Notes: generated by a model from the letters alone, not told the origin. DNA of 64,000 bases from Nitrospirales bacterium (GCA_965223295.1 CBDCWC010000002.1:1376001-1440000), one strand, 5' to 3'. Positions 1-64,000 are shown, counted from the first letter of the stretch. A program made the numbers and translations.

Positions 1-2
1 TA

Positions 3-278
3 TTAGCTTCAAAGGACAGCACAGAAAATGGGCGAACCATTCATTACCCTGTAAATATTGGTAATCCTCGAGAACTGACAGTCCTTGAAATTGCGAAGAT
101 GGTGTTAAGTCAAACTGGTTCAACCAGCACGATTGAACATCACCCCTTACCGACAGACGACCCTAAAGTACGTCGACCTGATATTCAGCGAGCAAAGAGC
201 CTCTTGAACTGGGAGCCACAAATTTCACTCGAAGAGGGATTATCAAAGACCATTCAATACTTTAAAAGTATCTTGTAA
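3..278 (+). CDS. UDP-glucuronate decarboxylase-like NAD-dependent epimerase, C-terminal fragment (5' end outside window)
   Basis: Manual translation from base 3: ...PVNIGNPRELTVLEIAKMV...PLPTDDPKVRRPDIQRAKSLLNWEPQISLEEGL..., the typical UXS C-terminus; TAA at 276-278. Confidence 0.8.
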   Translation, partial: LASKDSTENGRTIHYPVNIGNPRELTVLEIAKMVLSQTGSTSTIEHHPLPTDDPKVRRPDIQRAKSLLNWEPQISLEEGLSKTIQYFKSIL

Positions 279-334
279 CTCTCGCATTGAGGGGGGCACT
301 GCAACATTGACAAAGGTCCATGATAATCTCTAAA

Positions 335-475
335 GGGCACCTCTAAAAACTGAAGATTTTTTCTGCAGGCAAGGAAGCGGCGCGCGGAAAACCGGAGTGT
401 ATGGGCCGATACATGAGGATTTGAGTACGCGGCTGACGCCGCCATCGGGGAAAAGGACAGTTTCTAGAGGTGCCC
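335..475. mobile_element. 141-bp MITE (family 2)
   Basis: Terminal inverted repeats GGGCACCTCTAAAAACTG / CAGTTTCTAGAGGTGCCC; TAAA on both flanks (331-334, 476-479); lies between convergent genes; no coding capacity. Confidence 0.8.
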
Positions 476-527
476 TAAAGTCACTCTCCGTTTACTGGGC
501 ATTCCTATATGAATTGGGGACGGACTT

Positions 528-3002
528 CTAGGCGGGGGCATTCCTAGATGGCAGCTGATCTAAGTATTGATCTTCGCTCATTTCAATTTTACGCTTCAAC
601 CATGAAAGCGCAATGTAGGCAGGGAGATAGAGACTTAATCCGATAAAAAGTGTAATAGTAAAACCCCAAAAAACCGAAAGGACGACACTGGCCAAACCAC
701 CAATTAATGTAAAGAGACCATTCATTCCCCAGGCCCACGCAATAAAGCCACGAGGTAACTTTTCGATGGTCAATATGCCAAGAGGAAAGGGCATCCCAAG
801 GAAAAATCCAAGAGGAAAAATTAGCACTACACTAATGAACACACGAGCTACTATCGAATAGGAAAGAAAAATTTCAAAAAGAATTGGGGAACACAGGACC
901 AATACGGTTCCGGCAACTCCAATTCCAATAAAAGGCCACCTCCATCTTCCCGCTGTCGCCATACCAAACTTATCTGTACAGTAACTCCCAACCCCCGCCC
1001 CCACAAGCAGCGTGAAGATCACCGTCGAATACGTATACAGAGGGAACCCTATCAGCTTCATAAACACCTGGATAGCCACAAGTTCTAAGATGATAAACCC
1101 TGCACCGAGACAGGAAAAATACGTCAGAAAGCTAACTTTTTGTGCAAGGCCAACAGTTCCTAATTTAGAAAAATACAAGGGGACAGCAATAAATAATACG
1201 ATAAAAAAGGTGGATGCTGCCCCAGTGACTAAAAGATGGACAATATCCATTGGAACATGCTTCTTCATGGCTCCATTGAGGTAGTCTGCAACGGACACAT
1301 TGACAAAAAGTTGGGGGTTAGGCTGCAGTGGCTTCAGGGTTTTTCGAATAAGATTAAAATAGGGGTGGTCATCAGTTGTCGGTCGGATTTGATAAGGCAT
1401 TCCTTGTTGTAACTTCAGAGGAAAGTCCCCCGAATAAAAATCAGAGCTGAGAAAACTCTTTGAAAAATCAAGTGGATTCTCTACTATTCGATCATCAGAT
1501 CGCACGGCATTTCTCAGATCCTGAACTTGTTTCACTTCTTCACGTGTCCAAGGCTGCATCTTAAACAACACCGTCGGCAGATGGTCAGGCTTCATATCCT
1601 CAAAAACTAATACATGCCGCCGAAAGTCCTCTCTCCCTATCTGTTGCCAAGCTAACGCTGCAGTGGCTACCATTCTCGGGTAGATATGGTGGTTGATATG
1701 CAACACACCATTTTCCGTCAAATGCCCAAAATATTCTTGATATGCATCCGCCGTTTGCAAGTAGGTTGGATTCATAGCTCCAGACCCTGCGGCAAGACTT
1801 GCAGTCGTATGATTACTAAAAATTTCAATAATATCGTACTTCTTAGCACTCGATCTCAAAAAGCTTCTGCCCTCTCCGACATGCGCCGTCACTCGTGGAT
1901 CATTGAAAATATTTCCAATAAAATCTGCATAGTTATTCTTTCCCAACTCAACCACTGTGCCCACCATTTCAACGGTATCCACAGCACTCGGATTGAACAG
2001 TAAAGCAGACTTGGTTTCCTGACCAGCCGCACTTCCAATGATTAACACACGCTGCTGAGAGTCTCGTTTCAAATAATGAGAAGCCATGATCCCCCATTTC
2101 CACATGTGTGTAGTAACTTTTTCCTCTCCACTTAGAAGACGAGCTCTCAACTTTTTGAAATTGCCATCAAAGGCGTAGAAATGACTACTCTGGGACCCGC
2201 CATCATAGGCAACATGTTTCATATGGGGAGCAACTCTATGTTGTCCTGTTTGAACTTTATATAGGGCGGGAACTACATCAATCTTAGATACTGGGTCCCA
2301 TCGAGAAAATTCATGATGCCCCAGTAATTTGGCTGTTTTCACACCTCTCTTATCCACATGTTCTTTAAACTCCAATAAGTCAGGTGAGATAAAGAGTGGA
2401 AGACCTATGAATAACACGCCTAAGAACCAAGTGATCATTCGAAGCCCTATTTTCTGGCTAAATAACCCTGCCGCAAAGAACATCAATGCGGCTGCTAGGA
2501 GCACTAATCCTCCCGCTCCAATATATGGAAAGAAAGGAATCATGGCTAAGCTACCCACCCCAGCCCCAGTAAGGTCCCAAAAATACAAACGCTGAATAGA
2601 GCTTGCATACACTGAAAACACAGTTGAAAAAATTAACCCCGTTAGAAAGAATGGGATAATGAGTACGGCATACATCCCGAGAAACGAACCACTTTGAATA
2701 AATGGAGAAGCAGCGATTTCTTCATAGTTGAAAGGCAATAAATTCATACCCGGTACAATGAAGAGAATAGCGATACCACAACCCACGGCGACAATAAATA
2801 AAAATCTCGAAACGTTTTCACGGTCTGAAAAGGGCTTAACTGCCCCATAAACACCTGCAAGACCAAAGGCAAACATCGCACAGGTAATGACCATATACCC
2901 TAAATTCGAAGAAAGGATGACATCAAATACCCTGATCAACACGACTTCTAACATCAATGTCGCGGCTGCAATCAGAAATAGTCCTATCGAAATCGGCAAC
3001 AT
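528..3002 (-). CDS. Polytopic membrane protein with central spermidine-synthase-like class I SAM-binding domain
   Basis: 824 aa; N- and C-terminal TM bundles; central VLIIGSAAGQE, VDTVEM, EGRSFL, YDII motifs; C-terminal GMPFPLG and WAWGMNG motifs. Confidence 0.75.
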   Translation of the reverse strand: MLPISIGLFLIAAATLMLEVVLIRVFDVILSSNLGYMVITCAMFAFGLAGVYGAVKPFSDRENVSRFLFIVAVGCGIAILFIVPGMNLLPFNYEEIAASPFIQSGSFLGMYAVLIIPFFLTGLIFSTVFSVYASSIQRLYFWDLTGAGVGSLAMIPFFPYIGAGGLVLLAAALMFFAAGLFSQKIGLRMITWFLGVLFIGLPLFISPDLLEFKEHVDKRGVKTAKLLGHHEFSRWDPVSKIDVVPALYKVQTGQHRVAPHMKHVAYDGGSQSSHFYAFDGNFKKLRARLLSGEEKVTTHMWKWGIMASHYLKRDSQQRVLIIGSAAGQETKSALLFNPSAVDTVEMVGTVVELGKNNYADFIGNIFNDPRVTAHVGEGRSFLRSSAKKYDIIEIFSNHTTASLAAGSGAMNPTYLQTADAYQEYFGHLTENGVLHINHHIYPRMVATAALAWQQIGREDFRRHVLVFEDMKPDHLPTVLFKMQPWTREEVKQVQDLRNAVRSDDRIVENPLDFSKSFLSSDFYSGDFPLKLQQGMPYQIRPTTDDHPYFNLIRKTLKPLQPNPQLFVNVSVADYLNGAMKKHVPMDIVHLLVTGAASTFFIVLFIAVPLYFSKLGTVGLAQKVSFLTYFSCLGAGFIILELVAIQVFMKLIGFPLYTYSTVIFTLLVGAGVGSYCTDKFGMATAGRWRWPFIGIGVAGTVLVLCSPILFEIFLSYSIVARVFISVVLIFPLGFFLGMPFPLGILTIEKLPRGFIAWAWGMNGLFTLIGGLASVVLSVFWGFTITLFIGLSLYLPAYIALSWLKRKIEMSEDQYLDQLPSRNAPA

Positions 3003-3662
3003 CCTGGATTGTCCTTGAAAGATTGCGAGTACGAAATGCTATCTTGAGCAGACTGCTAAGTAAAAAAATTGGTCAAGTCTTTGCAACGGAAACATCACAG
3101 TTTGTCAGAACTCGTTAGCAACAACACACACTTCATCATGATCATTTCGAATACATCTCTTGCGGCTAAGGGGCGATGCCTTGAGAAACGTTCCCACCAA
3201 AATCCTTTGCATAAGTTACTTATATTGACCAGCATTATGTAAATTTGCTGGCGCTCAACCTCTTATTCCCCATCAACATTCACCTAGGAAAGAACCACCC
3301 AAGAAAACTAACCTGGCGACGGGAAAACACACTTCACTGCATTGTCTTATCGACCTTCCAAAACCATTTCTTAAAACCCTAGTCGGACTCTCACCCAAAA
3401 GGAAGTACCTCAGACCGGCCAAGACGTGGAAAGGAGCTCTTGCAAAATGTCGTCGTTGCACGATTGCTGCCTCTCCACCACGTTGCATACCGGGTTACAT
3501 ATCATGAGCCGCATCTCGTCACGTTCATCAGCCCGTGGCTTGCTTCACTCCAACACTGAATTTTCCCAAACGGCGACCTAGCTCTATTTTTTCTGATCGT
3601 CGGCCTCTAGAACCTATGCATGACAATTAAGAGGTCAGGTGATTGCACTTGGAACATAAACA

Positions 3663-5216
3663 TCATTGTACTATCCCTCTGTCCACCATTTGTTCTCTGA
3701 CATTTCCATTTCGCACCACTTCTGCAACTCTCCACTGCTTTTCCTGACTTTTCATGATATAGCCATTATCTGGAGCCTTAGTCGCCAAAATATCATCTAT
3801 TTCGCTTAAGTACACAAAAATATATCGAAACAAGTTGACATTCGTTTGTATGTCTTGCTCATAGCGAGCAACACCATCTGGCCACCGAATAGCCAGATGA
3901 ACTCCCAACTGATCTAATGCAACGAGATTATCCGGAATCCCCTCTAACACTTTATTGTCACCCCACACATATGCTCCCAAACCCCAGGCCCCATGATCGG
4001 CATTAAGGATGATCAACGCATTGGGGTCCTGAGTTAAGATTCGTTGTACGATTTGAGAAAGCGTCTCATTTGTCGCCTCTAATTTCTCATCAAAGTGTTC
4101 CCTGAAATTTTCTAATTTTTCTATTGTTTGTTGATCTTGAAAGCTATGATTAGGGGATGCAATATGTACATACAGAAAATGTGGAGATTCCCTAGACGAA
4201 ATGGTTTCTATATGTCGCAAAATATTTTCTTCGAACTTGGCCAAAGATCGATCTAAACCAAACTGGAACAACGATTTGACTTTTTCAGGAATAAGGATGT
4301 CTAGAAACTCTCCCCAAAAAACACTGGGCTCACACAGATCAACGAAACACCCTCTCATAAATACATATTCTCTTTGATGTACATAATGCACTTGATAGCC
4401 ATTTTTTTTAAAAATCTTCACGACGGGATTGTGTTTTCCCGTAATCAGTTCTCTTGAATTTAATAACTCAAAATTCCCTACGCTCCCGAGGTATAAATGA
4501 TGCTTCATGCTAAACAGAGCCGACATCGAAGACAACGTATTCATGTAGTTACTAAATGCTGAATGGTAGAGAGTAAAACCGAAGGCTTCCAATTTCTTAT
4601 AAAATTCAGTGTTATCTATATCATAGATAGTCTCTAGGGCTTCTTGATTGGGATACGCATCCGGCACAATCAGGTACACATTAGGCTTCTGAGAAAACGA
4701 GACGTGATCATAAATATTCTGTTGCGATAGATCCTCACGTCCACCGACTAATGTGTTCGTCTCTGTCGTGACAATAGAGAAAAAGGCATGCCCGATGCTG
4801 ACCACACAGAGTGTCATTAAAATACTATTGACCCGATATATGGTGATACTTGGAATAAACCATGCCAGAAGACCCGCAATCATAACGGCAAGAACCAGGA
4901 AAACAAACAAGTGGTAATCAAGCATATCCAAAAAAGTTTGCCTTAAGAGGTATGCCAGCACCAGAATCGCAAGAAAGGCAAAAAGCCTGTCTATGATTCT
5001 CTCTGAGTTTCTAGGGACCAGCATTCTGGCTATCCAAGATAGCCCCATATAATAAATGCTCAAACCGACACCTGTGATGAGAGCAAATACCCCAACAAGC
5101 ACCAAGCTCTGGTAGGGCTTAAACATAAACCAGTTATTGCTGAGATAAAATAGGATCGGATAGAGCCCAACTAAAACACCAAGCGTGTAAGGATTCGCTA
5201 ACAGGTTCTTCCACAT
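3663..5216 (-). CDS. Membrane-anchored sulfatase/alkaline-phosphatase-superfamily protein (LTA-synthase-like architecture)
   Basis: Five N-terminal TM helices, then KPNVYLIVPDAY, HIASPNH and ILNADHG motifs. Confidence 0.7.
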   Translation of the reverse strand: MWKNLLANPYTLGVLVGLYPILFYLSNNWFMFKPYQSLVLVGVFALITGVGLSIYYMGLSWIARMLVPRNSERIIDRLFAFLAILVLAYLLRQTFLDMLDYHLFVFLVLAVMIAGLLAWFIPSITIYRVNSILMTLCVVSIGHAFFSIVTTETNTLVGGREDLSQQNIYDHVSFSQKPNVYLIVPDAYPNQEALETIYDIDNTEFYKKLEAFGFTLYHSAFSNYMNTLSSMSALFSMKHHLYLGSVGNFELLNSRELITGKHNPVVKIFKKNGYQVHYVHQREYVFMRGCFVDLCEPSVFWGEFLDILIPEKVKSLFQFGLDRSLAKFEENILRHIETISSRESPHFLYVHIASPNHSFQDQQTIEKLENFREHFDEKLEATNETLSQIVQRILTQDPNALIILNADHGAWGLGAYVWGDNKVLEGIPDNLVALDQLGVHLAIRWPDGVARYEQDIQTNVNLFRYIFVYLSEIDDILATKAPDNGYIMKSQEKQWRVAEVVRNGNVREQMVDRGIVQ

Positions 5217-5453
5217 TTTTATAGTTCCTTGATCTGCAAGGCTAGAAGGATTACAAGAAACACAACATACGTCGTACCTTCAGACAAGGTAGGGGAGCCC
5301 GCTAGAAACTCAAGCAACATTCTCTTTTGAACGAGACTCAATAGAACGTTTTCATGTCACAACCAGCTCTGCTCACTCTCTCACTCACAACATTTTTGGG
5401 CATGGATTTGTAAAAAAGAACTCACGAGGGCTTAACACTACCTGTTATCTCCC

Positions 5454-6833
5454 TCAGGACTTTCGCTTCATCAAGTAAATTACACGATCAGCTCCTGTTA
5501 TATCTTGCTGCTCCTTAATCGAATACCATCTTCCAAATACAGCCTCAAAATCTTCCTGGTTATAGTAACTAAATAAATCCTGTGCATCTTGTTTGCGAGC
5601 CAACAACGCTGAAGCCCACGAATCTGATGGCTTTACGAATTCAATCACAAGATAAGGAGCAATTCTTGCAAAAAATCTTGCAATAAATTCAAAGGGATAG
5701 TTATTAGTTATGGAGAGATGGTGAATGAGAGCGAGTGCGAAGATACAATCCACTCCCATGCTCATTAGACGTCTCTCTAGACTGTGTTGTCCGCCATGCA
5801 ACCCTAAGTCAGGAGTAGGATTGGTCACATCAAAAAACAGAGGGAAGACATTTTTTTCTTTATTCTTGGCCCCAAAACGATAGTTTTGATCAACCGCTTG
5901 AAGATCAATATCAGTTGATAATACACAGCCACAAGTATCTGCAGCCAACCGTGAAAACTTCCCATCATTACTCCCCACGTCCCATACCACATCAGGGCGA
6001 ATGGCATTCAAGTACTCTCGAATAATCTGCTGTTTCCCTTTCAGTGATTCTGGAGAATAGTTTAGCGTCTTCTCATAATAGTCACCCCATTCTGTGGCAT
6101 GCGCATATTCTAATTTTTCCAAATTTCGTTGCAAGCTCTGCAACATTGCTTGCAACCGCGACAGAGCCATTCGTGCTTGTTGCCCTTTTGATCCTGACTT
6201 CTGATCATTCTGGACTACATACCGTGCATGCAAATGAAGGTGCAGTTTAACGAAGAGACTCCAATGAGTTTTTCTAGGCAACATCCGACTTGCCAAGTCT
6301 AACGGTATCCCATCCAAGAAATTGTTCAACAGATGGCTACATCGCAAGTCAACATACTTCATTAATAGTAAAGGTGCGACAAAATGACGACAAAACTGGC
6401 CATACGCTTTCCACGGCAGGTTGTCTGGATATGGTTCAAACGACAAGGTATCAATGAAAATAGGGCGATGCCCGATAAACTGAATATTCGTGCCTTGGGC
6501 GTCTTTCAAACTCATCCCATACTCCAACGCTAGACATTGAATCTTGAGCGTCAAGACCGCTGCAGCCTTTAATTGCGAAAAACTCCACTCATAGGGATAG
6601 GTTATCAGCGGCAACTGTTGAGGTTTGATGACAAGATATTCGGCGTTTCGATCAATTTCTTCATGTGAGACTAAATAGTGGTTTTCCACAAGCTTCTGAT
6701 ATAAACCTGAGCTTAAAAGTTTCTGGAAAGACTCAAAATACGTGAGATTTATGCGCCGATAGACTATCCCATCTTTACGGAACATATATCCGCTGGGATC
6801 CCTATATGAGGAATCTAGTTGATACTCTTGCAT
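5454..6833 (-). CDS. NoeA-like class I SAM-dependent methyltransferase
   Basis: SSYRDPSG, YPYEWSF, LKDA..NIQF..IFID, WKAYGQFC N-terminal domain; VWDVGSNDG SAM motif; LALIHHL. Confidence 0.7.
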   Translation of the reverse strand: MQEYQLDSSYRDPSGYMFRKDGIVYRRINLTYFESFQKLLSSGLYQKLVENHYLVSHEEIDRNAEYLVIKPQQLPLITYPYEWSFSQLKAAAVLTLKIQCLALEYGMSLKDAQGTNIQFIGHRPIFIDTLSFEPYPDNLPWKAYGQFCRHFVAPLLLMKYVDLRCSHLLNNFLDGIPLDLASRMLPRKTHWSLFVKLHLHLHARYVVQNDQKSGSKGQQARMALSRLQAMLQSLQRNLEKLEYAHATEWGDYYEKTLNYSPESLKGKQQIIREYLNAIRPDVVWDVGSNDGKFSRLAADTCGCVLSTDIDLQAVDQNYRFGAKNKEKNVFPLFFDVTNPTPDLGLHGGQHSLERRLMSMGVDCIFALALIHHLSITNNYPFEFIARFFARIAPYLVIEFVKPSDSWASALLARKQDAQDLFSYYNQEDFEAVFGRWYSIKEQQDITGADRVIYLMKRKS

Positions 6834-6882
6834 AGGCTCTCAATTCCCCTATCGCAATCGACATTTTTTAAGAGAACGTAAT

Positions 6883-7278
6883 TCAAGAAGAAGCTGAGCC
6901 TTTTGAAGAATGGGTCTCTTCAAGGACCTCGGCTCGTAAGGTGCGATGAGGCTTGTTTTGGGGCGCTAGATCGTGGGCTTCTTGTGTGGTGGAAGGAGTC
7001 TTTTCAAGAACTTGGCTTTTTACCGTACTACGAGGGGAAGTTTGGGATTGCACAGCATCGTCGTCTTCTTCATGTGATGGTTCCTCAGCTTTCGTAAAAC
7101 CTAAGAAGTTCAAAATACGAGACCAAAAGCTCCTAAAAAAAAGATAGGCACCAGCCGCCGCCCCGATTAACATTTGAATCACCATGCTACCCGTAGCGGG
7201 ATCAATGTAGGCATACACGTCAGTTGCCAATAAACAAAACACCCCTGTCAATTGCAAAATAGTTATGACTTTCATCAT
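6883..7278 (-). CDS. Small membrane protein with signal peptide and AYIDPATGS motif
   Basis: ATG at 7278 preceded by AAGGAGGTGG; signal peptide ending VYA, then YIDPATGSMVIQMLIG and a TM helix; ORF track starts upstream at 7323. Confidence 0.65.
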   Translation of the reverse strand: MMKVITILQLTGVFCLLATDVYAYIDPATGSMVIQMLIGAAAGAYLFFRSFWSRILNFLGFTKAEEPSHEEDDDAVQSQTSPRSTVKSQVLEKTPSTTQEAHDLAPQNKPHRTLRAEVLEETHSSKGSASS

Positions 7279-7346
7279 TCCACCTCCTTTATGGGTCCTC
7301 ACCCAATAGCGCGCGATATCCAAGAGTGGTGTTTATGTCTCCGAAA

Positions 7347-7579
7347 GAGAATGTCGAAAAAATCCGCTAGCGGCGTGCTCACCATTGCTCCGGACCTTCA
7401 AGCTCACAAGCTTGACCCTCTTCGGGCCATGAGCGCTCACGTGATGCCAAGACGCTCTGCGCGCAACAGGGGCCACGGCCAAACTGGACGTTTTTGACCA
7501 TTCCCATCGCAGTAACGTCACCATGACCATGACTCTGAAGGCCTTTTCGTCACTTGAAATTGAATGATTCAACAACCTC
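7347..7579 (-). mobile_element. Degenerate, longer copy of MITE family 1
   Basis: Reverse-orientation matches to the family core (AAAAAATCCGCTAGCGGCGTGCTC; CTGGACGTTTTTGA) and to the outer end (TGATTCAACAACCTC); flanks CGAAA/CTACA match only partly. Confidence 0.6.
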
Positions 7580-7976
7580 CTACATGCGCCTAGTATGGCA
7601 AGCTGAAGTGAACACCACAACATATGAACAAATTAAATCACGAATGAAGAGACCTCACGTGACGAAGGGTAACAGAAACAGATCCAGAATATCGAGGAAT
7701 GAATACTTCTCGGACAATCAGGTTCGTAACGAAGCCCACACGCTCTTTCTGCAAACCCTCAAGACTGACGCCATCTAGCTTTTATATGATGAGTTGTAGC
7801 TTAAAAATTACAAGGATTGTAGACTGGCAGTGACCCATTAACCATGAAGCCCGTGCCAGCTAAGAATGTGCTCTCAGTTCGAAGCAAGACCAACTACAAT
7901 CTCACCGATGAGTGGGGCCCTCAAATTAAGGAACAAGACTGTAACAACAGTCAGAGTAACTGCCAGAACATGAACA

Positions 7977-9191
7977 CTACCGTGTACCTTTCGACTTCAA
8001 ATAGACACATATGTTATCCGCAAGCACACTGGCAGCCAGGTCATGGCCTTTCTCATTCCAATGTCCTGCTCCCATTCGCGTATTAGGAAATCCATGAAGA
8101 TAGACTTGACGTTCATCAACATAGTCCTGAAAGGCATATACAAGAGGCACGACAGGCACTCCTAATTTTTTACCTAACTTCATGAATCTTTGTTCGGGAT
8201 AGTCAAGGGCATCAACACCAAGCTTAACCTTCAACTCACGCCGCTGAACTGGATCAACCTGGCTAGGATTTGTCACCAACATCCAAAAGGACTGAGCTTG
8301 ATGATGCTTTACCTCCTGATTCAGCAAATCTAAGATCCCCTCCGTGATAGCCCACGCTTCATGATGAAGTGGTAGACGGGGGGGAGCATACACCCATTCA
8401 GACAAACCTGTTTCTAAAAAAGCAACCTCGTCATTTCTTTGTATGCGCCAGCTGTTTATGACTCGCATGGTTTGATTGATCAATTCAAGAGTACGAGAAT
8501 ACTGTACACCAAGCAGCAACGTTCGTTTTGTAAATGACGCGAACGTCAAATTTCTAAATGAGTTATCTAATTTCCATTGTTTCTCTTCATCAAGATAAAA
8601 ATATGGCCTTCGAATATCTGGACACCCTCCGCTTACACAGTTATTAATTTTGGGGAAATTATCAACTAAATCATTTCCATGAAAAATAGCAGTAAGGACC
8701 ATATCAGGATTGTAAGGCCAAACATGATGTTTCAATGTCAAAAGTTCATCAGTAGTAGAATACCCCCCTTGTCCGAAACTCAGCGTTTCAATTTTTTGAT
8801 AGGTCTTCGTATCACAGCTGCGCAAATACTCTTCTAATCGCTGGCCAAACATGTGCTCCAAAGAAACCTGCCGCGCTTCCATATATGAATCACCCAAGAT
8901 AGCAATACGATATGTTCCTTCTGGCTTTTCTAAAGCATGCTCAACATCTCGGAATCCTGCCGAATTAATTCGTACATAGGCCTCACCCTCAGAGCGAAAC
9001 CACCCTTCTTTTCCAGGAACAAGGGCTTTCCCTCGAATCGGATCGTATCTATGAAAAACAGGATATGAAACTCCCAAGACTCTTAAGCTGACTTCAGCGA
9101 AGGCAAATGAAAAAAAGCCACTCAGACACAGGGCTCCGATCATAAGGCTTCCCTTACTTGATAACCCTTTCTTCTTCATCAAATCTTTCAT
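7977..9191 (-). CDS. SGNH/GDSL-fold hydrolase or O-acyltransferase (AlgJ/AlgX-like)
   Basis: N-terminal TM; RINSAGFRD, ILGDSYME, GND and GHWNEKGH motifs. Confidence 0.75.
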   Translation of the reverse strand: MKDLMKKKGLSSKGSLMIGALCLSGFFSFAFAEVSLRVLGVSYPVFHRYDPIRGKALVPGKEGWFRSEGEAYVRINSAGFRDVEHALEKPEGTYRIAILGDSYMEARQVSLEHMFGQRLEEYLRSCDTKTYQKIETLSFGQGGYSTTDELLTLKHHVWPYNPDMVLTAIFHGNDLVDNFPKINNCVSGGCPDIRRPYFYLDEEKQWKLDNSFRNLTFASFTKRTLLLGVQYSRTLELINQTMRVINSWRIQRNDEVAFLETGLSEWVYAPPRLPLHHEAWAITEGILDLLNQEVKHHQAQSFWMLVTNPSQVDPVQRRELKVKLGVDALDYPEQRFMKLGKKLGVPVVPLVYAFQDYVDERQVYLHGFPNTRMGAGHWNEKGHDLAASVLADNICVYLKSKGTR

Positions 9192-9536
9192 CCTTTTATT
9201 GAAAATACAGAACTATCAATAAATACCTTTCTCATCTGAGACCATTTGACATAGAAATCGTGGTTGCACTAAAACTGAACAAGAGAAAAGTCGGATTTTC
9301 TGGGAATTGTGTTCAACGCTTGAATACGCTTTTACCAATTTTCGTGCGTTATTTTCGAAGACGGCCTCTAAGGCCAAGAGAGGACTGAGGCAAGTACCCG
9401 AAGAAAATACGAAGGCAAGGTATTATGATTGTTGTAACCTACTTATTGCTCCTTCCTGTCGATATCGGAACCTCACTACTCAGAAACTTGTAGGACTTAG
9501 ATTTATCAAATGTTGCTATTATCTAAATAACCAAAC

Positions 9537-11180
9537 TTATTCGGCCTTGACACCCGTCACTTTTTTCGGAGGTGCATCAAAGGCGCCTTTAGTAAGCAGC
9601 AGAACGGTGTCCCCTGAAAATGGTGAATGCAATGTACGAGATGCCCCACCATTTACCTGCCCACCATTCTTGCTAGCTCCGGAAGATGGGTTAAACCATA
9701 ACACGTCAAAAGTCGTCCCACCCGCACTGGATAAATTAATGGAGATAGATCCACCATTTTCGTCATAGACCAAATATTCAAGCCCCTCTTGTCCCGAAGC
9801 AATCTGCCGGGCCGAGCTCGAGACCAGATGATTCAACTGTTTGTATTGACGATACTTTGTTTTAGAATAGAAAAAGTCGAACATTCTCGCGACATCTGGT
9901 CCACCTGTTCCAGTCCCTCCGGTCCAAGGACTCCACTCAGAATATAATGGCATCACACCAGCCATTTGAATTCCCCAAGCTCCACGACGAACTTCTGTTC
10001 GGTTCCGGGGGTTTTCCCATTGCCCACCTGTCGTTTCCCAAATATCCTCGGAGCCGATGATGGGAAGATTATGAAACGACGAAGAAAGACTCCCTGCCGC
10101 TCCGCCATACTTTCGACCATTGCCCTCGAATACTGTCCGACTTTGTTTCTGTCTCATCGAAAAGTGTCCCCAAGATTTAAAACTTGTCCGCATCGCATCA
10201 TGAATCGTCAGGAGACGCGGGAAAGGATCCCAACTCTGCACCTGACTCATAATTTGATTAACTTGAGATTCAGACCAAACATCGGTCCATTCCCATACCG
10301 GGCTGAAGCCGAAAAAATTATAGTACGCCCCAAAACGGGCAATAAAATATCGAATAAAAACCTTAAAATCCGTAAAGCCATAGACTCCACCTGGATGGCC
10401 ATTGCCATGAAAGATCATACCTGCAAAGGTAATGGCGTAAATCTTCTTGCTTTCAAGAAAGTTCAAAACATTCTCGACGCCTTTCCAAGCACGGATATTA
10501 AATCTTTTGACATCTGTTTCATTGATCCAAAGTGTCTCTTCGTGAATCGGTCGGTAGGTGTGGACTCGGTCAGTGGGTAAATCCAGCATCGTAAAATTGT
10601 ATTTCTTGTTGACCATTTCATTTTGAATGATATATTTAAACCAATTTATATCCTGCGTATACGGGTTGTTATTCGGCGAATGGGTATCAACATGGTGAAG
10701 ATCATACCCTCGAAAATGAAAAGGGGCTCCGCGAGAATCTTTAAAATACCACGGGTTATCAGTTGCGACTCTTAACGGACCAGCCAGCCCTGTATCTACA
10801 ACATTGAAGCTCCCAGACCCTCCACCTGTCCCATCGGTCCAACTATACGTGTACTTCCAAGTACCCACTTTGTCCGGCATGAATCGTAGCTTCCACACGT
10901 TTCCATTCTGCCCACCACTCCCATTCCCATCATAAAATCCGAAAAAGTTGATCTTTGCCCCACTCGGAGAAGTGAACGTTGCTCTTAATTCAATAACATT
11001 GTAGTCGAACGGATTAGAATACGTTTTGGAGTTGGTCACTGTTCTTTCCCAGACATCATAGAGCCCTACTTGAGTCATCCCAAAGGCGGAGTTACTCATT
11101 ACTACGGTGACAGTAAGAAACAAAATCAAGCTTAATCCACATTGCCGATAAGATTTGTGCAGAATATTAGAAATTTTCAC
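9537..11180 (-). CDS. Secreted putative glycoside hydrolase (DUF5060 N-domain, TIM-barrel-like core, C-terminal putative collagen-binding domain)
   Basis: Signal peptide; YSNPFD..ATFTSPSG..GFYDG..WKLRFMPDKVGTWKY; C-terminal VLWFNPSSG..LHSPFSGDTVLLL. Confidence 0.6.
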   Translation of the reverse strand: MKISNILHKSYRQCGLSLILFLTVTVVMSNSAFGMTQVGLYDVWERTVTNSKTYSNPFDYNVIELRATFTSPSGAKINFFGFYDGNGSGGQNGNVWKLRFMPDKVGTWKYTYSWTDGTGGGSGSFNVVDTGLAGPLRVATDNPWYFKDSRGAPFHFRGYDLHHVDTHSPNNNPYTQDINWFKYIIQNEMVNKKYNFTMLDLPTDRVHTYRPIHEETLWINETDVKRFNIRAWKGVENVLNFLESKKIYAITFAGMIFHGNGHPGGVYGFTDFKVFIRYFIARFGAYYNFFGFSPVWEWTDVWSESQVNQIMSQVQSWDPFPRLLTIHDAMRTSFKSWGHFSMRQKQSRTVFEGNGRKYGGAAGSLSSSFHNLPIIGSEDIWETTGGQWENPRNRTEVRRGAWGIQMAGVMPLYSEWSPWTGGTGTGGPDVARMFDFFYSKTKYRQYKQLNHLVSSSARQIASGQEGLEYLVYDENGGSISINLSSAGGTTFDVLWFNPSSGASKNGGQVNGGASRTLHSPFSGDTVLLLTKGAFDAPPKKVTGVKAE

Positions 11181-11284
11181 TGGAGTTCTCCATAGTTAGG
11201 ATTGTTTTTCGGGAAAAGGCTAACAATAGAAACTTGCTGATCTCGCAAATTAACTCAATAAACAGTTTTTCTCTTAGTCTTTTC

Positions 11285-11311
11285 TTTTCGGCAAACTGGA
11301 CAAATCCTTTA
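11285..11311 (-). promoter_or_regulatory. Putative sigma-28 (FliA) promoter
   Basis: Minus strand reads TAAA-N15-GCCGAAAA, about 105 bp upstream of the 11180 start. Confidence 0.55.
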
Positions 11312-11884
11312 GCCAAACCGGATTAACCAGCAAGATGAAGGGGAAAAAAGGAGAGGAGGAGATAAAACACTACGATTTTTTTAAATCCGAGGGCACATTT
11401 CATCTCTCATAAATCAAAGAAGAAATAATACCCAGCAAGTGAAGAAGCATTATGGGTTTTCATTTGATAAAAATGGGCATATTTTAAAATTTCTCGCTAA
11501 TACACAACTGGTCTGAAAATTTTAATTTATTGGGGTGCTTTAGATCTTTCTGTTCTGGAGGCATGCCTTTTTACCCGAGAGCACTGAAAATCCCAGGCCA
11601 ATTTTAACAGCAAAAACTGGGCACTGAAAACAGAGCTTCTGTTTCACACAAAACTATGCCGTGTGAGATGAAAGATATAGCCTTTCTTGAAACTACAATT
11701 CACTAATAGAAGATCTTTGATTCAGCTGTAATACTTAAAAATACTGACCTAAGATTGACCTTAGTCAATAATTAATGACCATTTACCAATTCGAATCGAT
11801 GATCGAACCTTATTTCCGCATCGCTTCAAAACTCTCCATTCAGTTAATTTCAGGATCTGTACTCAACACCTGCGAATAAACTCA

Positions 11885-12871
11885 TTACCTGGTCTCGTCG
11901 TTTTCATTCTTTCGAGAGATTTTTATCTCATTACTTGTGGATATCGACCCAATACCCTCCTTCATGTATAAAATTGCACCAGGTAAAACAGATAGAACCA
12001 CAAGCATTCTTACGAGTAATGCCATCACCAGAATCACAACAACATCTGCTTCAGTGAGCGAAAAGAAATAAACAAAGGCTCCTTCCTGAACCCCAAGCCC
12101 GGCGATCGAAATAGGAATCATACTGACTAATGAGATCACCGGAACAAAAAGAACGTAATAGGGTAAGTCCAAGCTAATGCCCACCCCCAATCCTACAAGC
12201 CATGTAAAGCAGATACGAACAATTTGCACCAGAAAGGAGAGCACCAGAGCAATGGCCAAACGAATTTTTATGTTCTGATAATACTGCAAAGAATCACGAA
12301 TTTCTTTCAATCTTAACGCAAGATTGCTCTCAGGATTTATCAACCGTTCGAACCATGGAAAGAAGAAATACCCGACTATGCCGCAACACACACCAATGAC
12401 AAATAGCCCCAAGAAAACCCTCTCAATAATGACCACAGGAATAACTTGCAATTGCTCATAAAAAACCACAAACCCTACGACACACGTCAAAACAAGAGCC
12501 AGCAGCCCTAGTAATCTTTCTACAAGAACAGAGGAAAATGACGTGGTCACATGAAATCCAGATCTCATAAGGCCAAACCCCTTGAGAAACTCTCCTCCCA
12601 CACTAGAGGGGGCTATCAGTCCCAAAAATGAACTCTTAAAATAAATACTTAAAACTTGAGTGAAGCTAATGTCAGAATTTCGATCGTCTATGAGAATATG
12701 CCATCTGCAGGCATTGAGCACACGATCAATCATAACCAAAGCTCCAGCAAGGAATAGATACCTGCCAATCAACTGATCCCAACGGCTGGACTCAAGGAAG
12801 TCATCCCAAGGAATTAATGTGCATACAATCGCCGACACAAGAACGCTCACCAAGAGCCTAAGATAGAACAT
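11885..12871 (-). CDS. Lysylphosphatidylglycerol-synthase TM domain (UPF0104) flippase-like membrane protein
   Basis: Polytopic; RWHILI, PSSVGGE, SSVLVERLLG and IPISIAGLGVQEG motifs. Confidence 0.8.
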   Translation of the reverse strand: MFYLRLLVSVLVSAIVCTLIPWDDFLESSRWDQLIGRYLFLAGALVMIDRVLNACRWHILIDDRNSDISFTQVLSIYFKSSFLGLIAPSSVGGEFLKGFGLMRSGFHVTTSFSSVLVERLLGLLALVLTCVVGFVVFYEQLQVIPVVIIERVFLGLFVIGVCCGIVGYFFFPWFERLINPESNLALRLKEIRDSLQYYQNIKIRLAIALVLSFLVQIVRICFTWLVGLGVGISLDLPYYVLFVPVISLVSMIPISIAGLGVQEGAFVYFFSLTEADVVVILVMALLVRMLVVLSVLPGAILYMKEGIGSISTSNEIKISRKNENDETR

Positions 12872-13079
12872 AAAACTTATTCCTGCATTGAATTTTCTGT
12901 CGCTTCAATCATGCGTGAAAAATCGCTTCTTTCTATTCCCTGCTCTCTATTCATTTGTTTTTCACAAACGATTCCCGACGCAAACAACCGAGCTAACCAA
13001 AGCGTTCCCTTTATACTCAGTCTCTTTCTGTTTCTCAATTACTTACTTTTGCTCAACGATCTCTAACGTGAGGAAAATT

Positions 13080-14222
13080 CTATTGTGGTGAGGCGAGTAA
13101 TTCTCGATAAATCTTGGCAAGACGTTTTACAGAGTATGAAATATCATAGCGTTGACAGACTTCCCAACCCTTTTCACCCATACGGTTAACTAACAATGGA
13201 TTCTGAAGTAAGAAAGAAACTTTCTCAACCAATGTAGCCACGTTCTTAGGAGGAACCACGAAACCTGTTTCTCCTTCAACTATAACTTCCGGCATCATCC
13301 CTGTAGGAGTTCCGATCACTGGCTTACGCATATTCATTGCTTCAAATAAAGTCAAAGGCCCCCCCTCACCATGGATCGATGGAAGCACAACAATATCAGA
13401 GAACGCCAGCAATACAGGCACGTCTTCAGAGAAACCAGTAAAAATAACACGGTCTCCAAGCTTTAACTTTTGCGCTTCAGTCTGTAGTTTAGAAGAGTCA
13501 GGCCCATCACCAACAATGAGAAAGCGTGCTAGAGGGTATTGCTTCACAAGTTCGGCTGCGGCCCGAAGAAAATAGATTTGTCCCTTCATCTCCGCAAGAC
13601 GACCAACAGTGGACACAATGGTTTCTTTGCTTGAAATATCTAGTTCCCTACGTTTAGCCACAACCAGCTTTTCATCAGGAGGAGCAAATTCTGAAAGAGG
13701 AAGGCCATAAAAGAATGTCTCCATTATTGCTGGATTGACTTTTCTACACCGGGACATGAAATCTTCCACCGGCTTCGATATTGCAATGGCTTTAGTAGCC
13801 AAAGGAGACAAAATGGTATCCGCTATAGTTTGGTAGAACGGTTGATTTATAAGAACCGCATGCTCATGTACAATATTGGGTATCCCAGTTATCAAACTTG
13901 CAATACGTCCAAAATTTGCGGCTCCATACCCATGAAGATGCAGGATTTGAGGTTTAACTTCCCGGATTACTCTCAAGAGATGAGGAAGAGTCATAGGAGA
14001 AAATTTCCCTTTGTCTAAGTACAACACAGAAATACCTTCTCTTTCCAAAAACTTCCCTCCAGCTTGACGAGATCGAAGGCTACACACCACAAAATCAAAC
14101 TCCGATTTGTCAAAACGTGGAATCCACCATTTCAGAGCTTGGGTGATTCCGTGTATACTTGCACCAGAAATATCCAACTTATCAATAAGGTGTAGAACAC
14201 GTATGGGGTTGGGACTATTCAT
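13080..14222 (-). CDS. Glycosyltransferase family 4
   Basis: VGRLAEMKG, FLIVGDGP, DIVVLPS.HGEGGPLTLFEAM. Confidence 0.9.
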   Translation of the reverse strand: MNSPNPIRVLHLIDKLDISGASIHGITQALKWWIPRFDKSEFDFVVCSLRSRQAGGKFLEREGISVLYLDKGKFSPMTLPHLLRVIREVKPQILHLHGYGAANFGRIASLITGIPNIVHEHAVLINQPFYQTIADTILSPLATKAIAISKPVEDFMSRCRKVNPAIMETFFYGLPLSEFAPPDEKLVVAKRRELDISSKETIVSTVGRLAEMKGQIYFLRAAAELVKQYPLARFLIVGDGPDSSKLQTEAQKLKLGDRVIFTGFSEDVPVLLAFSDIVVLPSIHGEGGPLTLFEAMNMRKPVIGTPTGMMPEVIVEGETGFVVPPKNVATLVEKVSFLLQNPLLVNRMGEKGWEVCQRYDISYSVKRLAKIYRELLASPQ

Positions 14223-14469
14223 GTATCAACTCCCTTATCGGGCATCAATTTTTATGGTAAGGACAGGATTTCCCAACGATACAATGACAACCAAAGTAGT
14301 TCGGGCTCGAAATTTTCAATTATTCCCAAACACATCTAGCTTGGCTGGCACAGTCAAAGTCCTTTGACAGAGATTAGAAATACTAATAGCTTACCTGATA
14401 AGACAATGAGAGCATTATTCCCTTCAACCCACTCCTGTACCACAAAGTAAAGAATCTATAAAAATTCTT

Positions 14470-15459
14470 CTATCGGAGGTGGCCATTTTCTTTGTACCAA
14501 ATTGCGGTGCGATGAATGCCTTCTTTTAGAGAAATTTTTGGCTGAAAGTTCAGTTCTCTCTTGGCCTTTGAAATATCGAACGCTCTATTCTTTTTGAAGA
14601 AATCTATGCGTCGCCGATACAACGGTGGCTCGATTCCAAACGGTTTACAGAGAGCTTCACAAGCAAAACCTGCTGCATACACAGGCCACATGGGAATCCG
14701 CCACCCTGGTCGGGGAACCCCTAATTCATCAGCAATCATGGTCACTAACTGATTGAGAGGCACATATTCTTCTCCAGCTAAAATATATGTTTGACCAATC
14801 GCTTGCTCTGACCTGCTGCTCAGAATGATTCCATTCACGAGATCATCGATATACGTAAAATGGTAGTTCACCGTACCTGGGCCGACCATAATAAATCGGC
14901 GTTTATGAATAGCTCGAAAAAGCTTCAAGAACCGCAGATCCCCAGGGCCATAAATTCCAGCTGGCCGAACAATCGTAACGGCTAGCTTTGCTTCATTCAT
15001 ATAACGCCGAGCAATTTCCTCTCCCTGCAACTTGGTCTCTTGGTAAATATCACCAGGACCAAACGGAGCTTCTTCATTGGCTGGTGACTTGGCAACATGC
15101 CCATGAACTCCTACTGTACTGCAGTGAACAAATCTGGAAACACCGCTTTCTATGGATGCCTTCAGCAAATGCTCAACGCACTCGGCATTCACCTTTCTAA
15201 AGACCTCTGGCCCAACGCCTTGCTGCCGAAATAACGCTGCAATATGAAAGACAACATCAACCTTGCCTACCGCTTCTTGAATACTGTGAGGATCACTGAG
15301 ATCACCCCAGACAAGGTCGACGTTGAGTCTCCTCAATTCTTCAACTTGACTCCCTTTTCGTACGAGAGTCCGAACATCATAACCCTGCTTGACGAGCTCC
15401 GCGCATAAATGACCGCCCGTAAAACCGGTTCCTCCGGTTACCAGAGCCTTCACTCGCAC
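14470..15459 (-). CDS. NAD-dependent epimerase/dehydratase (extended SDR)
   Basis: LVTGGTGFTG, HCSTVGVHG, YQETK (YxxxK). Confidence 0.85.
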   Translation of the reverse strand: MRVKALVTGGTGFTGGHLCAELVKQGYDVRTLVRKGSQVEELRRLNVDLVWGDLSDPHSIQEAVGKVDVVFHIAALFRQQGVGPEVFRKVNAECVEHLLKASIESGVSRFVHCSTVGVHGHVAKSPANEEAPFGPGDIYQETKLQGEEIARRYMNEAKLAVTIVRPAGIYGPGDLRFLKLFRAIHKRRFIMVGPGTVNYHFTYIDDLVNGIILSSRSEQAIGQTYILAGEEYVPLNQLVTMIADELGVPRPGWRIPMWPVYAAGFACEALCKPFGIEPPLYRRRIDFFKKNRAFDISKAKRELNFQPKISLKEGIHRTAIWYKENGHLR

Positions 15460-15496
15460 TTTACCTTCTGATACTTCAAATCAATGATATTCATCT

Positions 15497-16519
15497 TCAA
15501 GTCTGATTGGAGCCCTCAGGTAACTCCGCCCTCCAACTCTTTGGCATATTTTTCAGTATCTCAACTCCTTCAAAGGTCTTACCTCGCTTGGCCCCAACTT
15601 TTTTCGCCCATAAAGCCATTCGGCCAATACCGTCCTCTAAAGAAACGACAGGTGCACCGCCAAAAATATCGTGTAACTTCTTATGACTTGAAAAGGCATG
15701 CAAGACTTCGTTCCGTGCATCCAAGTAGGTGATCTCTTCCTTGCTACCCATAGCCTTAGCTACAATCGTTGCCAGTTCGTTGACGGTGTGGGGAGTTTCA
15801 GCTCCAATATTAAACACCGTATTCAGTGCACCCGAATTAAAAGGAGAGCTGGCAATAATCGGCGCAACATCCTGTATATACGAAAATGCACGACTTTGCT
15901 GCCCATCTCCAAATATGGTCATAGGTTGTCCTTGCATCAGTTGATTCATAAAAATTCCCACAACATTTCGGTACCGATCTCCGATATTTTGTCGTTCTCC
16001 ATAGACATTATGCGGGCGAAACACCACGTAATTGAGACCAAACATTTCATGACTGGCCCGCAAATCTTGCTCAACAGCTAACTTGGCAATGCCATAGGGA
16101 TCTTCAGGAACCGGGACCATCTCTTCAGTCATGGGCAATTGATTCTTTCCATACACCGCAATTGAGGAGGTAAAGACAAAACACTTCACTGAATGATTCA
16201 CAGATGCGTTAATCAGGTTGATACTTCCAATCACGTTATTCTCGTAATTGAATCTCTTAATGAAATGACTTAGACCCTCTGCTGCATAGGCAGCAAGATG
16301 ATACACATAGGAAAACTTATGTTCCGTGAAAAGCTTGTGTATGAGTTGAGTATCGACCACGCTCCCTTCAACGAACTCCGCTTTTTCAGGAACATTCTCG
16401 GGAAATCCTCCACTCAAATCGTCTAACACCACAACATCTAGCCCTCGAGCAATGACTTCATCAGCCACATGGGAGCCAATAAATCCTGCACCGCCAGTTA
16501 TGAGTACTTTCTCGTTCAT
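15497..16519 (-). CDS. NAD-dependent nucleotide-sugar epimerase/dehydratase
   Basis: LITGGAGFIGSH, FTSSIAVYG, PYGIAK, RPHNVYG. Confidence 0.88.
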   Translation of the reverse strand: MNEKVLITGGAGFIGSHVADEVIARGLDVVVLDDLSGGFPENVPEKAEFVEGSVVDTQLIHKLFTEHKFSYVYHLAAYAAEGLSHFIKRFNYENNVIGSINLINASVNHSVKCFVFTSSIAVYGKNQLPMTEEMVPVPEDPYGIAKLAVEQDLRASHEMFGLNYVVFRPHNVYGERQNIGDRYRNVVGIFMNQLMQGQPMTIFGDGQQSRAFSYIQDVAPIIASSPFNSGALNTVFNIGAETPHTVNELATIVAKAMGSKEEITYLDARNEVLHAFSSHKKLHDIFGGAPVVSLEDGIGRMALWAKKVGAKRGKTFEGVEILKNMPKSWRAELPEGSNQT

Positions 16520-16524
16520 CGTAG

Positions 16525-17727
16525 TTACCCTCCCTTGACAACCAAGTCCTGATCACCAACATACCGTTCATAGACCTCTTGCAACCGATGCCCTACCGCG
16601 TCCCATGAATACTCAGAAGACGCTTTCTGGTAACTATCCTCTCCAAGCTTCCGGGCACGCGCCGTATCGGTCAAGAGTTCTACAAGCCTCTGCGCAAAGG
16701 CATGTACCTCTCCATTCTCGGCATACACTCCCAAATCGCCTAATATCTCCCGATTCACCGAATTATCAAAGACAATGCTTGGAAGCCCCATGGCCATATA
16801 GGCAAACAACTTCAAATTTGCTTCCGAAGAAGAAGTCTTGGGCGATACCGCAACATCTCCCAAAGAAAGATATCGAGGCGCATCTGCGTAGGCAATTTTT
16901 CCCGTAAAAATCACGTGCTCTCCAAGTCCCATGGAAATAGCCTTTTCTCGATATGCCTGCTCAGGAAAACCAAGAATTAAAAATTTGGCCGTGTGGACTT
17001 TTTTTAAAACGATCGCCGCGGCCTCCAAGAGCAAATCAATCCCTTGATAGGATGCGAGTACGCCAATGAACACAGCGACTTTGTCTTTAACGCCGATGCC
17101 AAGCTCAGTTTTAAGCTCTAAGTCTTCCGACCGGCGGTAAAATACGTCCAGATCCACACCGTCACCAATGGTCGACACATCAGTCATTCCAAATTTTTCA
17201 GTGACCAGTTGTGTCAGACGTGAAGCACTTGTAATGAGATGACGCGGCATCTTGTTGACATTCTTTTCTATCCACTGAACAAGTCCAACAAGCCACGGCC
17301 AACGAGGAATAAACTCATGATCCAAAATTTCCTCTGTCAGACTTCCCTGCAAATCAGCCACCATTGGAATCCCGAACAACATGCTCGCAAGCTTCCCAAT
17401 GACAATCCCTTCGTGTAGATGAGCATGAATGATATGCGGGCGAAACGCCCCACAACTACGCAACACAATCCAGAGCAACAACACATCAATATAGAACTTG
17501 TGAATCGAAGGACCGGCAGACAACTTCTGATACCAAGGAATATTCATCGTTCGAACGGTATCGATCCCTTCGATGTCTCTTCCCAAATGATAAGTACAGA
17601 CTTGAACGGTCCATCCTTGGCTTTTCAAGGCCTTGATTTCACCAAGAATTCGAACATGGCATCCCCGATCTGCAAAAAATGGAGTCGGTGCGACTACAAG
17701 GATACGCTTGAGCGCTGGCTTGTGCAT
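16525..17727 (-). CDS. Glycosyltransferase family 4
   Basis: APTPFFADRGCHVRI, HIIHAH, YQGIDLLLEA, KLFAYMAMGLP; GT-B fold motifs. Confidence 0.85.
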   Translation of the reverse strand: MHKPALKRILVVAPTPFFADRGCHVRILGEIKALKSQGWTVQVCTYHLGRDIEGIDTVRTMNIPWYQKLSAGPSIHKFYIDVLLLWIVLRSCGAFRPHIIHAHLHEGIVIGKLASMLFGIPMVADLQGSLTEEILDHEFIPRWPWLVGLVQWIEKNVNKMPRHLITSASRLTQLVTEKFGMTDVSTIGDGVDLDVFYRRSEDLELKTELGIGVKDKVAVFIGVLASYQGIDLLLEAAAIVLKKVHTAKFLILGFPEQAYREKAISMGLGEHVIFTGKIAYADAPRYLSLGDVAVSPKTSSSEANLKLFAYMAMGLPSIVFDNSVNREILGDLGVYAENGEVHAFAQRLVELLTDTARARKLGEDSYQKASSEYSWDAVGHRLQEVYERYVGDQDLVVKGG

Positions 17728-19412
17728 TCACTCACTCCTTTGCGTCGGTACTCAGCATTCGTCTCATGCAGTTCATGTTGAATTCTCGCTTCATTCCAAT
17801 TCATTTCTCTAGCCATAAGCATGGCACACCTCCGTAGACATTCATCTCCGGGATGCCCCATGGCGCCAAGTTCCGTTCGCCGAAACACAATATCACTCAA
17901 AGTCTGAGCCATTTCTCTCCTTACACCATGAATAATTTCGGCTTTGGTCACGATCATATGGGGCTCAACCTGATCTCCTAGAGCAAGATCTTCTTCGCTA
18001 TATTGAAATATGTCACGAAAATTCGAACCGTAAGTATCCACAACATGTTGGACCACCTCTTGAGACATTCTCTTGGGCTTTTGGCTTATTGCGTCCCGTA
18101 AGAGTTCTTCGTGGGAAAGAAAGTTCCCTCCGTAAACCGGGACGGTCGCAGTTGTACATGGCACTGATTTTTTCCCAAGCTTGCGAAACACTAAATCAAT
18201 GGTCTTTTCCGCTACTCCTCGGGCAGTTGTAAACTTTACCCCGCTCACTGAAAGTATTCCTCGAACACCATCAATTTTTTCATGATCGTGAATCACGGGA
18301 TGCTTGGCCAATTGAACATCATTGTTCACCCCAGAAGTAACCGCTCGTGGAAGAAGACCCCAGTTGACTAAATGTACATCGTTTCGAGCAATCACAGCTT
18401 CGGGTAAACTAGCATTAATTTCTTTTAGCTGGGACTCAATTTCTTCTTCTGTCACACAAGCGTCATCCGGGCTTCCCTCATATCGTGTTTGAAAAGTTCC
18501 AACTAAACATCGATTTTTCCAGGGAGTCATGAAAAAATACCGGCATCCTTTATTCACAACAGCATCAACATCTACGTAGGTATATCGGCTAGGAACACCA
18601 AGAGCTATAGTATCCACAATGGGGTTTGTGACGAGGACGATAGCTTTGAGCAAGGGGAGTTGAGTTCGCGGGAAGCCCTGACGAGTCTTCATAGGCCACA
18701 TCTGATCAAGCCATGGCCCACTACAATTGACGACAAATTTTGCTCGAATTTCCAGTGAGTTATGGGCTAATACATCCTCAGCTTCCACTCCGACCGCCGA
18801 GCCATGGGTCACGAGAAGCGTAGACACCCTGACATAGTTCAGTACATCTGCGCCGTGATCGTGAGCAGACAGCAACATCGACAGTAAAAGACGTTCAGAG
18901 TTATGCACTTGGGCATCAAAATAATAGGCTCCACCGGTCAATTCATGTTGATTAATCATTCCACAATGCTCAAGGCATTTCTCATTCGATAGCACACGGC
19001 TTGCAGGAAACTGTAGCGATTCCGGCAAGTCGCGGTTCCGATCAAACGCAATGAAATCATTTGCCATCAGTGCAATGCGCAGCAAAGACTTCTTCGCCCC
19101 AATATTCTGGTAGGTTGGGATCAAAAACGGCATAGGCTTCACAAGGTGAGGAGCCATACGAACGAGTGCACGTCTCTCATAAATTGACTGCCTCATTCGA
19201 ATCAAATCGCCATGCTGTAAATACCGCAATCCTCCATGAATGATCTTATGGCTATTACCAGAAGTTGCATGTCCAAAATCACCTTTTTCCAAAAGAACAA
19301 CTTTCAATCCGCGTAAGGCCGCATCACGCGCAACACAGGCTCCATAAATCCCTCCTCCAATAACCAACACATCATACTCTTGCCTTGTGATGTCTTCGGG
19401 TACTCGATTCAT
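17694..19412 (-). CDS. FAD-dependent glycerol-3-phosphate dehydrogenase/oxidase-like protein (GlpD family)
   Basis: DVLVIGGGIYG, ATSGNSHKIIHGGLRYL, GVKFTTAR, EMAQTLSDIVFRRT. Confidence 0.8.
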   Translation of the reverse strand: MNRVPEDITRQEYDVLVIGGGIYGACVARDAALRGLKVVLLEKGDFGHATSGNSHKIIHGGLRYLQHGDLIRMRQSIYERRALVRMAPHLVKPMPFLIPTYQNIGAKKSLLRIALMANDFIAFDRNRDLPESLQFPASRVLSNEKCLEHCGMINQHELTGGAYYFDAQVHNSERLLLSMLLSAHDHGADVLNYVRVSTLLVTHGSAVGVEAEDVLAHNSLEIRAKFVVNCSGPWLDQMWPMKTRQGFPRTQLPLLKAIVLVTNPIVDTIALGVPSRYTYVDVDAVVNKGCRYFFMTPWKNRCLVGTFQTRYEGSPDDACVTEEEIESQLKEINASLPEAVIARNDVHLVNWGLLPRAVTSGVNNDVQLAKHPVIHDHEKIDGVRGILSVSGVKFTTARGVAEKTIDLVFRKLGKKSVPCTTATVPVYGGNFLSHEELLRDAISQKPKRMSQEVVQHVVDTYGSNFRDIFQYSEEDLALGDQVEPHMIVTKAEIIHGVRREMAQTLSDIVFRRTELGAMGHPGDECLRRCAMLMAREMNWNEARIQHELHETNAEYRRKGVSECTSQRSSVSL

Positions 19413-19532
19413 TTTTTGCTCAGCAAATCACTTGGCTCTGTAGCCACCTTTTTAGACATAGGCACCGAGCCCACTTGCAAACTTTAGAGCAAAACATCCC
19501 ACGCAGCCCCAGAGCTGCCATGAGGGAAGTAT

Positions 19533-20210
19533 TTAGGACGATGTGGCCTGTTGAACCACCATAGCCACGGCAATATTAGTCGTATGAGAGATACTTACTG
19601 CGAAAGGAATAGGGGTAGGAATGCCATCTTGATAATGCCGGAGGATCGGCGACGCCTCAGCCTTGGAAACTAACTCAATGTTTTTCATTTCTTCATGAAG
19701 ATAGGATGGCTGGCATTTCTTCAGAGCTTCTTTGGCACACCAGCGAGCAGCAAAATGCATGCGTGGATGGTCTTGGAGCAAGCAATAGGCAATCTCAACT
19801 GATGAAAATGAATTGGTATAAAAAGAATCTTTCCAATAGTCATCAACCTCAGGAAAGCCTTCAACCATCTCAACATCTATTCCGCAACTCATTCCGGTTC
19901 CCGCTCCCATGCCATTGAACATAACGGGAACAGCTGTTTCAGAGTTTGATTTTTGAGAGACAGCTGCAACGGACGCGCCTGACTCGTCGTGAGAAGCCAC
20001 TCCTAACACTGCCTTATGCAACTCCCCATATGTTTTGGCTGAATACACCCCACGGCATGTGACTCCAAGACGATGCCGAATTGCCGCATCAAGCTTGGCC
20101 CGAGCCAAAGACCCTTGCATACGCCTCGTTGACAAGAGAAAATCTTCGTGAACTTTGGTCACGTCGGCTTCAAACAGTTCAGCAACGATTTGCTTAAGCT
20201 TGGCTTCCAT
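19533..20210 (-). CDS. Fusion of an acyl-carrier-protein-like domain and an AcpS-type phosphopantetheinyl transferase
   Basis: N-terminal ~70 aa helical domain with QGSLARAKL (Ser at the DSL position); C-terminal CGIDVE, FSSVEIAYC, HFAARWCAKEALKK, VSISHT; probable ATG 20210 (ORF track 20225). Confidence 0.75.
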   Translation of the reverse strand: MEAKLKQIVAELFEADVTKVHEDFLLSTRRMQGSLARAKLDAAIRHRLGVTCRGVYSAKTYGELHKAVLGVASHDESGASVAAVSQKSNSETAVPVMFNGMGAGTGMSCGIDVEMVEGFPEVDDYWKDSFYTNSFSSVEIAYCLLQDHPRMHFAARWCAKEALKKCQPSYLHEEMKNIELVSKAEASPILRHYQDGIPTPIPFAVSISHTTNIAVAMVVQQATSS

Positions 20211-20218
20211 CTTTACGT

Positions 20219-21601
20219 CTACCACCCCCGCATGCAGACACTACATAGGTATCCGCGCTTTCCGTCTGGCTTCACCGTCTGCACCATAAAGTGATCCCAG
20301 TGCTCGAAGTGATCCCACTCCTGAATTTTTGAAAGCGGGGTCAGACAACGTGAACAACTAAGTTTGTCGACTTCTTCCACACCTTCATCCTTCTTTGGAC
20401 CATCAACAAGTGCGGCTTCATAAGCCTGCAGATGCTCACCTAATTCACCCAAAAACTTAGCAGCTTGACGTCCCTCTGAAACCTGATGATCAAACGCTAG
20501 AATCAGATTAAAGACCCCTTCACGGCTACCAGGCGGGAAAAATTCTCCGCCGACACCAAGAATCGCAGACTGCCCTTGATTGAGAAGCGGATGAAACGCA
20601 AAGACCCCCTCACCCGACAGATCAGTTACGGTACAGGTGCCGCCTTGGAGATCTTCACTGGAAAGGCCATTCCCCAGATATGACACCATTAGTTCCTGCA
20701 TTTCACGTGTGATCTGAGCAATGCTCTTGCTGTCAGCAGCATGGATCACCGGAACCTTCAGTCCAAAATCCCCATCAATGGCAAACCCGACATTGATTTC
20801 TTCATAGAAATTGACATGTTCATCTTGATAGAACGCATTGAACCATGGATAGTGTCGTAACAAACGAGCCATTTCAAAGATAATCACGGCAGTAGTCGTA
20901 GCTTCAACATTCATATTCTGATCAACCGCCGCACGGAGACCCTTCGTTGGGATGGCGACCGTAATCACGCTCGGCAAAGCATTCTGATATCCAGAAGATA
21001 GATATCCGATTTCCGTTCGTTTACTTTTTGGCAACTTTTCTGTTTGAAATGGAACCCCTGTCGCAGGAACCGGCGAAACGTTTGATTTCAACTGCTCTAC
21101 CTTGACAGGACGAGGAGAAGAAGGCTGTGCAGGACTCTTTTCACCTAATTCCACAAGAATATCTTCAGTTCTCACGAGACCTCGATCTGCGAATCGGTCT
21201 GGTGAAAGACCACGCTCCTCTAACAAGGCCTGAGCTTTCTTCGTAAAGTGTGACGAAGACTGTTCCCTGGGCTGAGAAACCCTGGGCTCTTGTCCATTTT
21301 TCATCGTATTCGACAAAGGAGTCTTTGCTAGTCCACCGTCATCTGGTAAAGCTGCAGAGTCGTCACTTCGGATGCTGCACAGCATTGCTCCGACATTAAT
21401 ATCAGTACCCGGCTCAATAGAATATTCCAAAACTCCTGTGGCCGGAGCCTCAATTTCCATGACGGCTTTACTCGTTTCAATCTCAGCAATCATCTGTCCT
21501 TGTATCACCTTCTCTCCAGTGGGAACAGACCAAGACAACACCGTCACGGACTCGTCGTTCACGTTATCTTGTGGAATGATGACAGGAATACTATTTTTCA
21601 T
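20219..21601 (-). CDS. Dihydrolipoamide acyltransferase (E2)-like protein with C-terminal CxxC..CxxC extension
   Basis: Lipoyl domain EIETSKAVMEI; catalytic domain GLKVPVI, LQGGTCTVTDL, AFDHQVSEG; tail CSRC...CSVC. Confidence 0.8.
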   Translation of the reverse strand: MKNSIPVIIPQDNVNDESVTVLSWSVPTGEKVIQGQMIAEIETSKAVMEIEAPATGVLEYSIEPGTDINVGAMLCSIRSDDSAALPDDGGLAKTPLSNTMKNGQEPRVSQPREQSSSHFTKKAQALLEERGLSPDRFADRGLVRTEDILVELGEKSPAQPSSPRPVKVEQLKSNVSPVPATGVPFQTEKLPKSKRTEIGYLSSGYQNALPSVITVAIPTKGLRAAVDQNMNVEATTTAVIIFEMARLLRHYPWFNAFYQDEHVNFYEEINVGFAIDGDFGLKVPVIHAADSKSIAQITREMQELMVSYLGNGLSSEDLQGGTCTVTDLSGEGVFAFHPLLNQGQSAILGVGGEFFPPGSREGVFNLILAFDHQVSEGRQAAKFLGELGEHLQAYEAALVDGPKKDEGVEEVDKLSCSRCLTPLSKIQEWDHFEHWDHFMVQTVKPDGKRGYLCSVCMRGW

Positions 21602-23559
21602 ACATCCATCATTTCTAAGGCCATTTTGACGACATGCTTTTCACCAGGCAGACATTGTTTTTCAAGCGGGCCACATGAGGGAATCGGATGGTTCGGGGAA
21701 GCGACTCGACGAACCTGCCGAAGCACGCCGGGCATCAGCTCTGAGATTTGCGCCAACACCTCAGAGCCAAGTGCTGCAAAATTTATCCCTTCCTCAACGA
21801 TCAAAAGCTTTTGAGTCTTTTGAAGCGATTCCAGTACAGCCCATGGATGAAAGGGATACACCTGAATGGGACAGATCACTTCGCAAAAAATTTCATACTC
21901 GTCACATAACTCTTGTACGGCACGTTCGACGTCCACCAGCATACCGCCATAACATAATATCGTGAGATCAGGATGACCTAATGGACGTATACGTGTTGCC
22001 GGGAATTGCTCGTTGGTATGCTCCAGCACAAATCCGTCAGGAACTTGATCAGACACACGAAGTCCATAGAGCAATTTATTTTCAATAAGGATCGTCGGAC
22101 GATCAATGGAAGAAAACACTTCATCATACACAAGCCCAGCATCACAGCGAGAATGGAGGGCCAACATAGTTGTACCTGGAAGGCCCATAAAATGCTTTTC
22201 AATACTTTGGCTGTGCGTCGGGCCATAACCACGCTTGCCTCCCATCGGCGTGCGCACCACCAACGGTACGCGGACTTGCTCGTTATACATGTAACGAAAC
22301 TTGGAGGCGTGATTGAGCAGTTGATCAAACGCAAGCCCCAAAAAATCACCAAACATTATTTCGCACACCGGCAACAAACCGTTCAGCGCCAGCCCATTGC
22401 CCAACCCAACCAGTGCCGATTCGCTAATAGGTGTATTCCGCACACGGCCTGGAAACTCTTGGCTCAAATTCTTGGTTACTTTAAAGGCACCACCATAGGG
22501 CCCCTCAATATCTTCTCCAATCAAGATGATTTTATCGTTCCGCTTCATGTTACGCTGAAACGAAAGATGAATCATATTCACCATTCGTTCGGATGACGAA
22601 ATCTTCGTGGTCATCCATTCCGTCGTGGTCGCCTCTCTTTTCTCCACCGCAACCACACTCATTTCAGAATAGGGAGCTTCATCTGAACGAGAGACCGCAG
22701 CATCAATGTTTGCTTGAATTTTCCGATCAATGGCCTCAACTTGCTGTCTATCAGCCTGTCTGCGAAAAATTTCAATCGGATCTTTGGCCCAGTACTCATT
22801 CACTTCTTCGGGGTCACGGTCATCGTCTCCCTTGGAATGTGCCATGAGCCGATATGTGTCAATTTGCAAGAACAAGGGGCGGCATTCGCTTCGTACATAC
22901 TCAATACAGTCTGCCGTCGTCACCAGGAGTTCTTCAGGTTCCCAAGTGTTTGAATGAGCAGTCTTTATGCCAAAAGCATCACCACGCGCCAGAATACTTC
23001 CAGCTAAAGTCTGTCTCTGTGAGGTACTCTGAGCATAGTAGTTGTTTTCAAGTACCACTAGTAAGGGCAATTCCCAACGTGAAACAAGATTGAGAGATTC
23101 GTAGAGTGCGCCTTCTCCCAATGTGCCATCGCCAATAAAGACCACCGCAATGAATCCCGTCTTTAAAACCTTTTGAGCCATCGCAAGACCTGCAGCAACT
23201 GGAACAATGCCGCCTTGAATTCCATTGCTATAAAACCCCTGAGAACAGATGTGCTGACTGCCTCCCCTTCCGCCGCACATGCCATTTTGCTTGCCCATAA
23301 TCTCTCCGATGAGACCTTCAACATCGCCTGTTTTCGCTAAATAATGCCCATGGCAGCGATGATTACTAAACACAAGATCACCATCTCTTAACGATTCGGC
23401 AACGGCCACCCCTGTCCATTCTTGCCCGATACAAGTATGAACAGTTCCAAACAACCGTCCTTCTTTAAACAATTCAAGGAGCCTCTGCTCAACACTTCGA
23501 ATCAGCATGGCCTTTGTATACAGCTGGATGTCTAATGTCGAGGATTTTTCTGTAATCAT
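21598..23559 (-). CDS. 2-oxoacid dehydrogenase E1 alpha+beta fusion (TPP-dependent)
   Basis: GTVHTCIGQE, SNHRCHGH, TPP motif GDGTLGEG..ENN, YRLMAHS; beta half IGEDI, NTPISE, YGPTHSQS. Confidence 0.9.
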   Translation of the reverse strand: MITEKSSTLDIQLYTKAMLIRSVEQRLLELFKEGRLFGTVHTCIGQEWTGVAVAESLRDGDLVFSNHRCHGHYLAKTGDVEGLIGEIMGKQNGMCGGRGGSQHICSQGFYSNGIQGGIVPVAAGLAMAQKVLKTGFIAVVFIGDGTLGEGALYESLNLVSRWELPLLVVLENNYYAQSTSQRQTLAGSILARGDAFGIKTAHSNTWEPEELLVTTADCIEYVRSECRPLFLQIDTYRLMAHSKGDDDRDPEEVNEYWAKDPIEIFRRQADRQQVEAIDRKIQANIDAAVSRSDEAPYSEMSVVAVEKREATTTEWMTTKISSSERMVNMIHLSFQRNMKRNDKIILIGEDIEGPYGGAFKVTKNLSQEFPGRVRNTPISESALVGLGNGLALNGLLPVCEIMFGDFLGLAFDQLLNHASKFRYMYNEQVRVPLVVRTPMGGKRGYGPTHSQSIEKHFMGLPGTTMLALHSRCDAGLVYDEVFSSIDRPTILIENKLLYGLRVSDQVPDGFVLEHTNEQFPATRIRPLGHPDLTILCYGGMLVDVERAVQELCDEYEIFCEVICPIQVYPFHPWAVLESLQKTQKLLIVEEGINFAALGSEVLAQISELMPGVLRQVRRVASPNHPIPSCGPLEKQCLPGEKHVVKMALEMMDV

Positions 23560-23603
23560 AATGTATCGACTCTGTTGAACGAGACAGATGCTGTTGACAC
23601 CAT

Positions 23604-24374
23604 CTACAGTAATGACTCGCCGCGCGGCAGAAGGAGAAGTTTCCGATTAGGAATGGCAATCGCAAAATCAGGAATGTCCTCAGTCACCACTGTTCCTGAA
23701 CCAATCACACAACCATTTCCAATGTTCACACCATCTTGCACAATCACTCCCGAACCGATCCACACATCATTTCCAATAACCACAGGGCCATTAGAATACA
23801 ACCCTTGCTCCATCATCGGAATCTCTCTATCAGCCGTATGATATCGTCCGCCACCAATATAACATTGACCTGCCATCATCACTGATTTCCCCAATGAAAT
23901 GCCCCCAACCGAACTCAACTGGCATTGGCTGCCAATTGAACAATAATCTCCGATAGAGATGGGACCAGCTTTAGCCTGTATGATTGTACTGCGAGCAATC
24001 AACACATCATTGCCGATTGTTATGCCTTGGGATTCGGCGCCCTTTGCATCGACTAAACAATGATCATCAATCGCCACACGATCCCCAAGCTGGATTTTTC
24101 CGGGATGACGAAGGGAAATATTTTTTCCCCATACCACTCCAGATCCAACTTTTTTGCACAGCAAAGGAAAGAATTGTTTTCGCAGGAGTAGTCCCAGGGC
24201 TCCTGGGAAAGAGCCAAGACACATCGTCAAGAATTCAAACTTAGCCAACGCTCCAACACTCGAAGAACCCACAAAAAAATTCTGATATTTTTTCAATGCG
24301 GACGTATCAGTTTCGGCCAAACTTTTCGCAAAGGGCTGCTTCGAGATTGTCTGTCCAGACTTGGTCGAAATCAC
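23604..24374 (-). CDS. Hexapeptide-repeat (left-handed beta-helix) acyltransferase
   Basis: Repeated hexapeptides (IQLGDRVAI, ITIGNDVLI, VVIGNDVWIG, IGNGCVIG). Confidence 0.88.
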   Translation of the reverse strand: MISTKSGQTISKQPFAKSLAETDTSALKKYQNFFVGSSSVGALAKFEFLTMCLGSFPGALGLLLRKQFFPLLCKKVGSGVVWGKNISLRHPGKIQLGDRVAIDDHCLVDAKGAESQGITIGNDVLIARSTIIQAKAGPISIGDYCSIGSQCQLSSVGGISLGKSVMMAGQCYIGGGRYHTADREIPMMEQGLYSNGPVVIGNDVWIGSGVIVQDGVNIGNGCVIGSGTVVTEDIPDFAIAIPNRKLLLLPRGESLL

Positions 24375-24483
24375 GCTCGCTCTTTCTCCTAGTATCTCCA
24401 GATTTTTAAAATTTCTTCATGAACTAGTTGTTGGCCTTTTCAATCTGCCAATCACCCTGTATGAAAGATACATCCCCATAATA

Positions 24484-24510
24484 GTATCGGCCCTGACTCT
24501 GGACTGATTA
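24484..24510 (-). promoter_or_regulatory. Putative sigma-28 (FliA) promoter
   Basis: Minus strand reads TAAT-N15-GCCGATAC, about 110 bp upstream of the acyltransferase start at 24374. Confidence 0.45.
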
Positions 24511-24774
24511 AGAGAAAACAGCAATTTTTCGTCACTTTACTCAATCCAAATCATCAGTCCCTAGGAAAAAGGCTTTCCCAGCCGAAAAAGACGTAATCTT
24601 TTTATTTTAAAGATTCCCATTAAAAATGTAACCCTACTCCTGAAACAAATTCGCCCTGATATCAAGTCAACATTGCCTAAGAGTGTCCCACCCTCTGCTC
24701 TCTTACGGAACTGATACTAAGAGTTCGCTCATCAATGAAAGATTACGCCCATGATATCCCAGAACTATCTTTCA

Positions 24775-24965
24775 GAGACTGTTGAATAATGATGATATCA
24801 ACGGCCACATTTCATGTCTGAGGGGTAACATGTCAGAGACCTCAGGTTTGTTCAAAAAAGTCCGTTCAGCAAGGCCACAGCTATTTTTGCGCGCGGAGCA
24901 GACTGGCAGTATGTGAGCACGGGAAAATAGCGAGAACGCCGCTGACGGCTTTTTTCAACAAACCC
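24775..24965 (+). mobile_element. MITE family 1, copy A (191 bp)
   Basis: Ends GAGACTGTTGAATAA / TTTTTCAACAAACCC; 5-bp TSD TTTCA at 24770-24774 and 24966-24970; similar to copies B-D. Confidence 0.85.
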
Positions 24966-25029
24966 TTTCAGAAAAAATGAGAACCCCTTCATAGCAAAAG
25001 GCAACTCCTTCTGAACACTATACGGAGGG

Positions 25030-25854
25030 TCATTCCGGAAGCAAGGAATGGATAGGCCCGAAGGAAAAATCTTGGAGGAGTCGAGTCAGACGGCCCCGCA
25101 CTTTGTCTAAGTTGAGGTAGTGCCGAAACTGAGAAAGAAAAGACCCACGCATACGTGGTTGTCCAGGGTCCAGCTCCCAGGGATGCAAATACATGATAAG
25201 GGGTTGGCCTTGCTGTTCAACTCGACGCAACAGTTTCTTGAGAAGAGGATAAGGAAATAATCGAAAATACCCGCCGCCCGCAATGGGCAAAGTGAATCCA
25301 GCCACATGACATGTTGATGGCGGAACTTCCACCAAAGGGCCGGAATCTGTTTTCAACGTATGAATAGCGGGGTTCGCTCCGGGGATACCATAGTAATCAT
25401 GCACAATGGGGACAATACTTGAGTCATACCGATAACCTTCTTCAACTAAAATAGGCAAAGCCCATTCGGTTTCCTTGGTCACAGAAAATGTCGGCGCGCG
25501 ATACCCCAGAACTGGTGTTCCGCCAATGTCTTCTAAAAGTTTTTTGGCGCGCTTCACATCCTCTCGAAAAGCTTGTGGACTTTGTCCCGTGATTAATTCA
25601 TGGCCATAACCGTGAGAGGCGAGTTCATGGCCCGCTTCCACGATACGTTTCACCAACGCTTTGTTGCGTTCCGCCACCCAGCCAAGCACAAACATAGTGG
25701 CCTTGATTCCTCGTTGGTCCAATACTTCGAGAATCACTTCAGTGTTTTGTACAACTCGGCTATCTTGGCTTTCCCAATTGCGGCGACGTGCTGCGCTGTC
25801 AAACGCCGCCACTTGGAAATGCTCTTCAATGTCAAAACTTATCCCATGCAACAT
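25030..25854 (-). CDS. Polysaccharide deacetylase, XrtA/PEP-CTERM-locus subfamily
   Basis: SFDIEEHFQV, ATMFVLGWVAE, HELASHGYGH, GYRAPTFS, AGGGYFRL, YLHPWELDP. Confidence 0.9.
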   Translation of the reverse strand: MLHGISFDIEEHFQVAAFDSAARRRNWESQDSRVVQNTEVILEVLDQRGIKATMFVLGWVAERNKALVKRIVEAGHELASHGYGHELITGQSPQAFREDVKRAKKLLEDIGGTPVLGYRAPTFSVTKETEWALPILVEEGYRYDSSIVPIVHDYYGIPGANPAIHTLKTDSGPLVEVPPSTCHVAGFTLPIAGGGYFRLFPYPLLKKLLRRVEQQGQPLIMYLHPWELDPGQPRMRGSFLSQFRHYLNLDKVRGRLTRLLQDFSFGPIHSLLPE

Positions 25855-25888
25855 ACGCTCATTTGATCCTTTTTCCCTGCTGTCATGA

Positions 25889-26947
25889 CTATCTTGCTCC
25901 GCTACCTTGCAAGACGACTCGAATGGTGCGAAATAAGATTTTGAGATCTAACCATAAGGACAAATTTTTCACATAATAGAGGTCATACTGAAGTTTGACA
26001 TGTGAGTCTTCTAATGACGAGGCATATTGAAAACATGTTTGCGCCCATCCTGTAATCCCTGGACGGACAGTATGACGTAAATCATAATAGGGAATCTGCG
26101 TTCGAAGATCTTGCACAAAATGAGGACGCTCAGGCCTGGGACCCACGAGACTCATTTCACCCTTGACCACATTAATGAATTGTGGCAGTTCATCTAACCG
26201 AAGTTTGCGTAACCAAAATCCTACCCTCGTGACTCGTGGGTCACCTAGCGCAGCCCATTTAACCCCATCAGCTTCAGCATCATGCCGCATGGACCGAAAT
26301 TTCAGAAGAACATAAGGGTACCCATGAAGACCCACCCGTGTTTGACGATACAGAATAGGGCCAGGGGAATCCAATTTTATACAAAGGGCAATTACGCTCA
26401 TCAACGGCCCTAAAAAAGCCAAACCACAACAAGCCCCAATCATATCTCCAGTCCTTTTTAAGGCCATCACAACTGGTTTTCGCTTGAAGCCCGAGGAGAA
26501 GATTAAAAAACTGGGTTTTAGCTCATCAATAGATAAACGACCACATTCCTCTTCATACATTCGATGCCCATCTAAGACATCGATGCCCATAGATTTACTA
26601 TCCAACAACGCATCCAGAGGCAGCCCCCCACGCCGATCCTCTACGCAAACTGCAATGGTCTGAACTTGATGAAATTCAGAAAGTTCAAAGAGCTGATCAA
26701 CTGTGCCTAATACCTTGGGATTGACGATACTGGTACCGATTCGAGATTGATCGCTGGACAGAAAACCAACCACTTCGTAACGATGAGAGCGGTCATAGAC
26801 CAGTACTCTGGCTAAATCATGAGCCAAATTACCATCACCCAAGATTAAGACGCGTTTTTTCAGCCCGAACCATTTGTAGGGTGAATATAAGAGAAGGTCT
26901 GATTTCGGCATGACCGTGGCCGAAGAATCGAGGTAGGTCTCGTTCAT
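25889..26947 (-). CDS. Priming (undecaprenyl-phosphate) sugar transferase, XrtA/PEP-CTERM-system type
   Basis: CoA-binding-like N-domain; KFRSM, DPRVTRVG, RLDELPQ, MSLVGPRPERP, RPGITGWAQ, DLYYVKN; ATG 26947 overlaps the wzc stop (ATGA). Confidence 0.9.
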   Translation of the reverse strand: MNETYLDSSATVMPKSDLLLYSPYKWFGLKKRVLILGDGNLAHDLARVLVYDRSHRYEVVGFLSSDQSRIGTSIVNPKVLGTVDQLFELSEFHQVQTIAVCVEDRRGGLPLDALLDSKSMGIDVLDGHRMYEEECGRLSIDELKPSFLIFSSGFKRKPVVMALKRTGDMIGACCGLAFLGPLMSVIALCIKLDSPGPILYRQTRVGLHGYPYVLLKFRSMRHDAEADGVKWAALGDPRVTRVGFWLRKLRLDELPQFINVVKGEMSLVGPRPERPHFVQDLRTQIPYYDLRHTVRPGITGWAQTCFQYASSLEDSHVKLQYDLYYVKNLSLWLDLKILFRTIRVVLQGSGAR

Positions 26948-29337
26948 TCTGAATGTGTAAGAGCGTACGGCACAGAATACCCATGGCGGACATAATAGGG
27001 TACGCCCTCGGACCAAGCATCAGTAAGAATCAGCCTGATCGGGCTCGAGCCATGTATCATTTCTGTAGCCTTTTGTACAACATCTTTGGGAGTAATGCCA
27101 GACCGGACAATCATTAACACAATGTCTGCCAGACCACTTAACACATTAATATCCGCAAGGGGGAGAATAGGCGGACCATCTAAGATAATAAAACGATAGC
27201 GAGACCGGACCGCTTCAATGAGAGAGGAGAGGTGCTGTAACTTTGACAATGAAACGGGATAGGCATCCATATCTCCTACGGACATACACCATAGTGGCAA
27301 ATCCTCAATCTTTTGAAAACAGGATTCTAAGGGAGCCTGTCCAGCAAGGTAATCTGCGACCCCTGGGTAATGACGTAGCACAAACACATTATGCAAATTA
27401 GGGCGCTTGTAATCACAATCAATCACAAGAGTTGGCTCATCAAGGTCACGAGCGAGCGTATAGGCCAAATTTGATGCCGTCGAGGTCTTGCCTTCTCCCT
27501 TCAACGCACTGGACAAAAGCACAACATTCCCCGTGGGCCGATCCCCCAACAAATCCAACCGCGTGGCCGCAACACGAAATTGCTCTGCAACGACAGACTG
27601 AGGTCGCCACTTTGAGACCAAATTCAGTTGCGTGGGAAAGGCTTGAGGCTTGGAAGCTCCACTGTAGAACAGAGACTTACTTTTCGTTAATCCTTCATCA
27701 TCAAAATAATGATTCGATCCATTCCCATTTTGCTTCAATGTATCCGCCACTGGAAAATCTGAGGTTCCTGGCAACATTTGCATCGTCTTGCCATACGCCA
27801 TTTGAAAACTAGGAATTGTGGCGAGCATCGGCAACCCAAGAGACACTTCAACATCTTCCGAGCGCCGAAATGTTGGCGATAACAGCTCCAGGAGAAACGC
27901 TAAACCAAACCCTAAACCTGCACCGCCCGCCAATCCTCCTAACAGGATTAATTTTCGACCCAATCCCTCCGGTTTTCTTGGCAAATTCGCTGGATCCAAA
28001 ATACGGAACCTCTCGCCCTTTTGGCGGTTATCCAAGTTTTCTGACATCCTGGCATTAATCCGCTTTTTATGAAGAAGTTGGTAATTTCCCTGCATGTTTC
28101 CATAATCACGCTCTAGAACAAGAAGTTCTTGTTCACGTGTCGGTGTACGTTCGATGCGTTGTGATAAATTTTGCATCTCTTGAGTAATTCTTTTTGATTG
28201 CGACCGGAGCTTAATGACTTGAGCCTTTAATTCATTTTTTGAATTTTTTAGATCAGATAAATATGGATCAAAAACAGGGCCCTCTGAAGCTTCAAGACCA
28301 GATGGGATATCTATGTCAATAACCTCCTCGTCATCCCCAACAGCCTCAGAACGTTGGGCAAGTTCGGCTTCTAGATTTTTAATTTGCGTTTTTAGTGAAA
28401 CAACGTCAGGATAGGCATCTGTGTATTCACCAGACATTTTCGTGAGTTCCCGCTTCAGCTCTTCAATCCGCAAACTCACGGGATCAGATGCCACACTAGA
28501 GACAGGACTGGGGAACGATTCATCACCAAACTCTCTAAGCGTTCCCGCAATGGACTCATAGTCATGAATAGATTTCTGAAGAAGCTCCATTCGCACATTC
28601 AATCCATTAATCGACTCTTGTATCTGGATTTTTTCTTCCTGCAATCGGTCTAGAGTCCGAAGATTGGTTTCTAATTGCCCAGGCAACTCACCGGCATACT
28701 TCAACTTATATTCACTCAACAATTTTTCTTTTTCATCCAATGCCTCTTTGGCTGCCGCTAATTCTTGTTCTAAAAAATTAGTCGCCCCTTCAATAAATTG
28801 TTCACGTATTTTGATATTACCTTCAATATATTGAGAGGCTAATTTTGACGTGACTTTCATCGCCAACATGGGATCTTCATGACTAAAGGAAATTGTAAAG
28901 GCCTCAAGTTGCCGCGCACCTTTTGTCGTGATCTTCACATTTTTCCGCAACCCTTCAATAACGGATTCATACCCTTGAGTCTTAATCGTTTCTGGAAACA
29001 ACTGAAATTCATCAATGACTTTTTGGAGATTGGTCCGGCTTAACACTTGTTGCGTAATTGTCGATACCCGTTCTGCAGCACTCCCTTTAATCACAGACGG
29101 AACGTAATTTTCATGAATTTTTTGTTGTTCAACTAAAATGACGGTACTTGACCGGTACACATCCTTTTTCATCCAAGCCAGAACGCCGCCAACAGCAATG
29201 CCAAGAATGGTGAGAATGATAATCAGCCATTTTCGGCGAATAATGAGGTCGAGAAAATCTTTAATATATCGTTGGATCAGAACTGACTGATCCTGTTCCG
29301 CTTGTCCGCCATTTGAGAGAAAAGTTGATTCCGCCAT
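26944..29337 (-). CDS. wzc: Polysaccharide co-polymerase / tyrosine autokinase (Wzc-like)
   Basis: Two TMs flanking coiled coils; EQFR, Walker A SSALKGEGKT, VIDCD, ILDGPP; Tyr-rich C-terminus (PYYVRHGYSVPY). Confidence 0.88.
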   Translation of the reverse strand: MAESTFLSNGGQAEQDQSVLIQRYIKDFLDLIIRRKWLIIILTILGIAVGGVLAWMKKDVYRSSTVILVEQQKIHENYVPSVIKGSAAERVSTITQQVLSRTNLQKVIDEFQLFPETIKTQGYESVIEGLRKNVKITTKGARQLEAFTISFSHEDPMLAMKVTSKLASQYIEGNIKIREQFIEGATNFLEQELAAAKEALDEKEKLLSEYKLKYAGELPGQLETNLRTLDRLQEEKIQIQESINGLNVRMELLQKSIHDYESIAGTLREFGDESFPSPVSSVASDPVSLRIEELKRELTKMSGEYTDAYPDVVSLKTQIKNLEAELAQRSEAVGDDEEVIDIDIPSGLEASEGPVFDPYLSDLKNSKNELKAQVIKLRSQSKRITQEMQNLSQRIERTPTREQELLVLERDYGNMQGNYQLLHKKRINARMSENLDNRQKGERFRILDPANLPRKPEGLGRKLILLGGLAGGAGLGFGLAFLLELLSPTFRRSEDVEVSLGLPMLATIPSFQMAYGKTMQMLPGTSDFPVADTLKQNGNGSNHYFDDEGLTKSKSLFYSGASKPQAFPTQLNLVSKWRPQSVVAEQFRVAATRLDLLGDRPTGNVVLLSSALKGEGKTSTASNLAYTLARDLDEPTLVIDCDYKRPNLHNVFVLRHYPGVADYLAGQAPLESCFQKIEDLPLWCMSVGDMDAYPVSLSKLQHLSSLIEAVRSRYRFIILDGPPILPLADINVLSGLADIVLMIVRSGITPKDVVQKATEMIHGSSPIRLILTDAWSEGVPYYVRHGYSVPYALTHSE

Positions 29338-29386
29338 TTTTTTGCGACTTAATCTTTAATTCGAAAAATTTTGAATATAGCCAACG

Positions 29387-29998
29387 TTACGGAACGACAA
29401 TAGTATCTCCAGATTTCAGCGTAATATTGTAGACTCCGCCTTCATCTGAGATTAAATCATCATAGCGAACAGGTATTCGGAGTTCGTGTATCTTGCCGTC
29501 AGCATTAATCACATTACGGACAATCCGAATATCATTGCGTGAGGCGAACTGGGTAAACCCTCCCGCCAAGGAAATGGCTTGAAGAAGGGTAGTATACGAT
29601 TTCATCTGCAATTTCCCCGGATTATTCACTTCCCCAACGATAAACACGTAATAACTATTCACGGACACCACATTCACAGACACCGACGGGTTTTCTTTAT
29701 AGGCTTTGAACCGTTCAGCAATATCACTGGCCAATTGATCTGCAATCAAGCCACTGGCCGGCACATCGCCAATGAGAGGGAGGGAGATTTTTCCATCTGG
29801 ACGAATCACAACCTGCCTTGAGAGGTCTGGGTTTTTCCATACCACGACATCAACGACATCTTCAGGCCCTAAGACAAAGCCTTCTTCGGGTGGCCCAGGA
29901 GCAATGATGACATCTGGCTTAAAACACCCACTACACATCAAGAAGAGGGAAACACTCAACAAAAGAGACATATGCTTTAACAGTAATTTACAAGTCAC
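29387..29998 (-). CDS. Polysaccharide export protein (Wza-like, Poly_export + SLBB), probable lipoprotein
   Basis: FVLGPEDVV, IRPDGKISLPLIGDV, GEVNNPG, LLQAISLAGGFT, LKSGDTIVVP. Confidence 0.88.
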   Translation of the reverse strand: MTCKLLLKHMSLLLSVSLFLMCSGCFKPDVIIAPGPPEEGFVLGPEDVVDVVVWKNPDLSRQVVIRPDGKISLPLIGDVPASGLIADQLASDIAERFKAYKENPSVSVNVVSVNSYYVFIVGEVNNPGKLQMKSYTTLLQAISLAGGFTQFASRNDIRIVRNVINADGKIHELRIPVRYDDLISDEGGVYNITLKSGDTIVVP

Positions 29999-30034
29999 TC
30001 AACATCTCCCTTTGATAAATTCTACCCCAAATAT

Positions 30035-30730
30035 TTAGGGAAGGAGGACCATCGTTTCGGATGGCACAACCAATGTATCCCCAGGTTTTAACACAATGTT
30101 TTCTGCACCCCGTAAAATAATTTCGTCATAACTCACCACAAATTTCTTAGGTTCCTCACCTCCGCGCCCCAACCGAAAGATAGTAATACGACTCCGAACA
30201 GCATCTGGTGCTAACCCCCCAGCCATCGTAATAGCCTGAATCAGTGTGGTCCGGCTTAGCAAAGGAATTTTCGCTGTATTCCCCACTGCACCTTGAGTAA
30301 AGAAATAATAACTATTCACGGCTCTTACCACGATGGCAATCGTAGGATTTTCCTTATATGCTTGCAATTTTTCTTTGATATCATCACGCAACTCGGAGGT
30401 GGTTAAACCAACAGCGATGACATCGCCAATGAGTGGAAGGGAAATTCTTCCATCTGGACGAACCATCACCTCGCGAGATAAATCGGGGTTGCGCCACACA
30501 CTGATTTCTAGGACATCCTCAGGCCCGATAATATAATCATCCGTCACAATCAGGGCCTTTTTTTCCGCACGGCTTTCTGCTCGCTTGGCCTCGGTCGTTT
30601 GCGGAACCGTGATACCTGATTCAGCTAGACCTGAATCTGCAAGACTCGCACCTGTGAAACTCCCCAGCATTCCCCAAACAACGAAGACCATCCATGCGCA
30701 CAACTTTCCATTAACTTGAATCCCCTGCAT
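30035..30730 (-). CDS. Second polysaccharide export protein (Wza-like)
   Basis: YIIGPEDVL, VRPDGRISLPLIGDV, LKPGDTLVVP; ATG 30730 preceded by GAAGAGGTG (ORF track 30799). Confidence 0.88.
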   Translation of the reverse strand: MQGIQVNGKLCAWMVFVVWGMLGSFTGASLADSGLAESGITVPQTTEAKRAESRAEKKALIVTDDYIIGPEDVLEISVWRNPDLSREVMVRPDGRISLPLIGDVIAVGLTTSELRDDIKEKLQAYKENPTIAIVVRAVNSYYFFTQGAVGNTAKIPLLSRTTLIQAITMAGGLAPDAVRSRITIFRLGRGGEEPKKFVVSYDEIILRGAENIVLKPGDTLVVPSETMVLLP

Positions 30731-31403
30731 AAATACACCTCTTCCCTTTAAGCGGGATGTTTGTAACACTTCCTCAAGTATTGAATGAAATCCCGACAAG
30801 ATATAGCCTCTATCGGATGAATGAATCAGTTCCTCAAGTAAGATCCGGCTTCATGAGCCGATTTCATAAAACTTCTCTTCTCGCAATGAAACATTATCGG
30901 ACAACATCAAGATTTAACATGCATAAGGTCCCATAATTAAAAAGAAATATTCATCATATCCTTCTTAAAAAATATCTGCAAGAAATTGGATTTTTACCAT
31001 GACAGAAGACTTCGCCACCCAACTATTTTAAGACTACCACAGTGCTAGACTTAATTGGTGCGTCCACACCTCAGACCCCTGGCTGTTCTGGCTATATAAA
31101 AAGCGAAAATTTGTTCAACTGAATAGGTTAACCAGATCCCCGAAGATTCTCACTCCTGCCTGAAAGCCGAAGGTCAACTGAGCCCATCTGCTATGCCTCC
31201 GACTGAAGAATTTCTCAGCCCGAAGCCTCTTTCGGGATCAATGTTCCAAGCAGGCCCAGCACGGGAATGATGTCCTGAAACAAGCAATTGCAAGAACGCC
31301 CATAAGCAGGAAGAAGAAAATTTGGTTCCAATTGAAACATCCTTCATGTGACGAACAACAATGTGGATCCACTATCGAAAACGATGGCAACAATGGTCAA
31401 TTT

Positions 31404-31480
31404 TGGTGCCCCCGACACGGATCGAACGTGCGGCCCGCGGTTTAGGAAACCGCTGCTCTATCCAACTGAGCTACGGGGGC
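31404..31480 (-). tRNA. tRNA-Arg (anticodon CCT)
   Basis: Reverse complement GCCCCCGTAGCTCAGTTGGATAGAGCAGCGGTTTCCTAAACCGCGGGCCGCACGTTCGATCCGTGTCGGGGGCACCA folds as a cloverleaf; encoded CCA; 77 nt. Confidence 0.97.
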
Positions 31481-31621
31481 GTTCAACAACCCTATGAAAA
31501 AAACGCAGAAATAACGTTTCCATAAATCAGAGGGTAATAATCCTAAAGGAAAAGCAGTAGATTAGCTTTCAATGTACCCTTTTTTATGAGACAGAACAAG
31601 TGAATTTGTTAGTGTTGAGAG

Positions 31622-32644
31622 ATGACCATGAAACGAGTGACCAACCCACCCAATCCTTTTCTTTCGGAAAACCGAGAGTACTTTGGCCCCGCACCCCTGG
31701 TTTCTCCAGAAGTGTACGAGGAAAAAGCCTCAGCGATCCTCAGTGAAAATCACAGTCCAGATCTTCCTTTCCGTTGGAGCCTCAATCCCTACAGGGGGTG
31801 CTTTCATGCCTGTGCCTATTGCTATGCCCGTCCCTCGCATGAATATTGGGGATTTGGCGCTGGGACCGATTTTGAGTCAAAGCTTATCGTCAAAACTAAC
31901 GCCGCCACCAGACTCCGCGAAACGTTCCATAAACCCTCATGGAAAGGTGAGCTCATTGTATTTTCTGGAAATACGGACCCCTATCAACCCCTTGAAGCCG
32001 AGTACACACTGACTCGTGCGTGTCTCAAAACTTGCGTCGCATTTAAAAATCCAGTGGGAATAATTTCGAAATCAGCGCTCCTCCTGCGAGACATCGATAT
32101 CTTCCAAGAACTCCACAAATCAGCTTGGATACGAGTCTTTTTGAGCATACCGTTTTTATCAGATGAGATGGCCCGGAAAGTCGAACCGCAAGCCCCATCC
32201 ATCTCAAAACGCTTTACCACTCTAGAAACATTATCCAAAGCTGGCATACCCACAGCCGTATCGATTGCCCCTGTCATCCCAGGGCTGAATGAACATGATA
32301 TTCCACACCTTGTTTCTCGTGCTCGAGAGGCAGGAGCACAAGATGTCACCTTTATCCTTCTCCGACTCAACGATCATGTCGAAACCGTCTTTCTGGAGCG
32401 CATGACGCATCATTTTCCTGATCGTATTCAGAAAATCTTTTCGCGATTAAGAGAAATGCGAGAAGGAACAGTCGGAACACAGGCTTTTTTCAAACGGCAT
32501 CAAGGGCGAGGAAAAACTTGGGATGTCATTTCACAACTTTTTGAACAAGCATATCGCAAACATGAGTTTCCGGCTGTTCCAGAGGCTCCCATTCCCGCAA
32601 CCTTCACGCGACCGAGAGCCATCCAACTCTCCTTGTTTGAATAA
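31622..32644 (+). CDS. Radical SAM protein, PA0069/Rv2578c-like (spore photoproduct lyase-related)
   Basis: SLNPYRGCFHACAYCYARPSHEY (CxxxCxxC), SGNTDPYQP, C-terminal QLSLF clamp-binding-like motif. Confidence 0.85.
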   Translation: MTMKRVTNPPNPFLSENREYFGPAPLVSPEVYEEKASAILSENHSPDLPFRWSLNPYRGCFHACAYCYARPSHEYWGFGAGTDFESKLIVKTNAATRLRETFHKPSWKGELIVFSGNTDPYQPLEAEYTLTRACLKTCVAFKNPVGIISKSALLLRDIDIFQELHKSAWIRVFLSIPFLSDEMARKVEPQAPSISKRFTTLETLSKAGIPTAVSIAPVIPGLNEHDIPHLVSRAREAGAQDVTFILLRLNDHVETVFLERMTHHFPDRIQKIFSRLREMREGTVGTQAFFKRHQGRGKTWDVISQLFEQAYRKHEFPAVPEAPIPATFTRPRAIQLSLFE

Positions 32645-32739
32645 ATCCTCAACCTGGACAGAAAAACTATCCAGCGTTTGGCAAGCTCCTCCTCCCTCCA
32701 GTACAATCACCCCTGTTTTCTTTGCATCATCACAACTAG

Positions 32740-32928
32740 GGAACCGTTGAATAATGAAGATAGCAACAGCCACATTTAGCCTCTGCGGCGTCACATGTCA
32801 GAGGCCTCGGTCTGTTCAAAAAAGTCCGTCCAGCAAGACCGCAGCCATTTTTCGCGCGGAGCGTACTGGTCCTACGTGAGCACGGAAAAAGGGCGAGAAC
32901 GCCGCTGGCGGCTTTTTTCAACAGACCC
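32740..32928 (+). mobile_element. MITE family 1, copy B (189 bp)
   Basis: Ends GGAACCGTTGAATAA / TTTTTCAACAGACCC; flanks ACTAG/ACTAA (4 of 5 match). Confidence 0.85.
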
Positions 32929-32951
32929 ACTAACGAAAATAGCAGCACATC

Positions 32952-34184
32952 ATGACCTATAGAATACCCACAGGCATCAATCGGTTTCGTCACTTCTTCG
33001 TCGCACTCCTGTGCACGGCTTTCTGGGGTTGCTCTGAACCACAAGAACCCTGGGACCTCCATACGGAACAAGGTACCACCCTTATGGAGCAAGGCAAATT
33101 CCCAGAAGCTGAAAAGGAACTAAACAATGCTCTCACCTTGGCGGAACAATTTGATAATCAAGACCCTCGGCTTATTCAATCTCTCACAAATCTCGCCATT
33201 TTGCACAACGCGAAAGGTGAACCCGAGCAAGCCGAACTGTTAATCAAGAAAACCGTCACCATTCATGAAGCGGCTCCCAATCCAGAAACTACCGACTTGG
33301 CTGTCAGTCTCAGCAATTTGGGTGCCTTATATGTGACCCAAAAACAATTCGACGAAGCACAACAGTATTTCGAACGTGCCATAGCCATTCGCGAAAAAGT
33401 TCAAGGACCAGATGACCCGGAAACGATTCGGGAGATTGAAAACCTGGCAGGACTGTTTATCCGGCAGTCTCGCTACTCCGACGCAGCACCTTATCTTAAA
33501 CAGGTCCTAGAAAGTTCAGAGAGCGCCAATGGGACAGACTCTCCCAAGCTTGTCGAGCCCCTCAACAATCTGGCCCTTCTCTATCGTGCTCAGGAGCAGT
33601 ATGACCAAGCCGAAACCTTGTTATTACGTGCTCTAAAGATCAAAGAACAACAGCTCGGCCTCTCTAACCCTCACCTGCTCGGAAGCTTGAACAATTTAGC
33701 CCTTCTCTATAGCTCAGCCCGGCAATTCACAAAAGCCACGCCATTGTTAGAGCGCATGCTCGCAATCACTGAAGAAGGATTTGGGAAAGACCATCCCCGC
33801 GTCGCCATCACCCTCAATCAGTTAGCAGAGATTCATCGCCTCCAAAATCAACCAGAGCAAGCCATTCCGTTAGTTCAACGAGCCATCCACATTATTGAAC
33901 AAGCGGAAGGCCCAGAACATTCAAGCTTGACTGGCCCTCTCAACAACCTGGCCGTTCTCTTCCTCAAGACTGGCCAGCACACACAAGCTGATTCCTTGTT
34001 CCAGCGAGCCATCGCGTTAACCGAATCCACCATGGGGAAAACCCATTTCCAAGTAGAACGGGCTCTGCGGAATCACTCCGTTTTGTTACGAGAGATGAAT
34101 CGTACCGACGAAGCCGCCACACAGAAAGCTCGCGCTGATGCTATCGTTGCTCAAAACACCCCTACGGCATCAACAGCCGAGTAA
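32952..34184 (+). CDS. Tetratricopeptide-repeat lipoprotein (kinesin-light-chain-like 42-aa repeats)
   Basis: Lipobox-like FWGC; repeated SLNNLA.LY...AE.L..RAL.I.E units. Confidence 0.88.
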   Translation: MTYRIPTGINRFRHFFVALLCTAFWGCSEPQEPWDLHTEQGTTLMEQGKFPEAEKELNNALTLAEQFDNQDPRLIQSLTNLAILHNAKGEPEQAELLIKKTVTIHEAAPNPETTDLAVSLSNLGALYVTQKQFDEAQQYFERAIAIREKVQGPDDPETIREIENLAGLFIRQSRYSDAAPYLKQVLESSESANGTDSPKLVEPLNNLALLYRAQEQYDQAETLLLRALKIKEQQLGLSNPHLLGSLNNLALLYSSARQFTKATPLLERMLAITEEGFGKDHPRVAITLNQLAEIHRLQNQPEQAIPLVQRAIHIIEQAEGPEHSSLTGPLNNLAVLFLKTGQHTQADSLFQRAIALTESTMGKTHFQVERALRNHSVLLREMNRTDEAATQKARADAIVAQNTPTASTAE

Positions 34185-34191
34185 CCTCATT

Positions 34192-34381
34192 GGGAGTGTT
34201 GATTCATGACGAGATCAAGAGTCATATTTCGCCAAGAAGCCGAGGGCGATCAAACGGTTCGTGGCGGTTCAAAAAAGGCTGTCCAGCAAGGCCGCAGCCA
34301 TTTTTGCGCGCGGAGCGTACTGGAGTACGTGAGCACGGAAAAATGGCGAGAACGCTGCTGGCAGCTTTTTTCAACAGCCCC
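34192..34381 (+). mobile_element. MITE family 1, copy C (190 bp)
   Basis: Ends GGGAGTGTTGATTCA / TTTTTCAACAGCCCC; 5-bp TSD TCATT at 34187-34191 and 34382-34386. Confidence 0.85.
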
Positions 34382-34518
34382 TCATTTTACTTGCTCGCTG
34401 TCCACTCTTTACATGAACCTCTACGAAGGTAAACACATGGAGATGTATCAGAAGAAGCATTCTATTTAACCTAAAAACGGCAGTTGGATCACGAAAGTCT
34501 GCACAACCTCTTGACGCA

Positions 34519-34582
34519 CCTAGAAAATTTAAAATTCGCTCATCACCCACAAGGTGACCACGCCAATTTAAAATTTCCTAGG
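34519..34582. terminator. Long imperfect hairpin between convergent genes, probable terminator
   Basis: CCTAGAAAATTTAAAATT pairs with AATTTAAAATTTCCTAGG (16/18), with an inner TCACC/GGTGA stem; about 30 bp past the 34614 stop. Confidence 0.45.
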
Positions 34583-34613
34583 CACATCAATTGCTTGCAC
34601 AGCTTTTTCGCGC

Positions 34614-35222
34614 TCAACCGCCGTCTTTAGGTTTAACAGTCGATTGCATTAAACTGTTAGCCTGAGGTGGTGAGAACCCTTGGAAACCTCGATGGCGTTC
34701 TGCTAGTTCCAACACGGAAAAGGCTTGACCATTGACCTGCTCCGGGACTGAAAAAATCTGGCGCAAATCGTCGCCCCGTGTCCCGACAATCGCTCCAGCA
34801 AACTCAATCCCTTTTCCTTTCAATCGCTGTATGGCAATTTCAATATCCGCTACTTGTACCGCTACATGATGCAAAGTCTGATCTCCAAATTGCTGAACCC
34901 AGCTTGGGATAATACTGCTACGGCCTCGTTCGCCAGCAAAGACCTGATCCACAAATAAGGCCGGACACCCTGGTGCCCGATACACTTTTGCCCACCAATC
35001 GTCATACTCTAATGTTTCAGCGTAGCGATACCCCTGCTCCAAAAACTCAGCCACTCGATCATCAATCGACAAGGTGCGAACCGTAATATGGTCCAGCACT
35101 GGAAAGACTCCAATACCGATCTGCTCAAGCGCATCACACACAAGCTGGGCAGCACGATTTCGTGAGACATATTCATGCACATATTTCATAATTAACGACT
35201 CTAGAGCATCCGGCTGATTCAT
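34614..35222 (-). CDS. VOC-fold metalloprotein, compact DUF1338/HglS-like (possible 2-oxoadipate dioxygenase/decarboxylase)
   Basis: DHITVRT, HHVAVQV, LRQIFS, ELAERH and FQGFSPPQANSLMQST motifs; ATG 35222 lies just after the ALDH stop. Confidence 0.55.
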   Translation of the reverse strand: MNQPDALESLIMKYVHEYVSRNRAAQLVCDALEQIGIGVFPVLDHITVRTLSIDDRVAEFLEQGYRYAETLEYDDWWAKVYRAPGCPALFVDQVFAGERGRSSIIPSWVQQFGDQTLHHVAVQVADIEIAIQRLKGKGIEFAGAIVGTRGDDLRQIFSVPEQVNGQAFSVLELAERHRGFQGFSPPQANSLMQSTVKPKDGG

Positions 35223-35224
35223 AA

Positions 35225-36766
35225 TTACTCTCCTTGATTGACAGCAAACGTGATCCCCTGCGCCAGAGGCAATTCCCTTCCCCAATTGATGGTATTGGTT
35301 TGCCGCCGCATATAGGCCTTCCATGCATCCGACCCTGCTTCTCGGCCACCACCCGTTTCTTTTTCTCCTCCAAACGCCCCACCAATCTCAGCCCCGGAGG
35401 TCCCAATATTGACATTGGCAATGCCACAATCACTTCCCTCACCTGACAAGAACTGTTCAGCATGCCGCACATTCAATGTAAACAACGAAGATGAGAGCCC
35501 TTGCGGCACGTTATTTTGCTTCTCTATGGCTTCATCTATCGTCTGATATGACATGACATACAAGATAGGCGCAAAAGTTTCACGCTGGACAACTTTCCAA
35601 TGGTTCTGGGCGCGCACCAACGTGGGTTGAACAAAAAACCCGACTTGCTCTAAGACATTTCCACCAAAAAGAATTTCTCCGCCATCCTGCTTAACTTCTT
35701 CCAAGGTAATACGAAATTCTTCTAAGGATCGATTATCAATGAGAGGTCCCATAAGAACATCAGAGGCTAAGGGATCACCCACCTTCACCTGTTGATAGGC
35801 TTGCACAAGACGCTTCACGACATCTTCATACCGTGATTCATGGATAAACAAACGACGAGTTGTGGTGCAACGCTGCCCCGCTGTCCCAACCGCGCCAAAG
35901 ACAATCGCGGGAATAGCCAAATCCAAGTCCGCCGTGTCATCCACGATCACAGCATTGTTTCCGCTCAATTCTAACAAGGTGCGTCCTAACCGGCCTGCTA
36001 CCACCTGGGCAACATCACGCCCCACAGGGACCGAACCGGTAAAGGAAACAAGCGGCAGCCGTTCATCGCTCACCATCGCTTTGGCAACTTTGACCTGATC
36101 ACTCATAAAGACAGAAAAAATACCCGGAACGCCCTGTTGCTCCATCACATGATTGCAAATATTCTGAACGGCCAATGCACAGAGAGGAGCTTTAGGAGAC
36201 GGTTTCCAAATAACGGTATCGCCGGCAATGACAGCCAAAAAGGCATTCCAGGCCCACACGGCAACAGGAAAGTTAAACGCCGAAATCACCCCAACCACGC
36301 CAAGAGGATGCCATTGCTCATACATCCGATGCTGCGCGCGCTCGGAATGCATGGTGAGCCCATACAACATTCGTGATTGCCCCACCGCAAAGTCTGCCAT
36401 GTCAATCATTTCTTGGACTTCTCCGTCCCCTTCTGCCTTGATCTTTCCGACTTCCAGAGACACTAGTGAACCCAAGGCATCTTTTTTGGCTCTCAGTGCC
36501 TCGCCTATCATTCGAACAACTTCTCCCCGTTTAGGAGCTGGGACTTTCCGCCATTCCCGGAAGGCCGTCAGAGATTTCTCAACCAACGCATCGTAATCAG
36601 CAGCAGAACAGGAATGAATTTGAGCCAGCACTTCTCCTGTAGATGGATTGACCGAATCCAACAGCCCTGAATTGGTTGTCGAAGTCCATTGGCCTTGACC
36701 TGAGCATGCGCCAGCATTCAGAGGCTCTATTCCAAGCTCATTGAGTACTTCCGCTACATTCATCAT
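35225..36766 (-). CDS. Alpha-aminoadipate semialdehyde / piperideine-6-carboxylate dehydrogenase (ALDH7 family)
   Basis: [82 protein letters not shown]. Confidence 0.9.
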
Positions 36767-36789
36767 CCTTGTCTCCCTTTAGATTGCAT

Positions 36790-37899
36790 TCACGTGGAAC
36801 CGCCTGGATCTCCTGCATAATATTTTCCAAATCGATTGACAAGAATAGAAGAAAGATCGAAAGTTTCTTGCGTCACAAAACCTCGACACTCCTCAGGCTG
36901 CTCAAACACCAGATCGACTACGCTGCATATACCAGCGGCCGTGGTCACTTGAATGGCCGACCAAAGTTTCCCAGCGATCGACCGAGGATAAATTTTCTTC
37001 ACATGATTCTCTTCAAACAACTCGCCCTCCCGCATCCCCGTCACAGAAGTATAAATAATCACTACATCCTGCAAGGTCTTCGGCACCGCATGTTCCAAGA
37101 TGCGTTTCAATGTTTCCCGATCTTGATTGAGTTTCAAATCATTCATAAGCAGATGAATTTTTTCGCAATGCCCAGGGTATCGAAGCGTTTTATAGTTCAT
37201 CGTTTTGACTTTTCCTGCATAGGTATCAGCAAGCGTCCCCAACCCACCAGACGTATTAAACGCTTCATAGAGTAGCCCGTCCACTTCGATGGTTTCGTAC
37301 CCTTCCAGCGGACGTAAGGCCACTTCCCGGCCATCTTCAATGCCATAACAAATGTTTCCATACTCATTAATCAGCCCATCGGTCGACCATGTTAGTGAAT
37401 ACTTCAGGACATTGCTTGGATTCACAGGCAACGCTCCTACCCGCATTTTGACAATGTCGACGGAATCAAAATGAGTCATGAGATCATGCGCCGCAATACT
37501 AATAAATCCCGGAGCCAGCCCACATTGAGGAACAAAGGCAGAAGAAGATCCCTGGCTCACTTCACGAATCTTCCTAGTCACTTCGACATCTTCTGTCAGA
37601 TCGAAATAATGAGCACCATGCGCTCGCGCTAATTCCCCAACTAGCGGATTACAATAGTAAGGAAGACTAGACAGAATGGCCTCAGGTTGCGTCTGCTCAA
37701 GAAAAGCCTGAAGAGCGGCTTTGTTCTGAACATCAACAGAACATGCGTTAAAATGGCTTGAGTGTATCTCTTTTTTCAGCCGATCCACGACATCAGGATC
37801 GACATCTCCTAATGAAACCTCATAATCCCCACTCTCCACCAACAAAGTGGCAATCAGCGATCCAATTTTCCCTCCCCCGAGAACGACAACCTTCTTCAT
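36790..37899 (-). CDS. Saccharopine dehydrogenase family protein (lysine 6-dehydrogenase-like)
   Basis: VVVLGGGKIG, HYFDLTEDV, QCGLAPG, TWSTDGLINEY, EAFNTSGG, YKTLRYPGH; ATG 37899 with GAAGGGGG RBS. Confidence 0.85.
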   Translation of the reverse strand: MKKVVVLGGGKIGSLIATLLVESGDYEVSLGDVDPDVVDRLKKEIHSSHFNACSVDVQNKAALQAFLEQTQPEAILSSLPYYCNPLVGELARAHGAHYFDLTEDVEVTRKIREVSQGSSSAFVPQCGLAPGFISIAAHDLMTHFDSVDIVKMRVGALPVNPSNVLKYSLTWSTDGLINEYGNICYGIEDGREVALRPLEGYETIEVDGLLYEAFNTSGGLGTLADTYAGKVKTMNYKTLRYPGHCEKIHLLMNDLKLNQDRETLKRILEHAVPKTLQDVVIIYTSVTGMREGELFEENHVKKIYPRSIAGKLWSAIQVTTAAGICSVVDLVFEQPEECRGFVTQETFDLSSILVNRFGKYYAGDPGGST

Positions 37900-38008
37900 A
37901 GGCGACAATCCCCCTTCGATTCTATTCTAGGACAATTCAACCCAAATGCAACGAATTGACCTCCTGAGAGTTCATAAATAGGATAGGGGGTCAGGAGCTA
38001 GTAAAAAT

Positions 38009-38488
38009 ATGTATGCACCTATTCCACGCCAGGTAAAAAGAACAATCAGTATCCTGATAATACTACTTGTTTTGCCTGCAGGAGAATTTCTCTGGGCAAC
38101 AGATAAATCAGATGATCCCGAAAAAAATTCCTCAGTTGAACTCATGTTCAAGGGAACCGGATCAGTGGAAACCAGAACATTTACTGTTGAAGATGGCTGG
38201 AAAATAGAATGGGAAACAAAATCTCCCACTTTCAAATTGTCTGCCCACGGCTCGTCTCGAAGGCCCTATGTGGGTGAAACTACGGAACGAGAGGAAGCCT
38301 TACGATGGTTTGAACGACTCGAACCTATTGTCTTAGCCAATACCACAAAAACACGTGGTTCAGCGGTCCATCCTTTGGGAGGAACCTTTTACTTCAAAAT
38401 TGTCGCGAGTGGTCCGTGGGAAGTTCATCTCAAAACCTTCAAAGACACCAAAGACTACCTGGATGTCCCCTATACCGGTGCGCCATAA
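38009..38488 (+). CDS. Hypothetical exported protein
   Basis: 159 aa; signal-peptide-like N-terminus; AGGAG upstream; beta-rich. Confidence 0.6.
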   Translation: MYAPIPRQVKRTISILIILLVLPAGEFLWATDKSDDPEKNSSVELMFKGTGSVETRTFTVEDGWKIEWETKSPTFKLSAHGSSRRPYVGETTEREEALRWFERLEPIVLANTTKTRGSAVHPLGGTFYFKIVASGPWEVHLKTFKDTKDYLDVPYTGAP

Positions 38489-38559
38489 AGTCTTGTCCCC
38501 ATACTCAAAATGAATCAAACACTACAATTTCACAAGGAATCACTTTTACATAATAGGAG

Positions 38560-38931
38560 ATGAAAATGGCGAAGCTTATTACACAACCCACTAGAATTGA
38601 AGCGGCAGGAAATAAACCCAAACTGATTGATGAATTCTTTGGACACGTCAATTCCGGGACAGCTGGGGTCAGCATAGCCCGGATGCAGAGCCCATCGGGC
38701 TGGGTTGAACCTGGACAAACCCCAGAATTCGATGAGTATACGGTCGTTTTACGTGGAATGCTGAAGGTTGAAACCAAAGAAGACAGCCTGGAAGTCAAGG
38801 CTGGGCAAGGCGTATTAACGAATAAAGGGGAATGGATCCGCTACAGTACTCCAGGACCCGAAGGCGCTGAATACATTGCCGTCTGTCTCCCAGCATTCTC
38901 GCCAAACACGGTCCATCGAGATGAATCATAG
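38560..38931 (+). CDS. Cupin-domain protein
   Basis: GWVEPGQTPEFDEYTVVLRG..VKAGQ..WIRYSTP..AVCLPAFSP. Confidence 0.8.
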   Translation: MKMAKLITQPTRIEAAGNKPKLIDEFFGHVNSGTAGVSIARMQSPSGWVEPGQTPEFDEYTVVLRGMLKVETKEDSLEVKAGQGVLTNKGEWIRYSTPGPEGAEYIAVCLPAFSPNTVHRDES

Positions 38932-39037
38932 TCGCCAGTTTGAGAAATCCAAGCTGAAAATCTAAGGGGCAATTCTGGACTTGTCACAATCCATATCTTC
39001 TCTTGACGTTTCACTTCTCCCTTTTCACATTTCACCT

Positions 39038-39514
39038 CTAGTACCGATACCAGTGACGATGCCCATAGCCGTACCATCGAGGACCATAAAACTGGGGAGC
39101 GCCATAGAATAACGATCCGCCAAACAATCGATCCCGACCAAAACGAAGACTCAAGCCTACGGGTGGATACACGACAAAAGCAGAGTTATACCAACGAGAA
39201 CGCTTTCGAGTGAGTTTTCGCTCAAGTTTGGCCGTAGCGGACGCTTGTTGCGCAACCTGTTGTTGTAGTTGCTGAACCGTCTGCTGTTGAATTTCTAACT
39301 CTTTTTCTAACTTCGCAATTTTTTCTTGTTGAAGTTGAGCAAATGTTTCAATGCACCGATACTGAGCGTCACCTTCAAAACCGGTACATTCCCATGGTAC
39401 AGCTGGCTCCTTCGCGCTCACGGACAGCGCACAAAACATCGTGCCCATGGCACATATGCTGCCTAAACTCCAGGCTCTCAGAGAATTATAAAATGGCAAA
39501 GATATGATTCGCAT
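39038..39514 (-). CDS. Hypothetical exported coiled-coil protein
   Basis: GAGGAGG RBS, signal peptide, Cys pair, Gln-rich coil, Tyr/Gly-rich tail. Confidence 0.55.
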   Translation of the reverse strand: MRIISLPFYNSLRAWSLGSICAMGTMFCALSVSAKEPAVPWECTGFEGDAQYRCIETFAQLQQEKIAKLEKELEIQQQTVQQLQQQVAQQASATAKLERKLTRKRSRWYNSAFVVYPPVGLSLRFGRDRLFGGSLFYGAPQFYGPRWYGYGHRHWYRY

Positions 39515-39686
39515 AAGCTCCTCCTCTCTTCATTCAATATTTCAATTATACCAAGAAATGAGGATCAATTGCTGGCTCCATGGTTCAGGCCTTCTGATAG
39601 CCACATAGTACGTTAAAAATATTGACACTTCGCCCTTGAATTCATAGCCTTTTCTTACTTTTCCTCAGATACGTCATGACCGCTAT

Positions 39687-40673
39687 ATGCCAAATAATTC
39701 GATAGCAACCACAGACGACAAGAAAATCCGCTGCGGATGGGTTGGGAATAAGCCACATTTTATCCCGTACCACGATAAAGAATGGGGGATACCTGTTCAT
39801 GATGACCACCGCCATTTTGAAATGCTCATTTTGGAAGGCGCACAGGCTGGCCTCTCCTGGTCCACCATCTTGCTTCGCAGAGAAGGCTATCGCAAAGCCT
39901 TTGCGAAATTTGATCCCGTCAAGGTCGCTCGCTTTGATGCTCGCAAACAAGCTGCTCTTCTTCAAGACAGCAGCATTATTCGCAATCGTCTCAAAATTCA
40001 ATCAGCCATTACCAACGCACAGGCTTTTCTCAAGGTGCAAGAAGAATTTGGATCTTTTGACGCTTATATTTGGCAGTTTGTAGGTGGAACACCAAAAATC
40101 AACTATTGGAAAAACCTGTCTCAAGTCCCGACGACGACGGGAGAAAGTGATGCCCTCTCTCGAGACCTCAAAAAACGTGGCTTTCGTTTTGTGGGCAGCA
40201 CGGTTATCTATGCCCATATGCAAGCTGCCGGGCTCGTCAATGATCACACCACTGATTGCTTTCGACATCCCAACAATTCCACATCACCACGAACCGCCAG
40301 GAGAAAAACAACAAAAATCCGGAGCATCCATCTTCAGCGGGTCTATGATCCCCCATCCAGAAAAGATGGTTATCGGATTCTTGTTGATCGGCTTTGGCCA
40401 CGAGGCATTTCAAAGGAAACGGCTCGCATCGATCTTTGGTTGCGGGAAGTAGCACCATCAACAAAATTACGTCAATGGTTTAATCATGATGCTAGTCGAT
40501 GGAAAGAATTTCAGCAACGTTATGCTACAGAACTTGAACAACACCCAGAGGCTATCAAAAAACTCAGAAGCCTTGGCCGAACACATCGTCTGACGCTTCT
40601 TTACGGCTCCAAGAACCAAGAGATGAACAATGCGGTAGCCTTACGAACGTACTTGCAACGAACCACCACATGA
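39687..40673 (+). CDS. tag: DNA-3-methyladenine glycosylase I fused to a DUF488 (YeaO-like) domain
   Basis: RCGW, YHDKEWG, LEGAQAGLSW, IIRNRLKI, GLVNDHTTDC; then RVYD..DGYRILVDRLWPRG..VAPSTKLRQWF..LTLLYG..NNAVAL. Confidence 0.85.
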   Translation: MPNNSIATTDDKKIRCGWVGNKPHFIPYHDKEWGIPVHDDHRHFEMLILEGAQAGLSWSTILLRREGYRKAFAKFDPVKVARFDARKQAALLQDSSIIRNRLKIQSAITNAQAFLKVQEEFGSFDAYIWQFVGGTPKINYWKNLSQVPTTTGESDALSRDLKKRGFRFVGSTVIYAHMQAAGLVNDHTTDCFRHPNNSTSPRTARRKTTKIRSIHLQRVYDPPSRKDGYRILVDRLWPRGISKETARIDLWLREVAPSTKLRQWFNHDASRWKEFQQRYATELEQHPEAIKKLRSLGRTHRLTLLYGSKNQEMNNAVALRTYLQRTTT

Positions 40674-40677
40674 ATCA

Positions 40678-41100
40678 ATGAAACCAGTGATTCAGGAAGA
40701 CAAAACCGGATGCGGATTAGCCAGCGTCGCGACCATAGCAGGCGTCACCTATACACAGATCAAAAAGATCGCCCGCCAAGAAGGAATCGAGGTATATGAC
40801 TCACAACTCTGGTCAGAGATAACATACGTTCGTCGACTCCTGACACACTACGGCATCAAAACTTCTCGGAATCAATCACCCTTTATCTCATGGGAGAAAC
40901 TGCCTCCACTGGCCCTACTGGCTATCAAATGGCATCAAGAACAAGGGAAACCATGCTGGCATTGGACAGTATTCCATCGAAGTTCAAACGGCCCAGTCGT
41001 CTTGGATCCAAAGCGAGAACTCCGCACGAATACACGCACAGATTTTGGCCGAATGAAACCCAAATGGTTTCTCAAAGTCATATCAGCAAGCCACGATTGA
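40678..41100 (+). CDS. Stand-alone peptidase C39-like (papain-fold) protein
   Basis: QEDKTGCGLASVA (catalytic Cys), HWTV (His), VLDP (Asp). Confidence 0.6.
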   Translation: MKPVIQEDKTGCGLASVATIAGVTYTQIKKIARQEGIEVYDSQLWSEITYVRRLLTHYGIKTSRNQSPFISWEKLPPLALLAIKWHQEQGKPCWHWTVFHRSSNGPVVLDPKRELRTNTRTDFGRMKPKWFLKVISASHD

Positions 41101-41107
41101 CGAAAAC

Positions 41108-41833
41108 ATGAATGCGTTGATGAGCATTGGCGGGATCACCTTTAGCATAGTCTTCCTTACTCAAAATATTTCACAGCACCCCAACCCCACAGTTACTGCG
41201 TGGAGTCAAGAATCGGGCGCAACAAGCTCCCCGGTTACCAACGAGTCGGTGGAAAAGGGACTTCGCAAGAATCGTGAAACACTACGGGCACTACCAGAAT
41301 TCCAGACAAACGATGCACACACTCACCTTAGACTGGGAGAAATACTGAGCCAACAAGGAGACCCTAATGGAGCCATTGAAGAATATAAAACTGTCATCAC
41401 ACTAGACCCCGCATTCGCAGAAGCCTATCGCGAACTCGGAGCTGTCTACATCGACAAGCATGACTGGAGGAAGGCCGAGCAAGCCTTACGAAGAAGTGTA
41501 GAACTCAATCACCAAGATCACCAGGCCTTGTATTGGCTAGGACGCTCACTGATCGCACAAGACGACTTTGAGCAGGCTCGACAAGCGCTCAAAAATGCTG
41601 TTCAACTAGACCCAACGCAAACAGAAGCCTATTCAGATCTTGCCCTGGCATTTATGGCGGAAGGATACAGCCAAAAGGCGCAAATGGCTTTAGAGGAGGC
41701 CATTAGCAAACAACCGGATTTTGCAGAAGCTCATGATCGACTTGAACGAGTTCACGCCGCCGCCGATGATGATGCGGAACGACTGATTCAATCAGCCCGA
41801 CAAATTCTTGAAACCTTGTTTCGCCGGGAATAA
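41108..41833 (+). CDS. Tetratricopeptide-repeat protein
   Basis: Repeated TPR consensus (AEAYRELG, ALYWLG, TEAYSDLA, AEAH). Confidence 0.85.
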   Translation: MNALMSIGGITFSIVFLTQNISQHPNPTVTAWSQESGATSSPVTNESVEKGLRKNRETLRALPEFQTNDAHTHLRLGEILSQQGDPNGAIEEYKTVITLDPAFAEAYRELGAVYIDKHDWRKAEQALRRSVELNHQDHQALYWLGRSLIAQDDFEQARQALKNAVQLDPTQTEAYSDLALAFMAEGYSQKAQMALEEAISKQPDFAEAHDRLERVHAAADDDAERLIQSARQILETLFRRE

Positions 41834-41950
41834 AATCCTTCAACTTCGCAAAGAACTCGGCATGAAGGCTTTCTATTAAAAGGAGGAAAGCATACTCCGG
41901 ATTGTTTAACTCGATACGGTCAAACAAATACAACTGAAGATTCTTACACT

Positions 41951-42142
41951 GGGAGTGTTGAATAATGAAGATATCAAAAGCCATACCTCGCCATTGAGCT
42001 GTTGGCGTTCAACAACGTCGGGGCTGTTCAAAAAAGTCCGTCCAGCAAGGCCACAGCCATTTTTTCGCGCGGAGCGTACTGGTACTACGCGAGCACGGAA
42101 AAATGGCGAGAACGCCGCTGGCGGTTTTTTTTCAACAGACCC
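41951..42142 (+). mobile_element. MITE family 1, copy D (192 bp)
   Basis: Ends GGGAGTGTTGAATAA / TTTTTCAACAGACCC; 5-bp TSD ACACT at 41946-41950 and 42143-42147, the latter overlapping the rtcB stop codon. Confidence 0.85.
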
Positions 42143-42145
42143 ACA

Positions 42146-43375
42146 CTACCCCTTAACACACACCACTTGCCGTAACATGTGAACAATCTCCACTAGATCC
42201 TGTTGGGCTTGCATGACCGCATCGATCAACTTATAGGCTCCAGGAGTTTCATCGAGGACATCTTTATCTTTTCGGCATTCCACTCCCTGCGTGGCCTGTT
42301 CATGGTCGGCAATCGAAAATCGGCGTTTCGCGGCTCCCCTGGACATCGCCCGACCTGCCCCATGGCTACAACTATGAAAACTCTCAGGATGACCCTTGCC
42401 TCGGACAATATACGAACGGGCACCCATGCTCCCCGGAATAATTCCCATATCACCGATTTGTGCCCGCACCGCTCCCTTACGCGTCACCCACACCTCTTGT
42501 CCATAATGTGACTCAACCGCCACATAATTATGATGGCAATTCACCACCTCGTGAGTTGTATCAAACGGCGGAACCTCGCCAGATTCACGAAGAGCTTGCA
42601 CCAAATTCTCCATCATAAGCCGACGATTCGTCATGGCAAAGTCCTGTGCCCATTGCACCGCCTCCACATAATCGTCAAACGACTCCGTGCCTTCTTTCAA
42701 ATAGGATAAATTTACATCTGGCAAATTCCGCATCCATTTCCGCATATCACGTTTCGCCAACTCAATAAAGTACGACCCAATGCGATTCCCCACGCCCCGC
42801 GACCCACTATGCAACATGAACCACACCGCATCCTGAGCATCCAGACAGACTTCGATAAAATGATTTCCAGTGCCTAAAGTTCCAAGATGATTCACGTCAT
42901 TTCCACGATTCAACCTGGGATGTTTTGACAGAATTAACTGATAGATAGGCTGCAATCGTCCCCATTCCTTCAGATGGTGTTGAGGGATATGCCCCCACGC
43001 CCCGCGATCATGCCTCTGCCCATTATTGGTTCTGCCATGCGGAACAGCCCGCTCGATCGTGGTTCGAATCCCACGCAACGAATCAGGCAGATGCTTCGCA
43101 TTGAGCGTGGTTTGCACAGCCATCATGCCACACCCAATATCAACCCCCACCGCTGCGGGAATAATGGCATGTTTCGTCGGAATCACGCTCCCAATCGTGG
43201 CGCCCATTCCCCAATGCACATCAGGCATAGCCGCAACCCATTTGTAGACAATCGGCAAAGAGGCAACATTGTGCAACTGTTGTTCTGCCTCCGGCTCTAA
43301 GGGCACCCCCTTTACCCAGGCCTTAATCGGCACACCCTGCTTCGGTTTAATGAGTTGATAGGACTGTTCAGCCAT
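42146..43375 (-). CDS. rtcB: RNA-splicing/repair ligase RtcB
   Basis: MPDVHWG, VGVDIGCG, GTLGTGNHF, HSGSRG, NCHHN, RKGA, IPGSMG, SCSHGAGR. Confidence 0.95.
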   Translation of the reverse strand: MAEQSYQLIKPKQGVPIKAWVKGVPLEPEAEQQLHNVASLPIVYKWVAAMPDVHWGMGATIGSVIPTKHAIIPAAVGVDIGCGMMAVQTTLNAKHLPDSLRGIRTTIERAVPHGRTNNGQRHDRGAWGHIPQHHLKEWGRLQPIYQLILSKHPRLNRGNDVNHLGTLGTGNHFIEVCLDAQDAVWFMLHSGSRGVGNRIGSYFIELAKRDMRKWMRNLPDVNLSYLKEGTESFDDYVEAVQWAQDFAMTNRRLMMENLVQALRESGEVPPFDTTHEVVNCHHNYVAVESHYGQEVWVTRKGAVRAQIGDMGIIPGSMGARSYIVRGKGHPESFHSCSHGAGRAMSRGAAKRRFSIADHEQATQGVECRKDKDVLDETPGAYKLIDAVMQAQQDLVEIVHMLRQVVCVKG

Positions 43376-43395
43376 AAGTAGATAGCCTGCTACTG

Positions 43396-44298
43396 TCAGC
43401 TAGTGGACAGACGGTCTTTGAAGGTCAATTCGGCAATGGCAGATTTATCCAGTTCTCCTTTGCCGGATTCAACAAGCCGTTGATATTGTTCCCAAGTGAT
43501 TTTCGCCAGTGGGAGAGTAAGCCCGACAGATTCTGCCAGGGCATAGGCTATTCTAGAATCTTTCGCAGCATGTGCCGCTGAGAAATAGCATTCATGATCG
43601 CGATTCTGCATATCAGCACCATCCGTTTCTAACACACGAGAAGCCGCGCCTGTTTGGCTAAACACCTCCTGTAACATTGCTAGATCTAATCCAAGTGCAG
43701 CCCCCAGCCCCAAACCTTCTGCGAGTCCAGCCGTATTGATATTCATCACCATATTCACCAGAGCCTTCACTCGCGCAGCTTGCCCGGCTTCGCCGACATA
43801 GCGAAGCTTGGCACTCAACGTTTCTAAAATCGGCCTCGCTCGTTCAAAACTCTCCTGTTTACCGCCGCACATCAAATACAATGAGCCTTCCCGTGCTTGC
43901 GGGATACTGCTGGCCATACAGGCTTCAAGGGATTGACCACCCTGCTGTTCGACTAAAGCTTCCACATCAATATGCACATCAGGCGATACCGTCGCACAGT
44001 TCACAAATAGGCGTCCTTTTGCCTGCGCCAACAAACTCTCGGAGCCATCAGCAGCAAATATGTTCCGCATCGACGCATCATCAGTCACCACCGTAAAAAT
44101 CATCGTCGCCAATTCCGCAACGCGAGCCGGCGTTTGAGCGCACTCAGCTTCGACCTCCTTGGCAAACAATTCTGCTGAATTCGTATCAACGTCATAGACA
44201 GCCGCGACAATAGCCCCAACATCTTTCAACCGGCGAGCCATATTGGCTCCCATGCGGCCCACCCCTACAAATCCAATCCGTTCCATTGGCTGTCCCAT
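43396..44298 (-). CDS. 3-hydroxyisobutyrate dehydrogenase family (beta-hydroxyacid dehydrogenase)
   Basis: IGFVGVGRMGANMA, VNCATVSP, KALVN, AAKD. Confidence 0.85.
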   Translation of the reverse strand: MGQPMERIGFVGVGRMGANMARRLKDVGAIVAAVYDVDTNSAELFAKEVEAECAQTPARVAELATMIFTVVTDDASMRNIFAADGSESLLAQAKGRLFVNCATVSPDVHIDVEALVEQQGGQSLEACMASSIPQAREGSLYLMCGGKQESFERARPILETLSAKLRYVGEAGQAARVKALVNMVMNINTAGLAEGLGLGAALGLDLAMLQEVFSQTGAASRVLETDGADMQNRDHECYFSAAHAAKDSRIAYALAESVGLTLPLAKITWEQYQRLVESGKGELDKSAIAELTFKDRLSTS

Positions 44299-44636
44299 TT
44301 CTTATCCTTTCACCTCCTCAAACCACACGAATAAAACAGGAGAACTTAACAATTCCTCCTTGAATCCACACATTACATCTACCAAACATCTACAAACCAA
44401 GTATAGATGCCTTCGAGACACTCGATGATAAGCATACTTCGCCTTCTCAATTAGAGATTTCTTGGATTATGAACATTTCCCCTTGTTCTAAAATCAACAT
44501 ACCCATCAGAATTCTCTCGTTATTCAGGAATATTCCTATTTTCCCTGTACTTTCATGTGTCGCTTGGCTATCCTTTTACATCCTCACAAAAACGCCCAGA
44601 AACATTTTTGCAACCACTTTCGCATTGTAAGGAGCA

Positions 44637-45056
44637 ATGATGACGACAACATTGATAAGAATCTTTATGGGAATGTCTTTGAGTCTCGCATTATCAACTG
44701 GGATAAGCTCAGGTGCAGAACAAGTAGAAGTCGGAAAGTTTGTGAAGGCACGTATTGAAATCGGAGAGATGATGATGAATTATTTTTCCGGCGGACGATC
44801 GTATGGCAGCGGAGGAGGGCGCCCTTCTCCAGAAGCCATGCAGGAAATGGGGAAGGACATCAACTCGAAGCTGAGCAACTTATTAGCTACGCATGATTTA
44901 ACGATCGAGGAGTATCGTGAACGAAGTCCAGAAGTCTTTGCCGATGAAGCTGCCGTGCAGACATATCTGAGTGAACATCCAGATCTCAAGGAACGATATG
45001 AAGCCCTCCCGTTAGACCGAATGGGCCGTGGCGGCAGCACCGGCAGAGGATACTGA
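44637..45056 (+). CDS. Hypothetical exported protein
   Basis: AAGGAG RBS, signal peptide, helical body with Gly-rich segments. Confidence 0.6.
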   Translation: MMTTTLIRIFMGMSLSLALSTGISSGAEQVEVGKFVKARIEIGEMMMNYFSGGRSYGSGGGRPSPEAMQEMGKDINSKLSNLLATHDLTIEEYRERSPEVFADEAAVQTYLSEHPDLKERYEALPLDRMGRGGSTGRGY

Positions 45057-45131
45057 TTTTTCTTATTGTGCCCACTACATACCTCACCTACCTTTATCAA
45101 TATCACTCACTAAACAACCGAATAGTAACAC

Positions 45132-46961
45132 ATGCCTTACCAACCCATTGAAAATTATGGCCTGATTGGGAATATGCGGACGACCGCATTGATTGGCATG
45201 AATGGGTCAATCGATTGGCTGTGTTTTCCGCATTTCGATTCGCCAAGTGTGTTTGCTTCCATTTTGGACGACAAGAAAGGCGGAACCTTTTCCATTGCCC
45301 CAACCCCCAACCACGTCAAATCCAAACAATATTATTGGCCAGACACGAATGTCTTAGTCACCCGATTTCATACGACCGACGGCGTTGGTCGCGTGATCGA
45401 TTTTATGCCAGTTGGCAAAGATGCTGCCGATTGCACGCAACATGGCATTGTGCGGCGCGTTCAAACCATTCGTGGAACGATGACGTTTAAATTGGAATGC
45501 CACCCGGCTTTCAATTATGGCCGGGATACACATACCATCGCTATCAATGCCCAAGGGGGCATCTTTGAATCCCCAAATCTGTCACTTCGATTGGGAGCAA
45601 CCATCGCCTTGCAACAAGAAGGCGACGCCCTTGTCGCTGAATTCACGCTGGAAGAGGGAGAAAGTGCGGATGTTTGCATTCAAGGGATAGAGCCTGAGGA
45701 ATCTTCCCCTGCCTTTTGCCCCGAATACTATGCCAAAGAACTCTTCACGCAAACTGTCGTGTATTGGCGATCCTGGTTAGCCAAATGTACCTACTCCGGC
45801 CGCTGGCGTGAAATGGTTCATCGCTCGGCCTTAGTTCTGAAACTCCTCACCTTTAAACCAACAGGCGCCATCGTGGCGGCACCCACCTGCAGTCTTCCGG
45901 AGGACATTGGCGGCGAACGCAATTGGGATTACCGCTATACGTGGATTCGGGATGCGGCTTTTACGCTCTATGGCCTCCTTCGTATTGGATTTACCGACGA
46001 AGCTTCGGAATTCATGAATTGGCTGGAAGCTCGTTGCCATGAACTCGCACCAGATGGTTCCCTCCAAATCATGTACGGCATTGATGGTCGACATACGCTG
46101 ACAGAAGAGACCCTTGAGCACCTGGAAGGCTATCGTGGCTCATCCCCTGTCCGTATTGGCAATGGAGCCTATGATCAATTGCAGCTGGACATTTACGGCG
46201 AGTTGCTTGATTCGGTTTATCTCTACAATAAATATGGCACACCCATATCCTATGACCTCTGGAAGCACCTGCGGCGTCTCATCAATTGGGTATGTGATAA
46301 TTGGCAACGCCCGGACGAAGGCGTCTGGGAAGTGCGCGGAGGTCAACAACATTTCGTCTACTCAAAGCTCATGTGCTGGGTTGCAGTTGACCGGGGTATC
46401 CGCTTGGCCGACAAGCGTTCCTTTCCCGCAGACCGAGACCGCTGGCTCAAAGTGCGAGATGCCATTTATGAAGAAATTATGGAAAAAGGGTGGGATGCAG
46501 ATCGGCAAGCCTTTATCCAACGATACGGAAGCGACACACTAGACGCCGCCAATCTGATGATGTCATTAGTCTTTTTTGTCTCCCCAACTGATCCGCGTAT
46601 GCTGAAGACACTAGATGCTACCATCAAAGCGCCAGAAAAGGGTGGCTTAGTGTCGAACGGACTCGTCTATCGCTACAACATCGCCGAATCCGCCGATGGC
46701 CTCAGCGGTGAGGAAGGCACCTTTAATATCTGTACGTTTTGGTTAGTGGAAGCCCTCACTCGCGCCGGCCAAACTGATCGCAGCAAGTTAGAAGCCGCCC
46801 GGCTCCTCTTTGAACAAATGTTAGGCTATGCGAATCATCTCGGCCTCTATGCAGAAGAAACCGGGCATCATGGCGAAGCTCTCGGAAATTTCCCTCAAGC
46901 CTTTACACATCTCGCGCTCATCAGCGCTGCCTTCAATCTCGACCGCGCTCTTGGAAAATAA
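45132..46961 (+). CDS. Glycoside hydrolase family 15 (trehalase/glucoamylase-like)
   Basis: [65 protein letters not shown]. Confidence 0.92.
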
Positions 46962-47118
46962 TTCCTCCCCTTTGTAAGGGGCTTGAACCCGAAGAGGGTT
47001 CAAGCAGGTGGAGTAGAGGAACAGCTCTATCCCCCTACCATTGCCCTACCCGCTTCTAAAGCCATTTAGCGGCTGCGACTTCTACCTCCCCTAACCCCTC
47101 CATATAAAAGAGGGGAAT
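46961..47118. repeat. Inverted pair of REP-like palindromic repeats, the left one carrying a 25-nt inserted hairpin
   Basis: ATTCCTCCCCTTTGTAAGGGG...AGGTGGAGTAGA at 46961-47018 versus TCTACCTCCCCTAACCCCTCCATATAAAAGAGGGGAAT at 47081-47118; perfect hairpin GCTTGAACCC-GAAGA-GGGTTCAAGC at 46981-47005. Confidence 0.6.
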
Positions 47119-47326
47119 GCGTCAAAGACTCAGTTCCTTAAATTCCCCAGGAAAAAACCGCATACACAAAAATTTCAGGCATTTATTAGGGAAACTCGAC
47201 GTCTTCTGATTTTCATTCCGATTTGCTTTTTCTCATAACCTAACCGTAGGATTCCAATATCTATTTTCTAAACGTTCAAAAGAATTAGATTGTTCATAAT
47301 ATTCTTAAACACAGAACCACAGATCC

Positions 47327-48031
47327 ATGTTCACTTTATTCGGACTGGCTTTTGTTTTAGGGCTACGACATGCACTTGAGGCGGATCATGCCGCAGCGGT
47401 CGCGTCACTCTCCACTCAAAACCGATCCGTATTTCAGTCGATGAAGCAAGGGATAGTCTGGGGATGTGGGCATACGGTCACCCTCTTCCTGTTTGGGTCA
47501 ATCGTTCTCATTCTTGGTATCGTGATCCCTGAGCAATTCGCAGAGGCCTTGGAATGTGCCGTCGGATTTATGCTGGTAGGACTAGGGATCGATGTCTTCC
47601 GACGCATGAGAAACGAACGCATCCATTTTCATCTCCACCAACATGCAGGTGCCACGCCTCACTTTCATGCCCATACGCATGCGCCAAACATGCCCCATAC
47701 AGAAGCTGCCCATCAGCATGCTCACCCTCAGGGGTTTCCCTACCGGGCCTTCATTGTGGGCCTCATGCATGGCATGGCCGGATCGGCCGCGCTCATCCTC
47801 CTTACCCTCAACACCACCATGTCCACATCGACAGCCATCGGCTACATTCTCATTTTCGGGTTAGGCTCTATTCTTGGTATGGGAGCTCTGTCGGTCGTCA
47901 TTGCCATTCCACTCTGGTACTCCGCCCGCTCCCTCACATGGATCCATCATAGCCTTCAAGCTGCCGTCGGAGTCAGCACCATCATCCTCGGCGGATACGT
48001 CATCACCCAACATTCCAGTTGGTTCATCTAA
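47327..48031 (+). CDS. Nickel/cobalt permease (UreH/NicO-like)
   Basis: GLRHALEADH, WGCGHT, His-rich loop, GLMHGMAGSA. Confidence 0.85.
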   Translation: MFTLFGLAFVLGLRHALEADHAAAVASLSTQNRSVFQSMKQGIVWGCGHTVTLFLFGSIVLILGIVIPEQFAEALECAVGFMLVGLGIDVFRRMRNERIHFHLHQHAGATPHFHAHTHAPNMPHTEAAHQHAHPQGFPYRAFIVGLMHGMAGSAALILLTLNTTMSTSTAIGYILIFGLGSILGMGALSVVIAIPLWYSARSLTWIHHSLQAAVGVSTIILGGYVITQHSSWFI

Positions 48032-48140
48032 AACTTCACCTCGCATGTCCTTCTAAGCCAACACCTATCTTGCTACACTAAAAGAAATCGAACACTCGAA
48101 TTGCGAATTTGAATTGAGATAATGGCCCCTCTTTGTATTG

Positions 48141-49187
48141 CTACACGATACCAGGAGTTTTCTTTTGAAATACTAAGACGGCGCTTTCTAATTCTGGCGG
48201 GACCACTAAATTACTTAACTCCGTATCAATGGTATAGTCAAAATTTCCCTGCTTGGCATAATCCCCCCAGTTCCCACTAGCAAAATGATACCGGCTACCA
48301 ATCACCACATAGAGCTGTACGCTCTTCGTAGAAAAGACGCTCCGCTCGAAATGATTCGCCGGCGGCGGCCAGGAACAGATAACGACCTGAGGTTGATACT
48401 GTTGTAGGGCCTGTTTCGCCTCCACGTGCTGAACATCATCTGGATACTCAATGGCATGTTGCCAACTTTGATTATCCGTGGCCGTGACATTGACGCCTTC
48501 GTCAGCGAGAAAACGCGAAAGCGTACCATCTCCCGCCGCAATCTCGAGACAGGATTGCTGTCCAATCACACCAGCGAGTGCCATTATGAGTTCCCGAGTA
48601 TAAAAACAATAGATCCCTTTTTTTTGGACGAGGGGCATTAAAAGACGTTTTTGAGAGTTTAAGCGCCACCAAAAACGAAACCAGCGTAATGAAACGGGTT
48701 TACGAATGAGGTCCTGGTGGAAGAGCAATTTCTGCATCACAGAGCCATTCAGCCAATTGAATCGTGCAGAACCTGTCGACACCCCCGTTGCAGCTGAAAA
48801 GAGACATTTGTCGACTGCCAAAAGAGACATCCGGCTTCGAATCAAACACGGAAGGGCAGCTTGCAAAGTTTTGAGATTGTTCCTGTTTTTACGTAGTCTA
48901 TCCTCCCAGGTTTTCTCCAATGACTTCGCTTCGTTGACAAACCCCTTTAACATCTGCACCCCGCCACTTTCCAGCGACGAAACGAGCTTCTGCCCAACCT
49001 GCTCCCATTCAGTAGGATAACGCTCCATAAGCTCGTGCAAAAGCGGATTCGCATTCAGCCAAAGAAATTCTTCCTTCAACGAAGAAACATCAGAAGGATG
49101 CGGTCTTCCTACTTTTTTCACGTGCGTGTCTTTACTTGAATATGCGTAAAAAAATGCTGCTGAGCACCTGCTCTGGAAGCCAATCAA
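48141..49187 (-). CDS. Hypothetical protein with C-terminal class I SAM-binding-like motif
   Basis: LEIAAGDG..ATDN..VICSWPP; start uncertain (possibly the in-frame GTG near 49121). Confidence 0.55.
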   Translation of the reverse strand: MIGFQSRCSAAFFYAYSSKDTHVKKVGRPHPSDVSSLKEEFLWLNANPLLHELMERYPTEWEQVGQKLVSSLESGGVQMLKGFVNEAKSLEKTWEDRLRKNRNNLKTLQAALPCLIRSRMSLLAVDKCLFSAATGVSTGSARFNWLNGSVMQKLLFHQDLIRKPVSLRWFRFWWRLNSQKRLLMPLVQKKGIYCFYTRELIMALAGVIGQQSCLEIAAGDGTLSRFLADEGVNVTATDNQSWQHAIEYPDDVQHVEAKQALQQYQPQVVICSWPPPANHFERSVFSTKSVQLYVVIGSRYHFASGNWGDYAKQGNFDYTIDTELSNLVVPPELESAVLVFQKKTPGIV

Positions 49188-49348
49188 CTAGTCACATTTT
49201 ATCATTGACCTCTCTTAAGCCCAGAAGCAGATCTGAGAGTAATTCTGTTATGGTATGGATGAACTGGGCACACACCACAAGTGATGTCATGCCAGAAAAG
49301 AAAGAAGAATTTTTGGCAAGAAGCTAAGTACCTCTGTCCTGAAAACAC

Positions 49349-49391
49349 ACAGAGCTTTTCAAGATCTGGACAGAATCTCGAAAAGCTCTGT
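49349..49391 (-). terminator. Hairpin downstream of bfr, probable intrinsic terminator
   Basis: 12-bp stem ACAGAGCTTTTC / GAAAAGCTCTGT about 25 bp after the bfr stop. Confidence 0.55.
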
Positions 49392-49414
49392 TCAAAAATA
49401 TGAAGCTAAGACCG

Positions 49415-49888
49415 TTACGCTTGATGCATATGTTGGCTTAGGAAGTTTTCAACGCCTACCTGCTTAATCGTTTCAATTTGTGTTTCAATCCAATCGATAT
49501 GTTCCTCTTCGCTCGTAACAATCCCTTCCAATTTTGCTCGAGTATTGAAATCTCCGACTTTTACGCAATGCTCGATGGCGTCGGTTAAGAGTTTCACGGC
49601 ATCCTGTTCTAATTTCAGATCGGACTTAAACTGTTCCGGCACGGTTTCGCCAATCTTGAGGGTACCCAGCCGTTGCAAGTTTGGGAACCCATCTAAAAAA
49701 AGGATATGTTCAATAATTTGTTCTGCATGCTTCATTTCATCTATCGCATGCTTGCGAATTTCGTCATGCAGCAACGTATACCCCCAGTTGCCGCACATTT
49801 CTGCATGCAGAAAATATTGATTGATGGCAGTTAACTCGTTCGTCAAGACCTTATTCAGAAAATCGACGACACCCTTTTTGGCTTTCAT
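49415..49888 (-). CDS. bfr: Bacterioferritin
   Basis: LTNELTAINQYFLHA, IDEMKHA (heme-ligand Met), ILFLDG.PNLQ, EEEHIDWIE. Confidence 0.95.
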   Translation of the reverse strand: MKAKKGVVDFLNKVLTNELTAINQYFLHAEMCGNWGYTLLHDEIRKHAIDEMKHAEQIIEHILFLDGFPNLQRLGTLKIGETVPEQFKSDLKLEQDAVKLLTDAIEHCVKVGDFNTRAKLEGIVTSEEEHIDWIETQIETIKQVGVENFLSQHMHQA

Positions 49889-50126
49889 GAAATCCTCCTT
49901 GCGTGATTAATGTATCAATCTATTCCGTTTATATATTCTTATCAGCTTTACCCATATGACATTTCATTCACTTCATCAACTTTCTTCGGATATGTTATCG
50001 GTCTTTTCTAAAGCAGGTCAAATGTTTTATGTAAGTGAAAATTACTAAAATTGAATCTCCTTCTCAAAATCGTCTATCTACACTTTCAAGATTTAAAACA
50101 AGAATCACTCCTACCACCGACACCTA

Positions 50127-50447
50127 TCAAGTGATCTTCACAGCCGTCCCACTGATACTCACCATCAACATACTTCCAGTTTCTCCCATCACTTCATAAT
50201 CCAGGTCGATCCCAACAATCGCATTGGCTCCGACTTCTAGGGCTTCTTCTTCGATTTCCCGAAACGCCACTTCTCGTGCGCGAGCCAATTCTTTTTCATA
50301 GGCACCTGATCGGCCACCGACGACGTCCCGAATCTTGGCAAAAAAGTCACGAAAAAAATTACTGCCAAGAACGGCTTCCCCGGTGACTACGCCTAGATAT
50401 TCTAGAATACGATGTCCTTCAATGTTGTGGGTTGTTGTGACAATCAT
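50127..50447 (-). CDS. YbjQ/UPF0145 family protein
   Basis: [42 protein letters not shown] 50447 with AAGGAGGTG RBS. Confidence 0.9.
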
Positions 50448-50510
50448 ATTCACCTCCTTCTTGTATATCATTAAGTCATGACGGATATAGCTGTGGACGG
50501 TCAGGAAGAA

Positions 50511-50550
50511 TCTACCTCCCCTAGCCCCTCCTTACCAAGGAAAGGGGATT
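50511..50550. repeat. REP-like palindromic repeat (third copy)
   Basis: TCTACCTCCCCTAGCCCCTCCTTACCAAGGAAAGGGGATT closely matches 47081-47118. Confidence 0.6.
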
Positions 50551-50938
50551 TTTGAAAACATAGTCCAATATTTTTCCTGCGCTACATTCAACAAAACGTT
50601 TTATAATTAGTAAGTTCAATAGTACGTATATTTTCTTGGGCACCATTCTTACCCCCCAAGTTTAGTATGCCTCTTTTTTTCCTCTACCATGCTCAGGGAA
50701 TGAGCAAATTGCTAAACTAGCGGATTGGATTGAATGAGAGAGTTACATCGCCTATTTATCCACATCTTTATACCCATTTTCTCGGGAGAACGTTCGACTC
50801 TGATCAAGGATATCTGTATCGTAGATTAATCTTGTTGATGAGGGAATATTCATTTCAAAAACATCGTGTCTGACGGATTCCCAAGACCATTTGACTTCAT
50901 CGTATCTGCTCACTAAAATTTTTCCAAGGACTTTGTCT

Positions 50939-53900
50939 GTGCCTTCTGAATTCGTTCATCTCCATCTTCACACCCAATATAGCCTCTTAGATGGGGCCAA
51001 CCAACTTAACCCGCTCTTTCAACAAGTAAAAGCGTATGGAATGCCCGCCGTGGCCATGACTGACCACGGCAATCTATTTGGCGCCATAGATTTTTACCAA
51101 AAAGCTCAACATCACGGAGTCAAGCCTATTATTGGCTGCGAAGCATACATGGCTCCCGGCAGCCGCGCACAAAAATCTGGACACCTTGCCCATAACGAGT
51201 ACTATCATTTAATTCTGCTCGCGACGAATCAAGTTGGCTATCACAACCTCATGAAACTTTCCAGCCGGGCCTATCTGGAAGGGTTCTACTATAAGCCGCG
51301 TATGGATAAAGAATTGTTACAAGAACATCATGAAGGCCTGATTGCCCTTTCCGGATGTTTAAGTGGAGAAGTGCCTCAACTCATCGAGCAACATGACCTG
51401 GAGGGGGCCATGCGGGCCGCCGATGAATTTCGCTCAATCTTCGGCAAGGATCATTATTATTTAGAAGTGCAGGCCAATGGACTCGAGCAACAACAGATTG
51501 CCAATCGCGGCCTGATGGAGATTCATAAAAAACTCGGCATTCCATTGGTCGGCACCAATGACTGCCATTATCTCACCAAACGCGACGCCCGTCCCCATGA
51601 AGTCATGTTGTGTTTGCAAACGGGAAAAACCCTCAAAGATCCCAATCGGATGAAATTTGATACCGATCAATTATATGTGAAGTCGATGCAAGAAATGGTT
51701 GCCGAGTTTGCCGAGTTTCCTCGCGCCGTGTTGCACACCACACAAGTGGCCGAACAATGCAACCTTTCCCTTGAATTTGGCACCACCTATCTTCCCGACT
51801 ATCATGTGCCCGACGGCCAAACGCACAATTCTTACCTTCAACATCTCTCGGAAGAAGGTCTGCGGGAGCGCTTACGCGAACGCCCGACCTCCATCCCGTG
51901 GGAAGCCTACCAACATCGTCTACAAACCGAATTGTCGGTGTTAAACACCATGGGCTATGCCGGATACTTCCTCGTAGTCTGGGACATTATCAATTTTGCA
52001 CGTTCACGAAACATCCCTGTCGGCCCAGGGCGCGGGTCCGCCGCCGGAAGCCTGGTAGCCTATGCTCTTCGCATCACTGACTTAGATCCGCTTACCTATA
52101 ACTTGCTCTTCGAGCGGTTCTTGAATCCCGAACGAGTCACCATGCCGGATATTGATATGGATTTCTGTATGGACCGTCGAGGAGAAGTCATCAATTACGT
52201 TATTGAAAAATATGGCGAAGAGCACGTCTGCCAAATTATTACGTTCGGGACTCTTGGAGCCAAAGCCGCTATTCGCGATGTGGGCCGCGTGATGGATTTC
52301 CCCTATGCCGAGGTCGACAAAGTAGCCAAGCTGGTTCCCACACAACTCAATATCACGCTGAAGGACGCCCTCAAGCAGGAACCTCGGCTTCAGGAATTGG
52401 TCGATCAAGAAGCGGGGATGAAAGAGCTCATGGACACGGCGATGGCGTTGGAAGGCTTAGCCCGGCATGCCTCAACCCATGCCGCCGGAGTGGTCATTTC
52501 ACAAAAACCCCTCATGGAGCATGTTCCCTTATATAAGACGAGCAATGATGAAGTCGTCACACAGTACACCATGACCGATCTGGAGAAAGTCGGCTTAGTA
52601 AAGTTTGATTTCCTGGGCCTCAAAACGCTGACAATGATCCACGATGCCGTCCGGCTTGTCCATGCCTCACAATCTATGGACAACCAATTAGACATTCACA
52701 ATGTTCCACTCAATGACCCGGACACCTATGCTCTGCTCAGTTCCGGAAAAACCACCGGCATTTTTCAGTTGGAAAGTTCGGGCATGCGTAATTTGCTGGT
52801 AAAGATTAAACCCGAAACATTTGAAGACCTCATTGCGATTCTAGCCCTCTATCGGCCCGGCCCACTGGAAAGCGGCATGGTCGACGACTTCATCAAACGC
52901 AAACGAGATCCTTCCCAGATCGTGTACGAGCCCCCTGAAGTAGAACCCATCCTCCAAGAAACCTATGGCGTCATTGTCTATCAAGAACAGGTCATGGCCA
53001 TCACCAACCAACTGGCCGGATTTTCCTTAGGCCAAGCCGACTTGCTGCGCCGGGCCATGGGCAAGAAGAAACATGACGAAATGGCCAAGCAAAAAGCCTT
53101 GTTCATTTCAGGCTGTAAAGAAAAAAACCTATCCGAAAAACTCGCCGAAAAAATATTTGATCAAATGGCCTTTTTTGCAGGATACGGATTCAATAAGTCT
53201 CACTCCGCTGCGTATGCGCTGGTCACCTATCAAACCGCGTATCTGAAAGCACGTTATCCCACAGAATTCATGGCAGCCCTTCTCACGTCAGAAATGGGCA
53301 ACACTGACAAAATGGTCGGCTATTTCACGGAATGCCGCGAACTCGGCTTAAAAATCTTACCCCCAGACGCCAATCAGAGCTTAAAAAACTTTAGTGTTGT
53401 GCCAGAAGGCATACGTTTTGGCATGGCGGCCATTAAAAATGTTGGCGAAAGCGCCGTTGATATAATCCTGGAAGCCCGTGAGCAGGAAGGAAATTTTTCC
53501 TCCTTCGTGGACTTTTGTTGCCGGCTTGATTCCCAAAAGGTCAACAAACGTGTACTGGAAGGACTCATTAAAGTTGGCGCCTTCGATTCCATGGGCACTT
53601 CTCGCGCTGGTTTATTTGACGTCTTAGACCAAACCCTGGAACATGCCTCAACGGTTCAGCGCAATAAACGTGAAGGCCAAACCAGCCTTTTTGATCTTCC
53701 GGCAGAAGAGACTTCGAAGGAATCAACTGAAAGTTTTGGTTTTGCGATTCCACAAAAACCCGAATGGTCCCAAAATCAATTACTCCAGTATGAACGCGAA
53801 CTGACCGGGTTTTACATTACCGACCATCCTCTCAATCGGCATCGCATGGCTATTGCCCATTTTTCGACTTGCTCCACACAAGGTCTTCGAGACATCAAGG

Positions 53901-54403
53901 AAGAACGGGAGATCAAACTTTGCGGCGTCATTTCCAGCATCAAAGTGACTACCACAAAGAAAGGGAACCGGATGGCGTACGCGCAATTAGAAGACCTTCA
54001 GGGTACGGTGGAAGCCATTATTTTTCCCGAAACCTTTAAAAACCATGAATCTATGCTTGCACCAGATTCCGTTATTCGCCTGACCGGAACAGTAGATATA
54101 ATGGATAACGGTGCTAGAATAAAGGCCACACGGATTGAACTGTTACCACAATTAGAATCGGAAACCGTGCAGCACGTCACGCTCAAAATTCAAGAAGAAG
54201 ACGTCCTGCCCCATAATCTGGTAGACTTGAAACAGATCTTTGAACGATATCCAGGGCCAACGCCCATTACCTTAGCGTTTCATTTGCAATCAAACGTCAC
54301 AGCGAACCTCCCCCAATTACCCAATGTCGGCATTTCTCCAACACCGGAATTTTTAGAAGAAGTGGAACATCTTTTGGGAGCATCCACCGTCGCCTTCCAC
54401 TAA
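50939..54403 (+). CDS. dnaE: DNA polymerase III alpha subunit
   Basis: FVHLHLHTQYSLLDG PHP domain, GPGRGSAAGS, MPDIDMDF, KFDFLGL, YGFNKSH, OB fold; probable GTG start 50939 (ORF track 50891). Confidence 0.97.
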   Translation: MPSEFVHLHLHTQYSLLDGANQLNPLFQQVKAYGMPAVAMTDHGNLFGAIDFYQKAQHHGVKPIIGCEAYMAPGSRAQKSGHLAHNEYYHLILLATNQVGYHNLMKLSSRAYLEGFYYKPRMDKELLQEHHEGLIALSGCLSGEVPQLIEQHDLEGAMRAADEFRSIFGKDHYYLEVQANGLEQQQIANRGLMEIHKKLGIPLVGTNDCHYLTKRDARPHEVMLCLQTGKTLKDPNRMKFDTDQLYVKSMQEMVAEFAEFPRAVLHTTQVAEQCNLSLEFGTTYLPDYHVPDGQTHNSYLQHLSEEGLRERLRERPTSIPWEAYQHRLQTELSVLNTMGYAGYFLVVWDIINFARSRNIPVGPGRGSAAGSLVAYALRITDLDPLTYNLLFERFLNPERVTMPDIDMDFCMDRRGEVINYVIEKYGEEHVCQIITFGTLGAKAAIRDVGRVMDFPYAEVDKVAKLVPTQLNITLKDALKQEPRLQELVDQEAGMKELMDTAMALEGLARHASTHAAGVVISQKPLMEHVPLYKTSNDEVVTQYTMTDLEKVGLVKFDFLGLKTLTMIHDAVRLVHASQSMDNQLDIHNVPLNDPDTYALLSSGKTTGIFQLESSGMRNLLVKIKPETFEDLIAILALYRPGPLESGMVDDFIKRKRDPSQIVYEPPEVEPILQETYGVIVYQEQVMAITNQLAGFSLGQADLLRRAMGKKKHDEMAKQKALFISGCKEKNLSEKLAEKIFDQMAFFAGYGFNKSHSAAYALVTYQTAYLKARYPTEFMAALLTSEMGNTDKMVGYFTECRELGLKILPPDANQSLKNFSVVPEGIRFGMAAIKNVGESAVDIILEAREQEGNFSSFVDFCCRLDSQKVNKRVLEGLIKVGAFDSMGTSRAGLFDVLDQTLEHASTVQRNKREGQTSLFDLPAEETSKESTESFGFAIPQKPEWSQNQLLQYERELTGFYITDHPLNRHRMAIAHFSTCSTQGLRDIKEEREIKLCGVISSIKVTTTKKGNRMAYAQLEDLQGTVEAIIFPETFKNHESMLAPDSVIRLTGTVDIMDNGARIKATRIELLPQLESETVQHVTLKIQEEDVLPHNLVDLKQIFERYPGPTPITLAFHLQSNVTANLPQLPNVGISPTPEFLEEVEHLLGASTVAFH

Positions 54404-54427
54404 TCCTCTTGGCCAAGGAGCCTGCCC

Positions 54428-55417
54428 GTGCGTGAATATTTAGATTTCGAAAAACCGCTTAAAGATCTCGAAAGCCGCATTGCCAAATTGGTGAAGTCGA
54501 AATCCAAGAAAAATTCCGTGCAGGAGGCCATTGAGAAAAGCAGCAAACAGTTAGCCAAAATGGAGGAAGAGCTGTTTGCCAATCTCTCTCCCTGGCAGCT
54601 AAGCCAGATTGCCCGGCACCCACAACGCCCCTCTATCTCTGATTATCTGGAACAGTTCACAGAAAACCTTATCGAACTCCATGGGGATCGTCTGTATGGC
54701 GAAGATCGGGCGATTATGGGAGGATTTGCGACCTGGAAAGACCGGTCTATCATGGTAATTGGCCATGAAAAAGGAAAATCCCTTAAAGAGCGCATGCGTC
54801 GAAATTTCGGGATGGCCAAACCTGAAGGCTATCGAAAAGCCTTACGTCTCATGAAACTTGCCGAAAAATTTCAGCGTCCTATTCTGACCTTCATCGATAC
54901 ACCGGGGGCTTATCCAGGAGTCGACGCTGAGCAACGGGGACAAGCCGAAGCCATTGCCCGCAATTTATTAGAAATGGTCAAGCTGCAAGTACCGATTATT
55001 GCTGTGGTTACGGGAGAAGGTGGCAGCGGTGGCGCCTTAGCCTTAGGCGTAGCAGACCGAGTGCTGATGTTAGAACATTCAATCTATTCTGTTATTTCGC
55101 CGGAAGGCTGTGCCGCGATTTTATGGGGTGATGGCGCCAAGGCCTCAACGGCAGCCTCGGCCTTGCAAATGACTGCGCCTGAGTTGCTTAAACTTAATAT
55201 CATTGATGATATCATTCCTGAGCCTCTTGGCGGAGCTCATCGCAATATATCACTGACCGCAAAGCATATTTCGACAACACTCGACTCACATTTTCTGGAA
55301 CTTCAAAAGCTCCAGCTTCCAACGTTATTAAAACAGCGGGAAGAAAAATTTAGGCATTTAGGAGCCTTCATTTCCTTAGAAAGCGGCGCCAAGCAGGTCA
55401 AAACTGCTAATTCCTGA
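54428..55417 (+). CDS. accA: Acetyl-CoA carboxylase carboxyltransferase alpha subunit
   Basis: YLDFEKP, ARHPQRP, ELHGDR, PEGYRKALRLM, FIDTPGAYPG, GEGGSGGALA; conserved dnaE-accA order. Confidence 0.96.
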   Translation: MREYLDFEKPLKDLESRIAKLVKSKSKKNSVQEAIEKSSKQLAKMEEELFANLSPWQLSQIARHPQRPSISDYLEQFTENLIELHGDRLYGEDRAIMGGFATWKDRSIMVIGHEKGKSLKERMRRNFGMAKPEGYRKALRLMKLAEKFQRPILTFIDTPGAYPGVDAEQRGQAEAIARNLLEMVKLQVPIIAVVTGEGGSGGALALGVADRVLMLEHSIYSVISPEGCAAILWGDGAKASTAASALQMTAPELLKLNIIDDIIPEPLGGAHRNISLTAKHISTTLDSHFLELQKLQLPTLLKQREEKFRHLGAFISLESGAKQVKTANS

Positions 55418-55643
55418 ACAACCACAACTTCAACATGTCATTTCACAAAAAAATGGCAACAGAAAAAATCATTTCAACGATTAAAGGACCCTTCCCCAAG
55501 ATAGGACGATGACTTCCTGGCTCATTCTCCGGTTATTTTTTTAACCCTGACAACCGAAAAAAAGAAGTAGGTGTGCTCTAGCAACGTTCTATGTTCGATA
55601 GAACAAGACCGTGTGCATCATTGCAAGGAAAAGATTCAGAAAC

Positions 55644-56054
55644 TTAAGAGGAAGGAGAGGACGAGGAAGAAGACTCTACATCGTCAGGAGGTGGATAGAG
55701 TTTATGAATACGTTCCACTAATGGGACCACCTCAGGAGTCGATTCTCGAGAAGGCTCGCTCGGCGCATGCTCCCAAGTTAATTCCAAGAACCCATGTTCC
55801 TCAAATGTTTGTCGAATGCTGCTGACTAAGGCTTCTAACAAGACCTCATCGCCTAACATAAGATTCAACACCCGTTCTTCTTTCTTAACCGGTGCCGGTC
55901 CTTCATGCAACAACGCCCAGCAACGATTAAACACCGTCTCTCTCACTGACTGCGGAGCATTTATGGAATCCAGGTCCGATGTACACAATGCCGCCACCGT
56001 CAACACAAACTGGAGATCCGGCAATTCGGATCGCTGAAGATCTAACCGTTGCAT
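55644..56054 (-). CDS. Hypothetical protein
   Basis: Open frame filling the gap between accA and the metallophosphoesterase; start uncertain (56054 ATG or 56090 TTG). Confidence 0.55.
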   Translation of the reverse strand: MQRLDLQRSELPDLQFVLTVAALCTSDLDSINAPQSVRETVFNRCWALLHEGPAPVKKEERVLNLMLGDEVLLEALVSSIRQTFEEHGFLELTWEHAPSEPSRESTPEVVPLVERIHKLYPPPDDVESSSSSSPSS

Positions 56055-56095
56055 AACCCTATCGTACCCCTGAAGCAAGAATTCTGACAAGTCTT

Positions 56096-57163
56096 ATGCA
56101 GCCAGATCTGGAACAAGAAGCTTTAGCAAAATTAGTTGAACGAATTGGCTCTGCCCATGCCGGCAAACGACTAGAAACACAAGCCCATTATTCCGCGCTC
56201 TTATTGGGTGGCCATCATATCCATGTACACATGGAAGAGTTCCCGGCCGTTGCCTGGCTGCTCAAAACAACATTAAAAGCCACAGGTCTCTGGCCCATCG
56301 CCGTTAGAAACTCCACGAACTATCGAATCGTTGAACATGATGTTCCTCTTTCCCACCTCCCTGACGCCTTTGATGGGTTTCGTATCTTGCATCTCTCAGA
56401 CCTGCATATTGAAGGCATGATTGATAAAGGACAGGCTCTCCAAGCGTTACTCGCAACCTTACAGTACGATCTATGCGTACTGACCGGCGACTTCCGATTC
56501 AAAACCTATGGGTCCTATGACAAAACCGTAACGCTCATGAAGGAATTGGTCAGCACGATTCAAGCTCCTTTCGGAGTCACAGGCATTCTAGGCAATCATG
56601 ATTGGCTGGAAATGACTCCAGGGCTTGAAGCTGCAGGCATTCGCATGTTGCTGAATGAAACGCAGGCCATCGAAAAAGGCTCAGATGCCATTTGGCTACT
56701 AGGGCTTGATGATATGCATTACTACGAAACCGGTGATCTGGACAAAGCAGTCAGTGCTGCACCAACAGACGTTGTCCGCATTCTCCTGGTCCATTCTCCA
56801 GAAATTATCCCCGAAGCCTTCGCGGCAGGCATGGACCTCTATCTCTGTGGCCATTCGCACGGTGGACAGATCTGCCTTCCTGGTGGCAAACCCATCATCA
56901 CCCATTGCCGTTGCGCCCGATCCTATAAGGCTGGCCCCTGGCAGCACAAAACCATGCGCGGCTATACCTCACGCGGTGTTGGCACCTCCCTCTTCCCCAT
57001 CCGCCTCTTTTGCCCCCCAGAAATCATCATCCACATCCTTAAGAAAACACCCGCAGACCTAGAGCCAGAAGCAATATCCACTCATATCCCCTTAAAGAAA
57101 AAATCATCGTTCAAACTCCATCAAGAATGCCCCGCTCCTACATCATCTTCTTTACCATCATAG
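56096..57163 (+). CDS. Calcineurin-like metallophosphoesterase
   Basis: HLSDLH, LTGDF, LGNHD, LVHSP, LCGHSHGGQ, SRGVG. Confidence 0.9.
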   Translation: MQPDLEQEALAKLVERIGSAHAGKRLETQAHYSALLLGGHHIHVHMEEFPAVAWLLKTTLKATGLWPIAVRNSTNYRIVEHDVPLSHLPDAFDGFRILHLSDLHIEGMIDKGQALQALLATLQYDLCVLTGDFRFKTYGSYDKTVTLMKELVSTIQAPFGVTGILGNHDWLEMTPGLEAAGIRMLLNETQAIEKGSDAIWLLGLDDMHYYETGDLDKAVSAAPTDVVRILLVHSPEIIPEAFAAGMDLYLCGHSHGGQICLPGGKPIITHCRCARSYKAGPWQHKTMRGYTSRGVGTSLFPIRLFCPPEIIIHILKKTPADLEPEAISTHIPLKKKSSFKLHQECPAPTSSSLPS

Positions 57164-57315
57164 CCAGGCGCCTTTTCCTTTCATCATGTGAGGTCTAAGT
57201 TCTCACGTCACTGCTCCATACCTTGTAGATGAAACAACGAGATGACTCGTCACGCTGAATTTTTCCGCGTGGTTTAAGAAGTCTTAAGTTCTGAGAATGA
57301 GAGCAGATTTGTCTA

Positions 57316-57801
57316 CTAGCCAACAAGCCAGGGATAGGCATAGATGGATAAGCCAAACCAACCGCTGGATATAAGCATAGCTCCAACGCCTACAGGCAGG
57401 CATTGCGCTATACTTAGTCCTGGTTCTAAGACAGACTGTTTGGGATTTTGAGGATTGTACGCCACGCTCACGGTACTCCCTTCTGGATAATGCGCAGCGG
57501 TCAAGAGAGCTTGCGACTCCGACTCTAGATCATTGCCAAAGCAGCGCTGATCATTGGAGTATTCTTTTTCATTCACAACATACTGATAGATTACATTGGC
57601 AAAAAATGAATGCTGTTTTCCTAAGCTGATGGATCCTCCGGCACCGTGACAATCAATCGTCGTGTGACAAACTGTTCCTTGTGTGGCCGCCCAGGACCGA
57701 CTAGCCCATGCGAGTCGAATATGGACCCAAGCCTTCATGATCACAGCTAGCCCCAATCCAACTAGAACTGCAAATCCCACGATCATCATTGTCATAGCCA
57801 T
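57316..57801 (-). CDS. DUF3592-like membrane protein
   Basis: TM, SRSWAATQGTV, YQYVVNEKEY, YPEGSTVSVAYNPQNPKQSVL, TM; probable ATG 57801 after AAGGAG (ORF track 57909). Confidence 0.7.
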   Translation of the reverse strand: MAMTMMIVGFAVLVGLGLAVIMKAWVHIRLAWASRSWAATQGTVCHTTIDCHGAGGSISLGKQHSFFANVIYQYVVNEKEYSNDQRCFGNDLESESQALLTAAHYPEGSTVSVAYNPQNPKQSVLEPGLSIAQCLPVGVGAMLISSGWFGLSIYAYPWLVG

Positions 57802-57974
57802 GACTCCTTCTCTTAAGGCTGTAGCAAGCCTGGAGGGGTTCCGACAACTGTCCTGTTTTATAGTATCGTGAGATTGCATGACTTCCTTTACACGTACATA
57901 ACACCTCACACGTTTTGAGGAGAGGAACCAACACGAACCAGTACGAATACGCAGGAACGCCTGAAAGAGGCGAA

Positions 57975-58778
57975 CTAGTCAGCGGGAGGGGAAGCCGTCA
58001 AAAATGCCACCACAACTAAGGTACCGTTATATGCGCTATGTAAGGCAATGCTGGGGGCCAGACATCCTGTACGAATTCGTATTAAGACCGTCAGTCCACC
58101 TATAAGCGCCACCGCTGCTAAGGCCGGCCAGTATTCCAACACTTTGGGCATGTGCACGACAATGAAGAGAGCAGTGGTGACCATTCCACCTAGTAGTGGC
58201 CCCCAGGATTGCGACAGGCCCGTAAATAAGAAACCACGAAAACACACTTCTTCCACGACCGGAAACAACCCTATAAACATGACGACCCATCCAATTTGTA
58301 AGAAAAGCGGAGCGCGCCTCATGGCTTCAAATATGGGTTGGGGGAGATCATCTGGAGGGATAAACCCATACTCGGTCAGCACAAAAAATCCCAGGCCTAA
58401 ACCCACTCCACACATCACAAATAGGAGTAAAGACCAACTGGGATAGGACTTTCCAAGAAACTGCCAAAACCAGTCCATGTCCATAGATGGCTTAGCGCGA
58501 CTGGCTGCAACCTGCCAGGACACCATGGCAGCGGCAATCGTGCCGAGAAACAAGGACAGAGGAAGAATCCAGATTTGGTCGACATCCGATATCCCATTCA
58601 CCCCCGTGGACAGCCCCGCATTCAACCCCACAATGATTTGCACCATGGAAATTCCCACGGCCTGAGTGAGATAAAAACACACAACAACTACAAACGCGGA
58701 CCAGGCTCCCCACGAAGGGGCTTGATCAATAGTTTGTTGGGTATCAGCGTCAGGAGAAGAAAGGACCGAAGAAGCCAT
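57975..58778 (-). CDS. CPBP-family (Abi/CAAX-like) intramembrane glutamic protease
   Basis: PVVEEVCFRG, FIVVH, IALHSAYN. Confidence 0.88.
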   Translation of the reverse strand: MASSVLSSPDADTQQTIDQAPSWGAWSAFVVVVCFYLTQAVGISMVQIIVGLNAGLSTGVNGISDVDQIWILPLSLFLGTIAAAMVSWQVAASRAKPSMDMDWFWQFLGKSYPSWSLLLFVMCGVGLGLGFFVLTEYGFIPPDDLPQPIFEAMRRAPLFLQIGWVVMFIGLFPVVEEVCFRGFLFTGLSQSWGPLLGGMVTTALFIVVHMPKVLEYWPALAAVALIGGLTVLIRIRTGCLAPSIALHSAYNGTLVVVAFLTASPPAD

Positions 58779-58840
58779 ACCTTACTGTCGGGTCCTGACT
58801 CAATTTCTTGATGACTGGGTGTAGATTGCAGAGGCGAGTA

Positions 58841-59740
58841 TTAAGGAGAGAGGGAGAATACCAGCGCATCCAGAGCCTTGAGATTAGGGAACACTGTAAT
58901 CCCTAGTTCAGAAAAAATCGTGGCATGCAGTTGAGCACATTGACCTCCAACACCCACCGGAGCCACCGGAACGATCCGGGTGGCCAGTTCCTGCGAGAAG
59001 GTTCTTACTTCAGGGACTGTGCGCTGATTGGTCAGAGAAAGCAGAACATAACGCGGCTTGATTTGCTGGCAATATTTTTCAAGGTCTACCGTCGACAAAT
59101 TTGCACCCAGATAATCAACCGAACAGCCTCGCGCAGAACAGAGATACGCCACGGTCATCGCTGAAATTTCATGCCATTCATCCGCAGGACAAGCTACGAC
59201 TAACTTGATCTTTGCCTTGCCATTTCGGAATTGATTCATCGCAGAAAAAATTTTTTGCTTCACGTGATTGGAGGCAAAATGCTCTTGTCCCGTGCTTAAC
59301 ACACCATCGTGCCATAACTCACCTACCTTCTCCTGTAGAGGCAAGACAAACCTTAGAAGAGCCTCCTCGAAAGGAATCACCGCCAACGCTCCATTCAGCT
59401 GTCGTTCAAACCCAGCCATATCGTTGGCCTGAAGAGCTTGCGTCAGTTCTAACACCAGGCCCTCGGACGGGGGCGTTTCTTGTGGGACATTCAAAACAGC
59501 CCGGTGTGCCCGCACAAGTAATTCCTCACGCCCAATATCTGCTAATTCTCCAATAGCTACCCCTTGATCAACTTGGGATTTCAAATATCGAAACAATTGG
59601 ACATCTTCATCTGAATACAACCGGTACCGATTGGCACTCCGAGTCGGATTGACGAGTCCATATCTCCGTTCCCACGCTCGAATCACATGCGTACTGAGGC
59701 CTGTAAGCTTTGAGAATCGATGAATTCTGTATGTCTGCAT
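58841..59740 (-). CDS. MerR-family regulator with cobalamin-binding domain (CarH/LitR-like)
   Basis: MerR HTH (IRAWERRYGLVNPTR..RYRLYS); W-x9-EH motif (WHDGVLSTGQEH); ExH motif (DEWHEIS); YLGAN. Confidence 0.85.
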   Translation of the reverse strand: MQTYRIHRFSKLTGLSTHVIRAWERRYGLVNPTRSANRYRLYSDEDVQLFRYLKSQVDQGVAIGELADIGREELLVRAHRAVLNVPQETPPSEGLVLELTQALQANDMAGFERQLNGALAVIPFEEALLRFVLPLQEKVGELWHDGVLSTGQEHFASNHVKQKIFSAMNQFRNGKAKIKLVVACPADEWHEISAMTVAYLCSARGCSVDYLGANLSTVDLEKYCQQIKPRYVLLSLTNQRTVPEVRTFSQELATRIVPVAPVGVGGQCAQLHATIFSELGITVFPNLKALDALVFSLSP

Positions 59741-59794
59741 TAGGTGAATATACCAATATGTATAATATTTATCAAAACATTTATCAATAAACTA

Positions 59795-59853
59795 TTGACA
59801 AACATTATACATATAGATATAACAACAAACAGACATTAGACAAACATAATACA
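59795..59853 (+). promoter_or_regulatory. Sigma70 promoter overlapped by CarH-like operator repeats
   Basis: TTGACA(59795)-N17-TATAAC(59818); TnnACA-type units 11 bp apart: TTGACA/TATACA (59795, 59806) and TAGACA/AATACA (59837, 59848). Confidence 0.65.
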
Positions 59854-59895
59854 AAAAATAAACTGCTCAAGAACTTGTCGATAGAAAGGCCTTTT

Positions 59896-60144
59896 ATGGA
59901 ACTAAAAGATTCACCTACTGCCCTCTTCTCCCCCAGCCTTTCTCGTGATCTTCAGAATGGCTCTTCGATGAATTGCTCTCGATGTCGAGGCTGCCTTGTT
60001 GCCACCTTCTGCGTCTCACCCGATGAAGGGATTGCAGATTTTCAGAGTTCTATTTGGAGGTGTCTGCAATGTGGCGATCTTCTTGATCAAACGATCTTAG
60101 AAAACCGCCGTCGTTCGAAAACTTATCAACTCACTCACCATTAA
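59896..60144 (+). CDS. Small CxxC..CxxC (zinc-ribbon-like) protein
   Basis: MNCSRCRGCL...WRCLQCGDLLD..ILENR; ATG 59896 after AGAAAGG (alternative ATG 59968). Confidence 0.65.
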   Translation: MELKDSPTALFSPSLSRDLQNGSSMNCSRCRGCLVATFCVSPDEGIADFQSSIWRCLQCGDLLDQTILENRRRSKTYQLTHH

Positions 60145-60161
60145 AAAGGAGAACGTTTATC

Positions 60162-61148
60162 ATGATGAATTCCACTAACCTTCAGCTTCGACCGTCATCC
60201 TCGGAAAAACTTCGGTATCACACCCTCATGCACAGTGTCCTTTTTACATCTGTCGCACTCACGGCTTTTCCGGCCTTCAGCCAGACTCCAGAAAACATGG
60301 TGCTCGTGCCCAAAGGCGAATTCACCATGGGAAGTAAGGAACATAAGGACGAGAAACCCCACAACGTCGTGCTGGAAGGGTACTACATCGACAAATATGA
60401 AGTATCCAATGCTGACTACAAAGGCTTCATGAAAGCCACCGCTCATGCAGCCCCGGCTTACTGGGACGATCCTCGATTAAATGGCGCCACACAACCAGTG
60501 GTCGGAGTCAACTGGTACGACGCCAACAGTTATTGTGAATGGAAAGGCAAACGCTTACCCACGGAAGCGGAGTGGGAACGTGCAGCCAAAGGACCAGAAG
60601 GCCACGGGCACTATCCCTGGGGCCATGAACTCGATGATACCAAAGCGAACTATGGCCAAAATGTCGGCAAGACCACTCCGGTTGACTCCTACCCTGCAGG
60701 AGTAAGCGGCTACGGAACTTATAACATGTCGGGCAATGTGTTTGAGTGGGTGTCAGACTGGTATAACCCGGCCTATTTCGAGTCAAGCCCCGCTTTGAAT
60801 CCTCAAGGACCTGCCACAGGAGTCAACTTTGCAAATCAGGGTCCGGTCAAAGTCTTGAAAGGCGGCTCCTGGCTCGCGCCTGCCAGCTCCCTTCATAGCA
60901 GTCATCGCTTCTGGAACCAGCCCGAGAACAATTCCTATGGAGTTGGATTAGGATTCCGCTGCGCGAAGTCGGCGTCAACAGGGAATGCTCAAATCACACA
61001 CTATGACCTCATGCATGCCTTGATCAGCATGGGTGACGAGAAATGGGCCGAAGCTCTGGAATCGATCGACCGGGCCCTCAAGTCCGATCCCAAAAACTCG
61101 GAGTACCAACAGACCAAGAAATTGATTATGGATCAAATGAAGAAATAG
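60162..61148 (+). CDS. Exported FGE-sulfatase (SUMF1)-fold protein with C-terminal TPR-like helices
   Basis: MVLVPKGEFTMGS, IDKYEVSN, RLPTEAEWERAA, MSGNVFEW, KGGSW, GLGFRCA. Confidence 0.88.
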   Translation: MMNSTNLQLRPSSSEKLRYHTLMHSVLFTSVALTAFPAFSQTPENMVLVPKGEFTMGSKEHKDEKPHNVVLEGYYIDKYEVSNADYKGFMKATAHAAPAYWDDPRLNGATQPVVGVNWYDANSYCEWKGKRLPTEAEWERAAKGPEGHGHYPWGHELDDTKANYGQNVGKTTPVDSYPAGVSGYGTYNMSGNVFEWVSDWYNPAYFESSPALNPQGPATGVNFANQGPVKVLKGGSWLAPASSLHSSHRFWNQPENNSYGVGLGFRCAKSASTGNAQITHYDLMHALISMGDEKWAEALESIDRALKSDPKNSEYQQTKKLIMDQMKK

Positions 61149-61204
61149 CCAAATTGCACTTCACGATATTTGTGACAAACTCTTACCTTAAAGGAGTGCT
61201 GATC

Positions 61205-62326
61205 ATGAAGTTCTCTTATTATCCACCGAGGATCTCCTACCCCTCCCCCACCTCAGGCCTGCGTACAGTAGGCCTGAGGCAGACCTCTCTGAGATTTATC
61301 ATCTTACTCATCTCCTCGATTTGGCTCACGATAGGAATGGCTCAGGCACAGACAGCGGTCCCCGAAGGAATGGCTTACATTCCGCCTGGCCCCGCCGAAA
61401 TGGGGATCGACCGTAAACCAATCTCCTCGAACAACAAAAAGACGACAGCGAATCCCTATCAACGCCGAATGAGCAAGGCCTGGTCTAAGCAAGCCTTTCA
61501 CGATGAAGGTCCTGCTCACTGGGTTTTTCTAGATGGCTACTTCATTGATAAACATGAAACATCAAACCAACAATATGCGAAGTTCATGAAAGCCACTAGA
61601 CATCCTGGCCCCGCTTATTGGGATGATCCACGACTGAACAAACCCAATCAACCAGTCGTGGGCGTGAATTGGTTTGATGCTAAGGCCTATTGTGAATACA
61701 AAAATAAACGTTTACCCACTGAAGCGGAGTGGGAGCGTGCAGCCCGCGGCCCTCAAGCCTTCAGATATCCCTGGGGAAATGAACTGGATCCAGCTAAGGC
61801 CAACTACGGCAAGAATCATGAAGCGCCACTTCCAGTCGATTCACTACCAGAAGGAGCCAGTCCTTATGGACTCCATCATATGGCAGGAAATGTTTTTGAA
61901 TGGGTTCAGGATTGGTATGACCCCAATTTCTATCAGAAAACCCCTCATCCTGCTAACACGAAAGGACCTCTCAAGCCCATTTGGATCGGAGGCACAGGCA
62001 CCTATGTAGACCGGCTCACCGTGGGCGCCAAACGTGTCATTCGTGGGGGATCGTGGATTGCTGCCGAATCAAGCATCACCACCACTCATCGTTTTTGGAA
62101 TCATCCTTCCAACAACAGCTATGGTGTTGGTCTGGGCTTTCGATGTGCCCTCACCGCCGACGATTCAATGAGTGATGCACTCCGTGTTGCGACAATTGAT
62201 GCCATGAAACAGATGGGCATCGAAGAGTGGGAAAAAGCTCAACAGTCCTTGGACAAAGCCCTAAGCCTCGATCCTCATAACGAGGAGCTTTATCAGATGC
62301 AGGCTATCATTAAATCAAAATTGTGA
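61205..62326 (+). CDS. Exported FGE-sulfatase-fold protein (paralog) with C-terminal TPR-like helices
   Basis: Same motif set as 60162-61148; ATG 61205 after AAGGAG (ORF track 61043). Confidence 0.88.
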   Translation: MKFSYYPPRISYPSPTSGLRTVGLRQTSLRFIILLISSIWLTIGMAQAQTAVPEGMAYIPPGPAEMGIDRKPISSNNKKTTANPYQRRMSKAWSKQAFHDEGPAHWVFLDGYFIDKHETSNQQYAKFMKATRHPGPAYWDDPRLNKPNQPVVGVNWFDAKAYCEYKNKRLPTEAEWERAARGPQAFRYPWGNELDPAKANYGKNHEAPLPVDSLPEGASPYGLHHMAGNVFEWVQDWYDPNFYQKTPHPANTKGPLKPIWIGGTGTYVDRLTVGAKRVIRGGSWIAAESSITTTHRFWNHPSNNSYGVGLGFRCALTADDSMSDALRVATIDAMKQMGIEEWEKAQQSLDKALSLDPHNEELYQMQAIIKSKL

Positions 62327-62337
62327 GAAGTGCGGGC

Positions 62338-62736
62338 ATGAATCATCAAAAACCACAAAATAAGTTCCATGACTTAATGTTCCCCACACTTTCCATAATC
62401 TGCCTTCTTCTGAACCCGGCGGCCGGAATCGCCTCTTCCCCAGTCACCGCTGGAGGTGAGATTGCGATTGACGAAGCTACTGAATTCATCCGGCAGGCAG
62501 CTGACGCGACTGAGCAAGCCTGGGAAGAGTTTCACACTTCTGCCATCGAAGGCACACTGGCCTCTCCTCTGGTGCAAGTGACAATAGAGCGTCAGCTCCA
62601 TGAAGCCCGAGGTTTGCTCATGGAAGCTCGGAAAGCAAAGCGATCTCAAGACTATCAATCGGTGAAACACATCACAAAGCAGGTCCAAGAACTGACCCAA
62701 CACATCATTCTGGCGAGTAGAAAGAGAAAACAATGA
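62338..62736 (+). CDS. Hypothetical exported helical protein
   Basis: Signal-like segment then amphipathic helices; stop overlaps the next ATG (ATGA); start 62323 or 62338. Confidence 0.6.
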   Translation: MNHQKPQNKFHDLMFPTLSIICLLLNPAAGIASSPVTAGGEIAIDEATEFIRQAADATEQAWEEFHTSAIEGTLASPLVQVTIERQLHEARGLLMEARKAKRSQDYQSVKHITKQVQELTQHIILASRKRKQ

Positions 62737-63560
62737 AACAGTTGATCACTTTAATAGTTCTAGTCAGTATTTGGTTCTCCATTCCATCAGCTTTTGGTGA
62801 AGAACCGTCGCTGATGGAAAAAGATCCCGTGGAAATGGTGACCATTCTTGCAGGGACATTCATTCGAGGAAGTGCTCCAGGTGAGGGCCGGTTAGACGAA
62901 CAGCCCCGAAGCAAAATTTTTGTCGACGCCTTTGCTATAGATAAATATGAAGTCAGTAATGCCCGTTACCTGTCGTTTGTTCAGGAGACTCTTCACAAGC
63001 CGCCCTTCAATGTGTATGGAGAAGGACCCTTGTCTTCTGAGGAAGGCATCGATGACCTTCCCATCGTTCAAGTCACCTGGCATGATGCCGTCGACTATTG
63101 CTTTTGGGCAGGCAAACGTCTTCCTACAGAAGCCGAATGGGAAAAGGCCGCACGCGGGACAGATCAACGTCGATATCCGTGGGGGGATGAGCCCCCAAAC
63201 ACGAAACGAGCCAGATTTGATGGAGAGTGGCAGGATAAAAATACATTACTCCCAGTCAAGCGTTTGCCAGAAGGGCAATCATCATCGGGCGTCTATCAAC
63301 TAGCCGGCAATGCCCGAGAATGGACTCAAGACTGGTACAACGCGGAGTACTACTCCACCGCTCCAGATAAAAACCCTGCAGGTCCAGAGACTGGGATTTT
63401 AAAAGTCATACGGGGAGGTTCGTGGCGAAGTTTCGATAGTGACTTGCGAGTCACATCCCGCGGAAAAGGTGGGTTTGCCTTAAAAACCCATGGCATCGGA
63501 TTCCGATGTGCTCGTGATGTGGACATGGGCAAAGAGGTATCAACTCCAGCAGGAAAATAA
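62733..63560 (+). CDS. Exported FGE-sulfatase-fold protein (third paralog)
   Basis: IDKYEVSN, RLPTEAEWEKAARG, LAGNAREW, RGGSW, GIGFRCA. Confidence 0.88.
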   Translation: MKQLITLIVLVSIWFSIPSAFGEEPSLMEKDPVEMVTILAGTFIRGSAPGEGRLDEQPRSKIFVDAFAIDKYEVSNARYLSFVQETLHKPPFNVYGEGPLSSEEGIDDLPIVQVTWHDAVDYCFWAGKRLPTEAEWEKAARGTDQRRYPWGDEPPNTKRARFDGEWQDKNTLLPVKRLPEGQSSSGVYQLAGNAREWTQDWYNAEYYSTAPDKNPAGPETGILKVIRGGSWRSFDSDLRVTSRGKGGFALKTHGIGFRCARDVDMGKEVSTPAGK

Positions 63561-63574
63561 AGAGAGAGATCGAC

Positions 63575-64000
63575 ATGTCCAGCTATACCTATACCTTGCG
63601 CAATGTCTTGCAATATTCTCCCATTGTGATGATTGTTCTCATGCTCAATACTTCTATCCTTCGAGCAGAGCAAGGCCCAGATACTGGGCTCCCCTACCAA
63701 ATCGTAGCCGACTACATTCATTCCATCATCGAAGCTGATCGCACGCTATACACCACCCACGTAGTTGACCGCTTGCAAGAAACCGGCACAGCTCTTGCTT
63801 CAGAAAGGTGGCAGAACCAGAATACCTTACCGTTACCAGCTCAAATGCTTCTCCTCTCAGGTGAACGAGTCAAAAAAACAGGGAGTGGGTTGCATTACAG
63901 ACTGGCCAGCCTCTGGCCCATCTATAAGAAGAATGGACCCGCGAATGATTTTGAAAGAAATGCTCTGGAAGCCGTACAGACGTCTCCGCATAAACCTTAT
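63575..64000 (+). CDS. DUF3365/Tll0287-like periplasmic protein, N-terminal part (runs off window)
   Basis: Manual translation: MSSYTY...VADYIHSIIEADRTLYTTHVVDRL...LPLPAQML...YRLASLWPIYKKNGPANDFERNAL; open to window end; any CxxCH would lie beyond the edge. Confidence 0.6.
   Translation, partial: MSSYTYTLRNVLQYSPIVMIVLMLNTSILRAEQGPDTGLPYQIVADYIHSIIEADRTLYTTHVVDRLQETGTALASERWQNQNTLPLPAQMLLLSGERVKKTGSGLHYRLASLWPIYKKNGPANDFERNALEAVQTSPHKPY

Follow-up and report, generated by a model that had tools for sequence, protein, structure and literature searches.

Gene Organization of the Locus

The stretch of DNA analysed here (hereafter the window) comprises 64,000 nucleotides of a Nitrospirales genome (GCA_965223295.1, CBDCWC010000002.1:1376001-1440000) and carries, on its minus strand between positions 17694 and 24374, five co-oriented open reading frames that are as closely spaced as the initial annotation had described. 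These genes, with the domains and motifs discussed below, are:

23604..24374, minus strand: LbH acyltransferase (hexapeptide-repeat, WcaF/WbbJ-like), 256 aa, GTG start; Pfam Hexapep 46.3 bits
21598..23559, minus strand: fused E1 alpha/beta, thiamine-diphosphate-dependent, 653 aa; E1_dh, Transket_pyr and Transketolase_C in a single frame
23041-23133, minus strand: TPP motif GDG..ENN of E1, read directly
20219..21601, minus strand: lipoyl-E2 acyltransferase, 460 aa; Biotin_lipoyl and 2-oxoacid_dh
21467-21469, minus strand: E2 lipoyl-Lys45 codon, motif ETSK
20486-20488, minus strand: E2 catalytic His372 codon, motif FDHQ
20234-20356, minus strand: E2 C-terminal CxxC..CxxC zinc-ribbon-like tail
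19533..20225, minus strand: fusion of a carrier domain and an AcpS-type 4'-phosphopantetheinyl transferase; Pfam ACPS 40.6 bits, AF2 model
19992..20210, minus strand: ACP-like four-helix carrier domain; structure model, fold matches
20109-20111, minus strand: candidate phosphopantetheine-attachment Ser39 codon, motif QGSLAR
19548..19892, minus strand: AcpS-type transferase domain; GxDxxE, WCAKEA..K and SxSHT invariant in a 21-row alignment, fold match
17694..19412, minus strand: GlpD-like FAD flavoprotein, 572 aa; Pfam DAO and DAO_C

The LbH gene lies upstream and ends 44 nt from E1, whose single frame preserves an intact TPP motif (GDG-x25-ENN, residues 143-173) and overlaps the E2 gene by 4 bp (21598-21601), both features in agreement with the initial annotation. 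The carrier gene can be read from a GTG at 20225 (230 aa) or, as in its database form, from an ATG at 20210 (225 aa), the latter being the likely start and separated from the E2 stop by 8 nt.

An upstream block (25030..30799) and a downstream block (11885..17727) flank this row, and consist of:

29387-29998 and 30035-30799, minus strand: two Poly_export genes; TIGR03027 143 and 123 bits, under the cut-off of 180
26944-29337, minus strand: chain-length determinant/tyrosine kinase; TIGR03007 289.2 bits, cut-off 279
25889-27016, minus strand: priming transferase; TIGR03013 419.5 bits, cut-off 393
25030-25854, minus strand: XrtA-system deacetylase; TIGR03006 368 bits, cut-off 276
16525-17727, minus strand: GT4 (Pfam, NCBIfam)
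15497-16519, minus strand: SDR epimerase/dehydratase (Pfam, NCBIfam)
14470-15459, minus strand: HpnA-like SDR (Pfam, NCBIfam)
13080-14222, minus strand: second GT4 (Pfam, NCBIfam)
11885-12871, minus strand: flippase-like LPG_synthase_TM protein (Pfam, NCBIfam)

The XrtA-system genes upstream, together with an exosortase (Exosortase_EpsH, 255.7 bits) encoded about 65 kb away at G000:C2:1310995, identify the host locus as an exopolysaccharide locus of the XrtA/PEP-CTERM type, which bears out the proposed placement in a surface-polysaccharide cluster. The window contains no E3 gene, again as proposed, and the one lipoamide dehydrogenase match above cut-off in the genome (G000:C2:513685) is some 860 kb away; nor did a Pfam scan of 23 window ORFs detect any NRPS domain.

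The E1 and E2 Proteins

E1 combines E1_dh (173.8 bits), Transket_pyr (93.1 bits) and Transketolase_C (59 bits) domains with the GDG..NN thiamine-diphosphate motif, as in heterotetramer-type alpha/beta 2-oxoacid dehydrogenase E1 components. E2 has the lipoyl-lysine and the catalytic DH..G histidine of dihydrolipoamide acyltransferases: K45 is nearly invariant and F370, D371, H372 and G377 are invariant among 23 sequences, and the Pfam matches are to Biotin_lipoyl (45.3 bits) and 2-oxoacid_dh (124.4 bits, spanning profile positions 49-231 only). A CxxC..CxxC tail closes 26 of 33 related E2s. Pfam finds no E3_binding domain in E2 at an E-value of 1e-3; by eye, the partly conserved residues 118-153 resemble what we take to be a peripheral-subunit-binding domain.

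Both proteins score below every NCBIfam equivalog cut-off. The top family matches of E1 are the pyruvate dehydrogenase E1 alpha and beta models (TIGR03182, 223.3 bits, cut-off 393.85; PRK09212, 174.9 bits, cut-off 321), with 56 bits for the NCBIfam transketolase model, while the top equivalog of E2, a housekeeping E2, reaches 134 bits (cut-off 722). In five other genomes, E2s encoded with an E1 and a carrier/transferase gene (the triad described below) score 117-132 bits as against 250-290 for canonical copies, and the E1s 150-165 as against 240-294; in each list, every other match except one (124.7 bits in one list, 125.5 in the other) outscores the triad copies. The E2 tree gathers 34 triad E2s into a single clade apart from housekeeping E2s (support 100/100), with a stem length of 2.41 and recovery in 100% of 200 bootstrap trees. 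Other host genomes hold two to five E2 matches beyond the triad E2; the window E2 is the sole one in its 100%-complete genome. The comparison with housekeeping enzymes called for in the initial annotation thus yields a separate E2 clade, low E1 and E2 scores and, as described below, a patchy distribution; these sequence comparisons support the view that neither E1 nor E2 is a housekeeping enzyme.

A Carrier Domain Fused to an AcpS-type Transferase

The third protein was claimed to join an ACP-like domain to its own AcpS-type phosphopantetheinyl transferase, and its predicted fold sustains that claim, though Pfam is blind to the carrier half of the window copy. The AF2 model of the whole protein has a mean pLDDT of 84.3, and that of the carrier domain alone 84.9. 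When the carrier model was compared with VIA-align, the best 50 of 48,161 chains were all carrier proteins or domains (Z 7.5-10.0), fitted with an rmsd of about 2 Å over 63-72 of 73 residues; the top 50 Foldseek matches were likewise ACP chains or ACP-containing complexes (TM 0.58-0.80), none with an E-value reaching 1e-3. At the sequence level, PF00550 matches six of 21 relatives (best E 8.5e-5) and gives no match to the window copy, and a profile of the carrier domain recovered no ACP from PDB sequences. Ser39, kept in all 31 loci hits, opens helix 2 in the models, an arrangement of four helices and a conserved serine at the helix 2 N-terminus that typifies ACP/PP-binding domains. As modelled, then, the N-terminal domain is an acyl carrier protein fold with a candidate attachment serine.

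The transferase half (ACPS domain at residues 113-216; PF01648 40.6 bits, cut-off 25) is of the AcpS type by domain and fold, with 39.7 bits for TIGR00556, under its cut-off of 45.35. Its Foldseek matches are AcpS and fungal fatty acid synthase (FAS) PPT domain structures (E 1.5e-7 to 1e-4), the best being the fungal domain, and its invariant GxDxxE, WCAKEA..K and SxSHT segments are presumably the catalytic motifs of AcpS. Twelve of the 21 aligned homologues of the fusion protein carry a hydrophobic membrane tail.

A Recurring Three-gene Core

The co-oriented, tightly spaced order E1ab-E2-carrier/PPTase was found at 35 loci in Nitrospirales, Planctomycetota, Verrucomicrobiota, Elusimicrobiota, one Acidimicrobiia bin and one Victivallales bin, three of the 35 being short or cut contigs that show part of the set only. 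The carrier/PPTase gene accompanies every triad locus, and an E3 gene follows the triad at four (L014, L030, L034, L035). Within the order, the module occurs in five of 121 genomes and was not found in the other 116, and is therefore accessory; among seven other genomes of the genus scored, it was found in one and not in the remaining six. At 17 of the 35 loci, as in the window, the 6 kb or so around the triad encode glycosyltransferases, sugar-nucleotide enzymes, a flippase or an exosortase, and the window's downstream genes (GT4, SDRs, GT4, LPG_synthase_TM) recur in this position in L001. The flanks of about a third of the loci (L010, L011, L019, L027, L028, L031, L033, L034, L035) show no glycan gene. 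The search for co-occurrence suggested by the initial annotation finds the E1-fusion, E2 and carrier/PPTase set recurring beside glycan genes across several phyla, but the module of five genes that it delimited has to be redrawn: the conserved unit is the three-gene core, with a variable acyltransferase partner that is either an MBOAT or one of several LbH types.

The GlpD-like flavoprotein has both domains of aerobic GlpD (DAO 154.7 bits, DAO_C 89.1 bits; 250 bits for PRK12266, cut-off 360) and is the genome's sole DAO_C match; among the 35 loci its gene is present only in L001, L003 and L005. Its claimed membership in the module thus extends to Nitrospirales loci only, of which it is a lineage-specific companion outside the conserved core.

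Acyltransferase Partners

The window LbH protein shows the general Hexapep repeat only, its best NCBIfam match, the WcaF family, scoring 72 bits (cut-off 192). Orthologues with 81-84% identity hold the same position in L001, L003, L004 and L005. Of the 35 loci, 18 have an LbH gene in the flanks that were retrieved, directly adjacent to or overlapping the triad in ten instances (L001, L003, L004, L005, L009, L013, L015, L017, L018, L020), and these adjoining proteins fall into several subfamilies. Since glycan loci often contain LbH genes in any case, such proximity is weak evidence by itself. The claimed link is backed by natural fusions to the carrier-transferase protein: in L029, the carrier, ACPS, PglD_N and Hexapep domains form one 475-aa open frame, and further ACPS-LbH fusions in the protein database (P0268, P0319, P0339), all with Ser39 kept, involve three different LbH types. 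In the Opitutaceae loci L016, L021 and L022, the partners are instead an MBOAT protein ending in FIYFQF, whose gene precedes the triad, and a protein with weak similarity to SGNH enzymes, encoded after it.

Comparison With Known Systems

By described function, the closest parallels are biosynthetic sets in which E1-like ThDP and E2-like lipoyl/acyltransferase parts load a short acyl group on a dedicated ACP, not CoA (PMC6335953). Formation of an ACP-bound glycolic acid unit is attributed there to QncN/QncL/QncM homologues and a PPTase, and the scleric acid set SclQ1-4 and SclP is described as homologous to QncN/L/M, with a PPTase encoded in the scl cluster itself (PMC6335953). The fusions differ: here E1 alpha and beta are joined, E2 is separate and the ACP is fused to the PPTase, whereas the Qnc proteins have beta joined to lipoyl/E2 and a free ACP. 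The setting differs too, a polysaccharide locus without NRPS in Nitrospirales, PVC bacteria, Elusimicrobiota and others, rather than Streptomyces. With the housekeeping pyruvate, 2-oxoglutarate and branched-chain 2-oxoacid dehydrogenases the module shares E1 alpha/beta domains, the TPP motif, the lipoyl-lysine and the E2 histidine, but its E2s form their own clade, lack a Pfam E3_binding match, mostly bear CxxC..CxxC tails and are always followed by the carrier/PPTase gene.

In Dlt D-alanylation, according to PMC12148441, a carrier (DltC) loaded by DltA serves as acyl donor for an envelope polymer, with DltB an MBOAT and DltD an SGNH protein. The Opitutaceae loci L016, L021 and L022, with MBOAT, triad and SGNH-like gene in one row, resemble this arrangement, but loading would fall to a lipoyl-dependent E1/E2 pair instead of an adenylating enzyme, and the MBOAT has its own C-terminal FXYXXF motif, like PatA, rather than one on a DltX-like microprotein; the window, for its part, has an LbH enzyme and no MBOAT. 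Encoding a carrier and an AcpS-type PPT in cis recalls the alpha chain of fungal type I fatty acid synthase, yet the module protein has no synthase and is small (225-280 aa) and often membrane-tailed.

LpxA and LpxD are LbH acyltransferases that draw their acyl groups from ACP, and NodB, NodF and NodA follow a logic of deacetylation and reacylation. The CE4 deacetylase near the acyltransferase in the window could similarly free an amine for re-acylation. In contrast to LpxA/D, the window LbH is WcaF/WbbJ-like (72 versus 35 bits), and long-chain acyl machinery is absent.

A Proposed Acyl-carrier Pathway and Its Alternatives

By analogy, we read the module as following the acyl-ACP loading logic of the QncN/L/M type, and consider it rather likely that the three-gene core is an acyl-carrier loading machine that, in this locus, serves the decoration of exopolysaccharide through the LbH enzyme; the probable product of the module is a special acyl donor with which the surface sugar polymer is decorated. 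The E1 fusion would take a short 2-oxo acid or other keto donor and charge the lipoyl arm of E2 with the acyl group derived from it; from there, we infer, this group would move to the phosphopantetheine arm of the carrier domain instead of CoA, the fused transferase having converted that domain to its holo form. The distant lipoamide dehydrogenase could re-oxidise the dihydrolipoyl arm, and the adjacent LbH enzyme would transfer the acyl group (acetyl, glycolyl and others are candidates) to a sugar nucleotide or lipid-linked repeat unit of the XrtA-type exopolysaccharide, perhaps after N-acetyl removal by the neighbouring deacetylase.

The same genes could instead encode a divergent but ordinary 2-oxoacid or acetoin dehydrogenase providing local acyl-CoA, such as acetyl-CoA, to a polysaccharide acetyltransferase or to central metabolism, with a separate or structural role for the carrier/PPTase protein. 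E1 and E2 do retain all catalytic motifs of CoA-forming complexes, E3 genes after the triad at four loci are what an ordinary complex would have, NCBIfam names WcaF-like LbH enzymes as users of acetyl-CoA, and an E2 that is the only one of its genome may have a metabolic role in this organism. We nonetheless regard this explanation as unlikely, given a carrier/PPTase gene at every triad locus, the long separate stem of the E2 clade, additional E2 matches in the other host genomes, the failure to find the module in most of the searched genomes of the order and genus, and the existence of carrier-LbH acyltransferase fusions. Comparably unlikely is Qnc-type chemistry in the strict sense, a special case of the acyl-carrier reading rather than its competitor, in which a transketolase-like E1 would act on a ketose phosphate or hydroxypyruvate, place a C2 glycolyl unit on the carrier and lead to a glycolylated polymer. 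Its appeal lies in the GlpD-like flavoprotein of four Nitrospirales loci (the window, L001, L003 and L005), a possible maker of the keto substrate, and in the matching set of functions (ThDP, pyrimidine-binding, lipoyl/acyltransferase, ACP and PPTase) reported for scleric acid and QncN/L/M (PMC6335953); but E1 is closer to the pyruvate dehydrogenase models than to transketolase, and GlpD-like genes were not found beside the triad outside Nitrospirales.

A carrier that feeds a membrane lipid or glycolipid instead of the exported polysaccharide, or that provides an unusual starter unit for fatty-acid synthesis, seems to us less probable still. It would accommodate the flippase-like LPG_synthase_TM gene and the HpnA/OleD-like SDR in the same gene row, the position of an LPG_synthase_TM gene directly after the carrier gene in L001 and L002, the membrane tails of many carrier/PPTase proteins and the loci without glycan genes. 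However, none of the flanks scanned showed a gene for a ketosynthase or for any other part of a fatty-acid synthase, and the recurring partners of the three-gene core are sugar-type LbH (PglD-like, WcaF-like) and MBOAT enzymes.

The module and its genome

The initial annotation had proposed that a row of five genes at 17694-24374 acylates glycans by way of an acyl carrier protein (ACP), and the gene set itself is borne out by open reading frames and Pfam domains:

23604-24374, minus strand: LbH (hexapeptide-repeat) acyltransferase, with a Hexapep domain
21598-23559, minus strand: fused E1 alpha/beta (E1ab), with E1_dh, Transket_pyr and Transketolase_C domains
20219-21601, minus strand: lipoyl-E2, with Biotin_lipoyl and 2-oxoacid_dh domains
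19533-20225, minus strand: carrier/PPTase, with an ACPS domain
17694-19412, minus strand: GlpD-like protein, with DAO and DAO_C domains

The E1 motif GDG-x25-ENN is intact, the E1 and E2 frames overlap by 4 bp, the E2 keeps both its lipoyl lysine (K45, in ETSK) and its catalytic histidine (H372, in FDHQ), and the database form of the carrier/PPTase begins with an ATG at 20210, 8 nt past the E2 stop. Between 16000 and 26000, a promoter scan gave 13 matches against 12.9 in shuffles (no excess) and a terminator scan 12 against 8.4, which we also count as no excess. Among public RNA runs, none was listed as containing the stretch. The window is G000:C2:1376001-1440000; its genome (3.78 Mb, completeness score 100%) encodes LipA, and the proteins of the window have their closest named relatives in Nitrospirales. 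As first described, the window has no E3 (lipoamide dehydrogenase); the genome has one match above cut-off, at C2:513685. The idea that the GlpD-like protein stands in for E3 was dropped because its fold is that of DAO proteins rather than of disulfide reductases, and because of that lipoamide dehydrogenase elsewhere. The GlpD-like protein is the sole DAO_C protein of the genome and could simply be the cell's own GlpD.

Relation to housekeeping dehydrogenases

In this genome the E2 of the module is the only PF00198 match and its E1 the only full E1 match; five other host genomes of the triad (E1ab, lipoyl-E2 and carrier/PPTase) have 2-5 E2 matches besides the triad E2. Bit scores in those five genomes run at 250-290 for canonical E2s versus 117-132 for triad E2s, and at 240-294 versus 150-165 for the corresponding E1s. 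In a maximum-likelihood tree of 34 triad E2s with 14 further E2s of the same host genomes, the triad E2s form one group, with support of 100/100 and a stem of 2.41 changes per column; L058, a second identifier for the triad E2 of locus L008, was left out. This tree and the low triad scores set the E1 and E2 apart from housekeeping pyruvate dehydrogenase (PDH), a comparison fixed in advance. The best family matches of the E1 are PDH-type, which does not settle its substrate. A C-terminal CxxC..CxxC tail occurs in 26 of 33 related E2s as well as in the window's own, where it reads CxxC-x33-CxxC (20234-20356, minus strand) and looks like a zinc ribbon; it is missing from the E2s of the Elusimicrobiota loci and of L017, L021 and L022.

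An E1-E2 fusion from another genome, G002 (L059/L060), labelled QncL-like in our trees, is no Qnc (quinocarcin) reference. It was rejected as a stand-in for QncL and, since it is set among leucine-catabolism genes, is read as a fused branched-chain dehydrogenase. At L060:8091-11313 (G002:C8, minus strand) E1 alpha, E1 beta, a lipoyl domain and an E2 catalytic domain are spread over two overlapping frames, which are probably one complete branched-chain dehydrogenase fusion carrying a frameshift or assembly error.

A predicted carrier domain fused to a transferase

In the fourth protein, Pfam matches the ACPS half alone. In an alignment of 21 homologues the N-terminal ~75 residues are conserved and Ser39 is invariant (motif G/S/N/T-S-L/I/M/V); this serine is present in 31 of 31 hits from the loci. 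AlphaFold models (pLDDT 84.3 for the whole protein, 84.9 for the carrier domain alone) show a helical bundle of the carrier type and place Ser39 at the N-terminal end of helix 2. When the carrier-domain model was searched against 48,161 chains by a method independent of Foldseek, the top 50 were all acyl or peptidyl carrier proteins or domains (Z 7.5-10.0, rmsd ~2 A, 63-72 of 73 residues aligned). Foldseek with the same model gave no match at E <= 1e-3, its top 50 being ACP chains or ACP-containing complexes at E 2e-3 to 3.5e-2. PF00550 matches 6 of 21 related domains (best E 8.5e-5) and does not match the window's own; a carrier-domain profile run against PDB sequences returned no carrier protein, its top matches being designed repeat proteins (E 0.006). 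The C-terminal half has a fold match to AcpS and the fungal FAS PPT domain, and GxDxxE, WCAKEA..K and SxSHT, which we take to be the AcpS catalytic motifs, are invariant across the 21 homologues. Fold and invariant serine thus point to what had been proposed, an ACP-like domain joined to its own AcpS-type PPTase, and the protein is accepted here as a predicted carrier domain of that architecture.

Distribution of the triad

One genome per species was scanned by pattern, and 35 loci showed the order E1ab-E2-carrier/PPTase; they belong to Nitrospirales, Planctomycetota, Verrucomicrobiota and Elusimicrobiota, with one bin each of Acidimicrobiia and Victivallales. Many of the loci are from metagenome bins, and nine more loci match in the transferase half only. 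Of the five genes first grouped together, these three recur as a unit, whereas the GlpD-like gene lies beside the triad only in the window, L001, L003 and L005. An E3 gene follows the triad in L014, L030, L034 and L035. At E <= 1e-30 the carrier/PPTase family makes up 277 clusters in a set of 1.84 billion representatives, and most members have a C-terminal hydrophobic tail, the Nitrospirales form being without one. Within the order, 121 genomes were sampled and the carrier/PPTase was found in 5 of them, this genome included; in the genus, it was found in one of seven other scored genomes. Two contigs of one metagenome bin (L002 and L006) have one carrier/PPTase gene each, which may mean a duplicate module in that organism.

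Acyltransferase partners

The proposed association with LbH and glycan genes recurs. In gene-context tallies from our own frame calls over 6-kb flanks, 18 of the 35 triad loci have an LbH gene, and in ten of these (three phyla) it lies right beside the triad; roughly one locus in three has no glycan genes in its flanks. At least three subfamilies are represented among the adjacent LbHs, which ties the triad to a function and not to one orthologue.

The strongest evidence for the acyltransferase link is fusion. In L029 (8138-9565, plus strand) carrier, ACPS, PglD_N and Hexapep domains share a single 475-aa open frame, the third gene of the triad. Further ACPS-LbH fusions occur among database proteins (P0268, P0319 and P0339), all retaining Ser39; P0319 is 35% identical over 96% of the query. 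Their LbH parts are of PglD type, of the L015 type and of one third type that looks, by eye, serine-acetyltransferase-like. The gene after the L029 fusion (9438-13886) encodes 1482 aa with FAD/NAD-binding, AMP-binding, PP-binding, PglD_N and Hexapep domains, by which it is a putative second carrier-linked LbH acyltransferase of the locus.

In the Opitutaceae loci L016, L021 and L022, an MBOAT acyltransferase ending in FIYFQF precedes the triad and a protein of ~350 aa with weak GDSL and DUF1574 matches follows it (L016:5134-11929); L016 is from a cultured Horticoccus strain. FXYXXF is described as the acyl-shuttle motif of PatA (PMC12148441). The layout is like that of Dlt (D-alanylation) or PatAB, but the proposed loader is a dehydrogenase. 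In L009 a GT2-exosortase fusion lies directly after the triad.

Proposed function

Bacterial surface polymers change in charge, hydration and recognition with their acyl decorations, for which acyl-CoA is the donor usually assumed. We suggest that E1 and E2 would load a short acyl group onto a private holo-carrier, from which the neighbouring acyltransferase would move it to a sugar. NodB/NodA and LpxC/LpxD follow a deacetylate-then-reacylate logic, and by analogy the adjacent deacetylase of the locus could free an amine for re-acylation. The closest known logic is that of QncN/QncL/QncM and, in scleric acid biosynthesis, SclQ1-4 with SclP (PMC6335953), which have different fusions and feed NRPS lines; they are likened here by logic. 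No report of the module in a polysaccharide locus was found in open-access papers and bioRxiv preprints, a coverage that is not proof of absence.

A bolder reading, to which we give somewhat less than an even chance, is that the triad is a widespread, unrecognised source of carrier-bound acyl donors with which envelope glycans are decorated. A lipoyl-dependent dehydrogenase would take the place of the adenylating loader, and the one loaded carrier would serve cytoplasmic LbH sugar acyltransferases, as in the window, and in Opitutaceae an MBOAT/SGNH pair. If true, acyl groups for glycans would have a third mode of activation, by a dedicated route from dehydrogenase to carrier, which would account for the orphan carrier/PPTase family and could hint at uncommon substituents in the matrices of nitrite oxidisers and PVC bacteria. 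In Opitutaceae, Dlt would also be joined by a second MBOAT/SGNH pathway that depends on a carrier protein; MBOAT/SGNH pathways other than Dlt are said to lack a carrier protein because they use acyl-CoA (PMC12148441).

The surrounding polysaccharide locus

The module lies in an XrtA/PEP-CTERM-type polysaccharide locus (TIGR03006, TIGR03013 and TIGR03007 above their cut-offs), with an exosortase gene ~65 kb from the window. Between that gene and the locus, ~30 kb before the window, is a small PP-binding match (G000:C2:1346330-1346497). Tandem Poly_export/SLBB genes at 29387-30799 (minus strand) encode 203 and 254 aa, both under the TIGR03027 cut-off. Just beyond the first of them, at the locus edge, is a tRNA gene (31407-31480, minus strand), the sole match of an Rfam scan of the window; in L005, integrase/transposase genes (rve, DDE_3) flank the module. 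Both observations fit a mobile or variable locus. The gene row goes on at 528-9191 (minus strand) with a DUF5060/apiosidase-like hydrolase and two family-less proteins of 404 and 459 aa, then a sulfatase-like protein and one of 824 aa in which a segment resembles spermine synthase; the family-less protein of 404 aa is found again near the module in L005 and L006.
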